In this document: positions 1-60,678 of the stretch, piece after piece
How the letters are laid out: every line of letters starts with the position of its first letter
Position numbering within the stretch: position 1 is the first letter of the stretch
Position numbers and translations under genes: made by a program
Notes under the pieces: generated by a model
Told to the model about the DNA's origin: nothing
The model's database searches: none
Seen by the model: only the letters and a program-made list of their open reading frames with translations
NCBI GenBank assembly: GCA_947459115.1
Contig: CANHCC010000001.1
Location: 1 to 60,678 of the forward strand
DNA from: Bacteroidota bacterium
Lineage (GTDB): Bacteria > Bacteroidota > Bacteroidia > J057 > RFSG01
Length of the DNA: 60,678 nucleotides
Reading direction: 5' to 3'

Positions 1-60
1 AATTTCCTCCCGTTCACAAAAATTTAATATTCCTATAATTCGGTTTCTAAAATTATTTCT

Positions 61-68
61 TAGCTTTG
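61..68 (+). promoter_or_regulatory. Candidate Bacteroidota-type -7 promoter box (TAGCTTTG, fits TAnnTTTG) upstream of the adhesin locus
   Basis: Exact fit to TAnnTTTG at 61-68. No convincing TTTG -33 partner at the usual spacing. If used, the transcript would include ATG-112 and the poly-C tract. Confidence 0.25.
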
Positions 69-140
69 AATTATAATTAATAATATTCACCAACATGTAA
101 GCCTAAACCAAATGAAAAATTCCCTGACTCCAAAATTTAA

Positions 141-159
141 CCCCCCCCCCCCCCCCCCC
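141..159 (+). repeat. Homopolymeric poly-C tract, 19 consecutive C
   Basis: Counted directly: C141-C159, then T160 and CCC161-163. It lies between an upstream ATG (112) and the ATG-207 start of the 1401-aa ORF. Confidence 0.95.
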
Positions 160-206
160 TCCCATCATGCCAAGCTGTTGTAAATCAGTTAGTTAATCTT
201 GTATTT

Positions 207-3200
207 ATGATGATTGTCGGTTTTTCTTTTTCGAATGATTTGATGGCTCAGCCTTGGGATTGGGTTGCACCTGCTGCACCGGGTGTATCTATTTCAACGA
301 CGAATACATTTGAAGGAGCAGAAGTAATTATTGATCCAGATCCAGCAGTAACTGGAACACAGACAATCGGAGGGTTTAGATTGAAATACGGCTATGCTCT
401 TTTTGAAGAAGCGGGTAATGGAATTCCCAGTCCTAACATGGGAACAGGTACCATGTTCTATTGGATGCCGGATATGGGCGCATTGAGATTTGGAAGAAAT
501 CAATTAGGAACCGTTTGGGATCCAGCATCAAATGTAGGACTGTATTCATTTGGGATGGGGTATAATACAATTGCCTCAGGGGATAATGCAGCGAGTTTTG
601 GAGAGGCCACAACTTCCTCTGGTACTAATTCCTTTTCTCAAGGGAAAGGTACAATAGCCTCCGGATTAAATTCCGTGGCTATGGGAAATTTTTGTGAAGC
701 TAAAGCCAATGCGTGTTTCGCTGTGGGGAATTGGTGCGTATCCGGTGTGAGTGGAACCAATGGACATAACTCATTTGCCACAGGAAATTTAACCAATGCA
801 ATTGGAGCCAATTCATTTTCTTGTGGGACTCAAACAAATGCCAATAATTGGAATTCATTTGCTGGAGGGTATGGAAATGACGCAAACGGAATAGGCAGTA
901 CGGCATTTGGATTTTGGAATGATGCTGTGGCTGACTATTCATTTGCGTTAGGAATAAATTCAAAATCGGGTATTAGTTCAAGTCTTGGTACTGCAAGTGT
1001 AACATTTGGGAGAATGACCGAAACACATGCTAACTATTCTTTTGCATTAGGCAATTTATCTAAAGCTAAAGGATTGCAGAGTATGGCTGGAGGTTCCTCC
1101 GCTGAGGCGGAAGGAGATAATAGTCTGGCTTATGGAGATAGGGTTAAAACGGATGCTGCTGCAGATAATGCCGTGGCATTTGGCCTGCGGACGAAAGCAA
1201 CCGGGAAACAGAGTCTTTCCGGTGGATCGAATTTAACAGAAGCAATAGGAGATAATAGTATTGCCTTTGGAGATAATGTAAAGACCAATACAGGAGCTGC
1301 TAACGCAGTAGCACTGGGTAATGACACACAGGCCGATGGGATTAATTGTCTTGTCGGAGGAAATAATAACACCGTCGCCGGGGCTGACAATAGTTTTGCG
1401 TTTGGGAATAATATTCAGATATCGAATCTCGGAATTGGATCTACCTCTTTTGGGATGTCCAATACTATTAATGCTACCAATAGCATGAGTCATGGTCTTT
1501 TTAACAAAGTGGATGGAGATGGAAGTGCTGTATTTGGAAAAAGCAATACCTCCAATTCAACTGGAATACATAGTTTGGGGACAGGAGAGGGAAATATCGC
1601 CAATGGCCGAAATTCCATAGCATCTGGCAATAATACCGAGGCTAATGGCAGTCAAAGTTTTTCGGGAGGAATTGGCAATGGAGGTGTAACACAGGCAAAT
1701 GGGGATAATAGCATCGCCTATGGAGAGAATGTAAAAGCGGATGGAGATAATTCCATAGCTTTGGGAAATACCACCATCAGTACCGGAAATAATACGATGT
1801 CAGGCGGAAATAACAATACGGAAGCCAGAGGCATAAATAGCATTGCTTGGGGCTCGAATACTCAAACTTCCTTAACAGCGGATAATGCAGTAGCCTTGGG
1901 CGCAGGAACTGTTGCAATTGGTCGTCAGAGTTTATCTGGGGGAAATAATAATAGCACAGCAAGTGGCTTCAACAGCATTGCATTTGGGAATAATGTCAAT
2001 ACCAGTGCTACAGCTGATAATTCAGTCGTTACAGGATTGAATAATACGACCAATGCCAAACAAACCTTAACAGTAGGTACTGCCAATACCAATCAAGGGG
2101 ATAATAGTGTAATAGGGGGCGACAATAACTTCATCGGGCCATTGGCAAGAAATTCTATGGCAACTGGCGCTTTTTCGGTTATCACGGGTGATTTAAGTTT
2201 TGCAGGTGGAGCAGGAAATCGAGTGGCTTCAACCAGTGGATTTTCTTATGGGTCCGCCAATCAGGTATTTTCTACTGCAACCAATGGGATAGCTACAGGT
2301 AGCCAAACAGAGGCGCATGGTTTACAAAGTTTTTCGGGAGGAGAAGGCACTCAGGCATTAGCAGATAATTCTGTGGTTTTTGGGAAGAATAATACAGTTA
2401 ATCAACCTCAGAGTATTTGTTCCGGTGAAAGATCTACAATAGCTTCGGTATTGGGATTTGGTTCAAGTGCGGCATTTGGGTATAGAATTGACCTTAGAGG
2501 GAGTACTGCTTTTGGAGCAAACAATCAAACAATGCCTTGGGGAGATAATTCTTGTGCCTTTAATACACTAACAGAAGCTTCTGGGCCTTCATCTTGCTCA
2601 TTCAATGGAGGAACTCGTGCATTAGGCGCTTTATCTGCCAGTTTTGGACACTCAACAATAGCATCCGGAAATATGAGTTTTGTTGCAGGATATCTTTCTC
2701 GTACCTACGGCCAGCATTCTGCAGCATTTAATGAGAATTGTCAGGCAGGTTCAAGTACTGGAATTTCCCCTTTCAATGATTTTGCAACAGGTATGTCGAC
2801 AGTCGCAGAAGGTGGTCAATCATTTACAATGGGATCTGTTACCTGGGCAACTGGTTCTAACTCCCTGGCAACGGGGGACTCAACTACAACTACTGGAAGC
2901 AACTCGTTTACCACAGGCAGATTCACCCATGCCAACCAAACCAATTCTCATGCGCATGGCGAAAATGTCGTTAATAAGGGCATCAACTCCTTTGCTCAGG
3001 GCCAGCGAGTTATCTCTAACGCCGATAATAATGTCATCTTTGGTTTAGGCGGTACAAACACCTGGCTCGACAATATTCAGACTAATTCCTTTATGGTCGG
3101 CTTTAACAGTAATGCACCTACCTTTTATGTAAGTACAGCATCTGGTAATGGCACTACTGGAAATGTAGGTATTGGAGGGCCAGGATATAGGCCACTCGGT

Positions 3201-4412
3201 ACTCCCAACCCATTGGAAAAATTAGAGGTATGGAATGGGAATATTGCCCAGACGAATGTGGATTTGGTTGCAAATACAGGAGCTACGAGTGCGAATAGTT
3301 CTACTAATTTATTGGGCTCAACTGGTGGAGGATGTAATGTTTTTGGATTAACAACAAATAATATCGGGTCTGCAAATACAATCGCAGGTATTGCAAACAC
3401 CTTCTTACAAATTGGTATTGATGGAAGTACTTCTGTATTAAATTATGATGACAATTCATCACTTATTTTTAATTCAACACTAGGCCCTTTATGTACTAAT
3501 ACCTACAATCCAATCATGCAGTTGAATGGAACCTCAAGTGCTTATCAAGTTGAAGTTTTTGGAAATGGATATATTTCTGGTATATGGACACCTTCCGATA
3601 TTCGGTTTAAAACAAATATTCAACCCATTAAAAATCCTCTTGAAATTATTAAAAATTTAAATGGTAAGTCTTATAACTACAAAAGGGATGAATTTAATAA
3701 ATATAATTTTTCAAAGGATATAAATTATGGTTTTATTGCTCAAGAAGTTAAGGCATTTATGCCAGAAATTGTAAAAGCTAATGATGATGATTATAATGCT
3801 ATAAATTATATTGCTATCATTCCAATATTGGTTGAAGCTTTAAAACTACAGCAAGAAACCATTGATAGTTTGAAGGTAAATTCTAATGTTAATCAAACAG
3901 TTGACTTGATTGATACTACATTTGAATATATTAATAATAAAGAATTGTTTAATACTGTTGATTCTTTAAAATTAAAAGTAACTAATCAGAGTTTACAAAT
4001 TGATACTCTTTTGAATACAGTTAATAGTCAGTTTGAAATGATTAATACTTTGTCAGAAAAGTTAAATTCAATTCTGAATTGTTTAAATCAGAATAATCTT
4101 TGCTTACAATCAAAAGTTTTAGATTCAAGCGAAGATAGCAAATCAGAAAGTGATCCATGGATTCTCCAAAATGTTCCAAATCCATTTAGAGATATAACGG
4201 AAATAAAGTATCATTTGCCAAAATATTCCAAAGTAGCCAGCATTATTGTGTTTGATGAACTAGGTCATATTGTTCATTCATTTGATAATCTTGAGACAGG
4301 AACACATGTAATTTCATTTGAAGCGATTAAAGTGACCACTCGTGTTTATTATTATAAATTTGTGGTAGACAATCAGGTAATTGCAACAAGGAAAATGCAG
4401 TTGTATAATTAA
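207..4412 (+). CDS. T9SS-secreted fibre/adhesin: YadA-head (Hep_Hag)-like repeats, Peptidase_S74 intramolecular chaperone domain, coiled coil, type A T9SS C-terminal sorting domain
   Basis: 1401-aa ORF. About 1000 aa carry degenerate G-x-N-S-x-A-x-G motifs (NSVAMG, NSFATG, NSIAFG, NAVALG, NSIAYG). SDIRFK...YGFIAQEV matches the tail-fibre chaperone signature. A heptad-like Leu/Asn-rich segment follows. The C-terminus is NVPNPF...YYYKF...QLYN. The N-terminus as called (MMIVGFSFSNDLMAQ) is a weak signal peptide. Confidence 0.85.
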   Translation: MMIVGFSFSNDLMAQPWDWVAPAAPGVSISTTNTFEGAEVIIDPDPAVTGTQTIGGFRLKYGYALFEEAGNGIPSPNMGTGTMFYWMPDMGALRFGRNQLGTVWDPASNVGLYSFGMGYNTIASGDNAASFGEATTSSGTNSFSQGKGTIASGLNSVAMGNFCEAKANACFAVGNWCVSGVSGTNGHNSFATGNLTNAIGANSFSCGTQTNANNWNSFAGGYGNDANGIGSTAFGFWNDAVADYSFALGINSKSGISSSLGTASVTFGRMTETHANYSFALGNLSKAKGLQSMAGGSSAEAEGDNSLAYGDRVKTDAAADNAVAFGLRTKATGKQSLSGGSNLTEAIGDNSIAFGDNVKTNTGAANAVALGNDTQADGINCLVGGNNNTVAGADNSFAFGNNIQISNLGIGSTSFGMSNTINATNSMSHGLFNKVDGDGSAVFGKSNTSNSTGIHSLGTGEGNIANGRNSIASGNNTEANGSQSFSGGIGNGGVTQANGDNSIAYGENVKADGDNSIALGNTTISTGNNTMSGGNNNTEARGINSIAWGSNTQTSLTADNAVALGAGTVAIGRQSLSGGNNNSTASGFNSIAFGNNVNTSATADNSVVTGLNNTTNAKQTLTVGTANTNQGDNSVIGGDNNFIGPLARNSMATGAFSVITGDLSFAGGAGNRVASTSGFSYGSANQVFSTATNGIATGSQTEAHGLQSFSGGEGTQALADNSVVFGKNNTVNQPQSICSGERSTIASVLGFGSSAAFGYRIDLRGSTAFGANNQTMPWGDNSCAFNTLTEASGPSSCSFNGGTRALGALSASFGHSTIASGNMSFVAGYLSRTYGQHSAAFNENCQAGSSTGISPFNDFATGMSTVAEGGQSFTMGSVTWATGSNSLATGDSTTTTGSNSFTTGRFTHANQTNSHAHGENVVNKGINSFAQGQRVISNADNNVIFGLGGTNTWLDNIQTNSFMVGFNSNAPTFYVSTASGNGTTGNVGIGGPGYRPLGTPNPLEKLEVWNGNIAQTNVDLVANTGATSANSSTNLLGSTGGGCNVFGLTTNNIGSANTIAGIANTFLQIGIDGSTSVLNYDDNSSLIFNSTLGPLCTNTYNPIMQLNGTSSAYQVEVFGNGYISGIWTPSDIRFKTNIQPIKNPLEIIKNLNGKSYNYKRDEFNKYNFSKDINYGFIAQEVKAFMPEIVKANDDDYNAINYIAIIPILVEALKLQQETIDSLKVNSNVNQTVDLIDTTFEYINNKELFNTVDSLKLKVTNQSLQIDTLLNTVNSQFEMINTLSEKLNSILNCLNQNNLCLQSKVLDSSEDSKSESDPWILQNVPNPFRDITEIKYHLPKYSKVASIIVFDELGHIVHSFDNLETGTHVISFEAIKVTTRVYYYKFVVDNQVIATRKMQLYN
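3594..3875 (+). other. Peptidase_S74-like intramolecular chaperone / autoprocessing domain (phage tail-fibre and endosialidase type)
   Basis: Motif S-D-I-R-F-K (Ser and Lys five residues apart, as in the S74 Ser-Lys dyad), followed by NPLEIIKNLNGKSYNYK and YGFIAQEVKAFMPEIV. Recognised from memory of the family; no HMM was run. Confidence 0.7.
4152..4409 (+). other. T9SS type A C-terminal sorting domain (Por_Secre_tail-like)
   Basis: The last ~85 aa read DPWILQNVPNPFRDITEIKYHLPK...VYYYKFVVDNQVIATRKMQLYN, a typical NPF...beta-sandwich CTD. Confidence 0.75.
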
Positions 4413-4452
4413 CTTAACTATATCTCCAAGAAGCGAATTTCAGTTTTGAAGT

Positions 4453-7400
4453 ATGAGTCAGAAAATTTGTGTGGTTGTCATATTTCAGTTGTTGATTTTC
4501 AATTTTTGTAATTCTCAGGTCAATTTCCATTGGACAAAACGAAGTGTTCAGCCCAGTGGGATGCCGTCGTTAACGACTGCGGTTTTGGAGGATTCTAATG
4601 GGGATGTAATTGTTAGCGGATATTATAAAGATACAATAATCTGGGATAATGTATTATTAAATAGTCCAAATTCAAGTCCAGGTTCATTTACTGCCTATAT
4701 TTCCAAGTTCGATCCTACAGGTAGTGCTATCTGGTCAATAAGTCCTGGGCATAGGTTAAGGACAATGTCTTATGCTACTAAAGTTGTTTCAGATAGGAAT
4801 AACAATATTTATGTTGCAGGCTTATTTAAGGATACAATTCTGTTTAATTCTCCTAATTATTTGGTTTCTAGTGTTCCAAATAGGTATAATGTTTTTTTAG
4901 CAAAGTATAATGCGAGTGGCGTTTTTCAATGGGTTATTCATGGAAATAATAATTTATTGGGGAATGAATGGCCTGATTTAACGATTGATAGTTTGGGGTA
5001 TTTATATTTATCCGGTGATTTTTCTCCTCCCGTTGATAATTCAATACTTAACCTCGGTAACTTAAATGTTGTCTCTAATCGGAGCACAAATGGATTTATC
5101 GCAAAAGTAGATACTAGTGGTATGGTTCTTTGGCTACATGCGACTTCTAATACATTGAACTCGAATGGGGTAGTTCATTTTAATTCAATTACAAATTCTA
5201 ATTGTGGGCATATATATGTAACAGGATATTTGACTGGGACTTCCAACTATACCGTTAATTTTTCTTCTCATCTTCAATATTCATATACATCAGGTGTCGG
5301 GCCTGATGTTTTCATATTAAAATGTGATTCATCAGGCAATATTTTGTGGAGTCAGGTTTTTAGTGGTTCCAGAACAGATTTGGGTTTAGATGTAACTACT
5401 CATAATGATGAGAGTTTATTTCTAATTGGACGATATAATAGTCCTTCAATTACCATCGGTAATTTTACTTTGAGTAATGTAAATTCTGTTTTTGATGGAT
5501 TTATTGCAAAGTTCGATTCAAGTGGTATTCCTATTTGGGCTAATTCATTTTCAGGAAACGGGTCAAGTTGGCCAAGTAATATTAATTGTAATGATTCAGC
5601 TTGGTTATATGTTCATGGGCATTTTAATTCTGATACATGTTATTATTTAAATCGAACTTTTGTTCCACCAACTCCAACACCCTCTGTTTCATCCTCATTT
5701 TATTTGAAAATTGACACAGCTGGTCAACCCCTATGTCATTCGGTGCTTGATTCTACAGAATTTATTATTTCAAATAATACATTATTTGTAAGTCAGGTAC
5801 ATCGTGATACTATGTTTTATAATGCCTTGGTTTCTAAAGAGACTAATACAGGACTTTCCCAAGTCTCCAAATGCTCCTGCGGCCCCGACACCCTTCTTGC
5901 CACCCTCTCCGGCACCCAAACCATCTGCTCGGGCTACCCCGGCCAGGCTCTCATGCAATTCTCTGGCGTAGGTCCTTATAGCATCACCTACTCAGATGGC
6001 ACAAGCAATACTACGGTAACGGGCATCACGAACCGATACTATTTTATCAATGCCACCCCTTCGGCATCCGTGTCTTATACCTTGATGGCATTTTCGGGAG
6101 CATCAGGTCCAGGGCCTTTTTCGGGCATGGCTTCGATACAGGTGATACAAGCTCCTACGGCAAGTCTTTCCGCGGCTCAAACCATCTGTCAGGGCGATAG
6201 TGTGAGGCTAAGTGTAAACTTGGGCGGTACGGGACCTTGGAGGTTCACCTATGCTTCGGGTTCGGGTAATCTCGCAGTAACGGCGTTGACGACCCCTTGG
6301 ACCCGAACGCTTACCCCTGCTGCTTCTTTCACCTGGACGGTGAATAATCTGAATAACTTCGTGTGCAGCGGCACCAGTCCCCCGTCTTCTTCGGTAACGG
6401 TAGGCATCAGACCGGGTCTCAGCCTGAGCGGTGGAACAATAGTCTGTGCGGAGGATTCCTTGAATTTCTCGGCGATACTGACAGGCTCCCAACCCTGGAG
6501 TTTGTCTTATACGAATGGCACCACAAGCCAAAGCTTTACCGGCCTCACGAGTACTCCTTTTGTATTTAAAACTCCTCCAGCAGCTTCGACTTCGTTTAGT
6601 TTGATGGGCGGAACGGGATGTAGGAGAGATACGATACTCAATCGGGTCATTCCGCCCATTTTACAGGTGAGCCATACCGCAACTGCCGTATCTTGCTTTG
6701 GAGGCAGCAATGGAACAGGGCAGGGGAGTGCAGCTGGGGGAGGAGGGACTTTTAATTTTGTCTGGAACACCCTACCAGTTCAGTCTGTTGCTACTGCTAC
6801 CGGGCTTGCAGCAAGCTCTTGGATTCTGAGTGTAACGGATAACCTGGGTTGTGTTAAAAGAGATACTGCCCTCATCACCCAACCACCCCAACTCACAGCT
6901 TCAATAACCGCCACGCCCTTGTCCTGCTTCGGTCAGAGTAATGCCACGGCCACGGCAACTGGCACAGGAGGAACGGGTGCTTATCAATTCTCCTGGAATA
7001 CCAATCCGGTGCAAAGTACCCAAACCGCTTCTGGTCTGAGTGCCACGACTTGGACAGTTACAATCACCGATCAAAATGCCTGCACCGCTCAGGCTACTAT
7101 CCCCATTACTTCTCCAACGCCTTTACTGCTCAATACTACTGCTACGCCAGTGTCCTGCTTCGGCGGAAGTGATGGAGGGGTTGCGGTTTCAGCCAATGGA
7201 GGCACCCCGGGTTATTCGTATGCTTGGAATACCAGTCCGATACGAACCACCGCAACCGTAACTGGCCTGAATGCCGGTTCTTATACCGTTACCGTTTCGG
7301 ATAATCAGGGCTGTCAGACTCAGGCTATGGTGGTGGTGATGCCGGCTCAAGCGCCGATTTTGATTGCATCCTCTTTTACAAATATCTCCTGCTTTGGAGG

Positions 7401-10400
7401 CAGCAATGGTACCGCGCAAGCTATTGCCTCAGGCGGAAGTGGAGGCTTTTCTTTCACCTGGAATACCAATCCCATTCAATCCACACAAAATGCCACCGGA
7501 CTAAGTGCTGGCTCCTGGGTAATTACCGTTACCGACCAACAAAATTGCAATCGCAGGGATACCCTAACCCTCCTACAACCTCCGGCACTCAGCACAACCC
7601 TCACGCATACAGCCCTTGCCTGCTTGGGCAGTTCACAGGGACAAGCTACGGTCTCGGTTACGGGAGGAGCGCCTGCATATTCTTACACTTGGAATACCAA
7701 TCCGATTCAAACAACAGCAACGGCCACAGGCTTGTCAGCAGGCACTTGGCAGGTACAAGTAAGGGATCTAAATTCTTGTACGGATTCTGCTCAAGTGATT
7801 CTGACCGAACCCCCTTTGCTTACCCTAAGCAACAGTGGTACGGCCATCTCCTGCTTCGGCGGCAGTAACGGAACCGCCACAACAACAGCCTCCGGAGGCA
7901 CGCCCCCTTATACCTATAGCTGGAACACCAACCCTGTCCAAACCACCGCAAACGCCACTGGTCTCACAGCCGGCACTTGGACGGTAACGGTCTTGGATGC
8001 GAACCTATGCCAGCAGATTTCTGCTACCACGATTACCCAACCGACAATACTCAATTTATTTACTTCCTTCACTGCGGTTCAATGTTTTGGGGGAACGAAT
8101 GGTACCGCCACTGCTCAGGCGAATGGGGGAACAGCGCCCTATACCTACACTTGGAATACTACACCGATACAAACCAGTACAACTGCAACCGGACTCAGAG
8201 CAGGAACTTATTCCATTCAAATTCAGGATGCCCAAAATTGTCAGAGCACTGCAACCCTTACCATTCCTCAGCCTGCAGCCATCACCCTCAATTCCTTGAT
8301 TAATCCCGTTTCTTGTCCGGGAGGGAATGATGGTTCTGTGACGGTCGCAGCTTCCGGAGGAAATGGTCCCTATGCCTATACTTGGAACACTTTGCCTGTT
8401 CAAACCGGAACCACCGGCACAGGCCTAAGTGCAGGCACCTGGGGCATCAGCATTACCGATGCTTCAGGATGTAGGTTGGATACTAACCTCATCATGACGC
8501 AACCACCCGCGATTACCCTTACTCAAACCATCACGCCTGTGTCCTGTTTGGGTAGATCGGATGGAAGCATCAGTATTCTTCCCTCAGGTGGAAATCCCCC
8601 CTACACTTGCACCTGGAATACCCTGCCCGTGCAGACTAGCTTTACCGCCACAGGACTCAGCCAGCAGTTTTACTTAGCTACGATTACAGATATCAGAGGC
8701 TGTCAGCATCAGGAAAATATCAGTGTTCCCACACAGGCTCCGATACAAATCCAGATTACCCCACAACCCACCAGCTGTAACAATACTCTGGATGGACAAG
8801 CCGCCCTAACCGTCACTGGCGGCACCCCGAACTACAGCTATGCCTGGAGTACTATCCCCATTCAAACCCTGACCACGGCCACAGGTTTAGCACCCGGAAT
8901 CTGGCAAGTAATGGTCACCGATAGCAGAGCCTGTGTGGATTCGGCAAGTACGCTAATTATCAGTCCTACGGCACTGCAAGTATCAGCCACTGCCAATGAT
9001 GTCTCTTGCTTCGGACTCAGTGATGGCGCGGCTTCAGGGAGTTTTAGCGGAGGTACACCGCCCTATACCTACTCATGGAATACCACGCCTTTGCAAACTA
9101 CTCAGGTTATTACCGGCATTCCGGCAGGGATTTATGGGTTTACTGTAAATGATGCCAATGGATGCAGCAGCACCGCCACAGTGGTCGTGCGTCAACCGAC
9201 AGCACTCAGCGGAACCCTCAATCCTACTCGGCCTTTATGCCATGGAGGAAACGACGGTAGCCTAACGGCAACCATTTCCGGAGGGATAGCCCCTTATGCT
9301 TACTTATGGACAGGAGGACAAACAAGTGCTTCAATTTATCAACTCACAGCAGGTTCTTATAGCCTGATCGTAACCGATGCGAATGCCTGTACGCTCATTC
9401 TAACGACTCTACTCACAGAACCCAGTCCTTTGCAAGCCAATATCACGGGCTTCAACCTCACCTGCATGGCTCCGCCCAATAATGGCGCGGCTTCTGTAAA
9501 TCCGACGGGTGGAACTGCCCCTTATTCGTATCTTTGGACAGGAGGCAATTTCCCTACCCAGGCCAATAACTCTGGCTTCTCGGCAGGGACTTGGTCGGTG
9601 CAGGTGCTTGATGCCAACAACTGCATGACTCAAGCCAGTGTGACCCTCACCGCCCCTCAAAGACCTATTGCCCATGCAGGTCAGGATACCTTCTTCTGTG
9701 CTGGAAGTGGGGGCATTCAGCTGAATGGCACGGGAAGTGGAGGACTTGTACCTTACTCCTATCAATGGTCGCCTAACAATGGCTCCCTTTCGAATGCAAA
9801 CGCCCCGGATCCCATTGCGAATCCAGATTCTATCACCATTTATTATCTCACCGTAACCGATGCTGCGGGTTGTAGTAGTTTGATTCCCGATCAGGTAATT
9901 ATTTCTCCGATAGATTTACCCATTGCCGATGCTGGTCCGGATGAGGATTATTGTATGACAGGGCCAGCAGTGTTTATTTCCGGAAGTGTCGCCAATCCTG
10001 CATCTGGAGGTTATTCTTGGAAATGGATTCCGGCCACAGGCTTGTTCTGCGATACCTGTCCCACGACCTATGCCAATCCTAGCACTACCACGATTTACAC
10101 GCTGATTGTTACGCACCTATCAACAGGATGTAGCAGTGACAGCACCACTTTAAATACTCAAAGTTCTGTGACCATCACCGTCAAGCCTAGACCCATTGTC
10201 TATGCGGGTTTGGATACCACGATTTGTCCGGGTGATACGGCCTATCTCTGTGCCACAGCCACAGGCGTCGGGCCTCTGTACACCTATGAATGGAGTCCGA
10301 ATATCGGGATGAATGACAGCACCCAACAATGCCCGGGCGTATCACCCAATCATAGCATTTATTACTTTGTCGTAGCTACTTCTGAGGGCTGTGAAAGTCC

Positions 10401-11937
10401 TGCGGATTCCGTATTGGTGAGTGTTGCGCCCATGCCCACAGTGGATGCAGGCAGTGTTAAAAATATCTGTGCAGGGGATTCTGTAAAGTTAGATGGACAA
10501 ATCCAAGGAGGCTTTCAGGCCAGTATTCAATGGAGTCCATCGAGTGGCCTGAATGACCCAACAACCCTAAAACCTAATGCCTCTCCGAGTGTTTCCCAAT
10601 GGTATTATTTACAGGCCTTAAATGCAAGCTGTGCCGGACCGAAGGATTCCGTGTTTGTGGTGGTGCATCCGGTTCCACAAGTGAATGCGGGGAGTGATAC
10701 CAGTGTCTGTATGCCGTATGGAAGCCTTCAATTGCAGGGCAGTGTTACAGGTGTAACGCCCCCTTTGGGGATAGAATGGCGTCCATCTTCGGGATTAACC
10801 GCCACGAATATTATAAACCCGTTTATCAATTCCTCCACTTCAATGATGTATTATCTGAAAGTGACATCCGGAGTGGCACCTACTTTGTGTAGTGCGTATG
10901 ATTCGGTGTTGATAACGATATCGCCGGAAGTGAAGTTTACGCTAATAGCGGATACAACGACCATTTGCGGAGGAGATAGTATCCGCCTTCGTACCGAAAC
11001 CGAAAACATCAACCTAATCTATAATTGGCTGCCCCAACCCTGGGTCTATCCCACCACCAGTAATGGCTCTGAGGCTTACACCAAGCCGGATACGAGTCTA
11101 TACATCAAAGTACTGGCTCAGGAAGGCGCCTGTTCCGCACAAGATTCCATATGGATCAAAGTGCATCCCAAAGTCATAGCCGACTTTACCCAGAGCCAGT
11201 CCAACTTATGCCAGCCCGATACTGTTGTCTTTCTGAACTTATCCGCCAATGCGATTTCCTATCAATGGCATTTTGGAGACAGTTCTGCTATCAACAACAC
11301 GACCAATCCTAAACATTTTTATCAATCCTTTGGAACTTATACGACCATGTTGATTAGCATAGGGGACGGAGGATGTAGGGATACTGCGTATGGAAAAATT
11401 CCGATTCAGATCCAGCCCATCTTATCCGCTGAAGTGATAAGCGATCCAGGTTTTCCGGTAGAATTAATCTTACCGGCAGGCAGTCTCAGTTTAAAAGAAA
11501 TTTCCGGCCAACTCAGTCATTGGCATTGGGACTTTGGCGACGGAACCCAGTACCAGGGCGTCGCTCAGGTGAATCACACCTATCAAAATCCAGGCACTTA
11601 TTATCTGACCTTAAGGGCACAAGACAGCAATGCCTGTCCGGTTCATTGGAAAGCAGGACCTGTGGTGATTCGTCTCCCGGAATTGTTTATCCCTAATGTT
11701 TTCAGCCCCAATGGGGATGGGATAGGCGACTACTTCCGCATCGAGTATGTCGGGAATGAGCACTACCATCTTCAAATTATAGATCGTTGGGGCGTCACGC
11801 AATTTGATACCCATAATCCCCAGCAGCCATGGGACGGCCGGGATTTAAACGGGAGCGCCGTCAGTGAAGGGGTATATTTTTATGTAGTCACAATAGGCCA
11901 AACCCCATTCCAGGGAAATATTACCGTGGTGCGGTAG
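4453..11937 (+). CDS. Giant T9SS cargo / gliding-type surface protein: SBBP beta-propeller-like repeats, Ig-like domains, about 13 SprB repeats, about 6 further Ig-like repeats, PKD domains, type B CTD
   Basis: 2494-aa ORF with a signal peptide (VVIFQLLIFNFCNSQ). SBBP-like motifs are present (NNIYVAGLF, GYLYLSGDF, GHIYVTGYL, FIAKFDSSGIPIW). The SprB repeat motif C-F-G-G-S-N-G...GGT-P-Y-x-Y-x-W-N-T recurs. FGDGT marks the PKD motifs. The tail reads FSPNGDGIGDYF. Confidence 0.9.
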   Translation: MSQKICVVVIFQLLIFNFCNSQVNFHWTKRSVQPSGMPSLTTAVLEDSNGDVIVSGYYKDTIIWDNVLLNSPNSSPGSFTAYISKFDPTGSAIWSISPGHRLRTMSYATKVVSDRNNNIYVAGLFKDTILFNSPNYLVSSVPNRYNVFLAKYNASGVFQWVIHGNNNLLGNEWPDLTIDSLGYLYLSGDFSPPVDNSILNLGNLNVVSNRSTNGFIAKVDTSGMVLWLHATSNTLNSNGVVHFNSITNSNCGHIYVTGYLTGTSNYTVNFSSHLQYSYTSGVGPDVFILKCDSSGNILWSQVFSGSRTDLGLDVTTHNDESLFLIGRYNSPSITIGNFTLSNVNSVFDGFIAKFDSSGIPIWANSFSGNGSSWPSNINCNDSAWLYVHGHFNSDTCYYLNRTFVPPTPTPSVSSSFYLKIDTAGQPLCHSVLDSTEFIISNNTLFVSQVHRDTMFYNALVSKETNTGLSQVSKCSCGPDTLLATLSGTQTICSGYPGQALMQFSGVGPYSITYSDGTSNTTVTGITNRYYFINATPSASVSYTLMAFSGASGPGPFSGMASIQVIQAPTASLSAAQTICQGDSVRLSVNLGGTGPWRFTYASGSGNLAVTALTTPWTRTLTPAASFTWTVNNLNNFVCSGTSPPSSSVTVGIRPGLSLSGGTIVCAEDSLNFSAILTGSQPWSLSYTNGTTSQSFTGLTSTPFVFKTPPAASTSFSLMGGTGCRRDTILNRVIPPILQVSHTATAVSCFGGSNGTGQGSAAGGGGTFNFVWNTLPVQSVATATGLAASSWILSVTDNLGCVKRDTALITQPPQLTASITATPLSCFGQSNATATATGTGGTGAYQFSWNTNPVQSTQTASGLSATTWTVTITDQNACTAQATIPITSPTPLLLNTTATPVSCFGGSDGGVAVSANGGTPGYSYAWNTSPIRTTATVTGLNAGSYTVTVSDNQGCQTQAMVVVMPAQAPILIASSFTNISCFGGSNGTAQAIASGGSGGFSFTWNTNPIQSTQNATGLSAGSWVITVTDQQNCNRRDTLTLLQPPALSTTLTHTALACLGSSQGQATVSVTGGAPAYSYTWNTNPIQTTATATGLSAGTWQVQVRDLNSCTDSAQVILTEPPLLTLSNSGTAISCFGGSNGTATTTASGGTPPYTYSWNTNPVQTTANATGLTAGTWTVTVLDANLCQQISATTITQPTILNLFTSFTAVQCFGGTNGTATAQANGGTAPYTYTWNTTPIQTSTTATGLRAGTYSIQIQDAQNCQSTATLTIPQPAAITLNSLINPVSCPGGNDGSVTVAASGGNGPYAYTWNTLPVQTGTTGTGLSAGTWGISITDASGCRLDTNLIMTQPPAITLTQTITPVSCLGRSDGSISILPSGGNPPYTCTWNTLPVQTSFTATGLSQQFYLATITDIRGCQHQENISVPTQAPIQIQITPQPTSCNNTLDGQAALTVTGGTPNYSYAWSTIPIQTLTTATGLAPGIWQVMVTDSRACVDSASTLIISPTALQVSATANDVSCFGLSDGAASGSFSGGTPPYTYSWNTTPLQTTQVITGIPAGIYGFTVNDANGCSSTATVVVRQPTALSGTLNPTRPLCHGGNDGSLTATISGGIAPYAYLWTGGQTSASIYQLTAGSYSLIVTDANACTLILTTLLTEPSPLQANITGFNLTCMAPPNNGAASVNPTGGTAPYSYLWTGGNFPTQANNSGFSAGTWSVQVLDANNCMTQASVTLTAPQRPIAHAGQDTFFCAGSGGIQLNGTGSGGLVPYSYQWSPNNGSLSNANAPDPIANPDSITIYYLTVTDAAGCSSLIPDQVIISPIDLPIADAGPDEDYCMTGPAVFISGSVANPASGGYSWKWIPATGLFCDTCPTTYANPSTTTIYTLIVTHLSTGCSSDSTTLNTQSSVTITVKPRPIVYAGLDTTICPGDTAYLCATATGVGPLYTYEWSPNIGMNDSTQQCPGVSPNHSIYYFVVATSEGCESPADSVLVSVAPMPTVDAGSVKNICAGDSVKLDGQIQGGFQASIQWSPSSGLNDPTTLKPNASPSVSQWYYLQALNASCAGPKDSVFVVVHPVPQVNAGSDTSVCMPYGSLQLQGSVTGVTPPLGIEWRPSSGLTATNIINPFINSSTSMMYYLKVTSGVAPTLCSAYDSVLITISPEVKFTLIADTTTICGGDSIRLRTETENINLIYNWLPQPWVYPTTSNGSEAYTKPDTSLYIKVLAQEGACSAQDSIWIKVHPKVIADFTQSQSNLCQPDTVVFLNLSANAISYQWHFGDSSAINNTTNPKHFYQSFGTYTTMLISIGDGGCRDTAYGKIPIQIQPILSAEVISDPGFPVELILPAGSLSLKEISGQLSHWHWDFGDGTQYQGVAQVNHTYQNPGTYYLTLRAQDSNACPVHWKAGPVVIRLPELFIPNVFSPNGDGIGDYFRIEYVGNEHYHLQIIDRWGVTQFDTHNPQQPWDGRDLNGSAVSEGVYFYVVTIGQTPFQGNITVVR
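6655..9660 (+). repeat. About 13 tandem SprB-type repeats (about 231 nt / 77 aa each) inside the 2494-aa ORF
   Basis: Counted 13 occurrences of the CxG(G)xxG...GG(T/S)xxYxYxW(N/S/T) unit in the translation. The copies have diverged at DNA level. Confidence 0.8.
11674..11934 (+). other. T9SS type B C-terminal domain (gliding motility-associated C-terminal domain, CHU_C-like)
   Basis: LPELFIPNVFSPNGDGIGDYFRIEY...IIDRWGVTQFD...WDGRDLNG..VSEGVYFYVV...GNITVVR. Confidence 0.85.
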
Positions 11938-11957
11938 ATACGCGATGCATCGCGTAT
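11938..11957 (+). other. Perfect 20-bp palindrome ATACGCGATGCATCGCGTAT immediately after the stop codon of the giant ORF
   Basis: Read directly; it is its own reverse complement. As RNA it would form an 8-bp stem with a UGCA loop. No U-tract follows, so it is not a canonical intrinsic terminator. Confidence 0.9.
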
Positions 11958-12026
11958 CCACCGCCGCCCACCGCCGCGTATCCACCACCGCGCACCCACC
12001 ACCACCACCCCCCACCCACCACCGCC
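11958..12026 (+). repeat. C-rich low-complexity tract (CCA/CCG-type repeats; GCGTATCCACC occurs twice across 11938-12026)
   Basis: Hand count over the 69 nt gives 46 C, 13 A, 8 G and 2 T. It lies between the giant ORF and moaA. Confidence 0.9.
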
Positions 12027-12084
12027 TATCGGTGTTTCGCAAAGCCGGGAAGGATAGTGAGGAAATAATTAATAATTTTAACCC

Positions 12085-13065
12085 ATGATACAGGATTCTT
12101 TCGGTCGAATACATGATTATCTTCGGATTTCTCTTACGGATTTTTGCAATCTGAAATGCATGTATTGTATGCCCGAGGAAGGATTTTGTGGCACCCATAG
12201 CCCTCATCTGATGAGTCGGGATGAGATCGTTTCCATTCTGATTGCTTTTGTGGAAATGGGCGTTCGAAAGGTTCGTTTAACAGGTGGAGAACCATTGGTT
12301 CGAAAGGATTTTGGGGCGATTGTAGAGGGGATTCGTCATCTTCCCGTCAGTTTGCACCTCACCACCAATGGGGTGTTACTGAATAAGTATATAGATCTGT
12401 TATGGGAAAGTGGCATACATGCCCTCAACATTAGCCTCGATACTCTGAGGCCTGAACGATATTTGGCAATTACCAAATGTGATTTATTTCACCCTGTCAT
12501 GGAAAATATTTATCAGGCTTTAAATCGTGGATTTAAGGTAAAGCTCAATGTTGTGGTTATCAAAGGGGTAAATGAGGATGAACTTTGGGATTTTGTAAAG
12601 TTTTCTGATGAACATGGCATTGGCGTTCGGTTTATTGAATTCATGCCTTTTGACGGCAATAAATGGAATAACTCAGGGGTTTTGTCTTCAGCGGATATGC
12701 TGGAAATAATCCGTTCTAAATATTCATATGTAAAATTAAACGATGGGGTTCACGATACCGATCGAAAATATCAGTTATCCGGCTCTAAAGGCCATTTTTC
12801 ATTTATCAGTACGATGAGTGATGCCTTCTGTTCCGGATGTAATCGTATTAGATTGACAGCGGATGGAAAAATTAAAAACTGTTTATTCTCATTAAACGAG
12901 ATTGATATTTTATCTGCGTTTCGAAAGGGAGAGAATATTGAGTCACTTGTACGGGAGAGTATTTATAAAAAGGCAGAAAAATTAGGTGGGCAATTTGAAC
13001 ATTATGCTGACCTTCATAACCCTGCCGAAATATCAAATCGTGAAATGATACGCATTGGCGGCTGA
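12085..13065 (+). CDS. moaA: GTP 3',8-cyclase (radical SAM, Moco biosynthesis)
   Basis: 326 aa. The N-terminal CNLKCMYC radical-SAM cluster motif, a C-terminal CSGCNRIRLTADGK motif and a ...IRIGG end are all typical of MoaA. Confidence 0.93.
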   Translation: MIQDSFGRIHDYLRISLTDFCNLKCMYCMPEEGFCGTHSPHLMSRDEIVSILIAFVEMGVRKVRLTGGEPLVRKDFGAIVEGIRHLPVSLHLTTNGVLLNKYIDLLWESGIHALNISLDTLRPERYLAITKCDLFHPVMENIYQALNRGFKVKLNVVVIKGVNEDELWDFVKFSDEHGIGVRFIEFMPFDGNKWNNSGVLSSADMLEIIRSKYSYVKLNDGVHDTDRKYQLSGSKGHFSFISTMSDAFCSGCNRIRLTADGKIKNCLFSLNEIDILSAFRKGENIESLVRESIYKKAEKLGGQFEHYADLHNPAEISNREMIRIGG

Positions 13066-14317
13066 TAGACTGATGGAAAACAATTTACCTTCCTTTAATT
13101 CAAATAAAGTTTTGGCAGAAAATATTTCTGTTGCAGAGGCGTTGCGTATGACATTAGATGCAGTCGTAATGCCTCATCCCCTATCTATTCCGGTGGCTGA
13201 TGCCACAGGCTGTGTTTTGGCTCAGGATATTTATTCTCCCATCGCTTTTCCTCCTTTCGATCAGGTGGCAATGGATGGCTATGCGTTGAATTGGCAACAG
13301 ACGGATTTCTCCAAGCCTGCCAAAGTTTCCCGCACGCTATCCGCGGGCGAAATATTGTCAGAGGCAATTCCGACCGGTCAGGTGGTAAGAGTTTTCACAG
13401 GTACTGCTTTGCCTGTTGGGGCAGATACAGTTGTGCGTCAGGAATGGGTAAAGATACAAGATGGCTGTGTTGAATTTATTCAGCCTAATATTCTAAAAGG
13501 GAGTGATATTCGGTTTAAAGGAGAGGTGCTGGATGCCAATAGCATCGCACTGAAGAAGGGGGATATCCTCACCCCTGGTGGGGTCGGATTTCTGGCAGGA
13601 TTGGGAATAGCAGAAGTTTCAGTATTCCTTTCCCCGGCTATTTCTATTCTCATCACCGGTGATGAAATGTTATTTCCCGGTGAAGCATATCAACACGGAA
13701 AAGTGTATGAGTCCAATTCCATCGCATTGCGTGCAGCCTTGTTGGATGGGGGTATAGATCCCAACAGTATTGTATTCGTTCCGGATGATCCGAAGAAAAT
13801 TCAAGCGGCTTTGGAACAGGCCTTGTCGATTAGTCAGATTGTTTTAATTGTCGGGGGATGCTCTGTAGGCGGGAAAGATTTTACCGCATCAGTCCTGTCA
13901 TCTGCAGGTGTAAATATTCGGTTTCATCGGGTGAATCAAAGACCCGGAAAACCAATGATGATGGGGGTGTATAAGGACAAAATTATATTTGGATTGCCTG
14001 GCAACCCCTCCACTGCTTTAATGGTTTTTTATCGTTATGTGGTTCCGGTTATTCGGAAAATGTTGGGATTAAAAAATTCGGACTTGCCTCAATCATATAA
14101 ATTACTTGGCGAGTCAATACAGCCGGATCCGGTGTTCACATTGTTTATTCGTGCCAGGTTAAATGAATTAGATGTTTTTCCTTTGCCGAATCAGGAATCC
14201 TACCGTTTAGATGCATTTGCCAAAGCAAATGCTTTAATTGTGGTGCCGCCGGGAGAAAGTTTAATTGAACAAGGATCTAGGATACAAGTAATCGAATTAA
14301 ATGCTGTCTGGAAATAA
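13055..14317 (+). CDS. moeA: Molybdopterin molybdenumtransferase
   Basis: 420 aa with MoeA-like motifs (PFDQVAMDGYA, TGDE, GGCSVGGKDF, GLPGNP). The true start may be ATG 13073 (MENNLP...) rather than 13055. Confidence 0.9.
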   Translation: MAADRLMENNLPSFNSNKVLAENISVAEALRMTLDAVVMPHPLSIPVADATGCVLAQDIYSPIAFPPFDQVAMDGYALNWQQTDFSKPAKVSRTLSAGEILSEAIPTGQVVRVFTGTALPVGADTVVRQEWVKIQDGCVEFIQPNILKGSDIRFKGEVLDANSIALKKGDILTPGGVGFLAGLGIAEVSVFLSPAISILITGDEMLFPGEAYQHGKVYESNSIALRAALLDGGIDPNSIVFVPDDPKKIQAALEQALSISQIVLIVGGCSVGGKDFTASVLSSAGVNIRFHRVNQRPGKPMMMGVYKDKIIFGLPGNPSTALMVFYRYVVPVIRKMLGLKNSDLPQSYKLLGESIQPDPVFTLFIRARLNELDVFPLPNQESYRLDAFAKANALIVVPPGESLIEQGSRIQVIELNAVWK

Positions 14318-14329
14318 AATAACATTGCT

Positions 14330-15082
14330 ATGCAGATAGCTCAAATTAGCGAAATAACAGATTGGATGCTTTCTCTGATTTTGGCCGGCGTAGCATTTTT
14401 GTATGCTGCTGTTGGACATGGTGGCGCAAGTGGTTATTTATTTGTGATGGCATTACTGGATTTTGATCCGGCTATGATGAAGCAATCCGCATTGATTTTA
14501 AATATTATTGTTGCCGGCATTGCGTATTTTAATTTTTCTAAAGCAGCTGTATTCCCCAGAAAAATATTTTTAAGTCTTATCGTATTTTCAATTCCATTCT
14601 CATTTCTGGGCGGGATGTTGGAAATTTCAAATACGATATTTAGAATTCTTTTGGGATTGGTTTTGATTTTTACTGCAATTAGAATGATTTTGCCTGCCTG
14701 GTTTCAAAATACAGCCGAGCGAATTCCTCAATTCTGGCAATTGATGTTAGCCGGCTCAGGTATCGGATTTGTTTCCGGGTTGATCGGTATCGGTGGCGGT
14801 GTCTTATTATCTCCTTTAGTTTTATTAGCCGGCTGGTCAGATTTAAAGCAATCCGCACAAATGAGTGCATTATTTATTGTCGTGAATTCAATTTCCGGTC
14901 TCGTTGGTGGCATGCGACATGGCTGGCATATACCTTCGGATTGGTATGGATTTATAATTCCGGCAATTATCGGAGGCATAATTGGTTCCTGGTTATCCGT
15001 TCATAAATTCTCTTCTGTACAAATGAGTCGAATATTGGGTTTGGTTATTGCCCTTGCATCTTTAAAACTAATTCTTACCTGA
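14330..15082 (+). CDS. TSUP (TauE/SafE, DUF81) family anion-export-type membrane protein
   Basis: 250 aa, about 7-8 hydrophobic segments, and a GIGGGVLLSPLVLL motif typical of the family. Confidence 0.75.
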   Translation: MQIAQISEITDWMLSLILAGVAFLYAAVGHGGASGYLFVMALLDFDPAMMKQSALILNIIVAGIAYFNFSKAAVFPRKIFLSLIVFSIPFSFLGGMLEISNTIFRILLGLVLIFTAIRMILPAWFQNTAERIPQFWQLMLAGSGIGFVSGLIGIGGGVLLSPLVLLAGWSDLKQSAQMSALFIVVNSISGLVGGMRHGWHIPSDWYGFIIPAIIGGIIGSWLSVHKFSSVQMSRILGLVIALASLKLILT

Positions 15083-15088
15083 AAAATA

Positions 15089-15631
15089 ATGAATAGCACT
15101 GCATCTCTTCCTATAGGCATACTTACGGTTTCGGATCGCGCCAGTGGGGGTGTTTATGAAGATTTATCCGGCCCTGCCATTCAGACCTATTTGGAGGATA
15201 GGCTTTCTACGCCCTGGCATCCTGTCTATCGGGTGGTAGCAGATGAAATAGAACTTGTTTCTGCGGCAATCATTTCCATGATTGATGATCTTGGATGTGT
15301 ATTGGTTCTGACCACTGGTGGAACCGGACCGGCCTTAAGAGATATTACCCCTGAAGCAACAGAGATGGTTTGTCGTGTGATGTTGCCGGGTTTTGGCGAA
15401 TTGATGCGGCAGGAAAGTTTAAAGTATGTGCCTACCGCTATTCTGTCCAGGCAGACCGCCGGAATTCGAGGGACTTCATTAATTGTAAATTTACCTGGCA
15501 GACCGGCTTCAATCTCACAATGTTTGGACGCGCTAATGCCTGCCATCCCTTATTGTCTTGAAATTACCGGCGGTATTCTTTTAGATTGTTATCCGGATAA
15601 GGTAAAAGTATTTCGGCCCAATAAAAAATAA
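15089..15631 (+). CDS. mog: Molybdopterin adenylyltransferase (MogA type)
   Basis: 180 aa, close in pattern to E. coli MogA as I recall it (SDRASGGVYED, LVLTTGGTGPA.RD.TPEAT, MPGFGE.MR..SL..VPTAILSRQ, NLPG.P). Confidence 0.88.
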   Translation: MNSTASLPIGILTVSDRASGGVYEDLSGPAIQTYLEDRLSTPWHPVYRVVADEIELVSAAIISMIDDLGCVLVLTTGGTGPALRDITPEATEMVCRVMLPGFGELMRQESLKYVPTAILSRQTAGIRGTSLIVNLPGRPASISQCLDALMPAIPYCLEITGGILLDCYPDKVKVFRPNKK

Positions 15632-15733
15632 TCGGAATTATGAAGAATAGAGAATTGGTCGAAGTGGAGTTTATTGTTTTAAATTCCATTTTTATTTTGA
15701 GTACTCATTAAAGATTTAATCTGGCAGCATAAA

Positions 15734-15967
15734 ATGGAAGTAAAGGTTCTATCTTTTGGAAATATTGCAGAATATGTTTCACCGCATACATTAGAGGTTT
15801 TTGAGGGGACAACCCTTAAAGAGTTAAGGCAGATATTTTTTAATAAATATCCGGCTTTAATTCATATTCCCTTTTCTATTGCAGTGGATAAAGTCATTCG
15901 GGATGAGGCGTATATAATTGTGGATTTTTCCGAAGTTGCCTTGCTGCCCCCATTTTCAGGAGGATAA
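15734..15967 (+). CDS. moaD: Molybdopterin synthase sulfur-carrier subunit
   Basis: 77 aa, ubiquitin-like size, ends in Gly-Gly (PPFSGG), and sits directly upstream of moeB. Confidence 0.85.
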   Translation: MEVKVLSFGNIAEYVSPHTLEVFEGTTLKELRQIFFNKYPALIHIPFSIAVDKVIRDEAYIIVDFSEVALLPPFSGG

Positions 15968-15970
15968 ACG

Positions 15971-17128
15971 ATGGAGCGATTTAAGCGACAATTACAATTG
16001 CCGGGATTTACTTCCGAATCACAATTAAAATTAAAACAGGCGCGTGTATTGGTGGTGGGTGCCGGGGGATTAGGTTGTCCGGCATTGATACATTTGGCAT
16101 CGGCTGGTGTTGGATTTATTACCATAGCAGATTTTGATACAATTGACGAATCTAATTTGTCTCGTCAATGGTTATTTGGGCCTGAGGATATGGGTAAATC
16201 TAAAGCCCTGGTAGCTGAGCGGGTATTAACCCAAAAATTTCCGGATATTCAGATAGAGGTAGAGGATAGAGGCGTACTTCAAGCGAATATACTCGAATTG
16301 GTAAGGCGACATGATGTGGTTGTCGATTGTACGGATTCTATTTCGATGCGGTATATGTTGAATGATGCCTGCGAGTTATTGGACAAGCCCTGGGTATATG
16401 CCGGCGTGTTTCAATATGAAGGGCAATTGTCCGTATTTAATTATTCCGCCTCAAAAGGTCAAAGCGGAAATTATCGGGATGTTTTTCCCTTTCAGGAAGG
16501 GAATGCTCCGGTGGTGGATTGTAATGCTGCAGGGGTTTTGTGTACGCTTACCGGTATATTAGGTACCTGGCAGGCCAATGAGGTGATTAAAATAATCACA
16601 GGCATTGGCCAGGTTTCATCAAATCGATTGATGATCTATAATATTTTTAATGCGGAGAGTAGCCATCTGCTGTTTGAACGCGGCCTGCGTCCGGATTTGA
16701 ATATGCCGGCAACGGATGAAGATTTTCGTTTATATAATTATCAAGTTAATTGTATGAATGACCTCAATAAAGAAATTACTTGCCGGGCTGCAATGGATAA
16801 AATGTTGGCGGGTGAAAAATTAATGTGGGTAGATGTGCGCGAATCTCATGAAATTCCCAAATTTGAGGGCATACAGGTCCACAGTTTTCCTTTGTCTGTC
16901 ATTGAATCCTATGCTCCATTGCTTCCGCTTCATGTCAAGATTGTTTGTTTTTGTCAGTCCGGTGTTCGAAGTTTGAAAGCCATTGAACGATTAAACATGG
17001 TTCGTCCGGAATTAGATTTATATAGTTTACAGGGAGGGGTTTTAGCCTGGGAGGCATTTCGTCAAAATCAGGTAGACCTTTCAGAGATTATGGGACGAAT
17101 ACAGCCCGATTCAGCTAATTCACATTAG
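15971..17128 (+). CDS. moeB: Molybdopterin-synthase adenylyltransferase fused to a C-terminal rhodanese domain (MoeZ/MOCS3-like)
   Basis: 385 aa. It has the ThiF/MoeB fold motif VLVVGAGGLGCP, and a C-terminal ~110 aa with the rhodanese active-site loop CQSGVRS. Confidence 0.88.
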   Translation: MERFKRQLQLPGFTSESQLKLKQARVLVVGAGGLGCPALIHLASAGVGFITIADFDTIDESNLSRQWLFGPEDMGKSKALVAERVLTQKFPDIQIEVEDRGVLQANILELVRRHDVVVDCTDSISMRYMLNDACELLDKPWVYAGVFQYEGQLSVFNYSASKGQSGNYRDVFPFQEGNAPVVDCNAAGVLCTLTGILGTWQANEVIKIITGIGQVSSNRLMIYNIFNAESSHLLFERGLRPDLNMPATDEDFRLYNYQVNCMNDLNKEITCRAAMDKMLAGEKLMWVDVRESHEIPKFEGIQVHSFPLSVIESYAPLLPLHVKIVCFCQSGVRSLKAIERLNMVRPELDLYSLQGGVLAWEAFRQNQVDLSEIMGRIQPDSANSH

Positions 17129-17161
17129 AAAAACTATTGAGTAGCATATTAAAAAAACAGG

Positions 17162-17611
17162 ATGAGGTTTTGCGAAGATAAGATTGTATTTGAATTCAGG
17201 CAGGGTCCACTTAATCAGGCCGAGTGTCTGGCCCAGACCTATATAAATATACAGCAAGGAGATGCCGGTGCTCAGTCAGTCTTTTCCGGCTTCATTCGAT
17301 CAGATGAAAAAGCAGGCGAATTTGTTCGGGAGATTGAATATACTGCCTATCCGGAGATGGTTCAAGTTCAAATCCAAGCGGTACTAAGTAAAATTGTTTA
17401 TCAAAATCACCTTAAGGAAGCCTGGGTTTTTCACAGTCTCGGCAGAGTAGGCGTTGGCGAATGTTGTCTTATTGTTGTGGTTTATGCGGCGCATAGACGA
17501 GAAGCCATTCAAGGTTGTACAGCCTTGACAGAAGCCATCAAAAGTGAATTGCCTATATGGGGCAAGGAAATATTAAGTAATCAATCTGAATCCTGGAAAA
17601 CGAATTATTAG
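17162..17611 (+). CDS. moaE: Molybdopterin synthase catalytic subunit
   Basis: 149 aa. Assigned from size, operon context, and the AHRREAI...ELPIWGKE motif typical of MoaE. Confidence 0.85.
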   Translation: MRFCEDKIVFEFRQGPLNQAECLAQTYINIQQGDAGAQSVFSGFIRSDEKAGEFVREIEYTAYPEMVQVQIQAVLSKIVYQNHLKEAWVFHSLGRVGVGECCLIVVVYAAHRREAIQGCTALTEAIKSELPIWGKEILSNQSESWKTNY

Positions 17612-17615
17612 CATC

Positions 17616-18524
17616 ATGGTAGATATTACACATAAGCCAACAAGTCTTAGAATTGCCGTGGCAGAGGCCTGGGTCAAAGTGGGAACAACTTCAACAATCG
17701 AGGCGATTCGTCAGGGGACAGTGCCCAAAGGTAATGTATTAGATTTTGCAAGAGCTGCAGGATTATTGGGAATTAAGCGCACATCCGATTTGATCCCTGA
17801 TTGTCATCCGGTTCCTGTAGAAAGTGCTAAAATTGATTATTATCTGGAAGAGCAGTCGATACGCATTGTTGTCGAAGTTAAAGCGATTTATAGAACAGGC
17901 ATGGAAGTAGAGGCTATGCATGGTGCCTCCGTGGTTGCGCTCACGCTATATGATATGCTTAAGCCCATTGATAAAAATGTATCTATTGAACACATTCGCC
18001 TGGTGGAAAAGACCGGAGGTAAATCAAATTTGTCTTTACCTCCCACGCCTTTTTCCTGTGCAATCCTTATAATTTCCGATTCGATTTATCACGCAAAAAA
18101 AGAAAATAATGTGGGAGAGGAATTGCAATCATTGATTCGGGGAAAGGGCTTTGATGTTCAGCATACTTATTGTATTCCGGATGATAGTCATCAGATACAA
18201 ACCATTATACAGCAATGCGTCAATTCTGGCGTTGCTTTGATCTTGACAGCCGGAGGAACCGGATTGACCTCCAATGATATAACCCCCGATGTCATAAGGC
18301 CAATGCTTACCCGGGAGATTCCCGGTATGGCAGAATTAATGCGTGCTTACGGAACAGCGCGTACTTTTCAAGCTGTTGTTTCAAGAGGTATTGCAGGATT
18401 TATTGGAAATACCTTAATTGTAACCCTGCCGGGTACAGTATCCGGTGCAATTGATTCATTTCATAGTTTGAAGGATGGCTTAATTCATGTATTAAGCGAG
18501 AGGAATAAAAATGAAAAAAAATGA
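17616..18524 (+). CDS. moaC: Bifunctional cyclic pyranopterin monophosphate synthase (MoaC) fused to a MoaB/Mog-like domain
   Basis: 302 aa. The N-terminal ~150 aa are MoaC-like (DITHK, KGNVL..A..AGI...K.T..LIP.CHP, EVEAM.GASVAALT.YDM.K). The C-terminal ~150 aa carry the MoaB/Mog motif ILTAGGTGLTSNDITPD and LPG. Confidence 0.85.
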   Translation: MVDITHKPTSLRIAVAEAWVKVGTTSTIEAIRQGTVPKGNVLDFARAAGLLGIKRTSDLIPDCHPVPVESAKIDYYLEEQSIRIVVEVKAIYRTGMEVEAMHGASVVALTLYDMLKPIDKNVSIEHIRLVEKTGGKSNLSLPPTPFSCAILIISDSIYHAKKENNVGEELQSLIRGKGFDVQHTYCIPDDSHQIQTIIQQCVNSGVALILTAGGTGLTSNDITPDVIRPMLTREIPGMAELMRAYGTARTFQAVVSRGIAGFIGNTLIVTLPGTVSGAIDSFHSLKDGLIHVLSERNKNEKK

Positions 18525-18565
18525 TTTTTTACTTCGTACAGGATTCTTTTGCGGTTTTGATTTTC

Positions 18566-18979
18566 TTATTGGATTTGTGACATCAACTTTTTCAAATCTT
18601 TTAAATCTTTTTTGCGAATCTGCAATTCCAATGTGCCGGCTTTTTGACCGGGAATATTTTCGAAAGTAGTTAAATCCTTCCCTGCTATATAGAGCAATGC
18701 CACCGGATTAAACCAGGCGGAAGTTAGTTCTGTTTTGAATATGTTTTTGGGATTTATATAAACTCTTTGAATGGCTCCGCTCTCTATTGGCTCCGGGTTG
18801 AAACTGCCTTTTAGCTTTCGTCTGATATAGACGAGCATTTTATTCAAATTGTCCGTTTCAATTTTAAATTCTAATAATAATTGGTCGTTTTCAATCCTCA
18901 TCATGCCGGAGATTCTTACTTCAAAAAGTAGGCTTTCCTGAATCGTGTACCAAAATGGAATAGATAGGGGTGCATTCAT
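18566..18979 (-). CDS. Hypothetical protein
   Basis: 137-aa ORF with no recognisable motif. It is tightly packed next to the dehydrogenase gene (5-nt gap). Confidence 0.5.
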   Translation of the reverse strand: MNAPLSIPFWYTIQESLLFEVRISGMMRIENDQLLLEFKIETDNLNKMLVYIRRKLKGSFNPEPIESGAIQRVYINPKNIFKTELTSAWFNPVALLYIAGKDLTTFENIPGQKAGTLELQIRKKDLKDLKKLMSQIQ

Positions 18980-18984
18980 AAAGA

Positions 18985-19929
18985 TTAAATCGAATAGAAT
19001 TCTTTTAATGCCTGTAATAATCGATTATATATATTGTCAGCGGAAGTATAAGTCCAGCCTCCAATATGTGGGCTAAACAGGATGTTCTCTCTTTGCATCA
19101 GGTTAAGATATAAATCCTTCATCTCATCGGTGATTTTGGCCATGTTTTCTTGTTCAAGAACATCCAGGCCGGCACCTAATATTTTTCCTGAATTTAATAA
19201 ATCGGGCAAATCTTTGGTCAAGATAATTTCGCCACGGGATAAATTCAACAAATAAATAGATTTATCAAACGCTTCAAAAAAGGATTGGCATCCCCAGTGT
19301 CGTGTTTCATTCGTTAAGGGAATATGAAATGACAATACATCCGCGTGTTTCTGTATGGTTTCAACCGTTGATTCCTTGACATAGGCATCGGAATAGTTGC
19401 TTTTATATTTATCATAAGCCAGAATCCTACATCCGGATGCGGCCGCCATTTTGGCAAATGCCTGACCGGTGTGACCATAGCCTATGATGCCTACTGTCAG
19501 GCTACTCAATTCTATTCCCCGATTGGGTTCTCGTTTCCAAATAAATTGTCTTACCTGCTGATCCGCCCGTCTCAGGTTTCGGAGTAAAACCAGTAGATGG
19601 CCCAGTGCCATTTCTCCGACGGCTTGTGCATTTGCACCGGGCGTGCTAATTAATTGTATGCCCCGTTTTTCCAAGGCCTCTTCATCTATATGATCCGTAC
19701 CTACGCCAGCCCTTAATACCAATTTCAATGAATGGGCATTTTGCATTAAATCTTCATCCACTTTCACGGCGCTGTTGAGGATTAATACCTCATATTCCGG
19801 CAGAATATTTTTATAAAAGGTTCTGTCTTGGCCTGTTTCGTAGCGCAATTCTACCCCTAATGTTTCAACTGATCTTCGAAAATGTTCAGGAAAAACATCA
19901 ATCATCAATATTTTAATTCCGCGTTTCAT
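18985..19929 (-). CDS. D-isomer-specific 2-hydroxyacid dehydrogenase (phosphoglycerate dehydrogenase-like)
   Basis: 314 aa. It has the NAD-binding motif GIIGYGHTG and a family-typical catalytic-region pattern (R..., E..., SPHIGG). Confidence 0.8.
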   Translation of the reverse strand: MKRGIKILMIDVFPEHFRRSVETLGVELRYETGQDRTFYKNILPEYEVLILNSAVKVDEDLMQNAHSLKLVLRAGVGTDHIDEEALEKRGIQLISTPGANAQAVGEMALGHLLVLLRNLRRADQQVRQFIWKREPNRGIELSSLTVGIIGYGHTGQAFAKMAAASGCRILAYDKYKSNYSDAYVKESTVETIQKHADVLSFHIPLTNETRHWGCQSFFEAFDKSIYLLNLSRGEIILTKDLPDLLNSGKILGAGLDVLEQENMAKITDEMKDLYLNLMQRENILFSPHIGGWTYTSADNIYNRLLQALKEFYSI

Positions 19930-19958
19930 GAAAGGGAGAAGTCTATGTCTCTTGTTAT

Positions 19959-20729
19959 TTAACGAATGGCTTTGCTCTGCATTTGACCATGAAGCCAGAA
20001 ATATTCCTCCAGTGTAAGGGCTTCTGCCCTCCGCGTCATCAGCACATCGAGTTTATCAGATTGGTTGAACTCTATAGAGGAAAGTGCATTTCTCAGCATT
20101 TTTCGTCTTTGGCCAAAGGCAGTTTTAACCAATCTTAAAAACGATCCAAAACCCAACTCCGGGGGGGTGGGTTTTCTGGTTAAAGTAATGACGGCACTTT
20201 TTACCTTGGGCGGGGGGAAAAAGGCTCCCGGGGGGACGGTCAGGTGATAGTGACAATCAAACCAGGCGGATAGAATGACAGAAAGGATGCCACAGGTCTT
20301 GGTTCCGGGAGGCGCACAAATACGATCTGCTACTTCTTTTTGAATCATGAATACCCCTTGCACGAGATTTTTTCGATAAGCCAATAAATGAAAGAAAATC
20401 GGAGAGGTGATGTTGTAGGGTAGATTCCCAATAACCCGGAATTCTTCTGACTCAGGGAATTTCCATTTTAGGACATCTGTTTCATGAATCTGAAATGCCC
20501 CCGCTTCGTAGTTCTGGTGCAGATACTGAATGGCTTCGGCGTCAATCTCCAATACATGCAGGTTTTTTACTTTAGTCGCAAGCCTTCCGGTGAGAACACC
20601 TTTGCCAGGTCCAATCTCAAAAACAGGTAAATCGGGTATGGTTTGCAGCAAGCCGACAATCTTGTCTGCCGTATGGGGTTCTGTCAGGAAATGCTGCCCC
20701 AGGTTTTTCTTCGGCTTAACATTGAGCAT
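19959..20729 (-). CDS. rsmA: 16S rRNA (adenine1518/1519-N6)-dimethyltransferase
   Basis: 256 aa, with KKNLGQHFL at the N-terminus, the SAM-binding EIGPGKGVLT motif, and GNLPYNI. Confidence 0.92.
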   Translation of the reverse strand: MLNVKPKKNLGQHFLTEPHTADKIVGLLQTIPDLPVFEIGPGKGVLTGRLATKVKNLHVLEIDAEAIQYLHQNYEAGAFQIHETDVLKWKFPESEEFRVIGNLPYNITSPIFFHLLAYRKNLVQGVFMIQKEVADRICAPPGTKTCGILSVILSAWFDCHYHLTVPPGAFFPPPKVKSAVITLTRKPTPPELGFGSFLRLVKTAFGQRRKMLRNALSSIEFNQSDKLDVLMTRRAEALTLEEYFWLHGQMQSKAIR

Positions 20730-20773
20730 ATTTCGTAAATTTACAATCTTAATTTGGATTCACACTTTACCCG

Positions 20774-22213
20774 ATGCAGTTAAAATTTAGCAAATCGTTC
20801 ATCACTCTGCCTGCGCAGTGTTCTTTTATTTTGTGTTCTACCGACACCGTAAATGAGGTTCGTGCTTTTTTGAAGAAATCAGAGATAGACCTGCCTTCCA
20901 CAGCAAAGCCGGGGGACGCAGATCAGAAGACTTTCTTTCACACCAAGGATGCCATGGTTTATATCCTCGGGATAGGCGATGCGTCTGTGTTTTCCGTAGA
21001 GAAATTGCGGAGAAATATTTTTCAGGCAATTAAATGGAGTAATGACCTAAAGCAAAAAAGCCTGAGTATATGGTTTCCGAATTTGGGACAGCGCACAGAT
21101 TGGGGAGAAGCCATAGGTGAGAGCGTAATTTTGAGTAATTATCAGTTTTTGAAATATAAAACCAAAGGAAATGGGCTGAACTCTCTTACATCCGTTACTT
21201 TGGTAACAAATGAAAAAGCAGTTGAGGCCGCTGCTAAAAAGGGGCAAACCATTGCTTTGTCGGTTTGTAAAGCCCGAGACCTGGTGAATGAGCCCGTCAT
21301 TACTCTGACTGCTTCTGAATTGGGGAATCAAGCCAAGACGCTTGCGTCAAAGCATGGATTTAAGGCTGAAGTATGGGACAAGAAACGCATTGAAAAAGAA
21401 AAAATGGGCGGACTCCTCGCTGTGAATTACGGCAGTCCGAATCCTCCGGCATTTATTATTCTGGAGCATAAACCTGCCAAGGCCAAAAATAAACAGCCTG
21501 TTGTGTTTGTCGGTAAAGGGGTTGTGTATGATACCGGGGGCTTAAGTTTGAAGCCAACCCCCAACTCCATGGATTCCATGAAGTCAGATATGGCCGGTGC
21601 GGCGGCCGTCATTGGGGCATTTTGTGCCATTGCGGATTTGAAACTTCCTTATCATGTTATCGGATTAATTCCTGCAACAGATAATCGTCCGGGCGGCAAT
21701 GCTTACACCCCGGGAGATGTGATTCGGATGTATGATGGCAGTACCGTTGAGGTATTAAATACCGATGCAGAAGGTCGGATGATTTTGGCCGATGCTTTGG
21801 CATACGCAAAAAAATATAAGCCCGAAGTAGTTGTGGATCTTGCAACACTCACGGGTGCTGCCGTTGTGGCGGTTGGGCATATTGGTATTGCGATGATGAG
21901 CACCGCTTCTGATGCAGTGGTTCAAAAAATGACTCAGGCAGGCGAAAATACTTATGAAAGGGTTGTGCGCTTTCCGCTGTGGGATGAGTATGATGAACTT
22001 TTGAAAAGCGACATTGCCGATCAGAAAAATATTGGTGGGCCTTATGGAGGCTCTATAACGGCAGCTAAATTCTTACAGCATTTTACAGATTATCCTTGGG
22101 TGCATCTGGACATTGCCGGGCCAGCCTTCTTACCGCATCAAGATTATTACAGAAGTAAAAACGGGACAGGGGTTGGTGTAAGGCTCCTGGTCGATTTCCT
22201 GAGCAGAATATAA
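20774..22213 (+). CDS. pepA: Leucyl aminopeptidase (M17 family)
   Basis: 479 aa, with the M17 signature NTDAEGRMILADAL and VGKGVVYDTGGLSLKP. Confidence 0.9.
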   Translation: MQLKFSKSFITLPAQCSFILCSTDTVNEVRAFLKKSEIDLPSTAKPGDADQKTFFHTKDAMVYILGIGDASVFSVEKLRRNIFQAIKWSNDLKQKSLSIWFPNLGQRTDWGEAIGESVILSNYQFLKYKTKGNGLNSLTSVTLVTNEKAVEAAAKKGQTIALSVCKARDLVNEPVITLTASELGNQAKTLASKHGFKAEVWDKKRIEKEKMGGLLAVNYGSPNPPAFIILEHKPAKAKNKQPVVFVGKGVVYDTGGLSLKPTPNSMDSMKSDMAGAAAVIGAFCAIADLKLPYHVIGLIPATDNRPGGNAYTPGDVIRMYDGSTVEVLNTDAEGRMILADALAYAKKYKPEVVVDLATLTGAAVVAVGHIGIAMMSTASDAVVQKMTQAGENTYERVVRFPLWDEYDELLKSDIADQKNIGGPYGGSITAAKFLQHFTDYPWVHLDIAGPAFLPHQDYYRSKNGTGVGVRLLVDFLSRI

Positions 22214-22219
22214 ACAGAC

Positions 22220-23320
22220 ATGGCAAAAATCAAATCCCATATCAAAATAGGGATCACACTTGGAGATTACAATGGGGTGGGGCCTGAGCTTATTCTCAAA
22301 GTTTTTGAAGATAATCGAATGTTGGGCTTGTGCACACCTGTCCTATACGGCTCCTCCAGGGTGTTGAGTTTTTATCGGAAACTTGGCAGTATAGAGAAGT
22401 TTCAGTTTCAGGTAGTATCAGACGCTACACAAGCCCAGGCGGGACAACTCAGCCTGATAGAATGTTTGCCCCCCGGAGATAAAGATAAGGATCGTGTGGA
22501 ACCGGGTAAGCCTTCCGAAGCCTCGGGTATGGCTGCGTTTCTATGTCTGAAGGCTGCTATGAAAGACCTCAAGGAAGGCAAGATTGATGCAATGGTGACT
22601 TTGCCAATTGATAAATCTACCATCCAAAATACCGAATTTAAATTCCCCGGACATACCGAATTTCTTGCCGCCCAGTTTCAAAATGCAGAAACGGTAATGT
22701 TAATGGTGCATGAAACTCTAAGAGTCGCAACTGTTACAGGGCATTTGCCCTTGAATGATGTGGCCAGTGCATTGACATCCGAAAAGATTCTGAAAAAAAT
22801 ACGGGTACTTCAGCAGTCTTTAAAGGTGGATTTTAATATTCAAAAACCTCAAATGGCAGTGTTGGGATTAAATCCTCATGCCGGCGATAATGGGTTGTTA
22901 GGGAAGGAAGACGCCGAGATCATTCGCCCTGCAATCGAGAAGGCCAAAACAGAAAAGATGTTTGTCAAAGGGCCTTATCCTGCAGATGGTTTCTTTGCTC
23001 ATGGCGCCTATCAGCATGCAGATGCCATTCTGGCCACCTATCATGACCAGGGGCTGGTCCCCTTTAAACTGATCGCCTCCGGTAAAGGGGTGAATTATAC
23101 CGCAGGACTTCCGGTGATTCGTACCTCGCCCGATCATGGTACTGCGTATGACCTGGCCGGAAAGTTTATTGTAGATGAAACGAGCACACGGAATGCCATA
23201 TTCCTGGCTTTGGACATCTTCTCTACCCGGGCTGCAAATTTGGCGCTGGCTTCAGGTGCCCTCAAGGGAAAAGTGCCTGAAGAACTCATGCGGGAAGATG
23301 AAGTAGCCTTGACGGAATAA
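22220..23320 (+). CDS. pdxA: 4-hydroxythreonine-4-phosphate dehydrogenase
   Basis: 366 aa, with PdxA motifs (GITLGDYNGVGPE, GHTEFLA, LNPHAGDNG, HDQGL.PFK, IRTSPDHGTA.D.AG). Confidence 0.9.
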   Translation: MAKIKSHIKIGITLGDYNGVGPELILKVFEDNRMLGLCTPVLYGSSRVLSFYRKLGSIEKFQFQVVSDATQAQAGQLSLIECLPPGDKDKDRVEPGKPSEASGMAAFLCLKAAMKDLKEGKIDAMVTLPIDKSTIQNTEFKFPGHTEFLAAQFQNAETVMLMVHETLRVATVTGHLPLNDVASALTSEKILKKIRVLQQSLKVDFNIQKPQMAVLGLNPHAGDNGLLGKEDAEIIRPAIEKAKTEKMFVKGPYPADGFFAHGAYQHADAILATYHDQGLVPFKLIASGKGVNYTAGLPVIRTSPDHGTAYDLAGKFIVDETSTRNAIFLALDIFSTRAANLALASGALKGKVPEELMREDEVALTE

Positions 23321-23341
23321 TCTTAGCAAACCTCTACAGGG

Positions 23342-24298
23342 ATGGATATTACATTATTGCTTTCTAATATTACGAATCCTACCCTTCTGTTTTTTGTGCT
23401 GGGGGTTTTTGCTGTACGGGTGAAAAGTGATTTGGAAATTCCCCCGTCTTCAGCCAAATTTATTTCGCTCTATCTATTGTTTGCTATTGGGTTTAAAGGT
23501 GGTCAGGAATTATCGCATAGCGCCTTCACGCCGGAAATCTTGTGGTCTCTTCTTTTCGGATTAGCAATTTCCGCCTGCATTCCTGCCTATTCATTTTTTA
23601 TTCTGAAGCGAAGGTTGACGATTTCAGATTCTGCGGCAATTGCTGCGGCTTATGGCTCGGTCAGCGCAGTAACTTTTGTAGCGGCTTCCTCTTTTTTGGA
23701 GGCGCGTCAGTTGAATTTTGGTGGGCACATGGTAGCTGTTATGGCTTTCATGGAAACGCCGGCTATTATTGTTGGGATGTTGATGTTGAAACTCTATGAA
23801 TCAGATTCCAATGTCTCTTTTCGGCAGACGGCTCATCATTCCTTTACCAACGGAAGTGTCTTGTTGATTTTGGGCAGTCTGGTGATTGGCTTGATTGCGG
23901 ATGAAAAACAGGCGGAAGGTATTAAGCCCTTCACAACAGATATTTTCAAAGGGTTTCTGGCTATTTTTCTTTTAGAAATGGGCATGGTAAGCGGTCGGAA
24001 CCTGGCCTCTTTTTTTAAATATGGCTGGTTTGCTCCGGTTTTTGCTGCGCTGATGCCTTTAGTTAATGGATGTCTCGTGGCATTTATTTCCGGCTCAGTG
24101 ACCCAAGAGGCCGGAAATCGTCTCATGTTTGCCGTCCTTGCGGCAAGTGCCTCTTACATTGCGGTTCCTGCTGCCATGAAAATGGCTGCGCCTAAAGCAG
24201 ATCCCGGATTGTATATCCCCATGGCGCTTGCCGTGACCTTTCCTTTGAATATTACGGTGGGCATGCCCTTGTACTTATGGGTTGTAGGGATGAGTTAA
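23342..24298 (+). CDS. Sodium-dependent bicarbonate transport (SbtA-like) family permease
   Basis: 318 aa and polytopic. The N-terminal pattern NP.LLFFVLG......KSDLEIP......ISLYLL.AIG.KGG.EL resembles the SbtA family as I recall it. No HMM was run. Confidence 0.55.
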   Translation: MDITLLLSNITNPTLLFFVLGVFAVRVKSDLEIPPSSAKFISLYLLFAIGFKGGQELSHSAFTPEILWSLLFGLAISACIPAYSFFILKRRLTISDSAAIAAAYGSVSAVTFVAASSFLEARQLNFGGHMVAVMAFMETPAIIVGMLMLKLYESDSNVSFRQTAHHSFTNGSVLLILGSLVIGLIADEKQAEGIKPFTTDIFKGFLAIFLLEMGMVSGRNLASFFKYGWFAPVFAALMPLVNGCLVAFISGSVTQEAGNRLMFAVLAASASYIAVPAAMKMAAPKADPGLYIPMALAVTFPLNITVGMPLYLWVVGMS

Positions 24299-24304
24299 GG
24301 TGAC

Positions 24305-24384
24305 GGTAAGTTACTTACCCCCCTTGGTAAGTTACTTACCCCCCTTGGTAAGTTACTTACCCCCCCCTTGGTAAGTTACTTACC
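24305..24384 (+). repeat. Tandem array A: 4 copies of the near-palindromic 15-mer GGTAAGTTACTTACC separated by C-rich spacers (CCCCTT, CCCCTT, CCCCCCTT)
   Basis: Read directly. Units start at 24305, 24326, 24347 and 24370 (periods 21, 21, 23 nt). The arms GGTAAGT and ACTTACC are reverse complements around a central T. The array lies between the sbtA-like stop (24298) and the lipoprotein ATG (24403). Confidence 0.95.
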
Positions 24385-24402
24385 TTTCTTAATTTTATAT
24401 GC

Positions 24403-25098
24403 ATGAAACTCATCCTATTCTCCCTTTGCTTTTCCTTCTTCCTCTCCTGCACACAGTCCCCTTCCTCGGAGGATTCAATAAATGTTCCCAGCCCATCCGG
24501 GCTGGAAATCCAGGAACAGGTCCTTAAGGAAGGATTTAGTCCATACAAGGTTCAAATCCCCGATAGAGATACTTTCGTCTTCATTCAGCAGTGGGATGCT
24601 TGCAAAGATTTTGCAGCCTGTCAGCTGAAAGACCTGACTTCCGGTCAAAAAAAACATATTCAAATTATTGATAAAAAACAGGAGGCGATGTTGCGCCTGT
24701 TCGGGTTGGGGGCTTTAGTCCTGGGGAAGAAAGACAAGGTGATGATTATTGACTATACGGAATATAAAGACCTTCAATGCGAAGGGGTCTCCGAGCCAAT
24801 TCGCAAGGGCGTTGGTGTCAGGGCCGCTATCTTTATTCGAAATTCAGATTCTAAACTCCAGCTTACTTCTCCTGCACAGGTTGCTGCTGCGGTTGAGCTT
24901 GGTCAACTTCAGGCTGAACTGACCCTGCATGTGTTTGGTTTTAAAAATGAAATCAGTCGTAAAGTGCTGGAGGAATTTGGAAAGTCAGGGTCAGTATTTA
25001 ATGTAGATGCCTATCTGGCCCTGCATAATCAGGTAGGAAAAATAATGGAATCCATGCAGGATACTATGAGGGTAGAGCCGGTTAGAATTCCTATGTAA
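24403..25098 (+). CDS. Hypothetical lipoprotein
   Basis: 231 aa. The signal peptide has a lipobox (MKLILFSLCFSFFLSC-TQS). I recognise no other family motif. Confidence 0.6.
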   Translation: MKLILFSLCFSFFLSCTQSPSSEDSINVPSPSGLEIQEQVLKEGFSPYKVQIPDRDTFVFIQQWDACKDFAACQLKDLTSGQKKHIQIIDKKQEAMLRLFGLGALVLGKKDKVMIIDYTEYKDLQCEGVSEPIRKGVGVRAAIFIRNSDSKLQLTSPAQVAAAVELGQLQAELTLHVFGFKNEISRKVLEEFGKSGSVFNVDAYLALHNQVGKIMESMQDTMRVEPVRIPM

Positions 25099-25111
25099 GG
25101 TTAAGGCAGAT

Positions 25112-27175
25112 TTACCCCATCATCACCTGCACGACCCAGGCCCCAACCCATGCCATAACGGTAAGATATGCCAGCATAATTCCCGGCCATTTCCAGGAGC
25201 CGGTCTCTCTTTTGGTAATGGCTAAGGTACTCATGCATTGCATGGCAAAGGCATAAAAAATTATTAAGGCCAGACCGGTTGCCAGGGAATAGACGGGTTT
25301 GCCACTATCCTGAAAGATCTCCTGTCGCATCCGTTCTTTTAGCGTGATGGGGTCTTCCTCCTGATCTGTAGCAGCATACAGTGCCGCCATTGTGCCAACA
25401 AATACTTCTCTTGCTGCAAATGAGGCGATTAAGCCTATGCCGATTTTCCAATCAAAGCCCAGTGGTCGAATAATAGGCTCTATGGCTTTCCCTAAATACC
25501 CGGCGTAGGATACTTCTAATAATTCTGCCTGCTTTTGGGCTTCTAGTTCCGAAGGATTTTGTCCTTCCAAAGTGCTCAGTTGTTCGTATTTGCTTTCAAT
25601 CTCGGCTCGAGGGGCATCCGGGCCATAGGATACAAGAAACCACAAGGCGATGGAAATCATCAAAATAACACGACCCGCTTCCCAAATAAATGCAATGCAC
25701 TTGTGCCAAACCGTCAGAAATATATTTTTTAAGGAAGGGAATCTGTATTGCGGGAGTTCTAAAATAAATGGCAAGGGTTGAGTTTGTGGTAGTCGGCGGT
25801 GCATCACCGCTGCGACCAAAAGGGCCATCAAAAAACCCAGGACATAAAGACCCAACATAATTAATCCCCTTATGTTGATGAATCCCCAAAAATAATACTC
25901 CGGTATGACAAGGGAAATGAGGAGGGTGTAAACCGGTATTCTGGCGGAACAGCTCATAAGGGGGGTTACCAAAATGGTAATCAGGCGTTCTTTTTTGTCA
26001 GGAATGCCGCGGGCGCTCATAATAGAAGGAATCGCACAGGCCATCCCACCAATTAAGGGGATAACCGACCGTCCATTGAGCCCAAACCGACTCATGATGC
26101 GGTCCATCAAAAATACCACCCGAGCCATGTAGCCAGATTCTTCCAGGACTGCAATGAAGAAAAATAAAAAGGCAATTTGGGGAACAAATACGACGACACC
26201 GCCAATGCCTGCAAGAATTCCATTTTGAACTAAATCCTGAGCCGTTCCCTCCGGAAGTAAGCCTGCGATTATTTGTCCTGCTTCAGAAAAAAATAGTTCA
26301 ATCCATTCCATGGGTTTTTCAGCCCAGGCAAAAATGGCCTGAAACATCACCGCCAGCGCCAGCATAAATATCACATAACCCCAAACAGGGTGGGATAGTA
26401 GCTTGTCTGCAGCTTGCTTCTTAGGGCGTTCAGATGGGGCTTGTACAACGACGGATTCCAGGATTTGGTCAATGCGTTGATAGCGTGCCAGCATATCCTG
26501 TATCATCAAGGCTTCAGCCCGGTCAAAGGCTGCGGTGGTAGCATTCAGATTTTTACTTGTTTCCTTCAGAAAGGATTTGTAGTCATCAAAGGTCTTATAT
26601 TGTGAAGACTCCGATGTATTTAGATCTTTTAAAAACAGTTCCGGGGCAGGGAGAAAGGGTTGACCTAATCGATGTTGAAGTTCTCCAATGCCAAAGCCTG
26701 TATGGGCGGAAACAGGCATAATTTCCAGACCTATTGCCTGGCTTAATTTTTCAAAGTCTATCCTTTTTCCGGATTTCTCCAATAAATCTACCCTATTGAC
26801 AATTAACAGGCAGGGAATGCCTGTGTCAGCAATTTGAGAACATAACAGTAAACTGTTTTTTAAGGCTGTTGCATCTGCAACAATCAGGACGCGTTCCGGG
26901 TAGTCGTAATGCTCGCAATCGCTTAGAATATTTGCGGTTACAGCCTCATCTTCCGATTTAGGAAATAAACTATAGGTGCCTGGAAGATCCACCAGTGTGC
27001 CGGATTTTCCACTCGGTAAAATAACTTGACCTGTGGCCTTCTCGACAGTAACTCCGGTAAAATTTCCGATTTTTTGATTCAACCCCGAGAGGGCATTGAA
27101 GAGGGAGGATTTTCCGGAATTCGGTTTTCCGGCAAGTGCTGTGGTTCCCGGCGTATAAATTTCTGTAATGTTCAT
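25112..27175 (-). CDS. feoB: Ferrous iron transporter B
   Basis: G-protein motifs near the N-terminus (AGKPNSGKSSLFNALSG, DLPGTYS, NRVD) are followed by a polytopic membrane domain. I trimmed the start to ATG 27175 (MNITEIYTP...), which overlaps the feoA stop in an ATGA arrangement. The track ORF extends to 27286 through feoA. Confidence 0.92.
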   Translation of the reverse strand: MNITEIYTPGTTALAGKPNSGKSSLFNALSGLNQKIGNFTGVTVEKATGQVILPSGKSGTLVDLPGTYSLFPKSEDEAVTANILSDCEHYDYPERVLIVADATALKNSLLLCSQIADTGIPCLLIVNRVDLLEKSGKRIDFEKLSQAIGLEIMPVSAHTGFGIGELQHRLGQPFLPAPELFLKDLNTSESSQYKTFDDYKSFLKETSKNLNATTAAFDRAEALMIQDMLARYQRIDQILESVVVQAPSERPKKQAADKLLSHPVWGYVIFMLALAVMFQAIFAWAEKPMEWIELFFSEAGQIIAGLLPEGTAQDLVQNGILAGIGGVVVFVPQIAFLFFFIAVLEESGYMARVVFLMDRIMSRFGLNGRSVIPLIGGMACAIPSIMSARGIPDKKERLITILVTPLMSCSARIPVYTLLISLVIPEYYFWGFINIRGLIMLGLYVLGFLMALLVAAVMHRRLPQTQPLPFILELPQYRFPSLKNIFLTVWHKCIAFIWEAGRVILMISIALWFLVSYGPDAPRAEIESKYEQLSTLEGQNPSELEAQKQAELLEVSYAGYLGKAIEPIIRPLGFDWKIGIGLIASFAAREVFVGTMAALYAATDQEEDPITLKERMRQEIFQDSGKPVYSLATGLALIIFYAFAMQCMSTLAITKRETGSWKWPGIMLAYLTVMAWVGAWVVQVMMG

Positions 27176-27429
27176 GCCGGGATATGTTGAACCAGGATGA
27201 TTTTGGCGTCTTCCTGACGCAGGGCAAATTGAATTTCCCCGCTTTGGTAAGCGCCGGGCCCTTGAAAGGGGGCATAAAACAGGCAAGAAATATCGGACCC
27301 GATACTGACACCCATTTCCCCGAGAACTCTTTGTAAATGGGTGGAGCCTATGCTTTTAATTCGAACCGTATTTCCCGGTTTCGATTCCCACAATTCAAAA
27401 ATATCCTTATCTAAATTCATTCCAAACAA
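27172..27429 (-). CDS. feoA: Ferrous iron transport protein A
   Basis: 85 aa with an SH3-like FeoA pattern (G..VRIKSI......LQRVLGEMGVSIGSDI, ALRQEDAKIILV). It sits immediately upstream of feoB and overlaps it by 4 nt. The start could instead be ATG 27420. Confidence 0.85.
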   Translation of the reverse strand: MFGMNLDKDIFELWESKPGNTVRIKSIGSTHLQRVLGEMGVSIGSDISCLFYAPFQGPGAYQSGEIQFALRQEDAKIILVQHIPA

Positions 27430-27717
27430 CCCGTCTGCAAAACTAAAACCATTCCCGAATATGGCGCTAAAATTTTATCTCTTTTGTGGGTTTGGGGTGT
27501 TTTTTTATTTCATCTCCAGTCCACCATCAAAAGGGAAATCAGAAACAGAGGTTGAATCCATGTTTGGGTTTAAGGGGTGTTTTTGAAATCTTTGTCAATC
27601 AATTATTTGTGTTCTTCCATTTCTAGGCTTAAATATGACCGTTCAGGCAAAAAACAATTTGTCTGTTTCGAAAATTAGGGTAAATTGGCAGGATAAACTG
27701 AAAAACCGCTTCTGTCT

Positions 27718-30700
27718 GTGAACCGACTTATACCTATATTTTTACTTCTGCTTTTGGGCGCAAGCCTGCCTATACTTCAGGCACAGCAGATGATTCAGCT
27801 CTATACGGAGGATTTTAATACCGGTGGCGGCTCGTTTACCTTAAATACTTCCGGTCCTGCGGCCAATAATGGGATTAATCAGTTTGTTCTCAATAATCAA
27901 TACAATGGAGGGCCTAATTACCCCGTAACCACACCACAAACCAATACCACCAGCGGCACAATTGGCGGTGCCCCATTTAGTCCGTATCTGCATATTCATG
28001 ATCAGGCCTATGCCGGAACTGCTGCAAATGCCAATTATAATTCCAATGTTGCCTCCGATCGTTTTGCCGCTATGAATCAGGGGTTCTGTACCATGGGTTT
28101 GACCCAGGTTACGCTTACTTTCTTTTATCTGGCACAAGGAAATTCGACGGATTACGGGGAATTGTATTACAGTCTGAATGGTGGTACTTCCTGGATTTCG
28201 ACAGGATATCAGTTTAGTAACACTTCTCTTTGGACCTATCAGATTGTTACCAACCCGGCTTTTGATAATCAGCAAGATGTGAGGTTTGGATTTCGTTGGA
28301 GAAATACAGCCAATGGCTCTGCTCCCTCAATGTCACTTTCCATTGATGATATTATTGTGGTCGGAACTTATGATAACATCAATAGCCCTGTTACCATTAG
28401 TGTGCCTAGTGTTGCACCTGATCCTGTATGTCAAGGGGCTTTCCTAAGCATTCAATATGCTCTGTCCGCGCCATTATGTGCCGGTACCTATGCAATTGAA
28501 ATGTCAAATTCCGCCGGGAATTTTGCCCCCGCCCAAAATATGGGGGTATTCAATATTGGTCCAAATACCACGACCGGTGGGATAAGTATCGTGATTCCAA
28601 CCACGACACCTGCAGGTAATTGTTATCGAATACGAATTTCACGCCTGAGTCCTGCGCCGGCTATTACAGGTATTGCTTCAGTTTGTTTTACAGTTCAGGC
28701 TTGTCCCAATACAATCACAACGCTTCAACCCGCAGTGACTCTTGGGCCGGATACATTATGTGTGAACAGTGTGATTGATGTGCCGTTTTATTCCACAGGC
28801 GCTTTTCTTGCCAATAATCAGTACATCGCGCAACTATCAGATGCCAATGGCAGTTTTGCCAGCCCTCAGACCATTGGTTCCATCCCGGATCCCAATACTT
28901 ATGATCCTACCTTAGGCTCGCCTCCGGGAAATGTATCCGGGGTTGTGCCTGTTACGCCTCCGGGATGTAATTACTATATTCGGGTGGTCTCTACAAGTCC
29001 ATCCGTTATTCCTCCGCCGCCCTCTTATTTTGGACCTTTCTGTATTCGGCAGTGTGACATTGAAACGAATAACATTGTAGATATCAGCATGTGTATCACT
29101 GCCGGAATCGGTGCAGACAGTACCGTTCAGATAAATGTAAATTCCTGGAACAATACTACGACTTACTGTCCTACCAATCAGTTTCAAATTCAGGTCATCA
29201 ATTCTCAAACCTATCAGGTTTTAAATACGGGGGGGCTTGGAACCGTTAATCTGAGCGGCAATGGGAGTATGACTTTATCTGTGCCCGGCTTAAGCCAGTT
29301 AATCCCTATCATTGGTGCTCCCGGAACAGGCATGTTTTATGTGCGTGTGGTGGCCACCTGTCCTTCTGACACCAATCAGGTTTTGGGTACTTTAATTCGT
29401 TTAACCATCGGTGCACCGGATTCCATACCTCCAACTATTTTTCCCAGTGATTCGGCTATTTGTCCGGGGGATATATTAAGCCTGTTTTATTTTCCAATGA
29501 AGCCGGGTTCCAGATACCAGTGGTGGTCGCCTTCCTTGCAAAATGGGAATCCTTTCTTTTGGGCTTTTAATCCTTTAATGGTGCAGTTTAACCCCAATGC
29601 GCCTCCGGGTACCCATTACTTCTCCGTCAGAGAAAATAATATGGGGTGCTGGGGACCATGGGCGGATACGGTTTCCGTCAATGTTTTAGGGGTGCCGAAT
29701 GTCAACATAACCGGACCTACTCCGGTTTGTGCCGGAGATACGGTACAATTTCAAGTGCCATTTATGGACAATACCTATTATCAATGGAATATTACTTTTG
29801 GCAATATAATTGATACGGCTAATAATGTTATTACAGTCGTATTTCCTGGTCCGGGAACAGGAAGCGTTAGTGTTTTTGCATTGAATAAATGCGGGTCAGC
29901 AACCGGTAATTATAATTTTACGGTATTAAGTAAACCTATCGTAACTGCCAGCAATGACACAACCCTTTGTGTCAATGTTCCCGTAACGCTCAGTGCCCAA
30001 AGCAATGCGACGACTTACGATTGGTTTGCAGGAAGTAATCCAATCGGCTCCGGCCAAAGTATCGTGGTTACACCTCAGGTGACGACGACCTATACCGTGG
30101 TTGTCACGGATCAAAATGGCTGTAAGCAAAGGGATTCCGTAACCGTTAATTTGTTTGACTTACCCGTTCCGGATTATGTCGTGATGGAGGAAAAATGTTT
30201 TGGAGATAATACCGGCTCCGCCACCGTAACGGTTACCGGCGGGTTGCCTCCTTTCCAATATGCATGGTCCACGCTTCCTCCACAAACAAGTACCACGGCA
30301 ATAAATCTGCCTCAGGGAACTTTCCAATTGTCTATTACTGATAATCTGGGATGTGTTTTTTTAGATACAATTGAAATTACCGGACCGGATACTTTGGATG
30401 CGCAGATTCTTCCAAGTCACATCTCTTGTTTTGGATATATCAATGGTTCCGCTCTTGCCAGTCCTACCGGCGGGATACCTCCCTACCGTTATGCCTGGTC
30501 AACCGGCGGAAACAATGCGCTCGTACAGGGATTGTCTGCCGGTACATATAATCTCACCGTCACAGATAGCAATAATTGTATTGCCACAAATTCCGTGGTC
30601 ATTCTGCAGCCCACTCAATTGATAACGACCCTGCAAGAGAAGCAGGTTAGTTGTTTTAATGGGTCAGACGGGGTAGCTACTTCGATGACGCAGGGTGGTA

Positions 30701-31857
30701 CGCCGGGTTACTTATATAACTGGAGTACCAATCCCCCTCAACAGGCCGCTACTGCCTTTGGGTTATCTGCCGGTACTTATCGGGTTACGGTCACAGATGG
30801 AAACGGATGCCAAACGGATGGCTTTGTAACCGTCACGCAGCCTGATAGCATTCGATGGGACTTAGAGGTGCGCAATCCTACATGCTATGGGTATTTCGAT
30901 GGATGGGCTGTCGTAACCCTCTCAGGAGGTATACCTGGATATCAGGTTAATTGGGGAATTCAAAAAGCGCCCGACGTTTGGATGGCCACCGGCTTGAATG
31001 CAGGGCTGCATTTATTCCCCGTGATGGATTCCCGCAATTGTTTGGATACTGTTCCAGTGCTTCTGGGTCAACCTAATCCCTTGCCTTCTCCAACGGTATT
31101 TGACGATACCATTTGTGCAGGAGATCGTGCGGCACTCAAAGGCATGGTGCAAGGCGAGAAAAATTCAGTGTGTTGGTCCTTCACAGCTTCTGACCAGTAC
31201 CCGATTTTTTGCGGCAAAACTTATCTGACCGATGCCTTGTATTCCACCCGATATTATTTTGCTCAAACCGTAGATGATATTGGTTGTAAAGGCGCAATGA
31301 TTCCGGTACTTGTAACGGTAAATCCTATACCCTCTGTTGAGTTTGAGGCAGATAAAGTCTACAATGAATTGCCCAATGCAGTCTTTAGTTTTTATCCGAC
31401 GGATACTTTTCCTGAAATTGTATCCTGGTTGTGGGAGCTAGGAGATGGCAATACCTCTCTGCAAAGAGAACCAGTGCACCAGTATTCAGAAACCGGGCAT
31501 TACACGGTGAAAGTTACAGCAATAGATTCCAACGGCTGTAAAGCAGTGGTAGAAAAAATCCGATATGTAGAAGTTGGCAGGACGGTTTTCCTCGTAGCCC
31601 CTAATGCCTTTTCACCCAATGGCGATGGGGTGAATGATTTCTTCAGTATAAGTCACCGCTTCATTCAATCCTTCACTATTAAGATGTTCGATAGATGGGG
31701 GAATATGATATATACTTCTGATAACCCGAATTTCCGTTGGGATGGCTCTTTAAATGGTCAGCCTTTGCCCGAAGGCGCCTATGTGTTTACGGTTTATGGA
31801 TTGGCCGCAGATGGAACACCGGTGGAATTATCCGGTTCGGTAACTTTAATTCGTTAA
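27718..31857 (+). CDS. T9SS cargo surface protein with Ig-like domains, 4 SprB repeats, a PKD domain and a type B CTD
   Basis: 1379 aa with a GTG start and signal peptide (LLLLLGASLPILQAQQ). SprB units are present (CFGDNTGSATVTVTGGLPPFQYAWST and others). LGDGNT marks the PKD domain. The tail reads AFSPNGDGVNDFF...MFDRWGN...WDGSLNG...GAYVF. Confidence 0.9.
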   Translation: MNRLIPIFLLLLLGASLPILQAQQMIQLYTEDFNTGGGSFTLNTSGPAANNGINQFVLNNQYNGGPNYPVTTPQTNTTSGTIGGAPFSPYLHIHDQAYAGTAANANYNSNVASDRFAAMNQGFCTMGLTQVTLTFFYLAQGNSTDYGELYYSLNGGTSWISTGYQFSNTSLWTYQIVTNPAFDNQQDVRFGFRWRNTANGSAPSMSLSIDDIIVVGTYDNINSPVTISVPSVAPDPVCQGAFLSIQYALSAPLCAGTYAIEMSNSAGNFAPAQNMGVFNIGPNTTTGGISIVIPTTTPAGNCYRIRISRLSPAPAITGIASVCFTVQACPNTITTLQPAVTLGPDTLCVNSVIDVPFYSTGAFLANNQYIAQLSDANGSFASPQTIGSIPDPNTYDPTLGSPPGNVSGVVPVTPPGCNYYIRVVSTSPSVIPPPPSYFGPFCIRQCDIETNNIVDISMCITAGIGADSTVQINVNSWNNTTTYCPTNQFQIQVINSQTYQVLNTGGLGTVNLSGNGSMTLSVPGLSQLIPIIGAPGTGMFYVRVVATCPSDTNQVLGTLIRLTIGAPDSIPPTIFPSDSAICPGDILSLFYFPMKPGSRYQWWSPSLQNGNPFFWAFNPLMVQFNPNAPPGTHYFSVRENNMGCWGPWADTVSVNVLGVPNVNITGPTPVCAGDTVQFQVPFMDNTYYQWNITFGNIIDTANNVITVVFPGPGTGSVSVFALNKCGSATGNYNFTVLSKPIVTASNDTTLCVNVPVTLSAQSNATTYDWFAGSNPIGSGQSIVVTPQVTTTYTVVVTDQNGCKQRDSVTVNLFDLPVPDYVVMEEKCFGDNTGSATVTVTGGLPPFQYAWSTLPPQTSTTAINLPQGTFQLSITDNLGCVFLDTIEITGPDTLDAQILPSHISCFGYINGSALASPTGGIPPYRYAWSTGGNNALVQGLSAGTYNLTVTDSNNCIATNSVVILQPTQLITTLQEKQVSCFNGSDGVATSMTQGGTPGYLYNWSTNPPQQAATAFGLSAGTYRVTVTDGNGCQTDGFVTVTQPDSIRWDLEVRNPTCYGYFDGWAVVTLSGGIPGYQVNWGIQKAPDVWMATGLNAGLHLFPVMDSRNCLDTVPVLLGQPNPLPSPTVFDDTICAGDRAALKGMVQGEKNSVCWSFTASDQYPIFCGKTYLTDALYSTRYYFAQTVDDIGCKGAMIPVLVTVNPIPSVEFEADKVYNELPNAVFSFYPTDTFPEIVSWLWELGDGNTSLQREPVHQYSETGHYTVKVTAIDSNGCKAVVEKIRYVEVGRTVFLVAPNAFSPNGDGVNDFFSISHRFIQSFTIKMFDRWGNMIYTSDNPNFRWDGSLNGQPLPEGAYVFTVYGLAADGTPVELSGSVTLIR
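30150..31080 (+). repeat. Four tandem SprB-type repeats (about 232 nt each) inside the 1379-aa ORF
   Basis: Four occurrences of the CxGxxxG...GG(L/I/T)P(P/G)(F/Y)xYxWS unit in the translation. Confidence 0.75.
31585..31854 (+). other. T9SS type B C-terminal domain (gliding motility-associated C-terminal domain)
   Basis: VFLVAPNAFSPNGDGVNDFFSI...IKMFDRWGNMIY...FRWDGSLNGQPLPEGAYVFTVY...GSVTLIR. Confidence 0.85.
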
Positions 31858-31861
31858 GGAA

Positions 31862-32308
31862 ATGATGCACCCAAAATATTTTCTCATGCTGTTTTTCTTG
31901 TTGTGTTTTCATGGCCTGATGGCACAACAATTTCCGCTTTCCTTTTCTCAGTCTGTGTGGGAGGTTGGCGATATTCCTCAAAAGGGATTGAAGAATCAGG
32001 TAATCCAGGTGACCAATGTGACTGAGGCTCCGGTTGGTATTTATCAGTTTAATCCTATGAATCCAATGGTGTCAGGCAGAGCAAGAAAGACATTATTGCA
32101 AGCAGGGGAAACAACAGATGTTCATCTGCAAATGTATGCGCATGGAGAGAAAGGCGATTTTGCGCACAAGATTGTGGTGACCTTGATTGGAGATAAGCGC
32201 ACGGCCGAAATTATTGTTAAAGGAAAAATTACAGAACCCCAGCCTCTGGGAGTAGGAAAAATTAAGCCGGACACTGCCGGCTTACCTGTACTTAAAGTAG
32301 GAAAATGA
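31862..32308 (+). CDS. Secreted DUF1573-like (Ig/ASH-fold) protein
   Basis: 148 aa with a signal peptide (LLCFHGLMAQQ). The pattern F...WEVGDI..G......QVTN....P..I resembles DUF1573 but lacks the usual Cys pair. It starts 4 nt after the upstream type B CTD gene. Confidence 0.45.
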   Translation: MMHPKYFLMLFFLLCFHGLMAQQFPLSFSQSVWEVGDIPQKGLKNQVIQVTNVTEAPVGIYQFNPMNPMVSGRARKTLLQAGETTDVHLQMYAHGEKGDFAHKIVVTLIGDKRTAEIIVKGKITEPQPLGVGKIKPDTAGLPVLKVGK

Positions 32309-32350
32309 GCTTCGCTTGCACCAAGCCCCTGCTTGGTGCAAGCGAAGTGC
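32309..32350. terminator. Long GC-rich hairpin between convergent genes; probable bidirectional terminator
   Basis: GCTTCGCTTGCACCAAGC - CCCT - GCTTGGTGCAAGCGAAG(T)GC gives 17 perfect bp plus a bulge. It is flanked by a T/A-rich run (ATTATTTTATAA) on the 3' side and sits between the 31862 gene stop and the serS stop. Confidence 0.6.
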
Positions 32351-32355
32351 ATGCA

Positions 32356-33636
32356 TTATTTTATAATCTCAAATCCTGTATAAGGTACCAGTGCTTTAGG
32401 AATCCTTATATGTCCCTCCTCTGTTTGATTGTTTTCCATCAAGGAAGCCAGAATTCTCGGTAAAGCTAAAGCCGAGCCATTAAGGGTATGGCATAACTTA
32501 TTGCTTTGACTGCTTTTGTCTTTGTATCGTAATTTCAGACGATTGGCTTGAAAGGTCTCAAAGTTGCTGACAGAGCTGACTTCCAGCCATTTTTCCTGAG
32601 CCGCACTCCATACTTCCATGTCATAGGTTTTGGCCGAATTGAAGCTCATGTCTCCTCCACACAACAAGACCACCCGATAAGGTAATTCAAGTTTTTGCAG
32701 CAGAGTTTGTACATAAGCACTCATTTGCTCTAATGCCTCATAGGACTTATCCGGGTGGGTAATTTGTACAATCTCCACCTTGTCAAACTGGTGAAGCCGA
32801 TTGAGTCCCCTGACATCTTTACCATAAGATCCGGCTTCTCTTCTGAAGCAAGGCGTGTACCCACAATTTTTGATTGGGAAGTCCTCTTCAGTTAAAATTA
32901 CATCCCGATAAATATTGGTTACCGGTACCTCGGCAGTTGGAATGAGATATAAATTGTCTTCGGTCACAAAATACATCTGCCCTTCTTTATCCGGCAATTG
33001 CCCAGTGCCGTAACCGGAATCAGCATTGATTAAAATCGGCGGCTGGATTTCCAAATAGCCTTCATTTCTGGCTTCATCTAGAAAAAAATTAATCAATGCC
33101 CTTTGGATTCGGGCCCCTGCGCCTTTATAAACGGGGAATCCTGCGCCCGTGATTTTGTTGCCTAATTCAAAATCAATTATATCTAAGCTTTTCGCCAGGT
33201 CCCAATGAGGTTTGGCATTGGGCGGGAGTTGGATTTTTAGGTCATTCTGAAATACAATGGTATTGTCTTCCGGTGTTTTGCCGGGAGGAACGGAAGGGTC
33301 GGGAAGGTTAGGAAGAGAAACCAGTAAGGCCTGCTGTTCTTTTTCGATATCCTCTAATGATTTTTCCAGCTGTTTGATGGTGTCTTTTAGCGTATTGACA
33401 TTGGCCTTTAATGCTTCAGCACCCGCCTTGTCTCCTGAAGCCATCATTTGGCCTATGGTTTTGGCTGCGGCATTAGATTCTGCCCGGTTTTGTTCGAGTC
33501 GGGTCATGACGCTTCTTCGATTTTCATCGAACGCAAGTATCGCATCAATTTTTTCTGCGGCTTGCTGCACTCCCTTTAGGGTCAAGCCAGCGATAGCCGT
33601 ATCTTTTTGATCTCTAAGCTGAGAAAGTAATAACAT
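32356..33636 (-). CDS. serS: Seryl-tRNA synthetase
   Basis: 426 aa with an N-terminal coiled-coil arm and class II motifs (FRRE.GS.GKD.RGL.R.HQF.KVE, GSALA..R). Confidence 0.93.
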   Translation of the reverse strand: MLLLSQLRDQKDTAIAGLTLKGVQQAAEKIDAILAFDENRRSVMTRLEQNRAESNAAAKTIGQMMASGDKAGAEALKANVNTLKDTIKQLEKSLEDIEKEQQALLVSLPNLPDPSVPPGKTPEDNTIVFQNDLKIQLPPNAKPHWDLAKSLDIIDFELGNKITGAGFPVYKGAGARIQRALINFFLDEARNEGYLEIQPPILINADSGYGTGQLPDKEGQMYFVTEDNLYLIPTAEVPVTNIYRDVILTEEDFPIKNCGYTPCFRREAGSYGKDVRGLNRLHQFDKVEIVQITHPDKSYEALEQMSAYVQTLLQKLELPYRVVLLCGGDMSFNSAKTYDMEVWSAAQEKWLEVSSVSNFETFQANRLKLRYKDKSSQSNKLCHTLNGSALALPRILASLMENNQTEEGHIRIPKALVPYTGFEIIK

Positions 33637-33797
33637 AGTGTTTTTGGCTTCGTTATAAGGGACAAAATAAAGAAAAAATAGGGGGATTGTTCAGAATTGA
33701 TTCAACCTGACGCTAAGTCCTTTTTGAAAATATATAGAAGGCTTTGACTATCAAGTGTCCCTAATGACAATCGTAAAAAAATCAATTGACCTCAAGA

Positions 33798-33829
33798 TTT
33801 GGCAAATATTGAGAATCCTGTTACTTTTG
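33798..33829 (+). promoter_or_regulatory. Candidate Bacteroidota sigma-A promoter for rho (-33 TTTG at 33798-33801, -7 TACTTTTG at 33822-33829)
   Basis: Both elements were read directly, with 20-nt spacing. This would give a leader of about 180 nt. No experimental support. Confidence 0.35.
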
Positions 33830-34017
33830 TCAGGCGTTTAGTGCAGTTCGTTACACCTGGAACCTTGTTGTTTCATAAGTTAACGAAGCGGATTTTAGCC
33901 GGTATTCTTTTCTATTCGTCTTCGGCATCCGTTTATCTCTAACGCCAATCAAAAAATCTCTTCTAGTTTAATACTGCCTTTGCGTATTATCCCATTGTTC
34001 ACAGTACTTTATTATCT

Positions 34018-35694
34018 ATGTTTGATATCAATGAGTTGAGTTCACTCTCCGTGAAAGACTTACAAAATCTGGCCAAAAAGCTCGAGCTTCAGGATGTAAA
34101 AGATTTAAAAAAACAGGATCTGGTGATGAAACTCATGGAGTTTCAGGCCGCAAATCCGGATATGAAAATGCCGGTGATTGCCCCTCCGGCTAAATCTTCC
34201 AGAAAGTCTAAAACGACCGTTGAAGCTTCTGATCTTGTTCAGGAAGATCTTCCGACTTCTGCAACAGAGGTAACCTCTCCAGCTGAAGTGTCAGGGGATG
34301 CCCCGGTTTCCAGAGAAGATGTCAGAGATCGTCAGCCTGCAAATAGACGGCAACCCCGTGAGGCTGTTGTTAATCTGCCCCCGGCAGAAAGTCTGAATGA
34401 GATCATGCCGACGCCTGCTGCCTCTTCTCAGGAAAACAGAAGCGTACCTTCTTCCTCTCAAGGCCGTGAGCGTAATTTTACGCCCCCGGCACATAAAGAA
34501 AATCCCAGGCAGGAATTTAACCAAACGCCTCCGCCTCAAAGAGAGGAACCCTTACCGCCTGCCATACCGCAGTTTGATTTTGATGGTATCATTGAGGCGA
34601 CAGGTGTCTTGGAGATAGTGCCTGAAGGATACGGTTTCCTCCGGTCTCCGGAATACAATTATCTCGCATCGCCCGATGATATCTATGTGTCCCCGTCTCA
34701 GATTAAACTTTTCGCCATGAAAACCGGCGACTCTGTGCAGGGTACAATTCGTCCGCCCAAAGAAGGGGAAAAATATTTTGCCCTTCTCAAAGTTGAAACC
34801 ATCAACGGGAAACCTTGGGAAAAAGTCAGAGACCGTATCCTATTCGATCATCTGACTCCGCTTTTCCCGGATGTGAAATTTAATCTGGAAGGCGACCCAT
34901 CCGATTTATCTACCAGAGTTTTGGATTTATTTGCGCCGATTGGTAAAGGGCAAAGAGGGCTTATTGTGGCTCAGCCCAAAACAGGTAAGACCATACTGCT
35001 TCAGAAAATCGCCAACTCCATTGCGAAGAATCACCCTGAAGTATATTTGATTATTCTGCTCATAGATGAAAGACCGGAAGAGGTTACAGACATGGCCAGA
35101 AATGTGAATGCAGAAGTGATTGCCTCAACATTCGATGAGCCGGCAGAAAGGCATGTTCAGGTAGCAAATATTGTTCTTGAAAAAGCCAAGCGCATGGTAG
35201 AGTGTGGGCATGATGTTGTCATCTTACTGGACTCTATTACGCGTCTGGCCAGAGCGCATAATACTTGTATGCCAGCATCCGGGAAAATCCTGTCGGGTGG
35301 GGTAGACGCCAATGCGTTACATAAGCCTAAGCGTTTCTTTGGTGCTGCCAGAAATATTGAACATGGGGGATCTTTGACCATCCTGGCTACCGCTTTGATT
35401 GATACCGGTTCCAAAATGGATGAGGTAATCTTTGAAGAGTTCAAAGGAACCGGTAATATGGAGCTTCAGCTGGATCGTAAAATCGCCAACAGGAGAATTT
35501 ATCCTGCAATTGATGTGGTCAGTTCCGGGACACGCAGAGAAGATTTGCTGATGGACCCTAAGAATCTGAGCCGTATCTGGATTCTTCGTAAGCATATGTC
35601 GGATATGACCCCGGTAGAAGCAATGGAATTCTTGCAAGACCGAATGAAAAACACAAGGTCGAACGACGAGTTTCTGTTGTCGATGAATAAGTAA
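34018..35694 (+). CDS. rho: Transcription termination factor Rho with a large N-terminal insertion
   Basis: 558 aa. It has a Rho_N-like start ([16 protein letters not shown]), then about 145 aa of P/S/E/R/Q-rich low complexity, then the CSD RNA-binding region ([14 protein letters not shown]), Walker A (AQPKTGKT) and the C-terminal ATPase domain. Confidence 0.93.
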
Positions 35695-35745
35695 ATTAAT
35701 TTAACATATAGAATGCCGCAATCTGGTTTAAGGTAATTCCCTAAG

Positions 35746-38301
35746 TCATTTTGCGGTTTTCTTTTTGGCGAGACTTCCATTTACCCATTTCTCAATCTCT
35801 ACGCCGATTGCAACTATAAAAGATGTCCCAATACATATTAGAATCTCGTGTATTGTAAGTGGATCTGTTTTAAACCAATCATTGAACAAAGGGATATAAA
35901 GGATCATAAGGTGAAGCATAAAGGTTAATAGGACAGCGCCTATTAGTGCCGGATTTCGAAAAAATGGAATCTTCCACAAGGGGACGCTTTCAGATCGGAT
36001 GGTAATCACATGAAACATCTGGGCAAAACATAATACCGTAAAGACCATGGTTTGCCAATGCTCCATCTGGGCATTAATGGTCCACCAGGCAGTAAAAAGG
36101 GTAATGACTCCCATTAAAAAACCGACCCAGATGACATGAATGCCTAAGCCTCCGGCAAAGATGCTTTCGTTTGGTTTTCGGGGAGGGCGTTGCATGACAT
36201 CAGAATCCGGAGGTTCTGAAGATAGCGCAATGCCGGGAAGTCCATCGGTAACCAGATTAATCCATAAAATGTGAATCGGCATTAACGGCATGGGTAATCC
36301 TAATATGGGCGCCATCATCAGGGTCCATATTTCTCCTGAATTGCAAGTCAAGGCATAGCGGATAAATTTCCGGAGGTTATTATAAATCGTTCGCCCATGT
36401 TTGATTGCTTTCGCAATGGTCGCAAAATTGTCATCCAATAATACCAGATCTGCTGCTTCCCGGGTAACTGCCGTACCCGAAATTCCCATTGCAATGCCAA
36501 CATGGGCTTTTTCCAAAGCAGGCGCATCATTTACCCCATCCCCTGTCATCGCAACAAATTCTCCATCTTGTTGCAAAAGTTTTACGAGTCTGAATTTTTG
36601 TTCCGGACTCACCCGCGCAAAGACATTGGTCTGTCTTATTTTAGCAGCTAATACCGGGTCTTCGGTTGTCTCAAGTTCAGCCCCTGTCATGCACAGGTCT
36701 GCTGCGTCAGGCTTTAAAATGCCGGTTTTACGTGCAATCGCCAGAGCGGTCATTGGATGGTCTCCAGTGATCATAATCGTTCTAACGCCTGCTGTGTGAC
36801 AATTCTGTATGGCCTGAGGGACTTCTTTGCGCGGGGGATCTTGTAATGCGGTCATCCCATAAAGGGTCAGGTTTTTTTCCAGATTCGGTGTGCAGCTCCG
36901 TAATTCTTCTGTCAGTAGTTTTCGGCCAGCCATCGCCAATACTCGGTAGCCTTCTCCTGCCCAAATTTCACTAATAGACTTTGCTTCTTCTATTCCCGCC
37001 TGAATATGTGGAAAGATAGATTCTGGTGCCCCCTTCACCAGTAAATAATAATCTTCTCCAATCCGGTGAATAGTGCTCATTCTTTTTCGTTTGGAATCAA
37101 AAGGTATTTCTCCAACCTTGGGCATTTGAGTCAAAGCCTGTTCAGGTTTCCATCCCATACGCTCTGCCAGATTCACCAACGCAATCTCTGTGGGTTCACC
37201 CAGTAATCCGGATTTCCATTCCACATCATGATTTAAACAAATGGTGTATTGAAAAAATGAAGGGTCACTTGGAGGATAAATCCAATGCTTTTCAACAGAC
37301 ATTTTATTCTCGGTCAATGTGCCTGTTTTATCTGTGCAAATACAGGTAACAGAACCAAGACTTTCAATTGCAGAAAGCTTTCGAACCAATACCTGTTGTC
37401 TTATCATTTTCCTGGCACCCAAGGCCAGAGAAACAGTTATGACGACGGGTAGGGCCTCAGGTATGGCTGCAACGGCCATAGAAATAACGGTTAGAAGAAG
37501 GGTTAGAAGGTCTTCTTGTCTCAGCCACCCAATAAAAAAGAGTATGACACAAAGTCCTAAAATTGCCCAGGTGAGTTTTTTGCCGAAGGCTTCCATCCGG
37601 ATTTGTAAAGGAGAGGTACGCACATTGTTGCCCAGCAGACCTGCGATTTTTCCAAACTCGGTTTTCATTCCGGTATTTGTAACCAGGCCTTTGCCTCTGC
37701 CGGAGGTTACCAGAGTAGATTTATAGGCGAGATTGGTTCTATCTCCTAAGGAAAGATTTTCTCCGGGCAAGGGTGGGGTGGTTTTTTCTACTGCCTCGGA
37801 TTCTCCCGTCAAAGAGGCTTCTGAAATTTTCAAAGACCAGGTTTCTATCAGTCTTAGATCCGCGGGAACAATCTGTCCCGCTTCGAGTATGACCAGGTCC
37901 CCCGGTACGAGAAGTTCCGCTGCCAGGAGCTGAGTCTCGCCCTCCCGAATAACTTTGGCCAGGGGTGCCCCCATTTGGGATAATGTTTCCAAGGCTTTAT
38001 TGGCCCGAAATTCCTGAAAAAAACCAATGATAGCATTGGCCAGGATTATCGCTAAAATGACGATAGCGTCCGCCCATTCTCCTGCCAAGCCAGCTAAAAC
38101 CGACGCTGCAATAAGAATCAGAATCATGAAATCTGAGAATTGGGACAGTAGAGTTTTCCAGGTGGAACTAGACTTCTCCCTGGCGAGTGCATTTTTGCCG
38201 AATGTATTTAGTCGTGATAAGGCCTCCCTTTGAAATAGGCCTGTTCCAGAAGTATTGAGATATTCAAAGGTTTTTGAGATGCTTAGGGTGTGCCAGATCA
38301 T
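35746..38301 (-). CDS. Cation-translocating P-type ATPase (type II, Ca2+/Mg2+-like)
   Basis: 851 aa with TGES, the phosphorylation motif CTDKTGTLT, TGDHPMTA and MTGDGVNDAPALEKAHVGIAMG, plus about 10 TM segments. Confidence 0.88.
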   Translation of the reverse strand: MIWHTLSISKTFEYLNTSGTGLFQREALSRLNTFGKNALAREKSSSTWKTLLSQFSDFMILILIAASVLAGLAGEWADAIVILAIILANAIIGFFQEFRANKALETLSQMGAPLAKVIREGETQLLAAELLVPGDLVILEAGQIVPADLRLIETWSLKISEASLTGESEAVEKTTPPLPGENLSLGDRTNLAYKSTLVTSGRGKGLVTNTGMKTEFGKIAGLLGNNVRTSPLQIRMEAFGKKLTWAILGLCVILFFIGWLRQEDLLTLLLTVISMAVAAIPEALPVVITVSLALGARKMIRQQVLVRKLSAIESLGSVTCICTDKTGTLTENKMSVEKHWIYPPSDPSFFQYTICLNHDVEWKSGLLGEPTEIALVNLAERMGWKPEQALTQMPKVGEIPFDSKRKRMSTIHRIGEDYYLLVKGAPESIFPHIQAGIEEAKSISEIWAGEGYRVLAMAGRKLLTEELRSCTPNLEKNLTLYGMTALQDPPRKEVPQAIQNCHTAGVRTIMITGDHPMTALAIARKTGILKPDAADLCMTGAELETTEDPVLAAKIRQTNVFARVSPEQKFRLVKLLQQDGEFVAMTGDGVNDAPALEKAHVGIAMGISGTAVTREAADLVLLDDNFATIAKAIKHGRTIYNNLRKFIRYALTCNSGEIWTLMMAPILGLPMPLMPIHILWINLVTDGLPGIALSSEPPDSDVMQRPPRKPNESIFAGGLGIHVIWVGFLMGVITLFTAWWTINAQMEHWQTMVFTVLCFAQMFHVITIRSESVPLWKIPFFRNPALIGAVLLTFMLHLMILYIPLFNDWFKTDPLTIHEILICIGTSFIVAIGVEIEKWVNGSLAKKKTAK

Positions 38302-38493
38302 TAATTACATTGCTCTTGTATGGTTAAAAATTGATAAAGGGAATTCAAATAGAAGGTTTTGTAAAATGTAAATCTACCAAAGCTATTTTTAATGTGCCTT
38401 GGGTTAGCATAAATATGCAATTATTTATCCTAATAATTCTAAAAGTCCCAAAATTTCGGATAATTACGCTATTTTAGAGGACAATTTTACGAT

Positions 38494-40092
38494 ATGAAAT
38501 TACGCCGAAAAGTCACTGGTTTCTTGTGTTCTTCATTATTCCTTTTATGTTTAACACATCTGTCTGCCCAACATATTGTTCCCGGAACAATATATTTTAA
38601 AGTCACCGCATCCGGTGTTCAGATTCCGGTATTTACCCATTCCGCCGCGTTGGATCATCTTTCAACCGACTGGGAAGTGCAGGTAGAAAAGTTTGGGATT
38701 TATGAAATTGTTAAGCCTTTTAAGATGTCGGATCCCGAAGTGCAAAAAATTTATCGACTGAGTTTTGATCCGGCTGTTTCCGGGGAGCCTTTGATTCAAT
38801 GGCTTCAAAATATGGAAGGCATTCAATATGCTGAGCCTGCCCAAAGGTATTTTGCCACTCAGGTCCCTAATGATGTAGATGCCCGTCAACAATGGTATCT
38901 GGATTTAATCCAGGCCTTTGATGCCTGGGACATCGGAACGGGAAGCACTTCTGTTGGCGTTGCGATTGTGGATGATGCGATTAAAACAGATCATCCGGAT
39001 TTAGCTCCGGTAATTTGGACGAATTCCGGTGAAATTTCAGGAAACGGCACGGATGACGATGGCAATGGGTATGTAGATGATGTAAATGGTTTTGATGTAG
39101 CCGATAATGATGGCGATGCCCGTCCGCCTGCTTCCGGGTTGTGGCAGTTGTTGGGGCTCTTTACCCATGGGACGCATTGTGCCGGAATTGCAGGGGCCGC
39201 CACCAATAATGGCGCCGGCATCGCCTCAATAGGCAATGGAATTCAACTCATTCCTGTAAAAGCTACTTCTAACAGTTCTCTTATTCCATTGGCCATTGAT
39301 CGTGGAAACGAAGGGGTAGATTACGCAGTGGCCTCAGGCGCAAAAGTCATAAGTATGTCCTGGGGCGGTGCGGCCCAGGACTCAACCCTCACCAATGTTA
39401 TTCAAGGGGCTGTCAATGCTGGCAGGATTCTGGTTTCTGCTGCAGGGAATGATGGTAATTCAACGCCCAATTATCCCTCCGCCTTGCCAGGGGTTATTGG
39501 CGTAGGTTCCATTAGTCGTGGCGATATTGTATCTTCTTTCTCTCAAAGAGGATCTATGATTGATGTGATGGCGCCCGGAGATTCTATTTACAGTACACTT
39601 GCCACCAGCGCTGTGTATGGCTTTCAAAGCGGAACCTCCATGGCTTGTCCGATGGTTGCCGGACTTTGTGGCTTGATGCTCTCTCAAAACCCTGGGGCAG
39701 ATGCTGCTACCATAGAAAATTGTCTTAAGACCACTTGTGATAATATCGATGCCCTTAATCCTTCCCTGGCAGGACAGTTAGGGGCGGGCAGGATTAATGC
39801 AAAGAATGCGTTGGCTTGTATTTCCATGACGGTAGGTCTGACCCAAACAATAGAAAGACCACTGCCATCTGTTTATCCCAATCCGGCATCAGATCAGCTC
39901 CATTTGAAGGTGCCTTTCCTTGCAAAAACTGAGATTTTCAATAGTGTGGGCACATCTTACTATCAGGGAGAGGTAAGGCCTGATGTTACAAGTGAGATTC
40001 TTGTGCAGGACTGGCCCTCAGGCATTTACTTTGTTCAGATTAAAAATGTGTCTGATGGAAGTGTTCATTTTCTTCCTTGGGTGAAACCATGA
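38494..40092 (+). CDS. S8 (subtilisin-family) serine peptidase with a T9SS type A C-terminal sorting domain
   Basis: 532 aa with a signal peptide. The catalytic triad contexts are VAIVDDAI (Asp), HGTHCAGI (His) and GTSMACPMVAG (Ser). The C-terminus SVYPNPASDQLHLKV...GIYFVQIK fits a CTD (about 39868-40089). Confidence 0.88.
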   Translation: MKLRRKVTGFLCSSLFLLCLTHLSAQHIVPGTIYFKVTASGVQIPVFTHSAALDHLSTDWEVQVEKFGIYEIVKPFKMSDPEVQKIYRLSFDPAVSGEPLIQWLQNMEGIQYAEPAQRYFATQVPNDVDARQQWYLDLIQAFDAWDIGTGSTSVGVAIVDDAIKTDHPDLAPVIWTNSGEISGNGTDDDGNGYVDDVNGFDVADNDGDARPPASGLWQLLGLFTHGTHCAGIAGAATNNGAGIASIGNGIQLIPVKATSNSSLIPLAIDRGNEGVDYAVASGAKVISMSWGGAAQDSTLTNVIQGAVNAGRILVSAAGNDGNSTPNYPSALPGVIGVGSISRGDIVSSFSQRGSMIDVMAPGDSIYSTLATSAVYGFQSGTSMACPMVAGLCGLMLSQNPGADAATIENCLKTTCDNIDALNPSLAGQLGAGRINAKNALACISMTVGLTQTIERPLPSVYPNPASDQLHLKVPFLAKTEIFNSVGTSYYQGEVRPDVTSEILVQDWPSGIYFVQIKNVSDGSVHFLPWVKP

Positions 40093-40204
40093 GTTGAGAA
40101 ATTATGCCTCAAGGAAATGCCAGACAGGGAGAAATTCTATGAGAAATCATCAAACTTTTCTATTCTGTAGGTTCGGTTTGTGTCGTGTTCAGGATTACAT
40201 TGAG

Positions 40205-40212
40205 TACTTTTG
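40205..40212 (+). promoter_or_regulatory. Candidate -7 box TACTTTTG upstream of the geranylgeranyl-reductase-family gene
   Basis: Exact TAnnTTTG fit 31 nt upstream of the TTG start at 40243. No clear -33 element at canonical spacing. Confidence 0.3.
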
Positions 40213-40242
40213 CATTCTGTTTAAGATTAAATCCGTTATTCA

Positions 40243-41484
40243 TTGAAAAAGCCTGAAATACTTATAGCGGGTGCAGGACCCGGAGGGGCAATTGCTGCAA
40301 TTACCTTGGCGAAACAAGGTATCCCTGTGATATTGGTCGATAAAGAGACCTTCCCCAGAGACAAAATTTGTGGGGATGCACTCTCCGGAAAAGTGGTGGA
40401 GGTTTTAAGAAAGGTGGACGTGGATATTCTTGGACGGTTACAACTTTCTCCCATTCAGGTGGGGTCATGGGGCGTGGATTTTTATGCGCCAAACCGGAAA
40501 TTGCTTCATGTGCCGTTTAAAACCAATTATGTCAAGACCGATAAAGCACCGGGTTATTTGACCACTCGATTGGACTTCGATAACTTTTTGGTAGAAGAAG
40601 TCCGAAAATATCCCGAAATTGATTTTCGGGAATCCTGTGAGATGAAAACTTTTGAGCGGATTCAGGGAGACTGGAAAGTGGGCTTCAAGTCCGGAGCAGA
40701 GGTTCAGGTCAAGATGATCATTGCCGCAGATGGCGCGCATTCGGCTTTTGCCAGAAAAGTGGGTCAGATTCAAATGGAAAAATCCCATTATTGTGGTGGT
40801 GTTAGAGCCTACTATACTGGCGTTACCGGAATGGATTCCGATAATTTTATCGAGTTACACTTTATTGATGATGTGCTTCCCGGGTATTTTTGGATTTTCC
40901 CTCTCCCCAATGGACGAGCCAATGTAGGCTTAGGGATGCGTTCAGATAAAATAAGCCAGAAAAAAATTGACCTTAAAAAATTGATGGAGAAAATTGTGAC
41001 TCAAGATCCGGTTTTGTCCAAAAGATTTACCAATGCTACCTGTGAAGGAGACATTAAGGGTTACGGTCTGCCACTGGGCTCCAAAAAACGAAAAATTTCC
41101 GGGGATGGATTTGTGCTCGTTGGAGATGCAGCTTCATTGATTGACCCCTTCACCGGAGAAGGAATTGGAAATGCCATGATGAGTGGCTGGATGGCAGGAA
41201 ATAAAGCTATTGAGGCCTTAAGTGCCAATAATTTCAGTTCTGATTTTTTGAAAAAATATGATGACGCGGTCTATGCAAGATTGTGGAGCGAATTGAGATT
41301 GAGTAAGATTATGCAGGAAATGGTCAATTATCCCTGGTTGTTTAACCTTGTTGTGAACAAAGCCAACCGGAATGAGGAACTTAGGACCACAATTTCCTGT
41401 ATGTTTGAAGATTTGGATATGCGCAAGAAGTTGAGAAGCCCCAGATTTTACTTCAATCTTATGTTTGCTGACAAGGCCAAGTAA
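40243..41484 (+). CDS. Geranylgeranyl reductase family FAD-dependent oxidoreductase
   Basis: 413 aa with a TTG start. The FAD fold motif ILIAGAGPGGA is at the extreme N-terminus, followed by RDKICGDAL, AADGA.S and VGDAA..IDPFTGEGIGNAM. Confidence 0.8.
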   Translation: MKKPEILIAGAGPGGAIAAITLAKQGIPVILVDKETFPRDKICGDALSGKVVEVLRKVDVDILGRLQLSPIQVGSWGVDFYAPNRKLLHVPFKTNYVKTDKAPGYLTTRLDFDNFLVEEVRKYPEIDFRESCEMKTFERIQGDWKVGFKSGAEVQVKMIIAADGAHSAFARKVGQIQMEKSHYCGGVRAYYTGVTGMDSDNFIELHFIDDVLPGYFWIFPLPNGRANVGLGMRSDKISQKKIDLKKLMEKIVTQDPVLSKRFTNATCEGDIKGYGLPLGSKKRKISGDGFVLVGDAASLIDPFTGEGIGNAMMSGWMAGNKAIEALSANNFSSDFLKKYDDAVYARLWSELRLSKIMQEMVNYPWLFNLVVNKANRNEELRTTISCMFEDLDMRKKLRSPRFYFNLMFADKAK

Positions 41485-41487
41485 ACT

Positions 41488-43167
41488 ATGCCTGCTATAA
41501 TTTCCTGGTTGTTATTTTTATTGCTCTCTCTCTCAACCGGATGGATATTAATTCAATTGGGCCAACTGGTCCAATTGATGTTAAAAATTCGATTTTTTAA
41601 AAAGACGGCACTTTCTTTTTTTGGGGGCTTTATACTCGTCTTTCTGTATTTGCTGATTTGGCATTTCTTTTATGCAATAACCCCCTTTACATGGGCAGGT
41701 CTGATTATCATTGCATGGATTCCAACTTTCTTAACGGCAAGGATTAAAGCCATGCCCATAAAGTATATAATTTCTGGTTTTAAAGTACCAAAGACTCAAT
41801 GGGTTTCAATTTTCGGTTTAATTCTACTACTGTCTTTGTTTTATTGCCAATCTTTGGATGTTGGATTTACCTATGATGCCCTCACCTATTATTTTACGAC
41901 TATCGCCTGGTATAAAGCGTATCCGGTGATTCCCGGACACACGAACCTGTTCGTTTATTTGGGTTTCAATCAAACCTGGTTTTTATTTGCTGCGCTTTGG
42001 GAGCAGACTTTTCTGAAGAATGCATCCTTTTTTCTTAGTGCCTTTCTGCTGGGTTGGTTCTCCTGGTTTCAGTGTCTGAGATTATTACACATAATTAATT
42101 TTCGTAAGAAGAATCATTCCTCCAGAGTGCTGTTTCCCTTGGTTTCTTTATATCTGGCGCTCAGTTCCATTCATATCAGTTCCCCCGCGCCAGATGTCGC
42201 CGTGATGGTCATCACCCTCGAAATTATCTGGTATCTGGGACTAATGTTATTCAAGCGGAAATTGAATAGGGGCCGTTTGGAATGGGTTCTATTGCTTGGG
42301 GTTGCATTTGTTAGTGTGAAGTTAAGTATGATTGGCCTATGTATTGGTCTGGGGATATTATGGGTGAAGTCTGCCTTCCAAGAGGGTCTGACTCAAATAA
42401 AGGCCAGTTGGGTCTGGGCTTTTTTGGTTACGGGATTTATGGGGATATGGATGTTTAGAGGCGTGCTTTTGTCCGGATATCCATTGTTTCCTTCTCCATT
42501 GTTATCTGTTCAGGTGCCCTGGCTTGTGCCGGAAAGAATTCCCGTCACTTTTACACAATATATACTCCAGTTTGCACGGATCAAGATGCATGGCCAATTC
42601 CTGGAGGAATATGCTGGTTTGAATTGGTTGCCGATTTGGTTCCAATCTTACAAGTATAATATTTCTTTACTCCTTTTTATTGGAGGTATCCTGGCATTCT
42701 ACACCTATAAAATTTATTCCGCGAAGGTTCCGCGTTTAAATTCCTGGTTAATCTTACCCTTGTTTTCCGCCATTGTTTTTTGGTTTGTTTCAGCGCCGGA
42801 CCCTCGATTTATTGTGGGCGTTTTATGGGGCGGTGCAGCATTGGGTCTTGGGTTATGGTTTTCTTATTTAGTGCGTGACCAACGGTTTTATAATTGGGGT
42901 ATTCCTGCTATTCTTCTGGTGATTCTTGTTTTGCGGTTTAACAGGCATCCAGAGTTTCCTTTGGGGTTGCCACAGGCTAAATGCATCCAATATCAACTTC
43001 CTTCAGGGTTAAAAGTTTTTTTGCCTGAAAATGTAGATACCGATGATTGGAGAACCGCTCTGTGTCCTCTCCCCTCTACTGTAATCCCGGATACGGCCCT
43101 CGCCTCTGGTCAATATTATGGGCGGTTATACTTTTATCTGCAAACGAGTCCCTCTGGAAATCCTTAA
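41488..43167 (+). CDS. Polytopic integral membrane protein, function unknown
   Basis: 559 aa with more than 10 hydrophobic segments rich in W/F/Y. I recognise no catalytic motif. It starts 3 nt after the reductase gene. Confidence 0.55.
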   Translation: MPAIISWLLFLLLSLSTGWILIQLGQLVQLMLKIRFFKKTALSFFGGFILVFLYLLIWHFFYAITPFTWAGLIIIAWIPTFLTARIKAMPIKYIISGFKVPKTQWVSIFGLILLLSLFYCQSLDVGFTYDALTYYFTTIAWYKAYPVIPGHTNLFVYLGFNQTWFLFAALWEQTFLKNASFFLSAFLLGWFSWFQCLRLLHIINFRKKNHSSRVLFPLVSLYLALSSIHISSPAPDVAVMVITLEIIWYLGLMLFKRKLNRGRLEWVLLLGVAFVSVKLSMIGLCIGLGILWVKSAFQEGLTQIKASWVWAFLVTGFMGIWMFRGVLLSGYPLFPSPLLSVQVPWLVPERIPVTFTQYILQFARIKMHGQFLEEYAGLNWLPIWFQSYKYNISLLLFIGGILAFYTYKIYSAKVPRLNSWLILPLFSAIVFWFVSAPDPRFIVGVLWGGAALGLGLWFSYLVRDQRFYNWGIPAILLVILVLRFNRHPEFPLGLPQAKCIQYQLPSGLKVFLPENVDTDDWRTALCPLPSTVIPDTALASGQYYGRLYFYLQTSPSGNP

Positions 43168-43175
43168 CGCTACAA

Positions 43176-43796
43176 ATGAAAATTAGAATTATTGTCCTTT
43201 CATTGCTTACAATCGCTGTCTTCATCGGTATATATCAATTGCTAGATACCAAACAGGAATCTGCATACAGACAAAAATTGTATGAGGATAGACGTGAGAA
43301 GAATCGATTCTTTATGGTATCCGAATATTCTCCTTTGGTGGCAGAACAAAAAAAATCCTTTAAAGGATTGGAATATTTTTCGCCTGATGAATCCTGGGTT
43401 GTTTCTGCCAAATGGAGCCCGGCTACCACAATGGATACCCTTTTATTGCCAACGAACAGCGGGGAGACAGACTCTATTATTGTGATGGGGAAGGTGGAGT
43501 TCAAGATTGGAGAAAAAACTTTCGTTCTCACCGCCTATCTGAATCCTTATGATTCTGAAAGACCATTATTTATACCTTTTAAGGATAAAACTTCCGGAAT
43601 CGAATCCTATGGCGGTGGGCGTTACCTTGATGCTAATTCTGAAAAGGATGGGGTTGTATTGTTAGACTTTAATATGGCCTATAACCCATTTTGTGCTTAT
43701 AATGCGGATTACTCCTGCTTCTTTCCGCCCTTAGAAAATGTTTTACCTGTCGAGGTTACTGCGGGTGAGAAATTTGTTCAGGCTCAGTTTCCCTGA
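43176..43796 (+). CDS. DUF1684 domain protein
   Basis: I trimmed the start to ATG 43176 (MKIRIIVLSLLTIAVF...); the track ORF from 43047 overlaps the previous gene. The motifs REKNRFF, F.GL.YF, IPFKDKTSG.ESYGGGRYLD, DFNMAYNPFCAYN and PPLEN fit DUF1684 as I recall it. Confidence 0.7.
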   Translation: MKIRIIVLSLLTIAVFIGIYQLLDTKQESAYRQKLYEDRREKNRFFMVSEYSPLVAEQKKSFKGLEYFSPDESWVVSAKWSPATTMDTLLLPTNSGETDSIIVMGKVEFKIGEKTFVLTAYLNPYDSERPLFIPFKDKTSGIESYGGGRYLDANSEKDGVVLLDFNMAYNPFCAYNADYSCFFPPLENVLPVEVTAGEKFVQAQFP

Positions 43797-43922
43797 TTCC
43801 AACACCAGTTTCATCGCTTCATAGTTAAATTTTGAAGATTCATCGGAATCCGCATGATTTTGACGGGATTTTTTTTAATTTTACATGTCATAAAATACTT
43901 AATAGCCATTGGTTTATCCCTT

Positions 43923-44756
43923 ATGAACGCATTAGTTGGTCGTTTTACTTTGATTTTTCTTTTCTCTGTCCTGTTTACTGCTTGTTTTAACAAGAAAAAG
44001 GATGATCAGGATTCTATCCTTACTCCCAAAATTGAGGATAAAGGCTCTCCTCTCATAGATGTTGGTCTTCCACTGGTCATTAATGTAAATGACCCAGTTA
44101 TTAAGGATGTATGGCCACAATTTGCAACCGTTTATGTGACCGGAGACAGTTTTACGCTGAATGCTTCCTTTAGTGATGATAGGAAATTGGAGAAGTTCTG
44201 GTTTGACATTAATCCTGTTTTTCAGCTATCCGTTGATAATAGTGGATGGGAATACACAGATACAAGATCCCTCACCGGAACCATTAGAGGTTTTACAAAT
44301 AAGTACAAGATTCCTAGCTCAATTGACGGTGGCTTTTATAAGCTGATTGTTAATTGTATGGATTCTGCTGGAAACCTGGCAACTCCGGTTCAGACCTACT
44401 TTATCATTCGCAACACCTTTGATGATTCGATTCCACTTTGCAAAATCACCTCCCTTGATACCAATAATTACAACAACAATTTTGTCTCGATTGGTGGTAC
44501 CGTAACAGTAGATGGTTTTACCTCAGATAACATTAGTGTGAAGTATTACGATGTGAGGGTTAAAAACAAGAACTCTCAGCAGGTTATTTCTACCCTGGTT
44601 TCTCAGGATCAGGTTTATTCTTCTCCTGTTCCTGTTGCTACCAGTTGGACAGTTCCTGCCGGTACCCCACTTGGTTGGTATCAGGTCGTCTTACGGTCTG
44701 TGGACAGATACAATAACATGGATTCCTTGACGGTAGATGTTAGGGTACAGCCATAG
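43923..44756 (+). CDS. Hypothetical lipoprotein with two Ig-like halves (possibly DUF4625-like)
   Basis: I trimmed the start to ATG 43923 (MNALVGRFTLIFLFSVLFTAC-FNKKKDD, with a lipobox). Two beta-rich halves end in similar contexts (GGFYKLIVNCMDSAGN / GWYQVVLRSVDRYNN). The family assignment is tentative. Confidence 0.55.
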   Translation: MNALVGRFTLIFLFSVLFTACFNKKKDDQDSILTPKIEDKGSPLIDVGLPLVINVNDPVIKDVWPQFATVYVTGDSFTLNASFSDDRKLEKFWFDINPVFQLSVDNSGWEYTDTRSLTGTIRGFTNKYKIPSSIDGGFYKLIVNCMDSAGNLATPVQTYFIIRNTFDDSIPLCKITSLDTNNYNNNFVSIGGTVTVDGFTSDNISVKYYDVRVKNKNSQQVISTLVSQDQVYSSPVPVATSWTVPAGTPLGWYQVVLRSVDRYNNMDSLTVDVRVQP

Positions 44757-44780
44757 TTTAGGATTAAACATTTAATAAAA

Positions 44781-44808
44781 GAGCCACCCTTGGGTGGCTC
44801 TTTTATTT
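44781..44808 (+). terminator. Intrinsic terminator after the 43923 lipoprotein gene
   Basis: GAGCCACCC-TT-GGGTGGCTC (9-bp stem) followed by TTTTATTTT. It is preceded by an A-run, so it could act in both directions. Confidence 0.75.
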
Positions 44809-44820
44809 TAGGGCGAAATG

Positions 44821-44985
44821 GGTAAGTAACTAACCCTGGGGTAAGTAACTAACCGGTGGTAAGTAACTAACCCGGAGGTAAGTAACTAACCCGGTGGTAA
44901 GTAACTAACCCGGTGGTAAGTAACTAACCGGGGGTAAGTAACTAACCGGGAGGTAAGTAACTAACCCGGGGGTAAGTAACTAACC
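44821..44985 (+). repeat. Tandem array B: 9 copies of the 15-mer GGTAAGTAACTAACC with 3-4 nt G/C-rich spacers (CTGG, GGT, CGGA, CGGT, CGGT, GGG, GGGA, CGGG)
   Basis: Read directly. Units start at 44821, 44840, 44858, 44877, 44896, 44915, 44933, 44952 and 44971 (periods 18-19 nt). All nine cores are identical. The reverse complement GGTTAGTTACTTACC differs at one position from the array A core. Confidence 0.95.
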
Positions 44986-45028
44986 CGAATATGTAGGCAA
45001 CGAGAGGGTATTCTGTCTGAAGCAGGAA

Positions 45029-45060
45029 TAAAAAAGGCCGGAATCACTTCCGGCCTTTTC
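45029..45060 (-). terminator. Intrinsic (bidirectional) terminator downstream of the minus-strand 45078 gene
   Basis: GGCCGGAA-TCAC-TTCCGGCC, flanked by AAAAAA on one side and TTTTCTGTGTTTTTT on the other. Confidence 0.75.
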
Positions 45061-45077
45061 TGTGTTTTTTAAATATC

Positions 45078-45560
45078 TTATTGTTGATTGGGGTCGTACT
45101 CGAATACAATAATTTCAAATTGAGTGCCTCCTCCTGATGGAACAATTAATATGTAATTGTTTAATCCATTCGCGGTAACTTCCATTCTTGCGCCGGAAAG
45201 GCTGGTCGTATAAACAGTACCACCTCTTGCTGTGACCATATTGGCATATTGAGTGATAATCTGATTGTCATTTGCAGGGGCTACATTGGGCGCAATTGCA
45301 TACGAGTACCTTTTAAGGGTGCCAGTAATCGTATGATCGTGTGTATGGTTATGATTGTTGTTTGTAATGTAGTCCATTTGGGCATTGGGCCTATTACTGT
45401 AATTATAGATAAAGAAATTGGCAGGCCTGGAATTAAAGAGGGCGTGTTGTTGCACTCCTGGCATATCGGCTGTTGCGGTGAGTAGTTGACCTGATTGCGC
45501 AAATATTGCACCGGATCCAAGAAGAAATAAGCAAATAGCAGAGAAGAAGATGTTTTTCAT
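45078..45560 (-). CDS. Hypothetical secreted protein with a His-rich segment
   Basis: I trimmed the start to ATG 45560 (MKNIFFSAICLFLLGSGAIFAQ signal peptide). It contains NNNHNHTHDHT. I recognise no family. Confidence 0.55.
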   Translation of the reverse strand: MKNIFFSAICLFLLGSGAIFAQSGQLLTATADMPGVQQHALFNSRPANFFIYNYSNRPNAQMDYITNNNHNHTHDHTITGTLKRYSYAIAPNVAPANDNQIITQYANMVTARGGTVYTTSLSGARMEVTANGLNNYILIVPSGGGTQFEIIVFEYDPNQQ

Positions 45561-45749
45561 ATGGAGGATTTTAAACGGAAATAACGAAAAGGAACATGAC
45601 AAATATAAAAAACATAATTGAAAACAATCCCGGTATTGGGTAAGATTTGTGTTTACAATGTTAATTTTAGTGTCTGAAGGGTTAAAAAAAGGCGGTTTTC
45701 GGGTGTGAATAACTGGATTAGCAGGAAAAATAAAAAAGTGTAAAAAAAT

Positions 45750-45781
45750 GTTGCACAGTCCGGGAACAAGTGATAAATTTG
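45750..45781 (+). promoter_or_regulatory. Candidate promoter of the tRNA-tuf operon (-33-like GTTG 45750-45753, -7 TAAATTTG 45774-45781)
   Basis: Exact TAnnTTTG fit 25 nt upstream of the first tRNA, with 20-nt spacing to a TTG-containing element. Confidence 0.4.
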
Positions 45782-45805
45782 CAGTTCCTTTGAAAGAAGG
45801 TACCA

Positions 45806-45878
45806 GCCTCCTTAGCTCAGCTGGTAGAGCTACTGATTTGTAATCAGTAGGTCGGCGGTTCGAATCCGTCAGGAGGCT
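45806..45878 (+). tRNA. tRNA-Thr (anticodon TGT)
   Basis: Cloverleaf folded by hand: acceptor GCCTCCT/AGGAGGC, D-arm GCTC-AGCTGGTA-GAGC, anticodon arm ACTGA-TTTGTAA-TCAGT, T-arm GGCGG-TTCGAAT-CCGTC. Confidence 0.9.
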
Positions 45879-45926
45879 CAGTGATCTTTAAAGGTCAAAG
45901 TTCTTTCAGTACGAAATTAATCAGGC

Positions 45927-46009
45927 GGGGAGATACCAGAGTGGCCAAATGGGGCAGACTGTAAATCTGTTGTCTTACGACTTCGGAGGTTCGAATCCTC
46001 CTCTCCCCA
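45927..46009 (+). tRNA. tRNA-Tyr (anticodon GTA), long variable arm
   Basis: Acceptor GGGGAGA/TCTCCCC, anticodon loop CTGTAAA, long variable arm (TGTCTTACGACTTC region), T-loop GGTTCGAATCC. Confidence 0.88.
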
Positions 46010-46045
46010 CACCAACCCCTCATTCAGAGGGGCCTGAAAATATAA

Positions 46046-46118
46046 GCGAGAGTAGCTCAGTTGGTAGAGCATCAGCCTTCCAAGCTGAGGGTCGCGGGTT
46101 CGAGCCTCGTCTCTCGCT
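46046..46118 (+). tRNA. tRNA-Gly (anticodon TCC)
   Basis: Acceptor GCGAGAG/CTCTCGC, D-arm GCTC-AGTTGGTA-GAGC, anticodon arm TCAGC-CTTCCAA-GCTGA, T-loop TTCGAGC. Confidence 0.9.
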
Positions 46119-46123
46119 CATTA

Positions 46124-46196
46124 GCCAATGTAGCTCAGTAGGTAGAGCACATCCATGGTAAGGATGAGGTCACCAGTTCGATCCTGGTCATTGGCT
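46124..46196 (+). tRNA. tRNA-Thr (anticodon GGT)
   Basis: Acceptor GCCAATG/CATTGGC, anticodon arm CATCC-ATGGTAA-GGATG, T-arm ACCAG-TTCGATC-CTGGT. CCA follows the discriminator (46197-46199). Confidence 0.9.
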
Positions 46197-46251
46197 CCAT
46201 TAATTTCATACTGATTCAACTGTAAACCCTTTTCTATTCTGTATAAATATC

Positions 46252-47439
46252 ATGGCAAAAGAAACATTTGACCGCTCCAAACCACACGTTAACATCGGTA
46301 CCATTGGCCACGTGGATCATGGTAAAACGACGCTAACAGCTGCAATTACCTCTGTACTCGCTAAAGCGGGTTTATCTGAGGTTCGCGACTTCTCCTCTAT
46401 TGACAATGCACCTGAGGAAAAAGAGCGCGGTATCACTATCAATACTTCCCATGTGGAGTATTCAACAGCCAATCGCCACTATGCGCACGTTGACTGTCCA
46501 GGTCACGCGGATTATGTGAAAAACATGGTTACGGGTGCTGCACAGATGGACGGTGCAATCCTGGTGGTTGCCGCTACTGATGGTGCTATGCCCCAAACAA
46601 GAGAGCATATCCTGCTCGCTCGCCAGGTAGGTGTACCTTCCCTGGTTGTGTTCATGAATAAAGTGGACATGGTGGATGATCCAGAATTGCTCGAAATCGT
46701 GGAAATGGATATCCGCGAATTGTTGAGTTCTTATGGTTTCCCTGGTGACACTATTCCTGTAATCCAAGGTTCTGCTTTGGGTGGATTGAATGGCGAGCCT
46801 CAGTGGGAAGCTAAAATTATGGAATTGATGGAGGCTGTTGATGCTAACATTCCAATTCCTCCCCGTGCAGTTGATAAGCCATTCTTGATGCCTGTTGAGG
46901 ATGTGTTCTCTATCACTGGTCGTGGTACTGTTGCTACTGGTCGTATCGAAAGAGGTGTTATCAACTCTGGCGATCCGGTTGATATTATTGGCTTGGGTGC
47001 TGAAAATCTTAAGTCTACCGTTACAGGTGTGGAAATGTTCCGTAAAATTCTTGATCGTGGTGAAGCTGGTGACAACACTGGTCTTCTCCTAAGAGGTATC
47101 GAGAAATCAGATATTTCCCGCGGGATGGTAATCTGTGCTCCAGGTTCTGTAACACCACACATGAAATTCAAAGCTGAGGTGTATATCCTTAGCAAGGATG
47201 AAGGTGGTCGTCATACTCCGTTCTTCACCAACTACCGCCCTCAATTCTATTTCCGTACAACGGATGTAACAGGGGTTGTTTCTTTGCCAGCCGGCGTTGA
47301 AATGGTTATGCCTGGTGACAACATTACGGTAGAAGTTGAACTGATTTACCCCATCGCTATGGAAAAAGGTCTTCGCTTCGCTATGCGTGAAGGAGGTCGT
47401 ACCATCGGTGCCGGTCAGGTTACTGAAATCTTAGACTAA
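46252..47439 (+). CDS. tuf: Elongation factor Tu
   Basis: 395 aa with [18 protein letters not shown] and NKVD, and a full-length EF-Tu pattern. Confidence 0.98.
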
Positions 47440-47451
47440 TTTAACAGGTTT

Positions 47452-47524
47452 ACGGGCATAGCTCAATTGGTAGAGTGGCGGTCTCCAAAACCGTAGGTTG
47501 AGGGTTCAAATCCTTCTGCCCGTG
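47452..47524 (+). tRNA. tRNA-Trp (anticodon CCA)
   Basis: Acceptor ACGGGCA/TGCCCGT, D-arm GCTC-AATTGGTA-GAGT, anticodon arm GCGGT-CTCCAAA-ACCGT, T-loop TTCAAAT. Confidence 0.88.
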
Positions 47525-47536
47525 CAAGAACACCAA

Positions 47537-47734
47537 ATGGAAAAACTGAGATCGTTCTTTAAAGAATATTCCGAAGAATTGCTGTACAAGGTACAGTGGC
47601 CAACGCTTGAAGAGTTACAGTCAAGTACCGTGACGGTATTTGTCGCTTCCCTGATGATAGCTCTCGTCGTCGCGCTAATGGATTTTGTATTTAGCAATGG
47701 TTTAGATTATGTCTATTCCCTTATCTTCTCTTAA
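47537..47734 (+). CDS. secE: Preprotein translocase subunit SecE
   Basis: I trimmed the start to ATG 47537 (the track ORF starts inside tRNA-Trp). 65 aa with EL.KV.WPT..E and a single C-terminal TM segment. It occupies the conserved position before nusG. Confidence 0.85.
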   Translation: MEKLRSFFKEYSEELLYKVQWPTLEELQSSTVTVFVASLMIALVVALMDFVFSNGLDYVYSLIFS

Positions 47735-47758
47735 TAAACAGACCGGCAACACACATAT

Positions 47759-48292
47759 ATGAACTGGTATGTCATTCGGGCCATTAGCGGTCAGGAAAAA
47801 AAAGTAAAGCAATATCTTGATTCTGAAATTCAGAGATTAAAGATGGAGCGGGCTATTAGTCAAATCCTGATCCCTACTGAAAAGGTATTTGAAATGCGCA
47901 ATGGCAAAAAGAAAGTCCGTGAAAGGAGTTTCCTGCCTGGGTACATTCTCATAGAGGCTGATTTGCAACCCGAAGTCCTACAGGCAATTAAAGATGTGCC
48001 CGGCGTTATAGGCTTCCTAGGAGGAGAAAAAGGACAGGCACCAGAGCCAATCCGAAAATCTGAAGTAAATAAGATTTTGGGTAAGGTGGATGAGGTCAAC
48101 GAACAGGGCGAAATGCCGGAAACCCCGTTCTATGTTGGCGAGCCTGTCAAAGTAATGGATGGCCCCTTCAATGGTTTCAGTGGCGTGATTGATGAAGTCA
48201 TGGCTGACAAGAAAAAATTGAAGGTGATTGTAAAAATCTTTGGTCGGAATACCCCGGTAGAACTTAATTACCTACAAGTCGAAAAAGAATAG
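47759..48292 (+). CDS. nusG: Transcription termination/antitermination factor NusG
   Basis: 177 aa with WYV....G.E.KV, a C-terminal KOW motif ([18 protein letters not shown]), and conserved context. Confidence 0.95.
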
Positions 48293-48293
48293 T

Positions 48294-48737
48294 ATGGCTA
48301 AGGAAATCGAAACCTATATAAAACTCCAGGTGAAGGGTGGCGCTGCCAACCCTGCCCCCCCAATCGGTCCCGCACTCGGTTCAAAAGGGGTTAACATCAT
48401 GGAGTTTTGCAAGCAGTTCAACGCCAGAACCCAGGATAAACCAGGTCAGATATTACCGGTATTAATTACCGTTTACACTGATAAAAGTTTTGATTTTGTT
48501 ATCAAAACTCCACCTGCTCCGGTTTTGTTAATGAACGCAGCAAAAATCCAGTCCGGTTCCAAAGAACCTAACCGTTTAAAAGTCGGTAAGGTTACCTGGG
48601 AGCAGATACAGGAAATCGCTCAAACCAAAATGCCTGATTTGAATGCGTTCAAATTAGAGTCTGCCATGCGAATGGTAGCTGGAACCGCCCGTAGCATGGG
48701 TATCACAGTAGAGGGGAAAGCCCCTTGGGATAATTAA
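48294..48737 (+). CDS. rplK: 50S ribosomal protein L11
   Basis: 147 aa; the pattern [32 protein letters not shown] is diagnostic. Confidence 0.97.
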
Positions 48738-48749
48738 TTCTGAAAGGTC

Positions 48750-49448
48750 ATGACAAAGTTTTCCAAAAAGCATAAGCTGGCTATGGGGGCCTATGATGCC
48801 ACCAAAAGCTATCCTCTGAAAGAGGCTGCTGACATCGTGAAAAAAATCACCTACACAAAATTTAACGCCTCTGTTGATATCGATGTCCGTTTGGGAGTTG
48901 ATCCTAAGCAGGCGAATCAAATGGTAAGAGGGGTTGCCTCTCTGCCTCATGGTATCGGTAAAGAAGTGCGTGTACTTGTTCTTGCAAATGCGGACAAAGA
49001 AGCCGATGCAAAAGCTGCGGGTGCTGATTACTTCGGTTTGGATGATTATATCTCCAAAATCGAAAAAGGATGGACCGATATTGATGTGATCATCTGTACA
49101 CCGGATGTGATGGCAAAGGTAGGTCGTTTGGGTAGAGTGTTGGGACCAAGAGGTCTTATGCCAAACCCAAAGAGTGGTACGGTTACCACAGACATCGCCA
49201 AAGCTGTAACTGAAGTAAAGGCTGGTAAGATAGATTTTAAAGTTGACAAGACCGGAATCATTCACACCACCATTGGAAAAGTTGGATTTACCTCCGAGCA
49301 ATTAGCTGAAAATGCAGCTGAGTTGATTCAGGTATTAAGTAAATTGAAACCATCTTCTGCAAAAGGCACTTACTTCCGTTCCATCAACCTTTCCAGTACA
49401 ATGAGCCCAGGCGTAAAGATTGACAAATCTTCTGTCGCCGGAATTTAA
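48750..49448 (+). CDS. rplA: 50S ribosomal protein L1
   Basis: 232 aa with the L1 pattern ([35 protein letters not shown]). Confidence 0.97.
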
Positions 49449-49470
49449 ACCCTGTTAACCTGAAGTTAAA

Positions 49471-50001
49471 ATGACAAAAGATCAGAAAATAGCACATGTT
49501 CAGGAGTTGGCGGAAAAATTTAAGAGTTTCCCTCACTTCTACATAGCCGATACAGGGGGCCTGACAGTGGCTCAGGTCAATTCCCTTAGGGCAAAGTGCT
49601 TTGAAGCAAACATTGAAATGCGTGTGGTGAAGAATACGCTCATCCGCAAAGCATTAGAACAAACAGGGGAAGACTACAGTGGACTTTATAGTGCGCTGAA
49701 ACAGACTTCCGCCGTGTTCTTTATTAAAGAAAACCCGAATAAGCCAGCTAAGCTTATCAAGGAGTATCGCACTGCCGGAAAAACAGAAAAACCGGTACTA
49801 AAGGGCGCTTTCGTCGAGTCATCTGTTTTTCTGGGTGACGCTTCCCTCGAACAATTGATTGCCCTGAAGTCCAAAGAAGAGCTTATCGGAGATATTATCG
49901 GGCTCCTTCAGTCTCCTGCAAAAAATGTTATCTCTGGCCTTAAATCAGGCGGTGGTAAACTGGCAGGTATATTGAAAACACTTTCCGAAAAACAACAGTA
50001 G
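49471..50001 (+). CDS. rplJ: 50S ribosomal protein L10
   Basis: 176 aa. Assigned from its position between rplA and rplL and an L10-like N-terminal pattern (GLTV.Q...LR......E..V.KNTL). Confidence 0.93.
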   Translation: MTKDQKIAHVQELAEKFKSFPHFYIADTGGLTVAQVNSLRAKCFEANIEMRVVKNTLIRKALEQTGEDYSGLYSALKQTSAVFFIKENPNKPAKLIKEYRTAGKTEKPVLKGAFVESSVFLGDASLEQLIALKSKEELIGDIIGLLQSPAKNVISGLKSGGGKLAGILKTLSEKQQ

Positions 50002-50025
50002 TAAAAACTTTTAAACAATCAATCA

Positions 50026-50406
50026 ATGGCAGACTTAAAAGCATTCGCTGAGCAACTCGTAAATCTTACTGTAAAAGAAGTAAATGAGTTGGCTGAAATT
50101 CTTAAAAATGATTACGGAATCGAGCCAGCAGCCGCTGCTCCCGTAATGATGGCTGGTGGTCCTGCAGCTGGAGGTGGCGATGCCGCTGAAGCTCAGACAG
50201 AATTCACTGTAGTTCTTAAATCCGCTGGAGCTAAAAAACTTGAAGTTGTTAAAGTGGTGAAAAACATCACTGGCCTTGGCTTGAAAGAAGCTAAAGACCT
50301 TGTGGACAATGCACCAGGTAACATCAAAGAAAAGGTTTCTAAAGAAGAAGCCGAAAACATCAAAGCTCAGCTCGTTGAGGCAGGCGCCGAAATTGAGCTT
50401 AAGTAA
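50026..50406 (+). CDS. rplL: 50S ribosomal protein L7/L12
   Basis: 126 aa with an Ala/Gly-rich hinge and a C-terminal domain pattern (KL.V.K.V...[12 protein letters not shown]...P..IKE.VSKEEAE.IKAQLEEAGA). Confidence 0.97.
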
Positions 50407-50424
50407 TCTCTACTCAGCTGGTTC

Positions 50425-50450
50425 GGACGGAGTTAAGCACTCCGTCCTTT
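50425..50450 (+). terminator. Hairpin after rplL; probable partial terminator or attenuator ahead of rpoB
   Basis: GGACGGAGT-TAAGC-ACTCCGTCC (9-bp stem) followed by only TTT. An outer CAGC...GCTG pairing is possible. Confidence 0.55.
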
Positions 50451-50468
50451 CCCGCTGATGTCGGCCTC

Positions 50469-50503
50469 AGACCTGTAAAATGTTGCAGGTCTTTTGCCGT
50501 TTT
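50469..50503 (+). terminator. Second hairpin with a T-rich tail in the rplL-rpoB spacer
   Basis: AGACCTG-TAAAATGTTG-CAGGTCT followed by TTTGCCGTTTT. Confidence 0.4.
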
Positions 50504-50553
50504 ACCCGTTTTCAGCTTTGCCTTTAATCCCTTTTTAATTCTTTCCGATTCGC

Positions 50554-53500
50554 ATGTTAGCAAATATTCATAAAAACGACCGGATTTCGTTCTCCAAACT
50601 AAAAAAGCAATTCGAATACCCCGATTTGCTTGAAATCCAGATAAAGTCATTTAAAGAATTCATGCAACTTGAAACGCCGCCTGATAAAAGGACGGACGAA
50701 GGGTTGCATAAAGTGTTTCAGGAAAATTTTCCAATCTCAGATGCTCGCGAAAATTTTATCCTTGAGTTTCAGGACTATTACATTGATCCCCCAAAATACG
50801 ATATTGACGAATGCAAAGAGAGAGGGCTTACTTATGCGGTCCCTCTAAAAGCAAAGCTATATTTATATTGTACCGATGCGGAGAATGACGACTTCGAACC
50901 GGTAGTTCAGGAGGTCTATCTCGGGAACATCCCGTATATGACCCCATCCGGCACATTCATTATCAATGGTGCTGAAAGAGTAATTGTAAGTCAGTTACAT
51001 CGTTCCCCTGGTGTATTCTTTGGGCAAAGCGTTCATGCCAACGGTACAAGGCTATATTCAGCTCGTATCATCCCCTTCAAAGGGTCTTGGGTTGAATTTG
51101 CGACGGATGTGAACAATATCATGTATGCTTACATTGATCGCAAAAAGAAATTCCCCGTTACGACATTGTTGCGGGCTATCGGGTATTCTTCCGATAAAGA
51201 TATTCTGGAAATATTCGGACTCTCCGAGGAAGTCAAGGCCAATAAGGCAAACCTCAAAAAGGCAGTAGGTCGTAAACTAGCTGCAAGGGTACTCAAAACC
51301 TGGACGGAGGATTTTGTGGATGAGGATACCGGAGAAGTGGTGAGTATTCAAAGAAATGAAGTGATCCTCGAAAGAGATCATATCCTCAAAGATGAGGATG
51401 TGGATTTGATTATTGACTCAGCTCAGAAATCTGTGATTCTGATGTCTGAAAGCAATAACAACAACGAATACAGTATTATCTACAATACCCTTCAAAAAGA
51501 CAGCTCAAATTCAGAAAAAGAAGCAATTGAGCTGATCTATCGTCAGCTTCGCAATGCCGAGGCTCCTGACGAAGAGACTGCAAGAGGGATAATCGATAAG
51601 TTGTTCTTCTCAGATAAGCGTTACGATCTTGGAGAAGTTGGGCGTTTCCGTCTCAATAAAAGATTGCATGGGGATTCCGAAGAAACCAGTCAGGTTTTAA
51701 CCAAGAAAGATATTATTCGGATTGTTCAGTTTATCATTGAATTGCTGAACAGTAAAGCCAATGTGGATGATATTGACCACTTAAGTAACCGTCGTGTTCG
51801 TACCGTAGGAGAGCAGCTTCATGCACAATTTGGTGTAGGGCTTTCTCGTATGGCGCGCACCATTCGTGAAAGAATGAACATCCGGGATAATGAGGTCTTT
51901 ACGCCTGCAGATTTGATTAATGCACGGACGCTTTCCAGTGTAATCAATTCTTTCTTTGGTACAAATCAGCTCAGCCAATTTATGGATCAAACCAATCCAT
52001 TGGCGGAGATTACGCACAAAAGAAGAATGTCTGCCCTTGGCCCTGGTGGTCTTTCCCGTGAAAGAGCCGGTTTCGAGGTCAGGGACGTTCACTATACCCA
52101 TTACGGAAGACTTTGTCCGATTGAAACTCCGGAAGGTCCAAACATCGGTCTTATTTCCTCTCTCTGTGTGTTCGCTAAAGTAAATCCTCTTGGATTTATT
52201 GAAACGCCTTATCGCCTTGTAAAAGATGGTAAAGTGTCGGATGATATCCGATACATGAGCGCTGAGGAAGAAGATAATATCACAATTGCTCAGTCTCAGG
52301 TTGCCCTGGATGAAAAAGGTCGCTTCACAGAAGAAAATATTCAGGCAAGGATACAAGGGGATTTCCCCAAAGTAAGTAAGGACGAAATTAATCTGATGGA
52401 TGTTGCCCCAAATCAGATTGTAAGTCTTGCCGCGTCCCTGATTCCTTTCCTTGAACATGATGATGCTAACCGTGCGCTCATGGGCTCGAACATGCAGCGT
52501 CAGGCAGTACCTTTGCTAACTGCTGAAGCGCCTATTGTTGGAACCGGTATCGAAAGAAGAGCTGCTGTGGATTCCAGAGCACTCATCATTGCTAAAGGCA
52601 AAGGGGTTGTTGAATTTGTGGATGGGAATAGTATCGTGGTTCGTTATGACAGAAATGCAGATGAAGACTTAGTGTCTTTTGATACAAATGTCGTAACCTA
52701 TAAAATTCCTAAATTTAGAAGGACCAATCAAAGCACCTGCGTAAACTTAAAGCCAATTGTTAAAACCGGTGATAAAGTTGAAGAAGGCTCGATTTTGGTT
52801 GAAGGATATTCTACACAGACCGGTGAATTGGCCTTGGGTAAAAACTTACTGGTGGCATTCATGCCATGGCAAGGTTACAACTTTGAGGATGCTATCGTGA
52901 TTTCCGAAAAGGTGGTCATGCAGGATGTGTTTACTTCTATTCACATTGACGAGTACGAACTTCAGGTTCGCGACACTAAGCGCGGCCAGGAAGAATTAAC
53001 TTCTGAAATTCCGAATGTAAGCGAAGAGGCTACCCGTAACCTGGATTTAAATGGCCTTATTCGTGTGGGGTCTGAGGTTAGGGAAGGCGATATTCTTATA
53101 GGGAAAATTACCCCTAAAGGAGAAACCGACCCAACGCCGGAAGAAAAACTCCTTCGTGCCATCTTTGGTGATAAAGCCGGTGATGTGAAGGATGCATCCC
53201 TGAAAGCACCTCCATCTGTAAGAGGGGTTGTTATCGATAATAAACTTTTCTCAAAAGACAGAAGAGATACCAAGTCCAAAAACAACGAGAAAAAATTACT
53301 CGCTGAACTTGAGACAGTATATACTGCTAATATCTCTGATCTGAATAAGTCCATGATTGAGAAATTATTGCGTGTGCTGGGCGATCAAAAGGTCAACAGC
53401 GTGCGGAATAAATACAACGAGGATGTTATCGGGTCCGGTAAGAAGTTTTCAGAAAAAGCATTGAGTGGTATTAATTTCAATGACCTGAATCCATCAGATT

Positions 53501-54360
53501 GGACCAACGATGAAAAAACCAATACACTGGTCAAAGAATTGTTCCACAATTACAAGCGTCGTTTCAATGAAATCGATGGTCGTTACAAGCGGGATAAATA
53601 TCAGGTTAGTGTTGGAGATGAACTTCCCCCCGGAATCATCAAATTGGCCAAGGTTTATGTCGCCAACAAGCGTAAGCTAAAAGTAGGAGATAAGATGGCC
53701 GGTCGTCACGGTAATAAAGGGGTCGTAGCGAAAATCGTGCGGGAGGAAGATATGCCATTCCTGGAAGACGGAACACCGGTGGATATTGTCTTGAATCCAC
53801 TTGGGGTACCTTCAAGGATGAACTTGGGTCAGATTTATGAAACCGTACTGGGTTGGGCCGGAAGGAAATTGGGGGTTAAATTTTCCACGCCCATCTTCGA
53901 TGGTGCCTCTTCTGATGAAGTGAACGACTACCTTGAAAAAGCTAAGCTGCCACCTTACGGTAGAACTTTCCTCTATGATGGTCAAACGGGAGATCGTTTT
54001 GATCAGCCAACCACTGTGGGAATTATTTACATGCTCAAACTGGGTCACCTGGTAGATGATAAGATGCATGCCCGTTCTATTGGTCCATACTCTCTCATTA
54101 CCCAGCAACCATTGGGTGGTAAAGCACAATTCGGGGGTCAGCGTTTCGGGGAAATGGAAGTTTGGGCACTGGAGGCATTCGGTGCATCTCATATCCTTCA
54201 GGAACTTCTGACTGTGAAGTCGGATGATGTGATTGGAAGGGCCAAAACCTATGAATCCATTGTGAAAGGTGATAATGTCCCTGTTCCCAATATCCCTGAA
54301 TCTTTCAATGTGTTATTACACGAGTTGAGAGGCTTGGCCTTAGAAATAACTTTAGATTAA
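50554..54360 (+). CDS. rpoB: DNA-directed RNA polymerase subunit beta
   Basis: 1268 aa with an N-terminal RISF...[10 protein letters not shown], the rif-region pattern ([30 protein letters not shown]), and NMQRQAVP. Confidence 0.98.
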
Positions 54361-54384
54361 TCATTTCCGGAGAAAATTTAGTCC

Positions 54385-57300
54385 ATGAAGAAGGATTTCA
54401 AACTTAAAAGCAATTTCAAGAACATCACCATCAGTCTGGCCTCACCTGAGTCCATCCTGAACCGTTCACACGGTGAGGTGTTGAAGCCTGAAACAATCAA
54501 TTACCGGACCTATAAACCGGAAAAAGACGGACTCTTCTGCGAGCGCATTTTCGGTCCCGTGAAGGACTATGAATGCCATTGTGGTAAGTATAAAAGGATT
54601 CGTTACAAAGGAATTATCTGCGATCGTTGCGGTGTAGAGGTTACTGAAAAGAAAGTTCGGCGCGAGCGTATGGGACATATTTCCTTAGTCGTTCCGGTTG
54701 CACATATCTGGTATTTCCGCTCTTTGCCCAACAAAATCGGGTATCTCCTGGGCTTGCCCAGTAAAAAACTCGATCAAATTATTTACTACGAGCGCTATGT
54801 CGTAATCAACGCCGGTATTAAATCAGAAGAAGGTGTTGTAGACAATGATTTTCTGACGGAAGAGGAATACCTCGAAATTCTGGAAACCCTCCCCAAAGAA
54901 AATCTTTTGCTGCCTGAGGAAGATCCGAATAAGTTCATCGCTAAAATGGGCGCTGATGCATTAGAAATGATGTTAAAGCGTTTGGATCTCGATAAGCTTT
55001 CAGGCGGATTGCGTCATAAGGCTGCCAATGAGACTTCTCAACAGCGGAAAAATGATGCCCTTAAGCGCTTAAAAATTATTGAGTCTTTCCGTGCCGCTCA
55101 GGGGAGAATTGAAAACCGTCCAGAATGGATGATCATTCGTATGGTGCCGGTTATTCCTCCGGAACTAAGACCTTTGGTGCCTTTGGAAGGTGGTCGTTTC
55201 GCAACATCTGACTTGAATGATCTTTACAGACGGGTTATTATCCGTAACAATCGTCTGAAGCGTTTGATTGAAATCAAAGCGCCTGATGTGATTCTAAGAA
55301 ATGAAAAGAGAATGTTGCAGGAAGCTGTAGATTCTCTCTTCGATAATACCCGTAAAGTCAATGCGGTGCGTACAGAATCCAACCGTGCTTTAAAGTCTTT
55401 GAGTGATATGCTCAAAGGTAAGCAAGGCCGATTCCGTCAAAACCTGCTTGGTAAAAGGGTGGATTACTCAGGTCGTTCCGTAATTGTCGTTGGGCCAACG
55501 CTGAAACTGCATGAGTGCGGACTTCCTAAGGATATGGCGGCCGAGTTATTTAAGCCGTTTATTATCCGTAAGCTCATTGAAAGAGGTATTGTTAAAACGG
55601 TAAAATCTGCCAAGAAGATTGTAGATCGCAAGGATGCTATTGTTTGGGATATTCTGGAGAATGTGTTGAAAGGCCATCCGGTTCTTCTGAACCGTGCCCC
55701 AACCTTACACAGATTAGGTATCCAGGCATTCCAGCCCAAATTAGTAGAAGGTAAGGCTATTCAGCTTCACCCGCTCGTTTGTACCGGTTTTAACGCGGAT
55801 TTTGACGGTGACCAGATGGCCGTGCATGTGCCTCTGTCCCATGAAGCCTGCCTTGAAGCAATGGTTCTGATGCTGGCCAGTCATAACATCCTTCACCCAA
55901 TGAATGGTGCCCCTATTACCCTTCCTTCTCAGGACATGGTATTGGGTAACTATTACATGACGAAGGCTCGTCCCGGTCAGAAAGGGGAAGGAATGCGCTT
56001 CTACAGTCACGAAGAAGTAATTATCGCTTACAATGAAGGTAAGTTGGCTCTTCACGCCAAAATCTCGGTAAGAATTCCTAAAATAGATCCTGAAACAGGA
56101 TTGCAACCCAATGACCCCAATACGGGTCTGCCTCAGACCGAAATAATGGAAACGACCACCGGTAGGGTAATCTTTAACCAGATTGTTCCTAAGAGTGTAG
56201 GATTCATTAATAAATTATTGACCAAAAAATCAATGCGGGATATCATTATGGATATCTTCCGTAAAACCAGTATGACCCGTACGGTTCAATTCCTGGATGA
56301 CCTGAAAGAGCTTGGATTTAAATTCGCCTTCCGTGGCGGTCTTTCTTTCGGTCTTTCGGATGTATTGATTCCCCCGGATAAGGCTCACCTCATCGCTGAT
56401 GCTAATGCTAAAATTGATGAAGTAACTGAAAACTATAACATGGGTTTCATTACAGAAAATGAGCGTTATAACCAGGTTATAGATATTTGGACGCGTACGA
56501 ACTCCAAATTGACAGATGTTCTGATTAAGCAGTTGACGGACGATAATCAAGGATTTAATTCCGTCTTTATGATGCTCGATTCCGGTGCACGCGGTTCTAA
56601 AGAACAGATTCGTCAGTTGGGTGGTATGAGAGGTTTGATGGCTAAGCCACAAAAATCTTTGAAGGGCTCTGTTGGGGAGATCATCGAAAATCCGATTTTA
56701 TCCAACTTCCGTGAAGGTCTTTCTGTATTGGAATACTTTATTTCTACCCATGGTGCCCGTAAGGGTCTTGCGGATACAGCCTTGAAAACGGCGGATGCCG
56801 GTTATCTTACCAGAAGGCTGGTGGATGTTTCTCAGGATGTTATCATCACAGAAGACGATTGCGGCACGCTCAGAGGTATTACCACTTCCGCGCTGAAGGA
56901 TAATGAGGATATTGTTGAACCCTTGTCTGAAAGAATTCTTGGCCGTGTATCCATTGAAGATGTGCGTGATCCATTGACCGATGAACTGATTGTAAGTGTA
57001 GGTCAGATGATTGATGATAAAATCGCAAAGCGCCTCGATGAGTCTGCGATTGAATCTGTTGAAATTCGTTCCGTGCTTACCTGCGAGTCTAAAAGAGGGG
57101 TATGTGCTAAATGTTATGGTCGTAATCTTGCAACTGCTGCCCTGGTTCAGGTTGGTGAAGCTGTAGGGGTTATTGCTGCTCAGTCTATCGGTGAACCCGG
57201 AACGCAGCTGACACTCCGTACTTTCCACGTGGGTGGTGCTGCACAGCGTTTAACTTCAGAAAGTCAGATTAAGAGTAAGTTTGATGGGGTTGTACAATTC

Positions 57301-58734
57301 GAAGGAATTAAAACCGTTGAACTGAAAGATGAATCAGAAGATGCAGGAAGTGGTAAGCGTCATGTCGTCATTGGGCGTAGTGGTGAATTGAAAATCACTG
57401 ACGGGAAAGATAAATTGCTGGTGACTTACAATGTTCCTTATGGTTCTGAAATCCTGATTAAAGACGGAGATAAAATTACTAAAGGTCAAGACCTATGTAA
57501 GTGGGATCCCTACAACGCGGTAATTCTTTCTGAATTCCCCGGAAAGGTTGTATTCGAAAATATCATTGAAGGTGTTACTTTCCGTGAAGAATCGGATGAA
57601 CAAACCGGACACAAAGAAAAAGTTATCACAGAAAGCCGCGATAAAACAACCAATCCGGCGATCAAGATTGTGGATACTAAAACAGGTGATACGCTGAAGA
57701 ATTACAATATTCCGGTAGGTTCTCACATTATCGTAGATGATAATGATAAGGTTAAATCCGGTCAGATTCTGGTTAAAATTCCGCGTCAGACAGGAAAGAC
57801 TTCGGATATCACCGGCGGTCTGCCGCGTGTAACAGAATTGTTTGAAGCGCGTAACCCGTCTAATCCTGCAGTGGTCTCTGAAGTAGATGGTATCGTAACG
57901 CTTGGCACGATCAAGCGTGGTAACCGTGAGATTGTTGTTCAGTCCAGAGATGGTCAGGATGAAAGAAAATACCTGGTGCCATTGTCCAAACATATCTTGG
58001 TACAGGATAATGACTTGGTATATGCCGGTAGTCCGTTATCAGATGGTGCAATTACGCCTGCAGATATTCTGCGCATTAAAGGATCCAGTGCAGTTCAAGA
58101 GTATATCGTAAATGAAATCCAGGAGGTATATCGTCTTCAGGGGGTTAAAATCAACGATAAACACATTGAAGTTGTCGTTCGTCAGATGATGCAAAAGGTG
58201 TTAATTGAAGATCCGGGCGATACGACTTTCCTTGAAAAGGAAATCGTAGACAAAATCGAATTCCAGGAGGTTAATGACGATATTTTTGACAAGAAGTATG
58301 TCGTTGATGCCGGAGATTCTGAAAATGTAACCGTTGGACAGTTGATTAGCTCCCGTAAGTTAAGGGATGAAAACTCTATGCTCATTCGTAAGGATAAAAA
58401 GCCTGTCGAAGTTAGAGATGCTAAACCTGCGATCGCTTATCCTACCCTTCAGGGTATCACCAGAGCTTCTCTTGGTACTAAGTCCTTTATGTCAGCAGCC
58501 TCCTTCCAGGAAACAACGAAGGTGTTGAATGAAGCCGCCATCACAGCTAAAGTGGATCACCTGTTGGGCTTGAAGGAGAATGTTATTGTAGGTCACCTGA
58601 TTCCGGCAGGAACAGGCTTAAGAGCCTATGAGGATTTGATTGTTGCAGATGCAGAAGAAATCGCCAATCTGAAGGAGGTCGCTTCGGGAGAAAAAACCGG
58701 ACGCGATTCCATTCTTGAAAAGTTGAAGCGATAA
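54385..58734 (+). CDS. rpoC: DNA-directed RNA polymerase subunit beta'
   Basis: 1449 aa with the zinc-binding CHCGKY...CDRCGVEV and the catalytic [12 protein letters not shown]. Confidence 0.98.
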
Positions 58735-58756
58735 TATTCTTCATCAGGAAATTGAT

Positions 58757-58789
58757 AAAAACGCCGGGAGCAATTCCGGCGTTTTTTTC
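58757..58789 (+). terminator. Intrinsic terminator after rpoC
   Basis: ACGCCGG-GAGCAATT-CCGGCGT followed by a T7 run. Confidence 0.8.
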
Positions 58790-58893
58790 TATTTACAAAC
58801 CCGGGATATTGGCAAGGCTTCAATACCGGAGTCTAATCTCGCCTTAGGATAATTTTATATTAATTTTCGCAGTATTGGGTGATTCCGTAAATT

Positions 58894-58901
58894 TACTTTT
58901 G
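58894..58901 (+). promoter_or_regulatory. Candidate -7 box TACTTTTG upstream of the 58997 ORF
   Basis: Exact TAnnTTTG fit 96 nt upstream of the ATG. The -33 partner is unclear. Confidence 0.3.
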
Positions 58902-58996
58902 GATAGCTCAATGGCGATAAATTCAGTCATTAAGTTGCCTTGTCAGATAATATCTGATGGATGAAAATATTGCAATAAATCCACACAAAGAATACT

Positions 58997-59959
58997 ATGA
59001 ACCCACTCGTTCTGATTATTATTTCTCTTATTTCCGGTTGGAAATCACCGGATGCCAATTCTCCCGTGGGTAGGTATCATGGTTTTGTCAATCAGGCAGA
59101 AGAAGCTTATTTCGGCAGAGGGGATGCCAGGGCAGCGCTTGTTCATTACGACAGCGCTTTTGCAGCCTGGCCCGGTCTTAGGTATGATCATTTGAATGCA
59201 TCTTTCGCAGCAATGAAAGACTTTCACTACCGAAAGTTTGATGAATATATCTGTCGGGGTAGGGAGGCTGGTCTAACACGAAATCGTGTCAGGCATATGC
59301 TCCATAAAGAACAACCCCTTTTATGGAAATCCTTTAAGCAATATATGCGGAATACCCGGGTAGGGTTTTATGGCTTTTTTCGGTACCGAACCAGAATCAT
59401 ATTGCCATCCTACCGTAAACCCGCTCGCAAGATGGAAAGAGTCTTTCAGCGCTCCAGAAGAGTTCATACCTATAAATGTGTAGAGCGTTTATTTGGTAAA
59501 GGAATAGATAGACGAAATGTCAGACGCCTTGAAAAAATAACAAATGCTTACGGCTTCCCGGATATGTTAAAGACCGGCGATTCTTATCCATGTAAAGAAT
59601 GTGGTTACCGTTATTCTCATGTCTTGGATTATGCCGCTCGTTTCCCGGAGTTTCAACAAACACTTGAAAAATTGGGTCCTGTCATGCTTGAATCATTGGA
59701 GAAAGGCGGGTTGTATCCCAGAACGCTTCCTTTTTTAATTGATCGCTATTTGTTTTTTCAAGGTGCCCCCCAATTGTTTGGAACTGTCGTGGTAAAAAAA
59801 CAAAATGTCGATCGTAGCTGGGGCTATTTTCGCCATGATGTTCAAAGCGTTGATCTGGCGAATGAATACAGAACCAAATTCTTTTTGCCCTCTTTGGAGT
59901 TGGAAATAAAAAAATCCGGAATAGGTTTTAAAGCCCCAGAGCCCAAGAATAATCCATAA
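58997..59959 (+). CDS. Hypothetical protein, strongly basic (Arg/Lys-rich)
   Basis: 320-aa ORF with a hydrophobic N-terminus (LVLIIISLISGW) and many R/K/Y/F runs (RYRTRIILPSYRKPARKMERVFQRSRRVH). I recognise no family motif. Confidence 0.5.
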   Translation: MNPLVLIIISLISGWKSPDANSPVGRYHGFVNQAEEAYFGRGDARAALVHYDSAFAAWPGLRYDHLNASFAAMKDFHYRKFDEYICRGREAGLTRNRVRHMLHKEQPLLWKSFKQYMRNTRVGFYGFFRYRTRIILPSYRKPARKMERVFQRSRRVHTYKCVERLFGKGIDRRNVRRLEKITNAYGFPDMLKTGDSYPCKECGYRYSHVLDYAARFPEFQQTLEKLGPVMLESLEKGGLYPRTLPFLIDRYLFFQGAPQLFGTVVVKKQNVDRSWGYFRHDVQSVDLANEYRTKFFLPSLELEIKKSGIGFKAPEPKNNP

Positions 59960-59984
59960 TGACAGAATCCTGTCGCAGGCGGAT

Positions 59985-60678
59985 TTAATCCGGGAAGCTA
60001 ACTTCAATACATATCCCTATTAAGTTGAGCCCTTTCATAAAACGATCGTTTCTGTTGCGCAGCAACTGGTAGGTTGTATATTCATACCTCGTTCGACTAT
60101 ATTGAAGACCAGCATAACAGTTTTTAAATACCTGAAAGGTAAGGTCGCATGAGATCTGAAGGGTGCCTTGGATTTTTAAAAGCGGATGAATAAAACCGGA
60201 AGGAGAGGGCTTGGCTTCTTGTTCTATCAAAAATATATTTGGCGATGAATCATTTGAGTAATCAAAGGAAAGAACTTTTCCTGCGGAAATACTTGTGAAT
60301 TCAGGATGAATGGTAATAAAAGCCTTTTTGAATAGGCGATAAGAAATAATGCCATTAAATCCAGCTGTCCAAATTCTTAGGTCATACCCTTTGAGATAAT
60401 CCCTATTAACCTGGTTTCTCAGGGTTCGGGTACCCGGTAAAAGGATAGGCCTTGGATCGGAAAGGAGTCTTGCATTTATGCCAAAGCCTAAGAAGAGGCC
60501 GGTGTTTTTAATGGGGTAGGATTTATAGGCGGCTAATTCATATTGTTTCTCTTGATTTGGTCCTGTCCTCAGGTTTGTTTTAATATGATTGGCTGAATTA
60601 ATGGAGGGATATTGAGCATATACTTGAAAAAAGAATAGGCATGAGAATAGGATGATTCGTTTGAGGGAAGCGATAATG
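59985..60678 (-). CDS. Hypothetical secreted or outer-membrane protein, 5'-partial (runs off the window end)
   Basis: My own translation of the minus strand stays open in one frame from the window edge to the TAA at 59985-59987 (about 230 aa). The N-terminal part reads ...IIASLKRIILFSCLFFFQVYAQ (signal peptide). The track lists only its last 81 aa, from an internal TTG. The beta-rich alternating pattern suggests a small barrel, but this is unverified. Confidence 0.5.
   Translation of the reverse strand, partial: IIASLKRIILFSCLFFFQVYAQYPSINSANHIKTNLRTGPNQEKQYELAAYKSYPIKNTGLFLGFGINARLLSDPRPILLPGTRTLRNQVNRDYLKGYDLRIWTAGFNGIISYRLFKKAFITIHPEFTSISAGKVLSFDYSNDSSPNIFLIEQEAKPSPSGFIHPLLKIQGTLQISCDLTFQVFKNCYAGLQYSRTRYEYTTYQLLRNRNDRFMKGLNLIGICIEVSFPD

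What the first reader, a model, noticed from the sequence alone, without database searches (positions are those of the whole stretch)
112..212. 19-nt poly-C tract between an upstream ATG and the adhesin ORF: candidate slipped-strand phase-variation switch
**Seen in the sequence**
- ATG 112 opens a short ORF, MKNSLTPKFNPPPPPPSHHAKLL-stop (112..183). It reads through a run of 19 C (141-159).
- In the frame of the 1401-aa adhesin, the region from 141 to ATG 207 is open. It is closed only by TAA 138-140, immediately before the tract.
- I worked through the frames by hand. A tract of 20 C (+1) or 17 C (-2) fuses ATG 112 to the adhesin. The fused N-terminus would be MKNSLTPKFN-PPPPPP-LPSCQAVVNQLVNLVFMMIVGFSFSNDLMAQ, which has a charged n-region, a long hydrophobic core and an A-x-A-like cleavage context.
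- With the present 19 C, the adhesin can only start at ATG 207. That gives MMIVGFSFSNDLMAQ, which has no charged n-region and a very short h-region. This is a poor Sec signal for a protein that must cross the inner membrane before T9SS export.

**Established knowledge**
- Long homopolymers at the 5' end of surface-protein genes are the classic contingency-locus mechanism in Neisseria, Haemophilus and Campylobacter.

**Inference**
- This locus may toggle export or expression of the fibre. To my knowledge, homopolymer switches on T9SS cargo are not a well-described theme.
Basis: partly seen in the sequence, partly recalled or inferred. Interest (0 to 1): 0.72.

Follow-up and report, generated by a model that had tools for sequence, protein, structure and literature searches.

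The report
Hypervariable poly-C switch on fibre gene
A run of 19 C's at the very start of a large surface-fibre gene of an uncultured freshwater Bacteroidia bacterium changes length between otherwise identical strains and so puts the gene in or out of frame, which is an ordinary kind of on/off switch seen here in an unusual organism and protein class.

Summary
C19 lies at 141-159 and is the only homopolymer longer than 8 nt in the 60.7-kb contig. ATG112 reads through it to a stop at 181-183. The 1401-aa fibre ORF (207..4412) is open back to TAA 138-140. A change of +1 or -2 C would fuse the two.

The C run is 9, 10, 11, 12 or 19 nt. Contigs with C9, C10 and C11 have 0 mismatches over 4300 nt downstream and 0-1 over 1029 nt upstream, so only the tract differs. 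The C11 allele is in frame with the upstream ATG, and the source's gene call is one 1420-aa protein. The other 13 contigs, including this window, are out of frame.

The fibre ORF is intact in every full-length allele, with dN/dS of 0.25-0.45. Distant homologues start with ordinary MKK…AQ signal peptides. The ATG207 form lacks the charged part and most of the hydrophobic part of such a peptide.

This is a slipped-strand contingency locus in the signal-peptide-coding region, as in Neisseria pilC and opa, and the window carries an OFF allele. Not shown: the transcription start, within-sample heterogeneity, export of either form, and full T9SS cargo status (the C-terminal domain match is below threshold).

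The parts
61..68 (+). Candidate Bacteroidota -7 promoter box TAGCTTTG (weak evidence).
   Evidence: It matches TAnnTTTG, the Bacteroidota -7 consensus (from my own knowledge). A TAGATTTG box sits at the aligned position in strain L005, 49 nt before that strain's start codon, compared with 43 nt before ATG112 here. The motif is not enriched in the window (27 found, 26.7 expected), so this is only a lead.
112..114 (+). Upstream ATG, the inferred true start codon of the fibre gene.
   Evidence: ATGAAAAATTCCCTGACTCCAAAATTTAA is conserved in all 14 contigs, with one substitution in L009. It is in frame with the fibre ORF in the C11 allele L004, where the gene is called from this ATG as 1420 aa.
112..183 (+). 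23-codon truncated reading frame produced by the present C19 (OFF) allele.
   Evidence: It encodes MKNSLTPKFNPPPPPPSHHAKLL, with the stop at 181-183. In all alleles both non-fibre frames close within about 24 codons of the ATG.
138..140 (+). TAA that closes the fibre frame just before the tract in this allele.
   Evidence: fibre frame open from +30 relative to ATG112.
141..159 (+). C19 homopolymer, the hypermutable element.
   Evidence: Lengths of 9, 10, 11, 12 and 19 are seen at this site in 14 contigs. Contigs otherwise identical over 5.3 kb differ only here, while 10 other homopolymers of 5-7 nt in the same stretch are invariant.
160..163 (+). TCCC remnant that interrupts the run. It is specific to this allele group.
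   Evidence: The window, L001 and L002 have C19-T-CCC. The other groups have T-Cn or C10-TACC.
164..206 (+). Leader that is open in the fibre frame and encodes the first part of the hydrophobic core (…SCQAVVNQLVNLVF).
   Evidence: It is open in the fibre frame in every allele, including the 87%-identical L003 (YQTAVNQLVKILF) and group C (CQTVVNHLVKLVF). The substitutions keep it hydrophobic.
207..4412 (+). Fibre/adhesin-like ORF, 1401 aa from ATG207.
   Evidence: Pfam YadA_head repeats (45 bits, cut-off 25) and Peptidase_S74 intramolecular chaperone (62.8 bits). The T9SS type A C-terminal domain match is sub-threshold (TIGR04183 19.7 bits against 23; PF18962 19.2 against 27). The ORF is intact in all full-length alleles, with whole-ORF dN/dS of 0.25-0.45 and values as low as 0.08 in the first 700 codons.
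4453..11937 (+). Downstream SprB-repeat protein with a T9SS type B C-terminal domain, 40 nt after the fibre stop. It may be co-transcribed.
   Evidence: Pfam SprB (353 bits) and CHU_C (62 bits); TIGR04131 38.5 bits, above its cut-off of 35. The same gene order is found in L002, L003, L004, L026 and L031. Co-transcription is inferred from the 40-nt gap only.

Best explanation

- **How the switch works:** The real start codon is ATG112. When the tract length puts ATG112 in frame, the cell makes a precursor with a complete Sec signal peptide: MKNSLTPKFN-(P)n-…AVVNQLVNLVFMMIVGFSFSNDLMA|Q. In-frame lengths are C11 in the T-Cn allele group, and C20 or C17 in the window's allele group. At any other length, translation from ATG112 stops after about 19-24 codons.
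- **OFF state:** The fibre can then at best be started at ATG207, which gives a stump of a signal peptide. Little or no fibre should reach the surface.
- **State of this window:** The window carries an OFF allele with the longest tract seen, and so presumably the most mutable one.
- **Shown:** the tract, the frames, the length polymorphism in a clonal background, the existence of an in-frame allele, and purifying selection on the ORF.
- **Inferred:** use of ATG112, failure of export from ATG207, reversibility within a lineage, and the ecological reason for the switch (escape from phage or grazers is the usual guess).
For: - **Length polymorphism:** 14 distinct contigs from 14 samples show T-C9 (1), T-C10 (3), T-C11 (1), T-C12 (4), C19-TCCC (3) and C10-TACC (2).
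- **Clonal background:** L031 (C9), L026 (C10) and L027 (C11) have 0 mismatches and 0 gaps over 4300 nt downstream and 0-1 mismatch over 1029 nt upstream. L029 (C12) differs from them by 1 in 1838 nt.
- **Control for technical error:** Ten other homopolymers of 5-7 nt in the same 5.3 kb are invariant. The same length is recovered repeatedly from independent assemblies: C19 three times, C12 four times, C10 three times.
- **All frames occur:** All three reading frames are seen. The in-frame allele is called as one 1420-aa protein from the upstream ATG.
- **The gene is functional:** The 4.0-4.2-kb fibre ORF is intact in all four complete alleles. Whole-ORF dN/dS is 0.25-0.45. In the first 700 codons of window against L027 it is 0.085, from 72 synonymous and 22 non-synonymous differences.
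- **Signal peptide:** Distant homologues begin with 18-24-aa signal peptides that have K/R at positions 2-3 and end in A/S|Q. The ATG207 form has 14 residues, no K/R and a 9-residue hydropathy peak of 1.79. The fused form has K2, K8 and a peak of 2.86, equal to the homologues' 2.56-2.86.
- **Leader:** The leader between the tract and ATG207 stays open and hydrophobic in an 87%-identical strain.
- **Assembly breaks:** Assemblies break at the tract. L003 begins 6 nt after it and L017 ends 20 nt before it.
- **Precedent:** 5' homopolymer tracts as reversible gene switches are a general prokaryotic device (PMC2831843).
Against: - **Few ON alleles:** Only 1 of 14 contigs is ON. Under neutrality about one third would be expected. 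The contigs are not independent, and OFF may be favoured in situ, but this fits equally well with ATG207 being sufficient.
- **No read-level data:** Heterogeneity within a sample and reversibility are not shown.
- **No transcription start:** The TAnnTTTG box at 61-68 is not statistically supported.
- **Unusual signal peptide:** The fused signal peptide is long (42-46 aa) and has a proline run between the n- and h-regions. No signal-peptide predictor was available.
- **Possible technical error:** These are consensus sequences of short-read metagenome assemblies, where long C/G runs are error-prone.
- **Export route unconfirmed:** The T9SS C-terminal domain match is below the curated thresholds.
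Confidence: 0.75

Rival explanations
1. ATG207 is the working start. The tract lies in a leader or upstream mini-ORF, so its length variation is neutral or only tunes the expression level. One route for tuning would be termination at 181-183 followed by re-initiation 24 nt downstream.
For: 13 of 14 contigs are out of frame, yet the ORF is intact and under purifying selection. ATGATG is conserved in all alleles. The mini-ORF stops lie 12-24 nt before ATG207 in all alleles.
Against: The ATG207 form has 14 residues before the AQ site, no K/R and a truncated hydrophobic core, unlike every homologue inspected. The fibre frame stays open and hydrophobic upstream of ATG207 in diverged alleles. One allele is exactly in frame with the upstream ATG. 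Predominantly OFF populations with conserved ORFs are normal for contingency loci (my own knowledge of Neisseria opa and Helicobacter outer-membrane protein genes).
Confidence: 0.12
2. Expression relies on recoding rather than on DNA change. RNA polymerase slippage on the long C/G run, or ribosomal slippage on CCC-C proline codons, restores the frame in a fraction of molecules, so out-of-frame alleles are leaky rather than OFF.
For: Runs of 9-19 identical bases are long enough for transcriptional slippage, and CCC-C is a known +1 shift-prone site (my own knowledge, not tested here). This would also explain purifying selection with mostly out-of-frame alleles.
Against: The correction needed differs between near-clonal alleles: +1 for C9 and C12, -1 or +2 for C10 and C19. 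No single programmed shift is therefore conserved. No stimulatory structure or known RNA family is present. This mechanism can coexist with the DNA switch and would only soften it.
Confidence: 0.08
3. The length differences are technical, arising from homopolymer errors in short-read sequencing, assembly or polishing.
For: All data are consensus sequences from metagenome assemblies. Two contigs break at the tract. Long G/C runs have poor base quality on Illumina machines (my own knowledge).
Against: The same lengths recur in independent assemblies: C19 three times, C12 four times, C10 three times. Ten other homopolymers in the same 5.3 kb never vary. The tract differences come with allele-specific flanking bases (T-Cn, C19-TCCC, C10-TACC).
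Confidence: 0.04
4. The fibre gene is being lost, and the frameshifts are one-way inactivating mutations.
For: 13 of 14 contigs are out of frame. One strain (L005) has replaced the gene with a 543-aa protein, and another (L010) has no fibre gene next to the 56-aa neighbour.
Against: There are no further stops or frameshifts in four complete 4-kb alleles, and dN/dS is well below 1. Several tract lengths occur in one clone, one of them in frame.
Confidence: 0.03

Closest known systems
Neisseria gonorrhoeae/meningitidis pilC poly-G tract and opa CTCTT repeats (repeat tracts in the signal-peptide-coding region)
   Same: A simple repeat lies inside the signal-peptide-coding part of a surface adhesin gene. 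Length changes by slipped-strand mispairing put the mature protein in or out of frame with the start codon. In-frame length changes only alter a tolerant part of the leader. Most alleles are OFF at any one time. This comparison rests on my own knowledge.
   Different: The host here is an uncultured freshwater Bacteroidia bacterium rather than a host-adapted proteobacterial pathogen. The cargo is probably a T9SS-type fibre rather than a pilus-tip protein or an outer-membrane beta-barrel. The tract encodes a proline run. Switching has not been measured experimentally here.
5' homopolymer switches in general, for example Listeria inlA poly-A, Campylobacter poly-G genes and Bordetella poly-C/G tracts
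   Same: A homopolymer near the 5' end causes reversible frameshift inactivation. PMC2831843 reports variation about 1000-fold above the point-mutation rate and a general 5' placement of such tracts. PMC1891110 and PMC8355987 are listed for Bordetella and Campylobacter.
   Different: At 19 nt this tract is much longer than the 6-10 nt typical of those cases. The evidence here comes from environmental metagenomes, not isolates.
Phase-variable trimeric autotransporter adhesins (Moraxella UspA1 poly-G, Neisseria NadA TAAA)
   Same: The protein has YadA-head-type repeats, and its expression is governed by a simple repeat.
   Different: In those cases the repeats lie upstream of the gene and act on transcription (my own knowledge). 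This protein gave no hit to a YadA membrane anchor. It ends instead in a Peptidase_S74 chaperone and a sub-threshold T9SS C-terminal domain match, so it is not a trimeric autotransporter.
Inverton (invertible promoter) phase variation of Bacteroides surface structures
   Same: It belongs to the same phylum and achieves the same end, on/off heterogeneity of surface structures (PMC11892184, listed).
   Different: The mechanism is entirely different: a site-specific recombinase flips a promoter. No recombinase or flanking inverted repeats are involved at this locus.

Membership tests
Simple-sequence-repeat (homopolymer) translational contingency locus | A long homopolymer within or at the 5' end of the coding sequence | tested here: met
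   C19 at 141-159, 29 nt after ATG112. It is the only run longer than 8 nt in 60.7 kb.
Simple-sequence-repeat (homopolymer) translational contingency locus | Tract length varies between genomes that are otherwise identical or nearly so | tested here: met
   C9, C10, C11 and C12 occur on contigs with 0-1 differences over up to 5.3 kb. Other homopolymers are invariant.
Simple-sequence-repeat (homopolymer) translational contingency locus | Length changes toggle between a full-length ORF and a truncated peptide, and both states are observed | tested here: met
   1 in-frame allele (1420 aa from the upstream ATG) and 13 out-of-frame alleles that stop after 19-24 codons.
Simple-sequence-repeat (homopolymer) translational contingency locus | The gene is kept functional rather than being a decaying pseudogene | tested here: met
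   All complete alleles are intact, with dN/dS of 0.25-0.45.
Simple-sequence-repeat (homopolymer) translational contingency locus | High-frequency, reversible switching within a clonal population, with a change in protein expression | not testable with these tools
   This needs raw reads, single-colony amplicons or a reporter. The organism is uncultured.
T9SS cargo protein | C-terminal sorting domain (type A TIGR04183/PF18962 or type B TIGR04131) | tested here: inconclusive
   The last 100 aa score 19.7 bits on TIGR04183 (cut-off 23, model positions 3-68 of 72) and 19.2 bits on PF18962 (cut-off 27). The neighbouring SprB-like protein passes TIGR04131 with 38.5 bits against 35.
T9SS cargo protein | N-terminal Sec signal peptide | tested here: inconclusive
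   It is present only if translation starts at ATG112 in an in-frame allele. Judged by charge and hydropathy, the ATG207 form is deficient. No dedicated predictor was available.
Trimeric autotransporter adhesin (YadA family) | YadA head repeats | tested here: met
   PF05658, 45 bits against a cut-off of 25.
Trimeric autotransporter adhesin (YadA family) | C-terminal YadA membrane anchor (translocator beta-barrel) | tested here: not met
   No anchor family appears in the Pfam or NCBIfam hits. The NCBIfam autotransporter models score 21-33 bits against cut-offs of 750-3000. The C-terminus is Peptidase_S74 plus a sub-threshold T9SS C-terminal domain match.
Programmed ribosomal frameshift or transcriptional-slippage gene | A conserved slippery site that requires the same shift in all members | tested here: not met
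   The shift needed is +1 in C9 and C12 alleles, -1 or +2 in C10 and C19 alleles, and none in C11.

The most novel reading that the evidence does not exclude
A free-living, uncultured freshwater Bacteroidia bacterium runs a true contingency locus on a T9SS-exported fibre, and natural populations keep it mostly OFF, for example to escape phage or grazers that use the fibre. In addition, the OFF transcript exposes a 9-19-nt poly(C) stretch after early translation termination. Poly(C) is the classical Rho loading substrate, so OFF would also silence the downstream SprB-like gene by polarity. One homopolymer would then control a two-gene surface module. My searches of the held library found no paper that combines type IX secretion with homopolymeric phase variation.
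Probability: 0.15. Interest if true: 0.6.

Novelty: new member of a known kind. Interest (0 to 1): 0.45.

Why it matters
Repeat-driven contingency loci are textbook for host-adapted pathogens. They are hardly documented for free-living environmental Bacteroidota, where phase variation is usually ascribed to invertible promoters.

Here public metagenomes alone show one clone carrying four tract lengths, one of them in frame, at the start of a large surface fibre gene. This has three uses.

- It gives a concrete, checkable case of bet-hedging on a probable T9SS surface protein in nature.
- It warns annotators that the 1401-aa gene call starting at ATG207 is probably a truncated OFF form of a longer precursor.
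- It offers a marker (tract length per sample) that could be followed through lake time series against phage abundance.

Tried and rejected
- **DNA pattern scans of metagenome contigs:** Two scans across the tract found nothing. The first pattern was too strict, and for the second the collection apparently lacks these samples.
- **Scans of genome contigs:** Two scans, one with the fibre N-terminus and one with the SprB-like N-terminus, found no relative. The species' locus is not in the GTDB representatives, and no named organism was obtained.
- **Protein search with the fused N-terminus:** It returned only 26-41%-identical short 'tail fiber domain' proteins and no orthologue. These were useful only for comparing signal peptides.
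- **Exact look-ups:** The 1401-aa and 1420-aa proteins are not in the clustered collection.
- **SprB-like cluster members P0031-P0039:** All are C-terminal fragments, so they gave no upstream DNA.
- **Rfam:** Only chance-level matches at 1-400.
- **Promoter motif:** TAnnTTTG is not enriched in the window, so I do not claim a promoter.
- **Contig-end poly-G artefact:** Rejected, because L001 continues 2.8 kb upstream with ordinary genes.
- **Tract as promoter spacer:** Rejected, because the tract lies after a conserved ATG and an allele exists that reads through it in frame.
Full report
**1. The observation**

Positions 141-159 are 19 consecutive C, followed by T and CCC. The window has 43.7% G+C. 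No other homopolymer exceeds 8 nt.

ATG112 opens MKNSLTPKFNPPPPPPSHHAKLL, which stops at 181-183. The 1401-aa ORF starts at ATG207. Its frame is open back to 141, is closed by TAA 138-140, and has no ATG, GTG or TTG in between.

The window is a complete 60,678-bp contig, so the tract is only 140 nt from a contig end. This is not an end artefact. Two other assemblies (L001 and L002) are 100% identical to the window over 6.5 and 7.4 kb. They carry the same C19, and L001 continues 2.8 kb further upstream into ordinary genes.

**2. The gene**

- **Domains:** The 1401-aa protein has YadA-head-type repeats (45 bits) and a Peptidase_S74 intramolecular-chaperone domain (62.8 bits).
- **C-terminus:** The last 100 residues match the T9SS type A sorting domain over nearly the whole model, but below the curated cut-offs (TIGR04183 19.7 against 23; PF18962 19.2 against 27).
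- **Not an autotransporter:** There is no YadA anchor, so it is not a trimeric autotransporter.
- **Neighbour:** Forty nucleotides downstream lies a 2494-aa SprB-repeat protein with a type B T9SS domain above threshold.
- **Organism:** RpoB places the organism among uncultured Bacteroidia genomes assembled from metagenomes. The nearest named isolate, a Pontibacter, is 74% identical. One related contig comes from a freshwater metagenome.

**3. Related sequences**

Direct searches for orthologues failed. The route that worked was through neighbours. The SprB-like protein and three small upstream genes are in the protein collection, and their contigs could be fetched. This gave the locus on 14 distinct contigs from 14 samples. 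There are three allele groups:

| Group | Sequence after TTTAA | C-run length: contigs |
|---|---|---|
| A | T-Cn-ATCATGCC | 9: L031; 10: L012, L015, L026; 11: L004 (same contig as L027); 12: L032, L033, L029, L034 |
| B | C19-T-CCC-ATCATGCC | 19: window, L001, L002 (one strain) |
| C | C10-TACC-ATGCC | 10: L028, L019 |

The ATG-to-ATGATG distances are 82, 83, 84, 85 and 95 nt, so all three frames occur. Only C11 is in frame. On that contig the gene call recorded with the contig is one 1420-aa protein beginning at the equivalent of ATG112: MKNSLTPKFNPPPPSCQAVVNQLVNLVFMMIVGFSFSNDLMAQ….

**4. Is the tract hypermutable?**

- L031 (C9), L026 (C10) and L027 (C11) show 0 mismatches and 0 gaps over 4300 nt downstream of the tract. 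Upstream they show 0-1 mismatch over 1029 nt.
- L029 (C12) differs from them by 1 in 1838 nt.
- Ten other homopolymers of 5-7 nt in the same 5.3 kb are the same length in all three contigs.

The tract therefore changes length far faster than the surrounding bases change, which defines a simple-repeat hotspot. Each length is also seen repeatedly in independent assemblies, which argues against random consensus error.

Two contigs break at the tract. L003 starts 6 nt after it and L017 ends 20 nt before it. This is what one expects where reads disagree or are poor.

**5. Is ATG112 the real start?**

- **Evidence for:**
  - An in-frame allele exists.
  - The 29 nt from ATG112 to the tract are conserved in all alleles.
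  - The fibre frame between the tract and ATG207 is open in every allele, and its residues stay hydrophobic in diverged strains: AVVNQLVNLVF, TVVNHLVKLVF and TAVNQLVKILF.
  - The other two frames always stop within about 24 codons.
  - Distant homologues start with 18-24-residue signal peptides carrying K/R at positions 2-3 and ending in A/S|Q. The ATG207 form has 14 residues, no K/R and a weaker hydrophobic peak (1.79, against 2.86 for the fused form and 2.56-2.86 for homologues).
  - In strain L005 a different cargo gene sits behind a similar upstream block. Its start codon lies 49 nt after the aligned TAGATTTG box, compared with 43 nt for ATG112 here.
- **Evidence lacking:**
  - The transcription start is unknown.
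  - The TAnnTTTG box is not enriched in this window (27 found, 26.7 expected).
  - I had no signal-peptide predictor.

**6. Is the gene alive?**

Four complete alleles have intact ORFs of 1326-1401 codons from ATGATG. Whole-ORF dN/dS is 0.25-0.45. In the first 700 codons of window against L027 it is 0.085. A gene that is out of frame in 13 of 14 contigs yet kept this clean must be expressed some of the time. That could happen after reversion to ON, by leaky slippage, or from ATG207.

The gene is also mosaic. Window against L027 has dS 0.16 in the 5' half and 1.49 in the 3' half. L027 against L028 has an identical 3' half and a diverged 5' half. This points to recombination between alleles, as is common for variable surface proteins.

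**7. Mechanism and rivals**

- **Best explanation (confidence 0.75):** Slipped-strand mispairing in the C run shifts the frame between ATG112 and the fibre ORF. The window holds an OFF allele.
- **Main rival (0.12):** ATG207 suffices and the tract merely sits in a leader or mini-ORF.
- **Recoding (0.08):** Transcriptional or ribosomal slippage could make OFF leaky. It cannot be a conserved programmed event, because different alleles need different shifts.
- **Technical artefact (0.04) and gene decay (0.03):** Both are disfavoured.
- **OFF excess:** The excess of OFF alleles (1 of 14 ON; about one third expected if neutral and independent) is noted. The contigs are not independent samples of switching events.

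**8. Comparison with what is known**

The design is classical: a repeat inside the signal-peptide-coding region of an adhesin gene, as in Neisseria pilC (poly-G) and opa (CTCTT), cited from my own knowledge. More generally, 5' homopolymers act as reversible switches (PMC2831843).

What is unusual is the setting. The host is an uncultured freshwater Bacteroidia bacterium and the fibre is probably a T9SS cargo. The tract reaches 19 nt, and the evidence comes entirely from natural populations. Full-text searches found 12 papers that mention both type IX secretion and phase variation, and none that also mentions homopolymeric tracts. The one I opened does not describe such a switch. I therefore class it as a new member of a known kind, of moderate interest.

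Noticed in passing
window 24303-24385: About 3.7 tandem copies of a 21-nt unit, GGTAAGTTACTTACCCCCCTT, lie in the gap before ORF 24403..25098. Each unit is a small palindrome (GGTAAG/CTTACC) followed by a C run of 6, 6 or 8. It could be another length-variable element or a protein-binding array.
   Followed up: no
window 2393-5868; L027, L028, L033: The fibre gene is mosaic. Window against L027 has dS 0.16 in codons 1-700 but 1.49 in codons 700 to the end. L027 against L028 has an identical 3' half and a diverged 5' half. blastn finds no match between window 2393-5868 and L004. The hypervariable block therefore spans the 3' half of the fibre gene and the first 1.4 kb of the SprB-like gene, which suggests cassette-like recombination.
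   Followed up: partly
L005 2395-4153: In one strain, whose SprB-like gene region is about 95% identical at the DNA level, the 1400-aa fibre is replaced by a 543-aa protein with Peptidase_S74 and a weak T9SS type A domain. It sits behind a similar upstream block and has an ordinary start with no homopolymer.
   Followed up: partly
L003 1-10; L017 2020-2040: Two assemblies break at the tract. L003 (sample 3300071646) begins 6 nt after the tract position, and L017 ends 20 nt before it.
   Followed up: partly
L001 2690-2795 (just upstream of window position 1): Two copies of a hairpin repeat (GTCCGGCACTTTAGTGCCGGA-like) lie between the 56-aa gene and the fibre promoter region. Strain SNPs in them coincide with the point where the window's contig ends. 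L016 ends in similar repeats.
   Followed up: no
L001 759-1276; L003 11712-12229: A PhdYeFM/YoeB toxin-antitoxin pair lies upstream of the fibre locus in most strains, but downstream of the SprB-like gene in L003. The surroundings of the locus are rearranged between strains.
   Followed up: no
window 207-4412: The exact 1401-aa protein and the 1420-aa in-frame form are absent from the clustered protein collection, although contigs that encode them are indexed. Homology searches with this protein therefore miss its own orthologues.
   Followed up: yes

What the first reader, a model, noticed from the sequence alone, without database searches (positions are those of the whole stretch)
44821..44985. 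Array B: nine identical 15-mers at 18-19 nt period, boxed in by two intrinsic terminators between convergent genes
**Seen in the sequence**
- GGTAAGTAACTAACC occurs 9 times with perfectly conserved cores and variable 3-4 nt spacers (CTGG, GGT, CGGA, CGGT, CGGT, GGG, GGGA, CGGG).
- The array begins 13 nt after the terminator of the 43923 gene (44781-44808). It ends 50 nt before a bidirectional terminator (45036-45060).
- The mixed 18/19 nt period rules out a coding repeat.
- Conserved cores with variable spacers argue that selection acts on the core rather than this being simple replication slippage of one unit.

**Inference**
- It could be an independently transcribed repeat RNA of about 200-260 nt, ending at the 45036 hairpin plus T-run. 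That would be a multi-site sponge, analogous in architecture to CsrB/RsmZ-type sRNAs, which titrate a binding protein. Bacteroidota are not known for CsrA, so the partner would be something else.
- It could be a DNA-level array of protein-binding sites.
- It could be a recombination or structural element.
- I cannot match it to any repeat family I know.
Basis: seen in the sequence. Interest (0 to 1): 0.65.

Follow-up and report, generated by a model that had tools for sequence, protein, structure and literature searches.

The report
Hypervariable palindromic minisatellite, not an sRNA
The nine 15-mers are real, but they are one copy-number-variable array of a dispersed family of short palindromic DNA repeats in a freshwater Bacteroidia lineage, missing from the closest relatives and without evidence of a dedicated RNA, so they look like a REP-like genomic repeat, not a regulatory "sponge" gene.

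Summary
There are nine exact GGTAAGTAACTAACC units at 44821-44985, with 3-4 nt spacers, between two intrinsic terminators of convergent genes.

The array is not a unique locus. The window holds a second array (24305-24384, 4 x GGTAAGTTACTTACC). The same 15-bp palindromic core forms head-to-tail arrays at 20 or more other intergenic sites in lake metagenomes, next to unrelated housekeeping genes.

In conspecific contigs with identical flanks, array B has about 2, 9, 11 or 14 units and array A has 3 to at least 10. Runs of identical neighbouring spacers point to unit duplication by slippage. Cores do mutate (0.6-1.2% of bases). Spacer change is mostly C/G-run length.

The nearest sampled relatives (84-89% protein identity, same synteny) lack both arrays.

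- No Rfam family matches.
- No Bacteroidetes-type promoter motif is present.
- No orientation bias relative to genes is seen.
- No RNA contig joins the array to its unique flanks.

Single-stranded, the array folds back as one long imperfect hairpin, not as a multi-loop sponge.

Best reading: a young, hypervariable, REP/BIME-like palindromic minisatellite family whose way of spreading is unknown. The sponge-RNA idea is not supported. Interest is modest.

The parts
44821..44985 (.). Array B: 9 x GGTAAGTAACTAACC (a one-mismatch palindrome) with 3-4 nt G-rich spacers. It is a copy-number-variable minisatellite.
   Evidence: Orthologous contigs hold about 2, 11 or 14 units, or mutated cores.
24305..24384 (.). 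Array A: 4 x GGTAAGTTACTTACC (a perfect palindrome) with CCCCTT or CCCCCCTT spacers. It belongs to the same repeat family in the opposite polarity. It lies 7 nt after the stop codon of the Sbt_1 gene and 19 nt before the ATG of the next gene.
   Evidence: Contigs with an identical Sbt_1 protein hold 3 to at least 10 units. The array is absent in relatives at 83-89% identity.
44774..44807 (+). Context: intrinsic terminator of the upstream DUF4625 gene. It is not part of the repeat.
   Evidence: Searches show the 15-bp stem; one search shows the T-run.
45032..45059 (.). Context: bidirectional intrinsic terminator serving the downstream (-) gene. It is not part of the repeat.
   Evidence: An RNA contig of the (-) gene ends at 45062.
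43854..44756 (+). Context: DUF4625-domain protein gene (the likely start is 43923).
45078..45602 (-). Context: ORF with a signal-peptide-like N-terminus and no Pfam match, convergent with the DUF4625 gene.
   Evidence: It is called as a 160-aa gene in the orthologous contig.

Best explanation
Array B is one locus of a lineage-restricted, dispersed family of extragenic palindromic repeats.

**The unit.** The unit is a 15-bp dyad, GGTAAGT-W-ACTTACC. Array B carries the half-site variant ACTAACC. In most arrays a short G-run abuts the dyad on one strand.

**How arrays change (shown).**
- Units sit head to tail.
- Copy number varies between near-identical strains.
- The arrays are missing from the nearest sampled relatives.
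- They occupy intergenic spots next to unrelated genes.

**Mechanism (inferred).** Every core is self-complementary, so any core can pair with any other. A single-stranded array therefore folds back on itself. This favours misaligned replication and gain or loss of whole core-plus-spacer units by slipped-strand mispairing. The C/G homopolymer junctions slip as well, which makes spacers change faster than cores.

**Spread (not shown).** How cores reach new loci is unknown. A hairpin-recognising single-strand DNA enzyme, such as a RAYT-type HUH Y1 transposase as for REP elements, is the most economical guess.

**Effect (inferred).** The array is probably neutral or nearly so. It persists because the space between two terminators of convergent genes tolerates insertions. 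Any effect, such as a structured block in read-through RNA or a local DNA structure, would be a by-product, not a dedicated gene function.
For: **A family, not a unique locus.**
- The window holds a second array.
- A generalised two-core pattern finds 23 metagenome contigs and 2 contigs of one GTDB Bacteroidia MAG, and none in viral contigs.
- DNA runs holding this genome show the ACTAACC-type core joined to at least 4 other flanks.

**Intergenic, with no shared flanks.**
- All arrays are intergenic and begin and end with a full core.
- They have no shared flanks or terminal inverted repeats.
- Neighbours are unrelated housekeeping genes, for example lycopene cyclase, signal peptidase, RuvX, a release factor, AhpC/TSA and M23 peptidase. 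No transposase is among them.

**Position and polarity.**
- By my tally, 5 of about 9 loci with both sides visible are convergent.
- Spacer polarity shows no bias relative to adjacent genes: about 7 C-rich versus 6 G-rich at 3' ends, and 5 versus 5 at 5' ends.
- Arrays A and B have opposite polarity although GC skew does not switch sign across the window.

**Hypervariability.**
- Array B has about 2, 9, 11 or 14 units behind an identical 64-nt left flank.
- Array A has 3, 4, 6, 6, 7 or at least 10 units beside an identical Sbt_1 protein.
- One DNA contig shows an 18-nt (one-unit) deletion.
- Neighbouring spacers are identical in runs: CGGT x5, CCCCTT x4, CCCCTTA x4.

**Cores are not immutable.** 0.6-1.2% of core bases depart from consensus across strains.

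**Youth.** Relatives with 84-89% identical flanking proteins and the same synteny have no array at either locus.

**Structure.**
- The whole array folds back: z = -6.7 on the + strand and -8.2 on the - strand.
- A single B core has no stable hairpin (0 kcal/mol), while core-spacer-core pairs do fold.
Against: - The way the family spreads is not identified. No RAYT or transposase lies in the window or beside 20 other arrays.
- The same core is kept across many loci and at least two or three organisms while spacers differ completely. A symmetric double variant, GGTAAGCWGCTTACC, keeps the dyad. Both facts could reflect selection by a dimeric binding protein instead of mere common descent or palindrome-templated correction.
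- A polar G-run abuts 91% of units, and neutral slippage does not explain it.
- Array-type RNA contigs occur in 4 metatranscriptomes, in one case where the flanking genes have no coverage. Some arrays are therefore transcribed, or the RNA is stable, or DNA was carried over.
- Copy numbers come from short-read assemblies, which can collapse repeats.
Confidence: 0.6

Rival explanations
1. The array is a DNA-level set of binding sites for a homodimeric DNA-binding protein, such as a nucleoid-associated, segregation or silencing factor. The protein would recognise the 7-N1-7 dyad GGTAAGT-W-ACTTACC, and the arrays would act as high-avidity landing pads.
For: - The core is a perfect 15-bp dyad with a free central W, the classic dimer operator geometry.
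- The symmetric double variant GGTAAGCWGCTTACC preserves the dyad.
- The core is kept across loci whose spacers are unrelated.
- There is no strand bias relative to transcription, which fits action on DNA.
Against: - Spacing is not phased: 18/19 nt in B, 21/23 nt in A, and core-to-core spacers of 2-11 nt across the family.
- Copy number is free to vary from 2 to 14.
- Arrays are absent at orthologous sites in relatives.
- No solo sites occur in 60 kb.
- Array B uses a broken dyad.
- Neighbouring genes share no theme.
- No candidate protein has been identified.
Confidence: 0.15
2. The array is a cis-acting RNA element carried on read-through or polycistronic transcripts, as proposed for REP elements. 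The structured repeat would block 3'-5' exonucleases, back up termination, or insulate convergent transcription.
For: - Array A lies 7 nt after a stop codon and 19 nt before the next ATG, so it is very probably co-transcribed.
- Arrays often abut gene 3' ends, and in L001 and L022 the first core supplies the stop codon.
- Array-type RNA contigs occur in metatranscriptomes.
- The predicted fold-back is strong.
Against: - Array B sits behind a strong terminator on each side, so little read-through is expected.
- RNA contigs of the flanking genes stop before the array.
- Orientation shows no bias relative to adjacent genes.
- Arrays also lie upstream of genes.
- They are absent from relatives.
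Confidence: 0.12
3. This is the first reader's lead idea: an independently transcribed repeat RNA of about 200-260 nt, ending at the 45032-45059 hairpin, that titrates an RNA-binding protein as a CsrB/RsmZ-like sponge.
For: - A repeated motif lies between two terminators, with a hairpin plus T-run 46 nt downstream.
- Array-type sequences are present in 4 RNA libraries.
- Two of the 8 spacers contain GGA.
Against: - No Bacteroidetes -7 motif lies upstream.
- The unique segments 44770-44818 and 44986-45060 have zero RNA coverage in all 11 runs laid on them. In X28 the flanking genes reach 7-11x and tuf reaches 80-100x.
- Rfam gives nothing above threshold.
- The predicted fold is one long duplex-like hairpin, not exposed loops.
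- The would-be binding loops (the spacers) are the variable part.
- Unit number varies from 2 to 14 and the locus is empty in relatives.
- The family shows no strand polarity relative to transcription.
Confidence: 0.04
4. The array is a non-B DNA structural element. G-runs separated by hairpin-forming cores would form G-quadruplex or cruciform structures that modulate replication, recombination or supercoiling locally.
For: - On one strand, 73% of units have at least 4 G and 91% at least 3 G abutting the core.
- Cores are self-complementary.
Against: - Array B itself mostly has interrupted runs (GG[T/A]GG), and only about half of its junctions carry at least 3 G.
- Polarity is not tied to replication direction, since A and B are opposite within one window whose GC skew does not switch sign.
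- The idea is purely predictive, and no structure was tested.
Confidence: 0.05

Closest known systems
REP / BIME elements (repetitive extragenic palindromes) and REPINs of Enterobacteria and Pseudomonas
   Same: - Short palindromic units.
- Strictly extragenic, with many dispersed copies.
- Often clustered and sometimes reiterated in tandem (Di Nocera et al. 2013, PMC3733652, read).
- Frequent between convergent genes.
- Variable between strains.
- No coding capacity.
   Different: - The unit is only 15 bp.
- There is no GTAG or CGTC tag. A G-run sits at one end instead.
- Organisation is pure head-to-tail arrays with 2-11 nt spacers, not inverted pairs 20-100 bp apart.
- No RAYT gene has been identified.
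- The array B core does not fold on its own.
Bacterial VNTRs / minisatellites (for example mycobacterial MIRU; the 23-bp minisatellite inside the Porphyromonas gingivalis 'BrickBuilt' MITE, cited from memory)
   Same: - Head-to-tail units of 18-26 bp.
- Copy number polymorphic among strains.
- Slippage signature of runs of identical neighbouring units.
   Different: - The same core recurs at many unrelated loci with locus-specific spacers.
- There is no surrounding MITE with terminal inverted repeats.
- The unit is a palindrome.
TAACTGA heptamer direct-repeat sets of Beggiatoaceae, Cyanobacteria and five Bacteroidetes (MacGregor 2015, PMC4679880)
   Same: - Short, stop-codon-rich, intergenic direct repeats.
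- Sporadic phylogenetic distribution.
- Variable array length, with no known mobilisation mechanism.
   Different: - Those are contiguous heptamers without spacers, not palindromic, and mostly oriented just upstream of start codons.
- Here the units are 15-bp dyads with spacers and no orientation bias.
Cyanobacterial small dispersed repeats (SDR, 21-27 nt; Elhai et al. 2008, Genome Res, cited from memory)
   Same: Very small dispersed repeats, partly palindromic, that appear mobile without an identified enzyme.
   Different: SDRs are mainly single insertions, often nested in other repeats. They are not homogeneous head-to-tail arrays. No sequence similarity was tested.
CsrB/RsmZ-type protein-sponge sRNAs
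   Same: The only shared feature is the superficial architecture of many copies of a short motif in a non-coding stretch followed by a terminator.
   Different: - No promoter and no discrete transcript.
- No conserved unpaired GGA motif.
- No conservation in relatives.
- The array folds as one long hairpin.
CRISPR arrays
   Same: Regularly interspaced short palindromic repeats.
   Different: - The repeat is 15 bp and the spacers 2-11 nt, far below CRISPR dimensions.
- Spacers are low-complexity.
- No cas genes lie in the window.

Membership tests
REP/BIME (RAYT-associated extragenic palindromes) | A conserved GTAG or CGTC tetranucleotide tag at one end of the palindrome (Di Nocera 2013) | tested here: not met
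   The core and its junctions contain neither GTAG/CTAC nor CGTC/GACG. A G-run abuts one end instead.
REP/BIME (RAYT-associated extragenic palindromes) | A 20-40 bp imperfect palindrome that folds as a stem-loop on its own | tested here: inconclusive
   The unit is 15 bp. The A-type core folds weakly (-2.7 kcal/mol as DNA) and the B-type core does not fold (0 kcal/mol).
REP/BIME (RAYT-associated extragenic palindromes) | Many dispersed extragenic copies per genome | tested here: met
   There are 2 arrays in 60 kb, at least 4 further flanks in runs holding this genome, and more than 20 intergenic loci in metagenomes. The full genome count is unknown.
REP/BIME (RAYT-associated extragenic palindromes) | A cognate RAYT (Y1 HUH transposase) gene flanked by the repeats | not testable with these tools
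   No complete genome was available. No such gene lies in the window or beside 20 arrays.
VNTR / minisatellite | Head-to-tail tandem units of about 10-100 bp | tested here: met
   TRF gives period 19 with 8.9 copies for B and period 21 with 3.7 copies for A.
VNTR / minisatellite | Copy-number polymorphism among closely related strains | tested here: met
   Array B has about 2, 9, 11 or 14 units and array A has 3 to at least 10, beside identical flanking proteins. Caveat: these are short-read assemblies.
CsrB/RsmZ-type sponge sRNA | A discrete, abundant transcript with its own promoter and terminator | tested here: not met
   No TAnnTTTG motif is present. No RNA contig lies on the unique flanks in 11 metatranscriptomes. 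Because the evidence comes from contigs, absence is not absolute.
CsrB/RsmZ-type sponge sRNA | A conserved binding motif (GGA) exposed in loops or single-stranded spacers | tested here: not met
   Only 2 of 8 spacers hold GGA. The spacers are the variable part, and the predicted fold is one long helix.
CsrB/RsmZ-type sponge sRNA | Conservation of the locus among related species | tested here: not met
   The array is absent in relatives at 75-87% (locus B) and 83-89% (locus A) identity.
CRISPR | Repeats of about 23-55 bp, unique spacers of about 21-72 bp, and adjacent cas genes | tested here: not met
   The repeat is 15 bp and the spacers 2-11 nt and low-complexity. No cas domains occur in the window.
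Iteron / plasmid centromere arrays (parC, sopC type) | Constant helical phasing and adjacency to rep or par genes | tested here: not met
   The period is mixed at 18/19 and 21/23 nt. The neighbours are housekeeping chromosomal genes, and there is no plasmid or phage match.
MITE with internal minisatellite | Conserved terminal inverted repeats, subterminal sequence and target-site duplication around the array | tested here: not met
   Arrays abut unique sequence directly, and flanks differ at every locus.

The most novel reading that the evidence does not exclude
The arrays could be the footprint of an undescribed, very small mobile or self-amplifying DNA element in freshwater Bacteroidia.

- The element would be a 15-bp dyad plus a polar G-run.
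- An unidentified single-strand DNA enzyme would recognise and copy it head to tail. Candidates are an HUH/RAYT-like enzyme or some other type.
- Alternatively, a dedicated dimeric protein would bind it.
- Either way, core constancy across loci and the dyad-preserving double variant would reflect protein recognition, not recent descent.
Probability: 0.15. Interest if true: 0.6.

Novelty: new variant of a known kind. Interest (0 to 1): 0.3.

Why it matters
**Practical consequences**
- These arrays break short-read assemblies. Contigs end in them. They are therefore under-represented in MAG catalogues: only 1 of 185,579 GTDB species representatives shows the pattern.
- They would make good strain-typing (VNTR) markers for an abundant lake bacterium.

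**Biological consequences**
- The family adds a Bacteroidia example to the poorly understood class of tiny dispersed palindromic repeats.
- It combines three features: a perfect 15-bp dyad, a polar G-run, and pure head-to-tail arrays. None of these matches REP tags.
- If a cognate enzyme or binding protein exists, it would be new.

**For the scan**
A neat motif array boxed by terminators should not be read as an sRNA gene unless it is conserved in relatives and has transcript evidence.

Tried and rejected
**Known RNA families and mobile-element databases**
- Rfam at gathering thresholds on the whole window gave only 5 tRNAs.
- Rfam at E<=10 on 44700-45100 gave only sub-threshold hits on the two terminator hairpins.
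- The exact two-unit pattern with a 4-nt spacer found nothing in GTDB representative genomes.
- The generalised pattern found nothing in viral contigs.
- blastn of the array against plasmids and phages gave no match.

**Transcript evidence**
- I looked for RNA linking the array to its flanks in 11 metatranscriptomes. Only array-internal contigs of 31-57 nt turned up.
- This cannot separate low-level transcription from DNA carry-over, or tell which locus the RNA comes from.
- A strict Bacteroidetes -7 motif scan found nothing near either array.

**Copy number**
- No long-read (Nanopore) runs that could confirm copy number could be listed.

**Ancestral site and origin of spacers**
- I looked for an empty-site footprint. 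At locus B the sister-species spacer is not alignable.
- At locus A the relative has an unrelated 54-nt spacer containing only an 11/15 core-like stretch.
- I considered target-site duplication as the source of spacers. Flanks and spacers show no consistent similarity.

**Associated genes**
- Pfam found no associated transposase or RAYT among the window genes or 20 array neighbours.

**Rejected as coincidence**
- The resemblance of GTAAGT / ACTAAC to eukaryotic 5' splice-site and branch-point consensus sequences is a by-product of the near-palindrome in a bacterial chromosome.
- The same applies to the resemblance of TTAC to the IS608 target site.

**First look-up failure**
- The exact-protein look-up with the 43923 start failed. 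The 43854 start is the one on record.

Full report
**1. The observation**

The stretch 44821-44985 holds nine exact copies of GGTAAGTAACTAACC. The spacers are CTGG, GGT, CGGA, CGGT, CGGT, GGG, GGGA and CGGG. Tandem Repeats Finder scores the array at 273-301 with period 19. None of 100 dinucleotide-preserving shuffles approaches the match count.

The array begins 13 nt after a strong terminator hairpin (about 44774-44807, then a T-run). It ends 46-50 nt before a bidirectional terminator (45032-45059). The flanking genes are convergent: a DUF4625 protein gene at 43854/43923-44756 (+) and an unannotated ORF with a signal-peptide-like start at 45078-45602 (-).

Two details can be added. The core is a one-mismatch palindrome (GGTAAGT versus the complement of ACTAACC, which is GGTTAGT). 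It also carries TAA in all three forward frames.

**2. The setting**

The window is an ordinary Bacteroidota chromosome segment. It contains:
- SprB-repeat/CHU_C and Por_Secre_tail (type IX secretion) surface proteins;
- molybdenum-cofactor genes, KsgA, PepA, PdxA, an Sbt_1 transporter, FeoB, SerRS, Rho and a P-type ATPase;
- a tRNA cluster, tuf, ribosomal protein genes and two large ORFs at 50554-54360 and 54385-58734, placed where rpoB and rpoC usually lie.

I assigned nusG, the ribosomal protein genes and rpoB/rpoC by position and size only, not by a domain search.

No transposase, cas gene or plasmid or phage gene is present. The stretch occurs in at least 20 lake-water metagenome runs.

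**3. A family, not a unique locus**

A second array lies at 24305-24384. It has four perfect palindromes, GGTAAGTTACTTACC, with CCCCTT or CCCCCCTT spacers.

I searched public collections with a generalised two-core pattern.
- GTDB species representatives: 2 contigs of a single 'Bacteroidia bacterium' MAG.
- Viral contigs: none.
- Metagenome contigs: 23, mostly from one assembly.

In all of them the same 15-bp dyad, GGTAAGT-W-ACTTACC, forms head-to-tail arrays of 2-13 units. Spacers of 2-11 nt are alike within an array but unrelated between arrays. Array B's core is a hybrid of two half-site types. GGTTAGTAACTAACC, the perfect palindrome of the second type, also occurs, as does a dyad-preserving double variant, GGTAAGCWGCTTACC.

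Arrays begin and end with a full core and abut unique sequence, with no shared flanks or terminal inverted repeats. All are intergenic. Their neighbours are unrelated housekeeping genes with no transposase among them.

My tally, which uses stop-to-stop ORFs and is therefore approximate, gives two results.
- About 5 of 9 loci with both sides visible are convergent.
- Spacer polarity shows no bias relative to the adjacent gene's sense strand, either at 3' ends (about 7 versus 6) or at 5' ends (5 versus 5).

Arrays A and B have opposite polarity, although cumulative GC skew rises almost without interruption across the window. Polarity therefore does not follow replication direction either.

On one strand, 91% of units have at least 3 G and 73% at least 4 G abutting the core. 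Array B, with GG[T/A]GG, is the least typical in this respect.

DNA runs that hold this genome join the ACTAACC-type core to at least four other flanks. No solo cores occur in the 60-kb window.

**4. Population and phylogenetic behaviour**

I used the flanking DUF4625 protein to retrieve orthologous contigs.

Conspecific contigs (99% identical protein, identical 64-nt left flank) carry:
- 14 units (L028);
- 11 units (L026);
- 2 units (L033, possibly an assembly collapse);
- in another strain, partly mutated cores (L027, L030, L031, L034).

One DNA contig shows a one-unit (18-nt) deletion.

Array A, next to a 100% identical Sbt_1 protein, has 3, 4, 6, 6, 7 or at least 10 units. Identical spacers sit side by side in runs (CGGT x5, CCCCTT x4, CCCCTTA x4). 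This is the signature of duplication of whole core-plus-spacer units. Most spacer differences are changes in C- or G-run length plus one variable base.

Across these contigs, 0.6-1.2% of core bases differ from consensus. Cores are therefore not invariant. The 'constant core, variable spacer' contrast within one array is largely explained by recent duplication plus slippage-prone homopolymer junctions.

The nearest sampled relatives keep the synteny but have no array.
- Locus B: at 87% (L036, L037), an unrelated spacer of about 330 nt lies between two terminators. At 75% (L039) no core is present and the downstream gene differs. The 84% contig (L038) ends 100 nt past the stop with no core in what is held.
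- Locus A: at 89% (L050) and 83-84% (L051-L056) the intergenic spacers are short and unrelated.

L050 has an 11/15 match to the core at the orthologous spot. My estimate of the chance probability is about 0.01. It may be a decayed or seed copy.

Caveat: all copy numbers come from short-read assemblies, and no long-read run could be listed.

**5. Tests of the RNA hypothesis**

*Sequence and structure.*
- Rfam finds only tRNAs at gathering thresholds and only sub-threshold terminator look-alikes at E<=10.
- No strict Bacteroidetes -7 motif (TAnnTTTG) lies within 44600-45200 or 24200-24450 on either strand.
- As RNA, the region folds into one long imperfect fold-back through core-to-core pairing (z = -6.7 and -8.2). 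It does not form a row of hairpins presenting a motif.
- A single B core has no stable fold.

*Transcript evidence.* Eleven lake metatranscriptomes were laid on the locus.
- Contigs cover the flanking genes: in X26, 44300-44761 and 45062-45504; in X28, about 10x and 7x, against 80-100x for tuf.
- In four runs there are short (31-57 nt) array-internal contigs with mismatches, at depth 2-12.
- Nothing covers the unique segments 44770-44818 or 44986-45060, which the proposed 200-260-nt RNA must contain.
- For array A, array-only contigs appear while the flanking genes have zero coverage.

Family-type repeat sequence is thus present in RNA libraries at low depth. The source could be other loci, a stable structured fragment, or carried-over DNA; contigs cannot tell these apart. 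An abundant discrete sRNA from this locus is not supported.

The lack of conservation and of strand polarity argues the same way.

**6. Most likely mechanism**

*Shown.*
- The family is dispersed, extragenic and head-to-tail.
- Copy number is hypervariable.
- The arrays are young and species-restricted.
- They occupy insertion-tolerant sites.
- Single-stranded arrays have fold-back potential.

*Inferred.*
- Arrays grow and shrink by slipped-strand mispairing. This is favoured because every self-complementary core can pair with any other.
- C/G-run junctions slip independently.
- Palindrome-templated correction may help keep cores symmetric.

*Not shown.*
- How cores colonise new loci is unknown. 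A hairpin-recognising single-strand DNA transposase of the RAYT type is the most economical guess, but no such gene was seen.

I put 0.6 on 'REP/BIME-like selfish or neutral palindromic minisatellite family with no dedicated function at this locus'. The rivals are:
- a binding-site array for a dimeric DNA-binding protein (0.15);
- a cis-acting structured element on read-through RNA (0.12);
- a non-B DNA element (0.05);
- the sponge sRNA (0.04).

**7. Comparison with known systems**

In lifestyle the family is closest to REP/BIME elements and to bacterial VNTRs. It meets the VNTR criteria. It fails a defining REP feature, the GTAG/CGTC tag (Di Nocera et al. 2013, PMC3733652). Its organisation also differs: head-to-tail arrays in place of inverted pairs, with 15-bp units.

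It resembles the TAACTGA heptamer sets (MacGregor 2015, PMC4679880) in being stop-rich, intergenic, sporadically distributed and of unknown mobility. It differs from them in unit structure and in lacking orientation bias.

It is not a CRISPR array, an iteron or centromere array, a MITE, or a CsrB-type RNA (see the membership table).

I found no description of this core in the literature searches. Those searches were keyword-based and limited.

**8. Verdict**

The lead interpretation, a sponge sRNA, is not supported. The thing is a new sequence family and structural variant of a known kind of bacterial repeat. Interest is modest (0.3). It would rise only if a cognate enzyme or binding protein were found.

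Noticed in passing
window 141-163: A poly-C tract (20 C, then T, then CCC) lies about 45 nt upstream of the ATG of a 1401-aa surface protein gene (207-4412) with YadA-head repeats and a Peptidase_S74 domain. A homopolymer of this length is a classic candidate for slippage-driven phase variation.
   Followed up: no
window 11938-12023: Directly after the stop codon of the 2494-aa SprB-repeat/CHU_C gene lies a perfect 22-nt palindrome, GATACGCGATGCATCGCGTATC. It is followed by a C-rich CCACC/CCGCC repeat tract of about 70 nt.
   Followed up: no
window 4001-12000: G+C content shifts sharply inside the 2494-aa SprB-like gene. It is 0.35 at 4-6 kb and 0.49-0.53 at 6-12 kb, with negative GC skew in the latter stretch.
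   Followed up: no
L050 about 2470-2490 (orthologue of the array A site in the closest relative): No array is present, but GGTAAATTGCCAACC matches the core at 11 of 15 positions at the orthologous intergenic spot. By my estimate the chance probability is about 0.01. It may be a decayed single copy or a seed.
   Followed up: partly
L011, L012, L017, L021, L022 (array edges): The core variant GGTAAGCAGCTTACC / GGTAAGCTGCTTACC changes positions 7 and 9 together and keeps the dyad. This could reflect selection by a dimeric binder or palindrome-templated correction.
   Followed up: partly
L013 1-550 and L025 1600-1815 (JGI metagenomes Ga0224501 and Ga0224511): Another sampled population carries a long, degenerate array with a 25-nt period: GGT[T/C]AGTAACTTACC plus CCCACGGTGA-type spacers, in more than 20 units with many mutated cores. 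It shows what an old or decaying array of the family looks like.
   Followed up: no
L026 and L032 (array B orthologues): Double spacers CGGGCGGG and CGGGCGGT occur, as if a core had been lost precisely between two spacers or a spacer had been duplicated. Simple unit slippage does not explain this.
   Followed up: no
window 24303-24365 in RNA runs X28 and X31: Array-A-type contigs (depth 2.6-5.7) appear in metatranscriptomes in which the flanking Sbt_1 gene and the downstream gene have no coverage at all. Possible sources are a stable structured RNA fragment, a contribution from other loci, or DNA carry-over.
   Followed up: partly
L001 4700 and L022 1287: The first core of the array supplies the in-frame TAA stop codon of the upstream ORF, which in L001 is a lycopene cyclase. 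The array therefore abuts or slightly overlaps the 3' end of the coding sequence.
   Followed up: no
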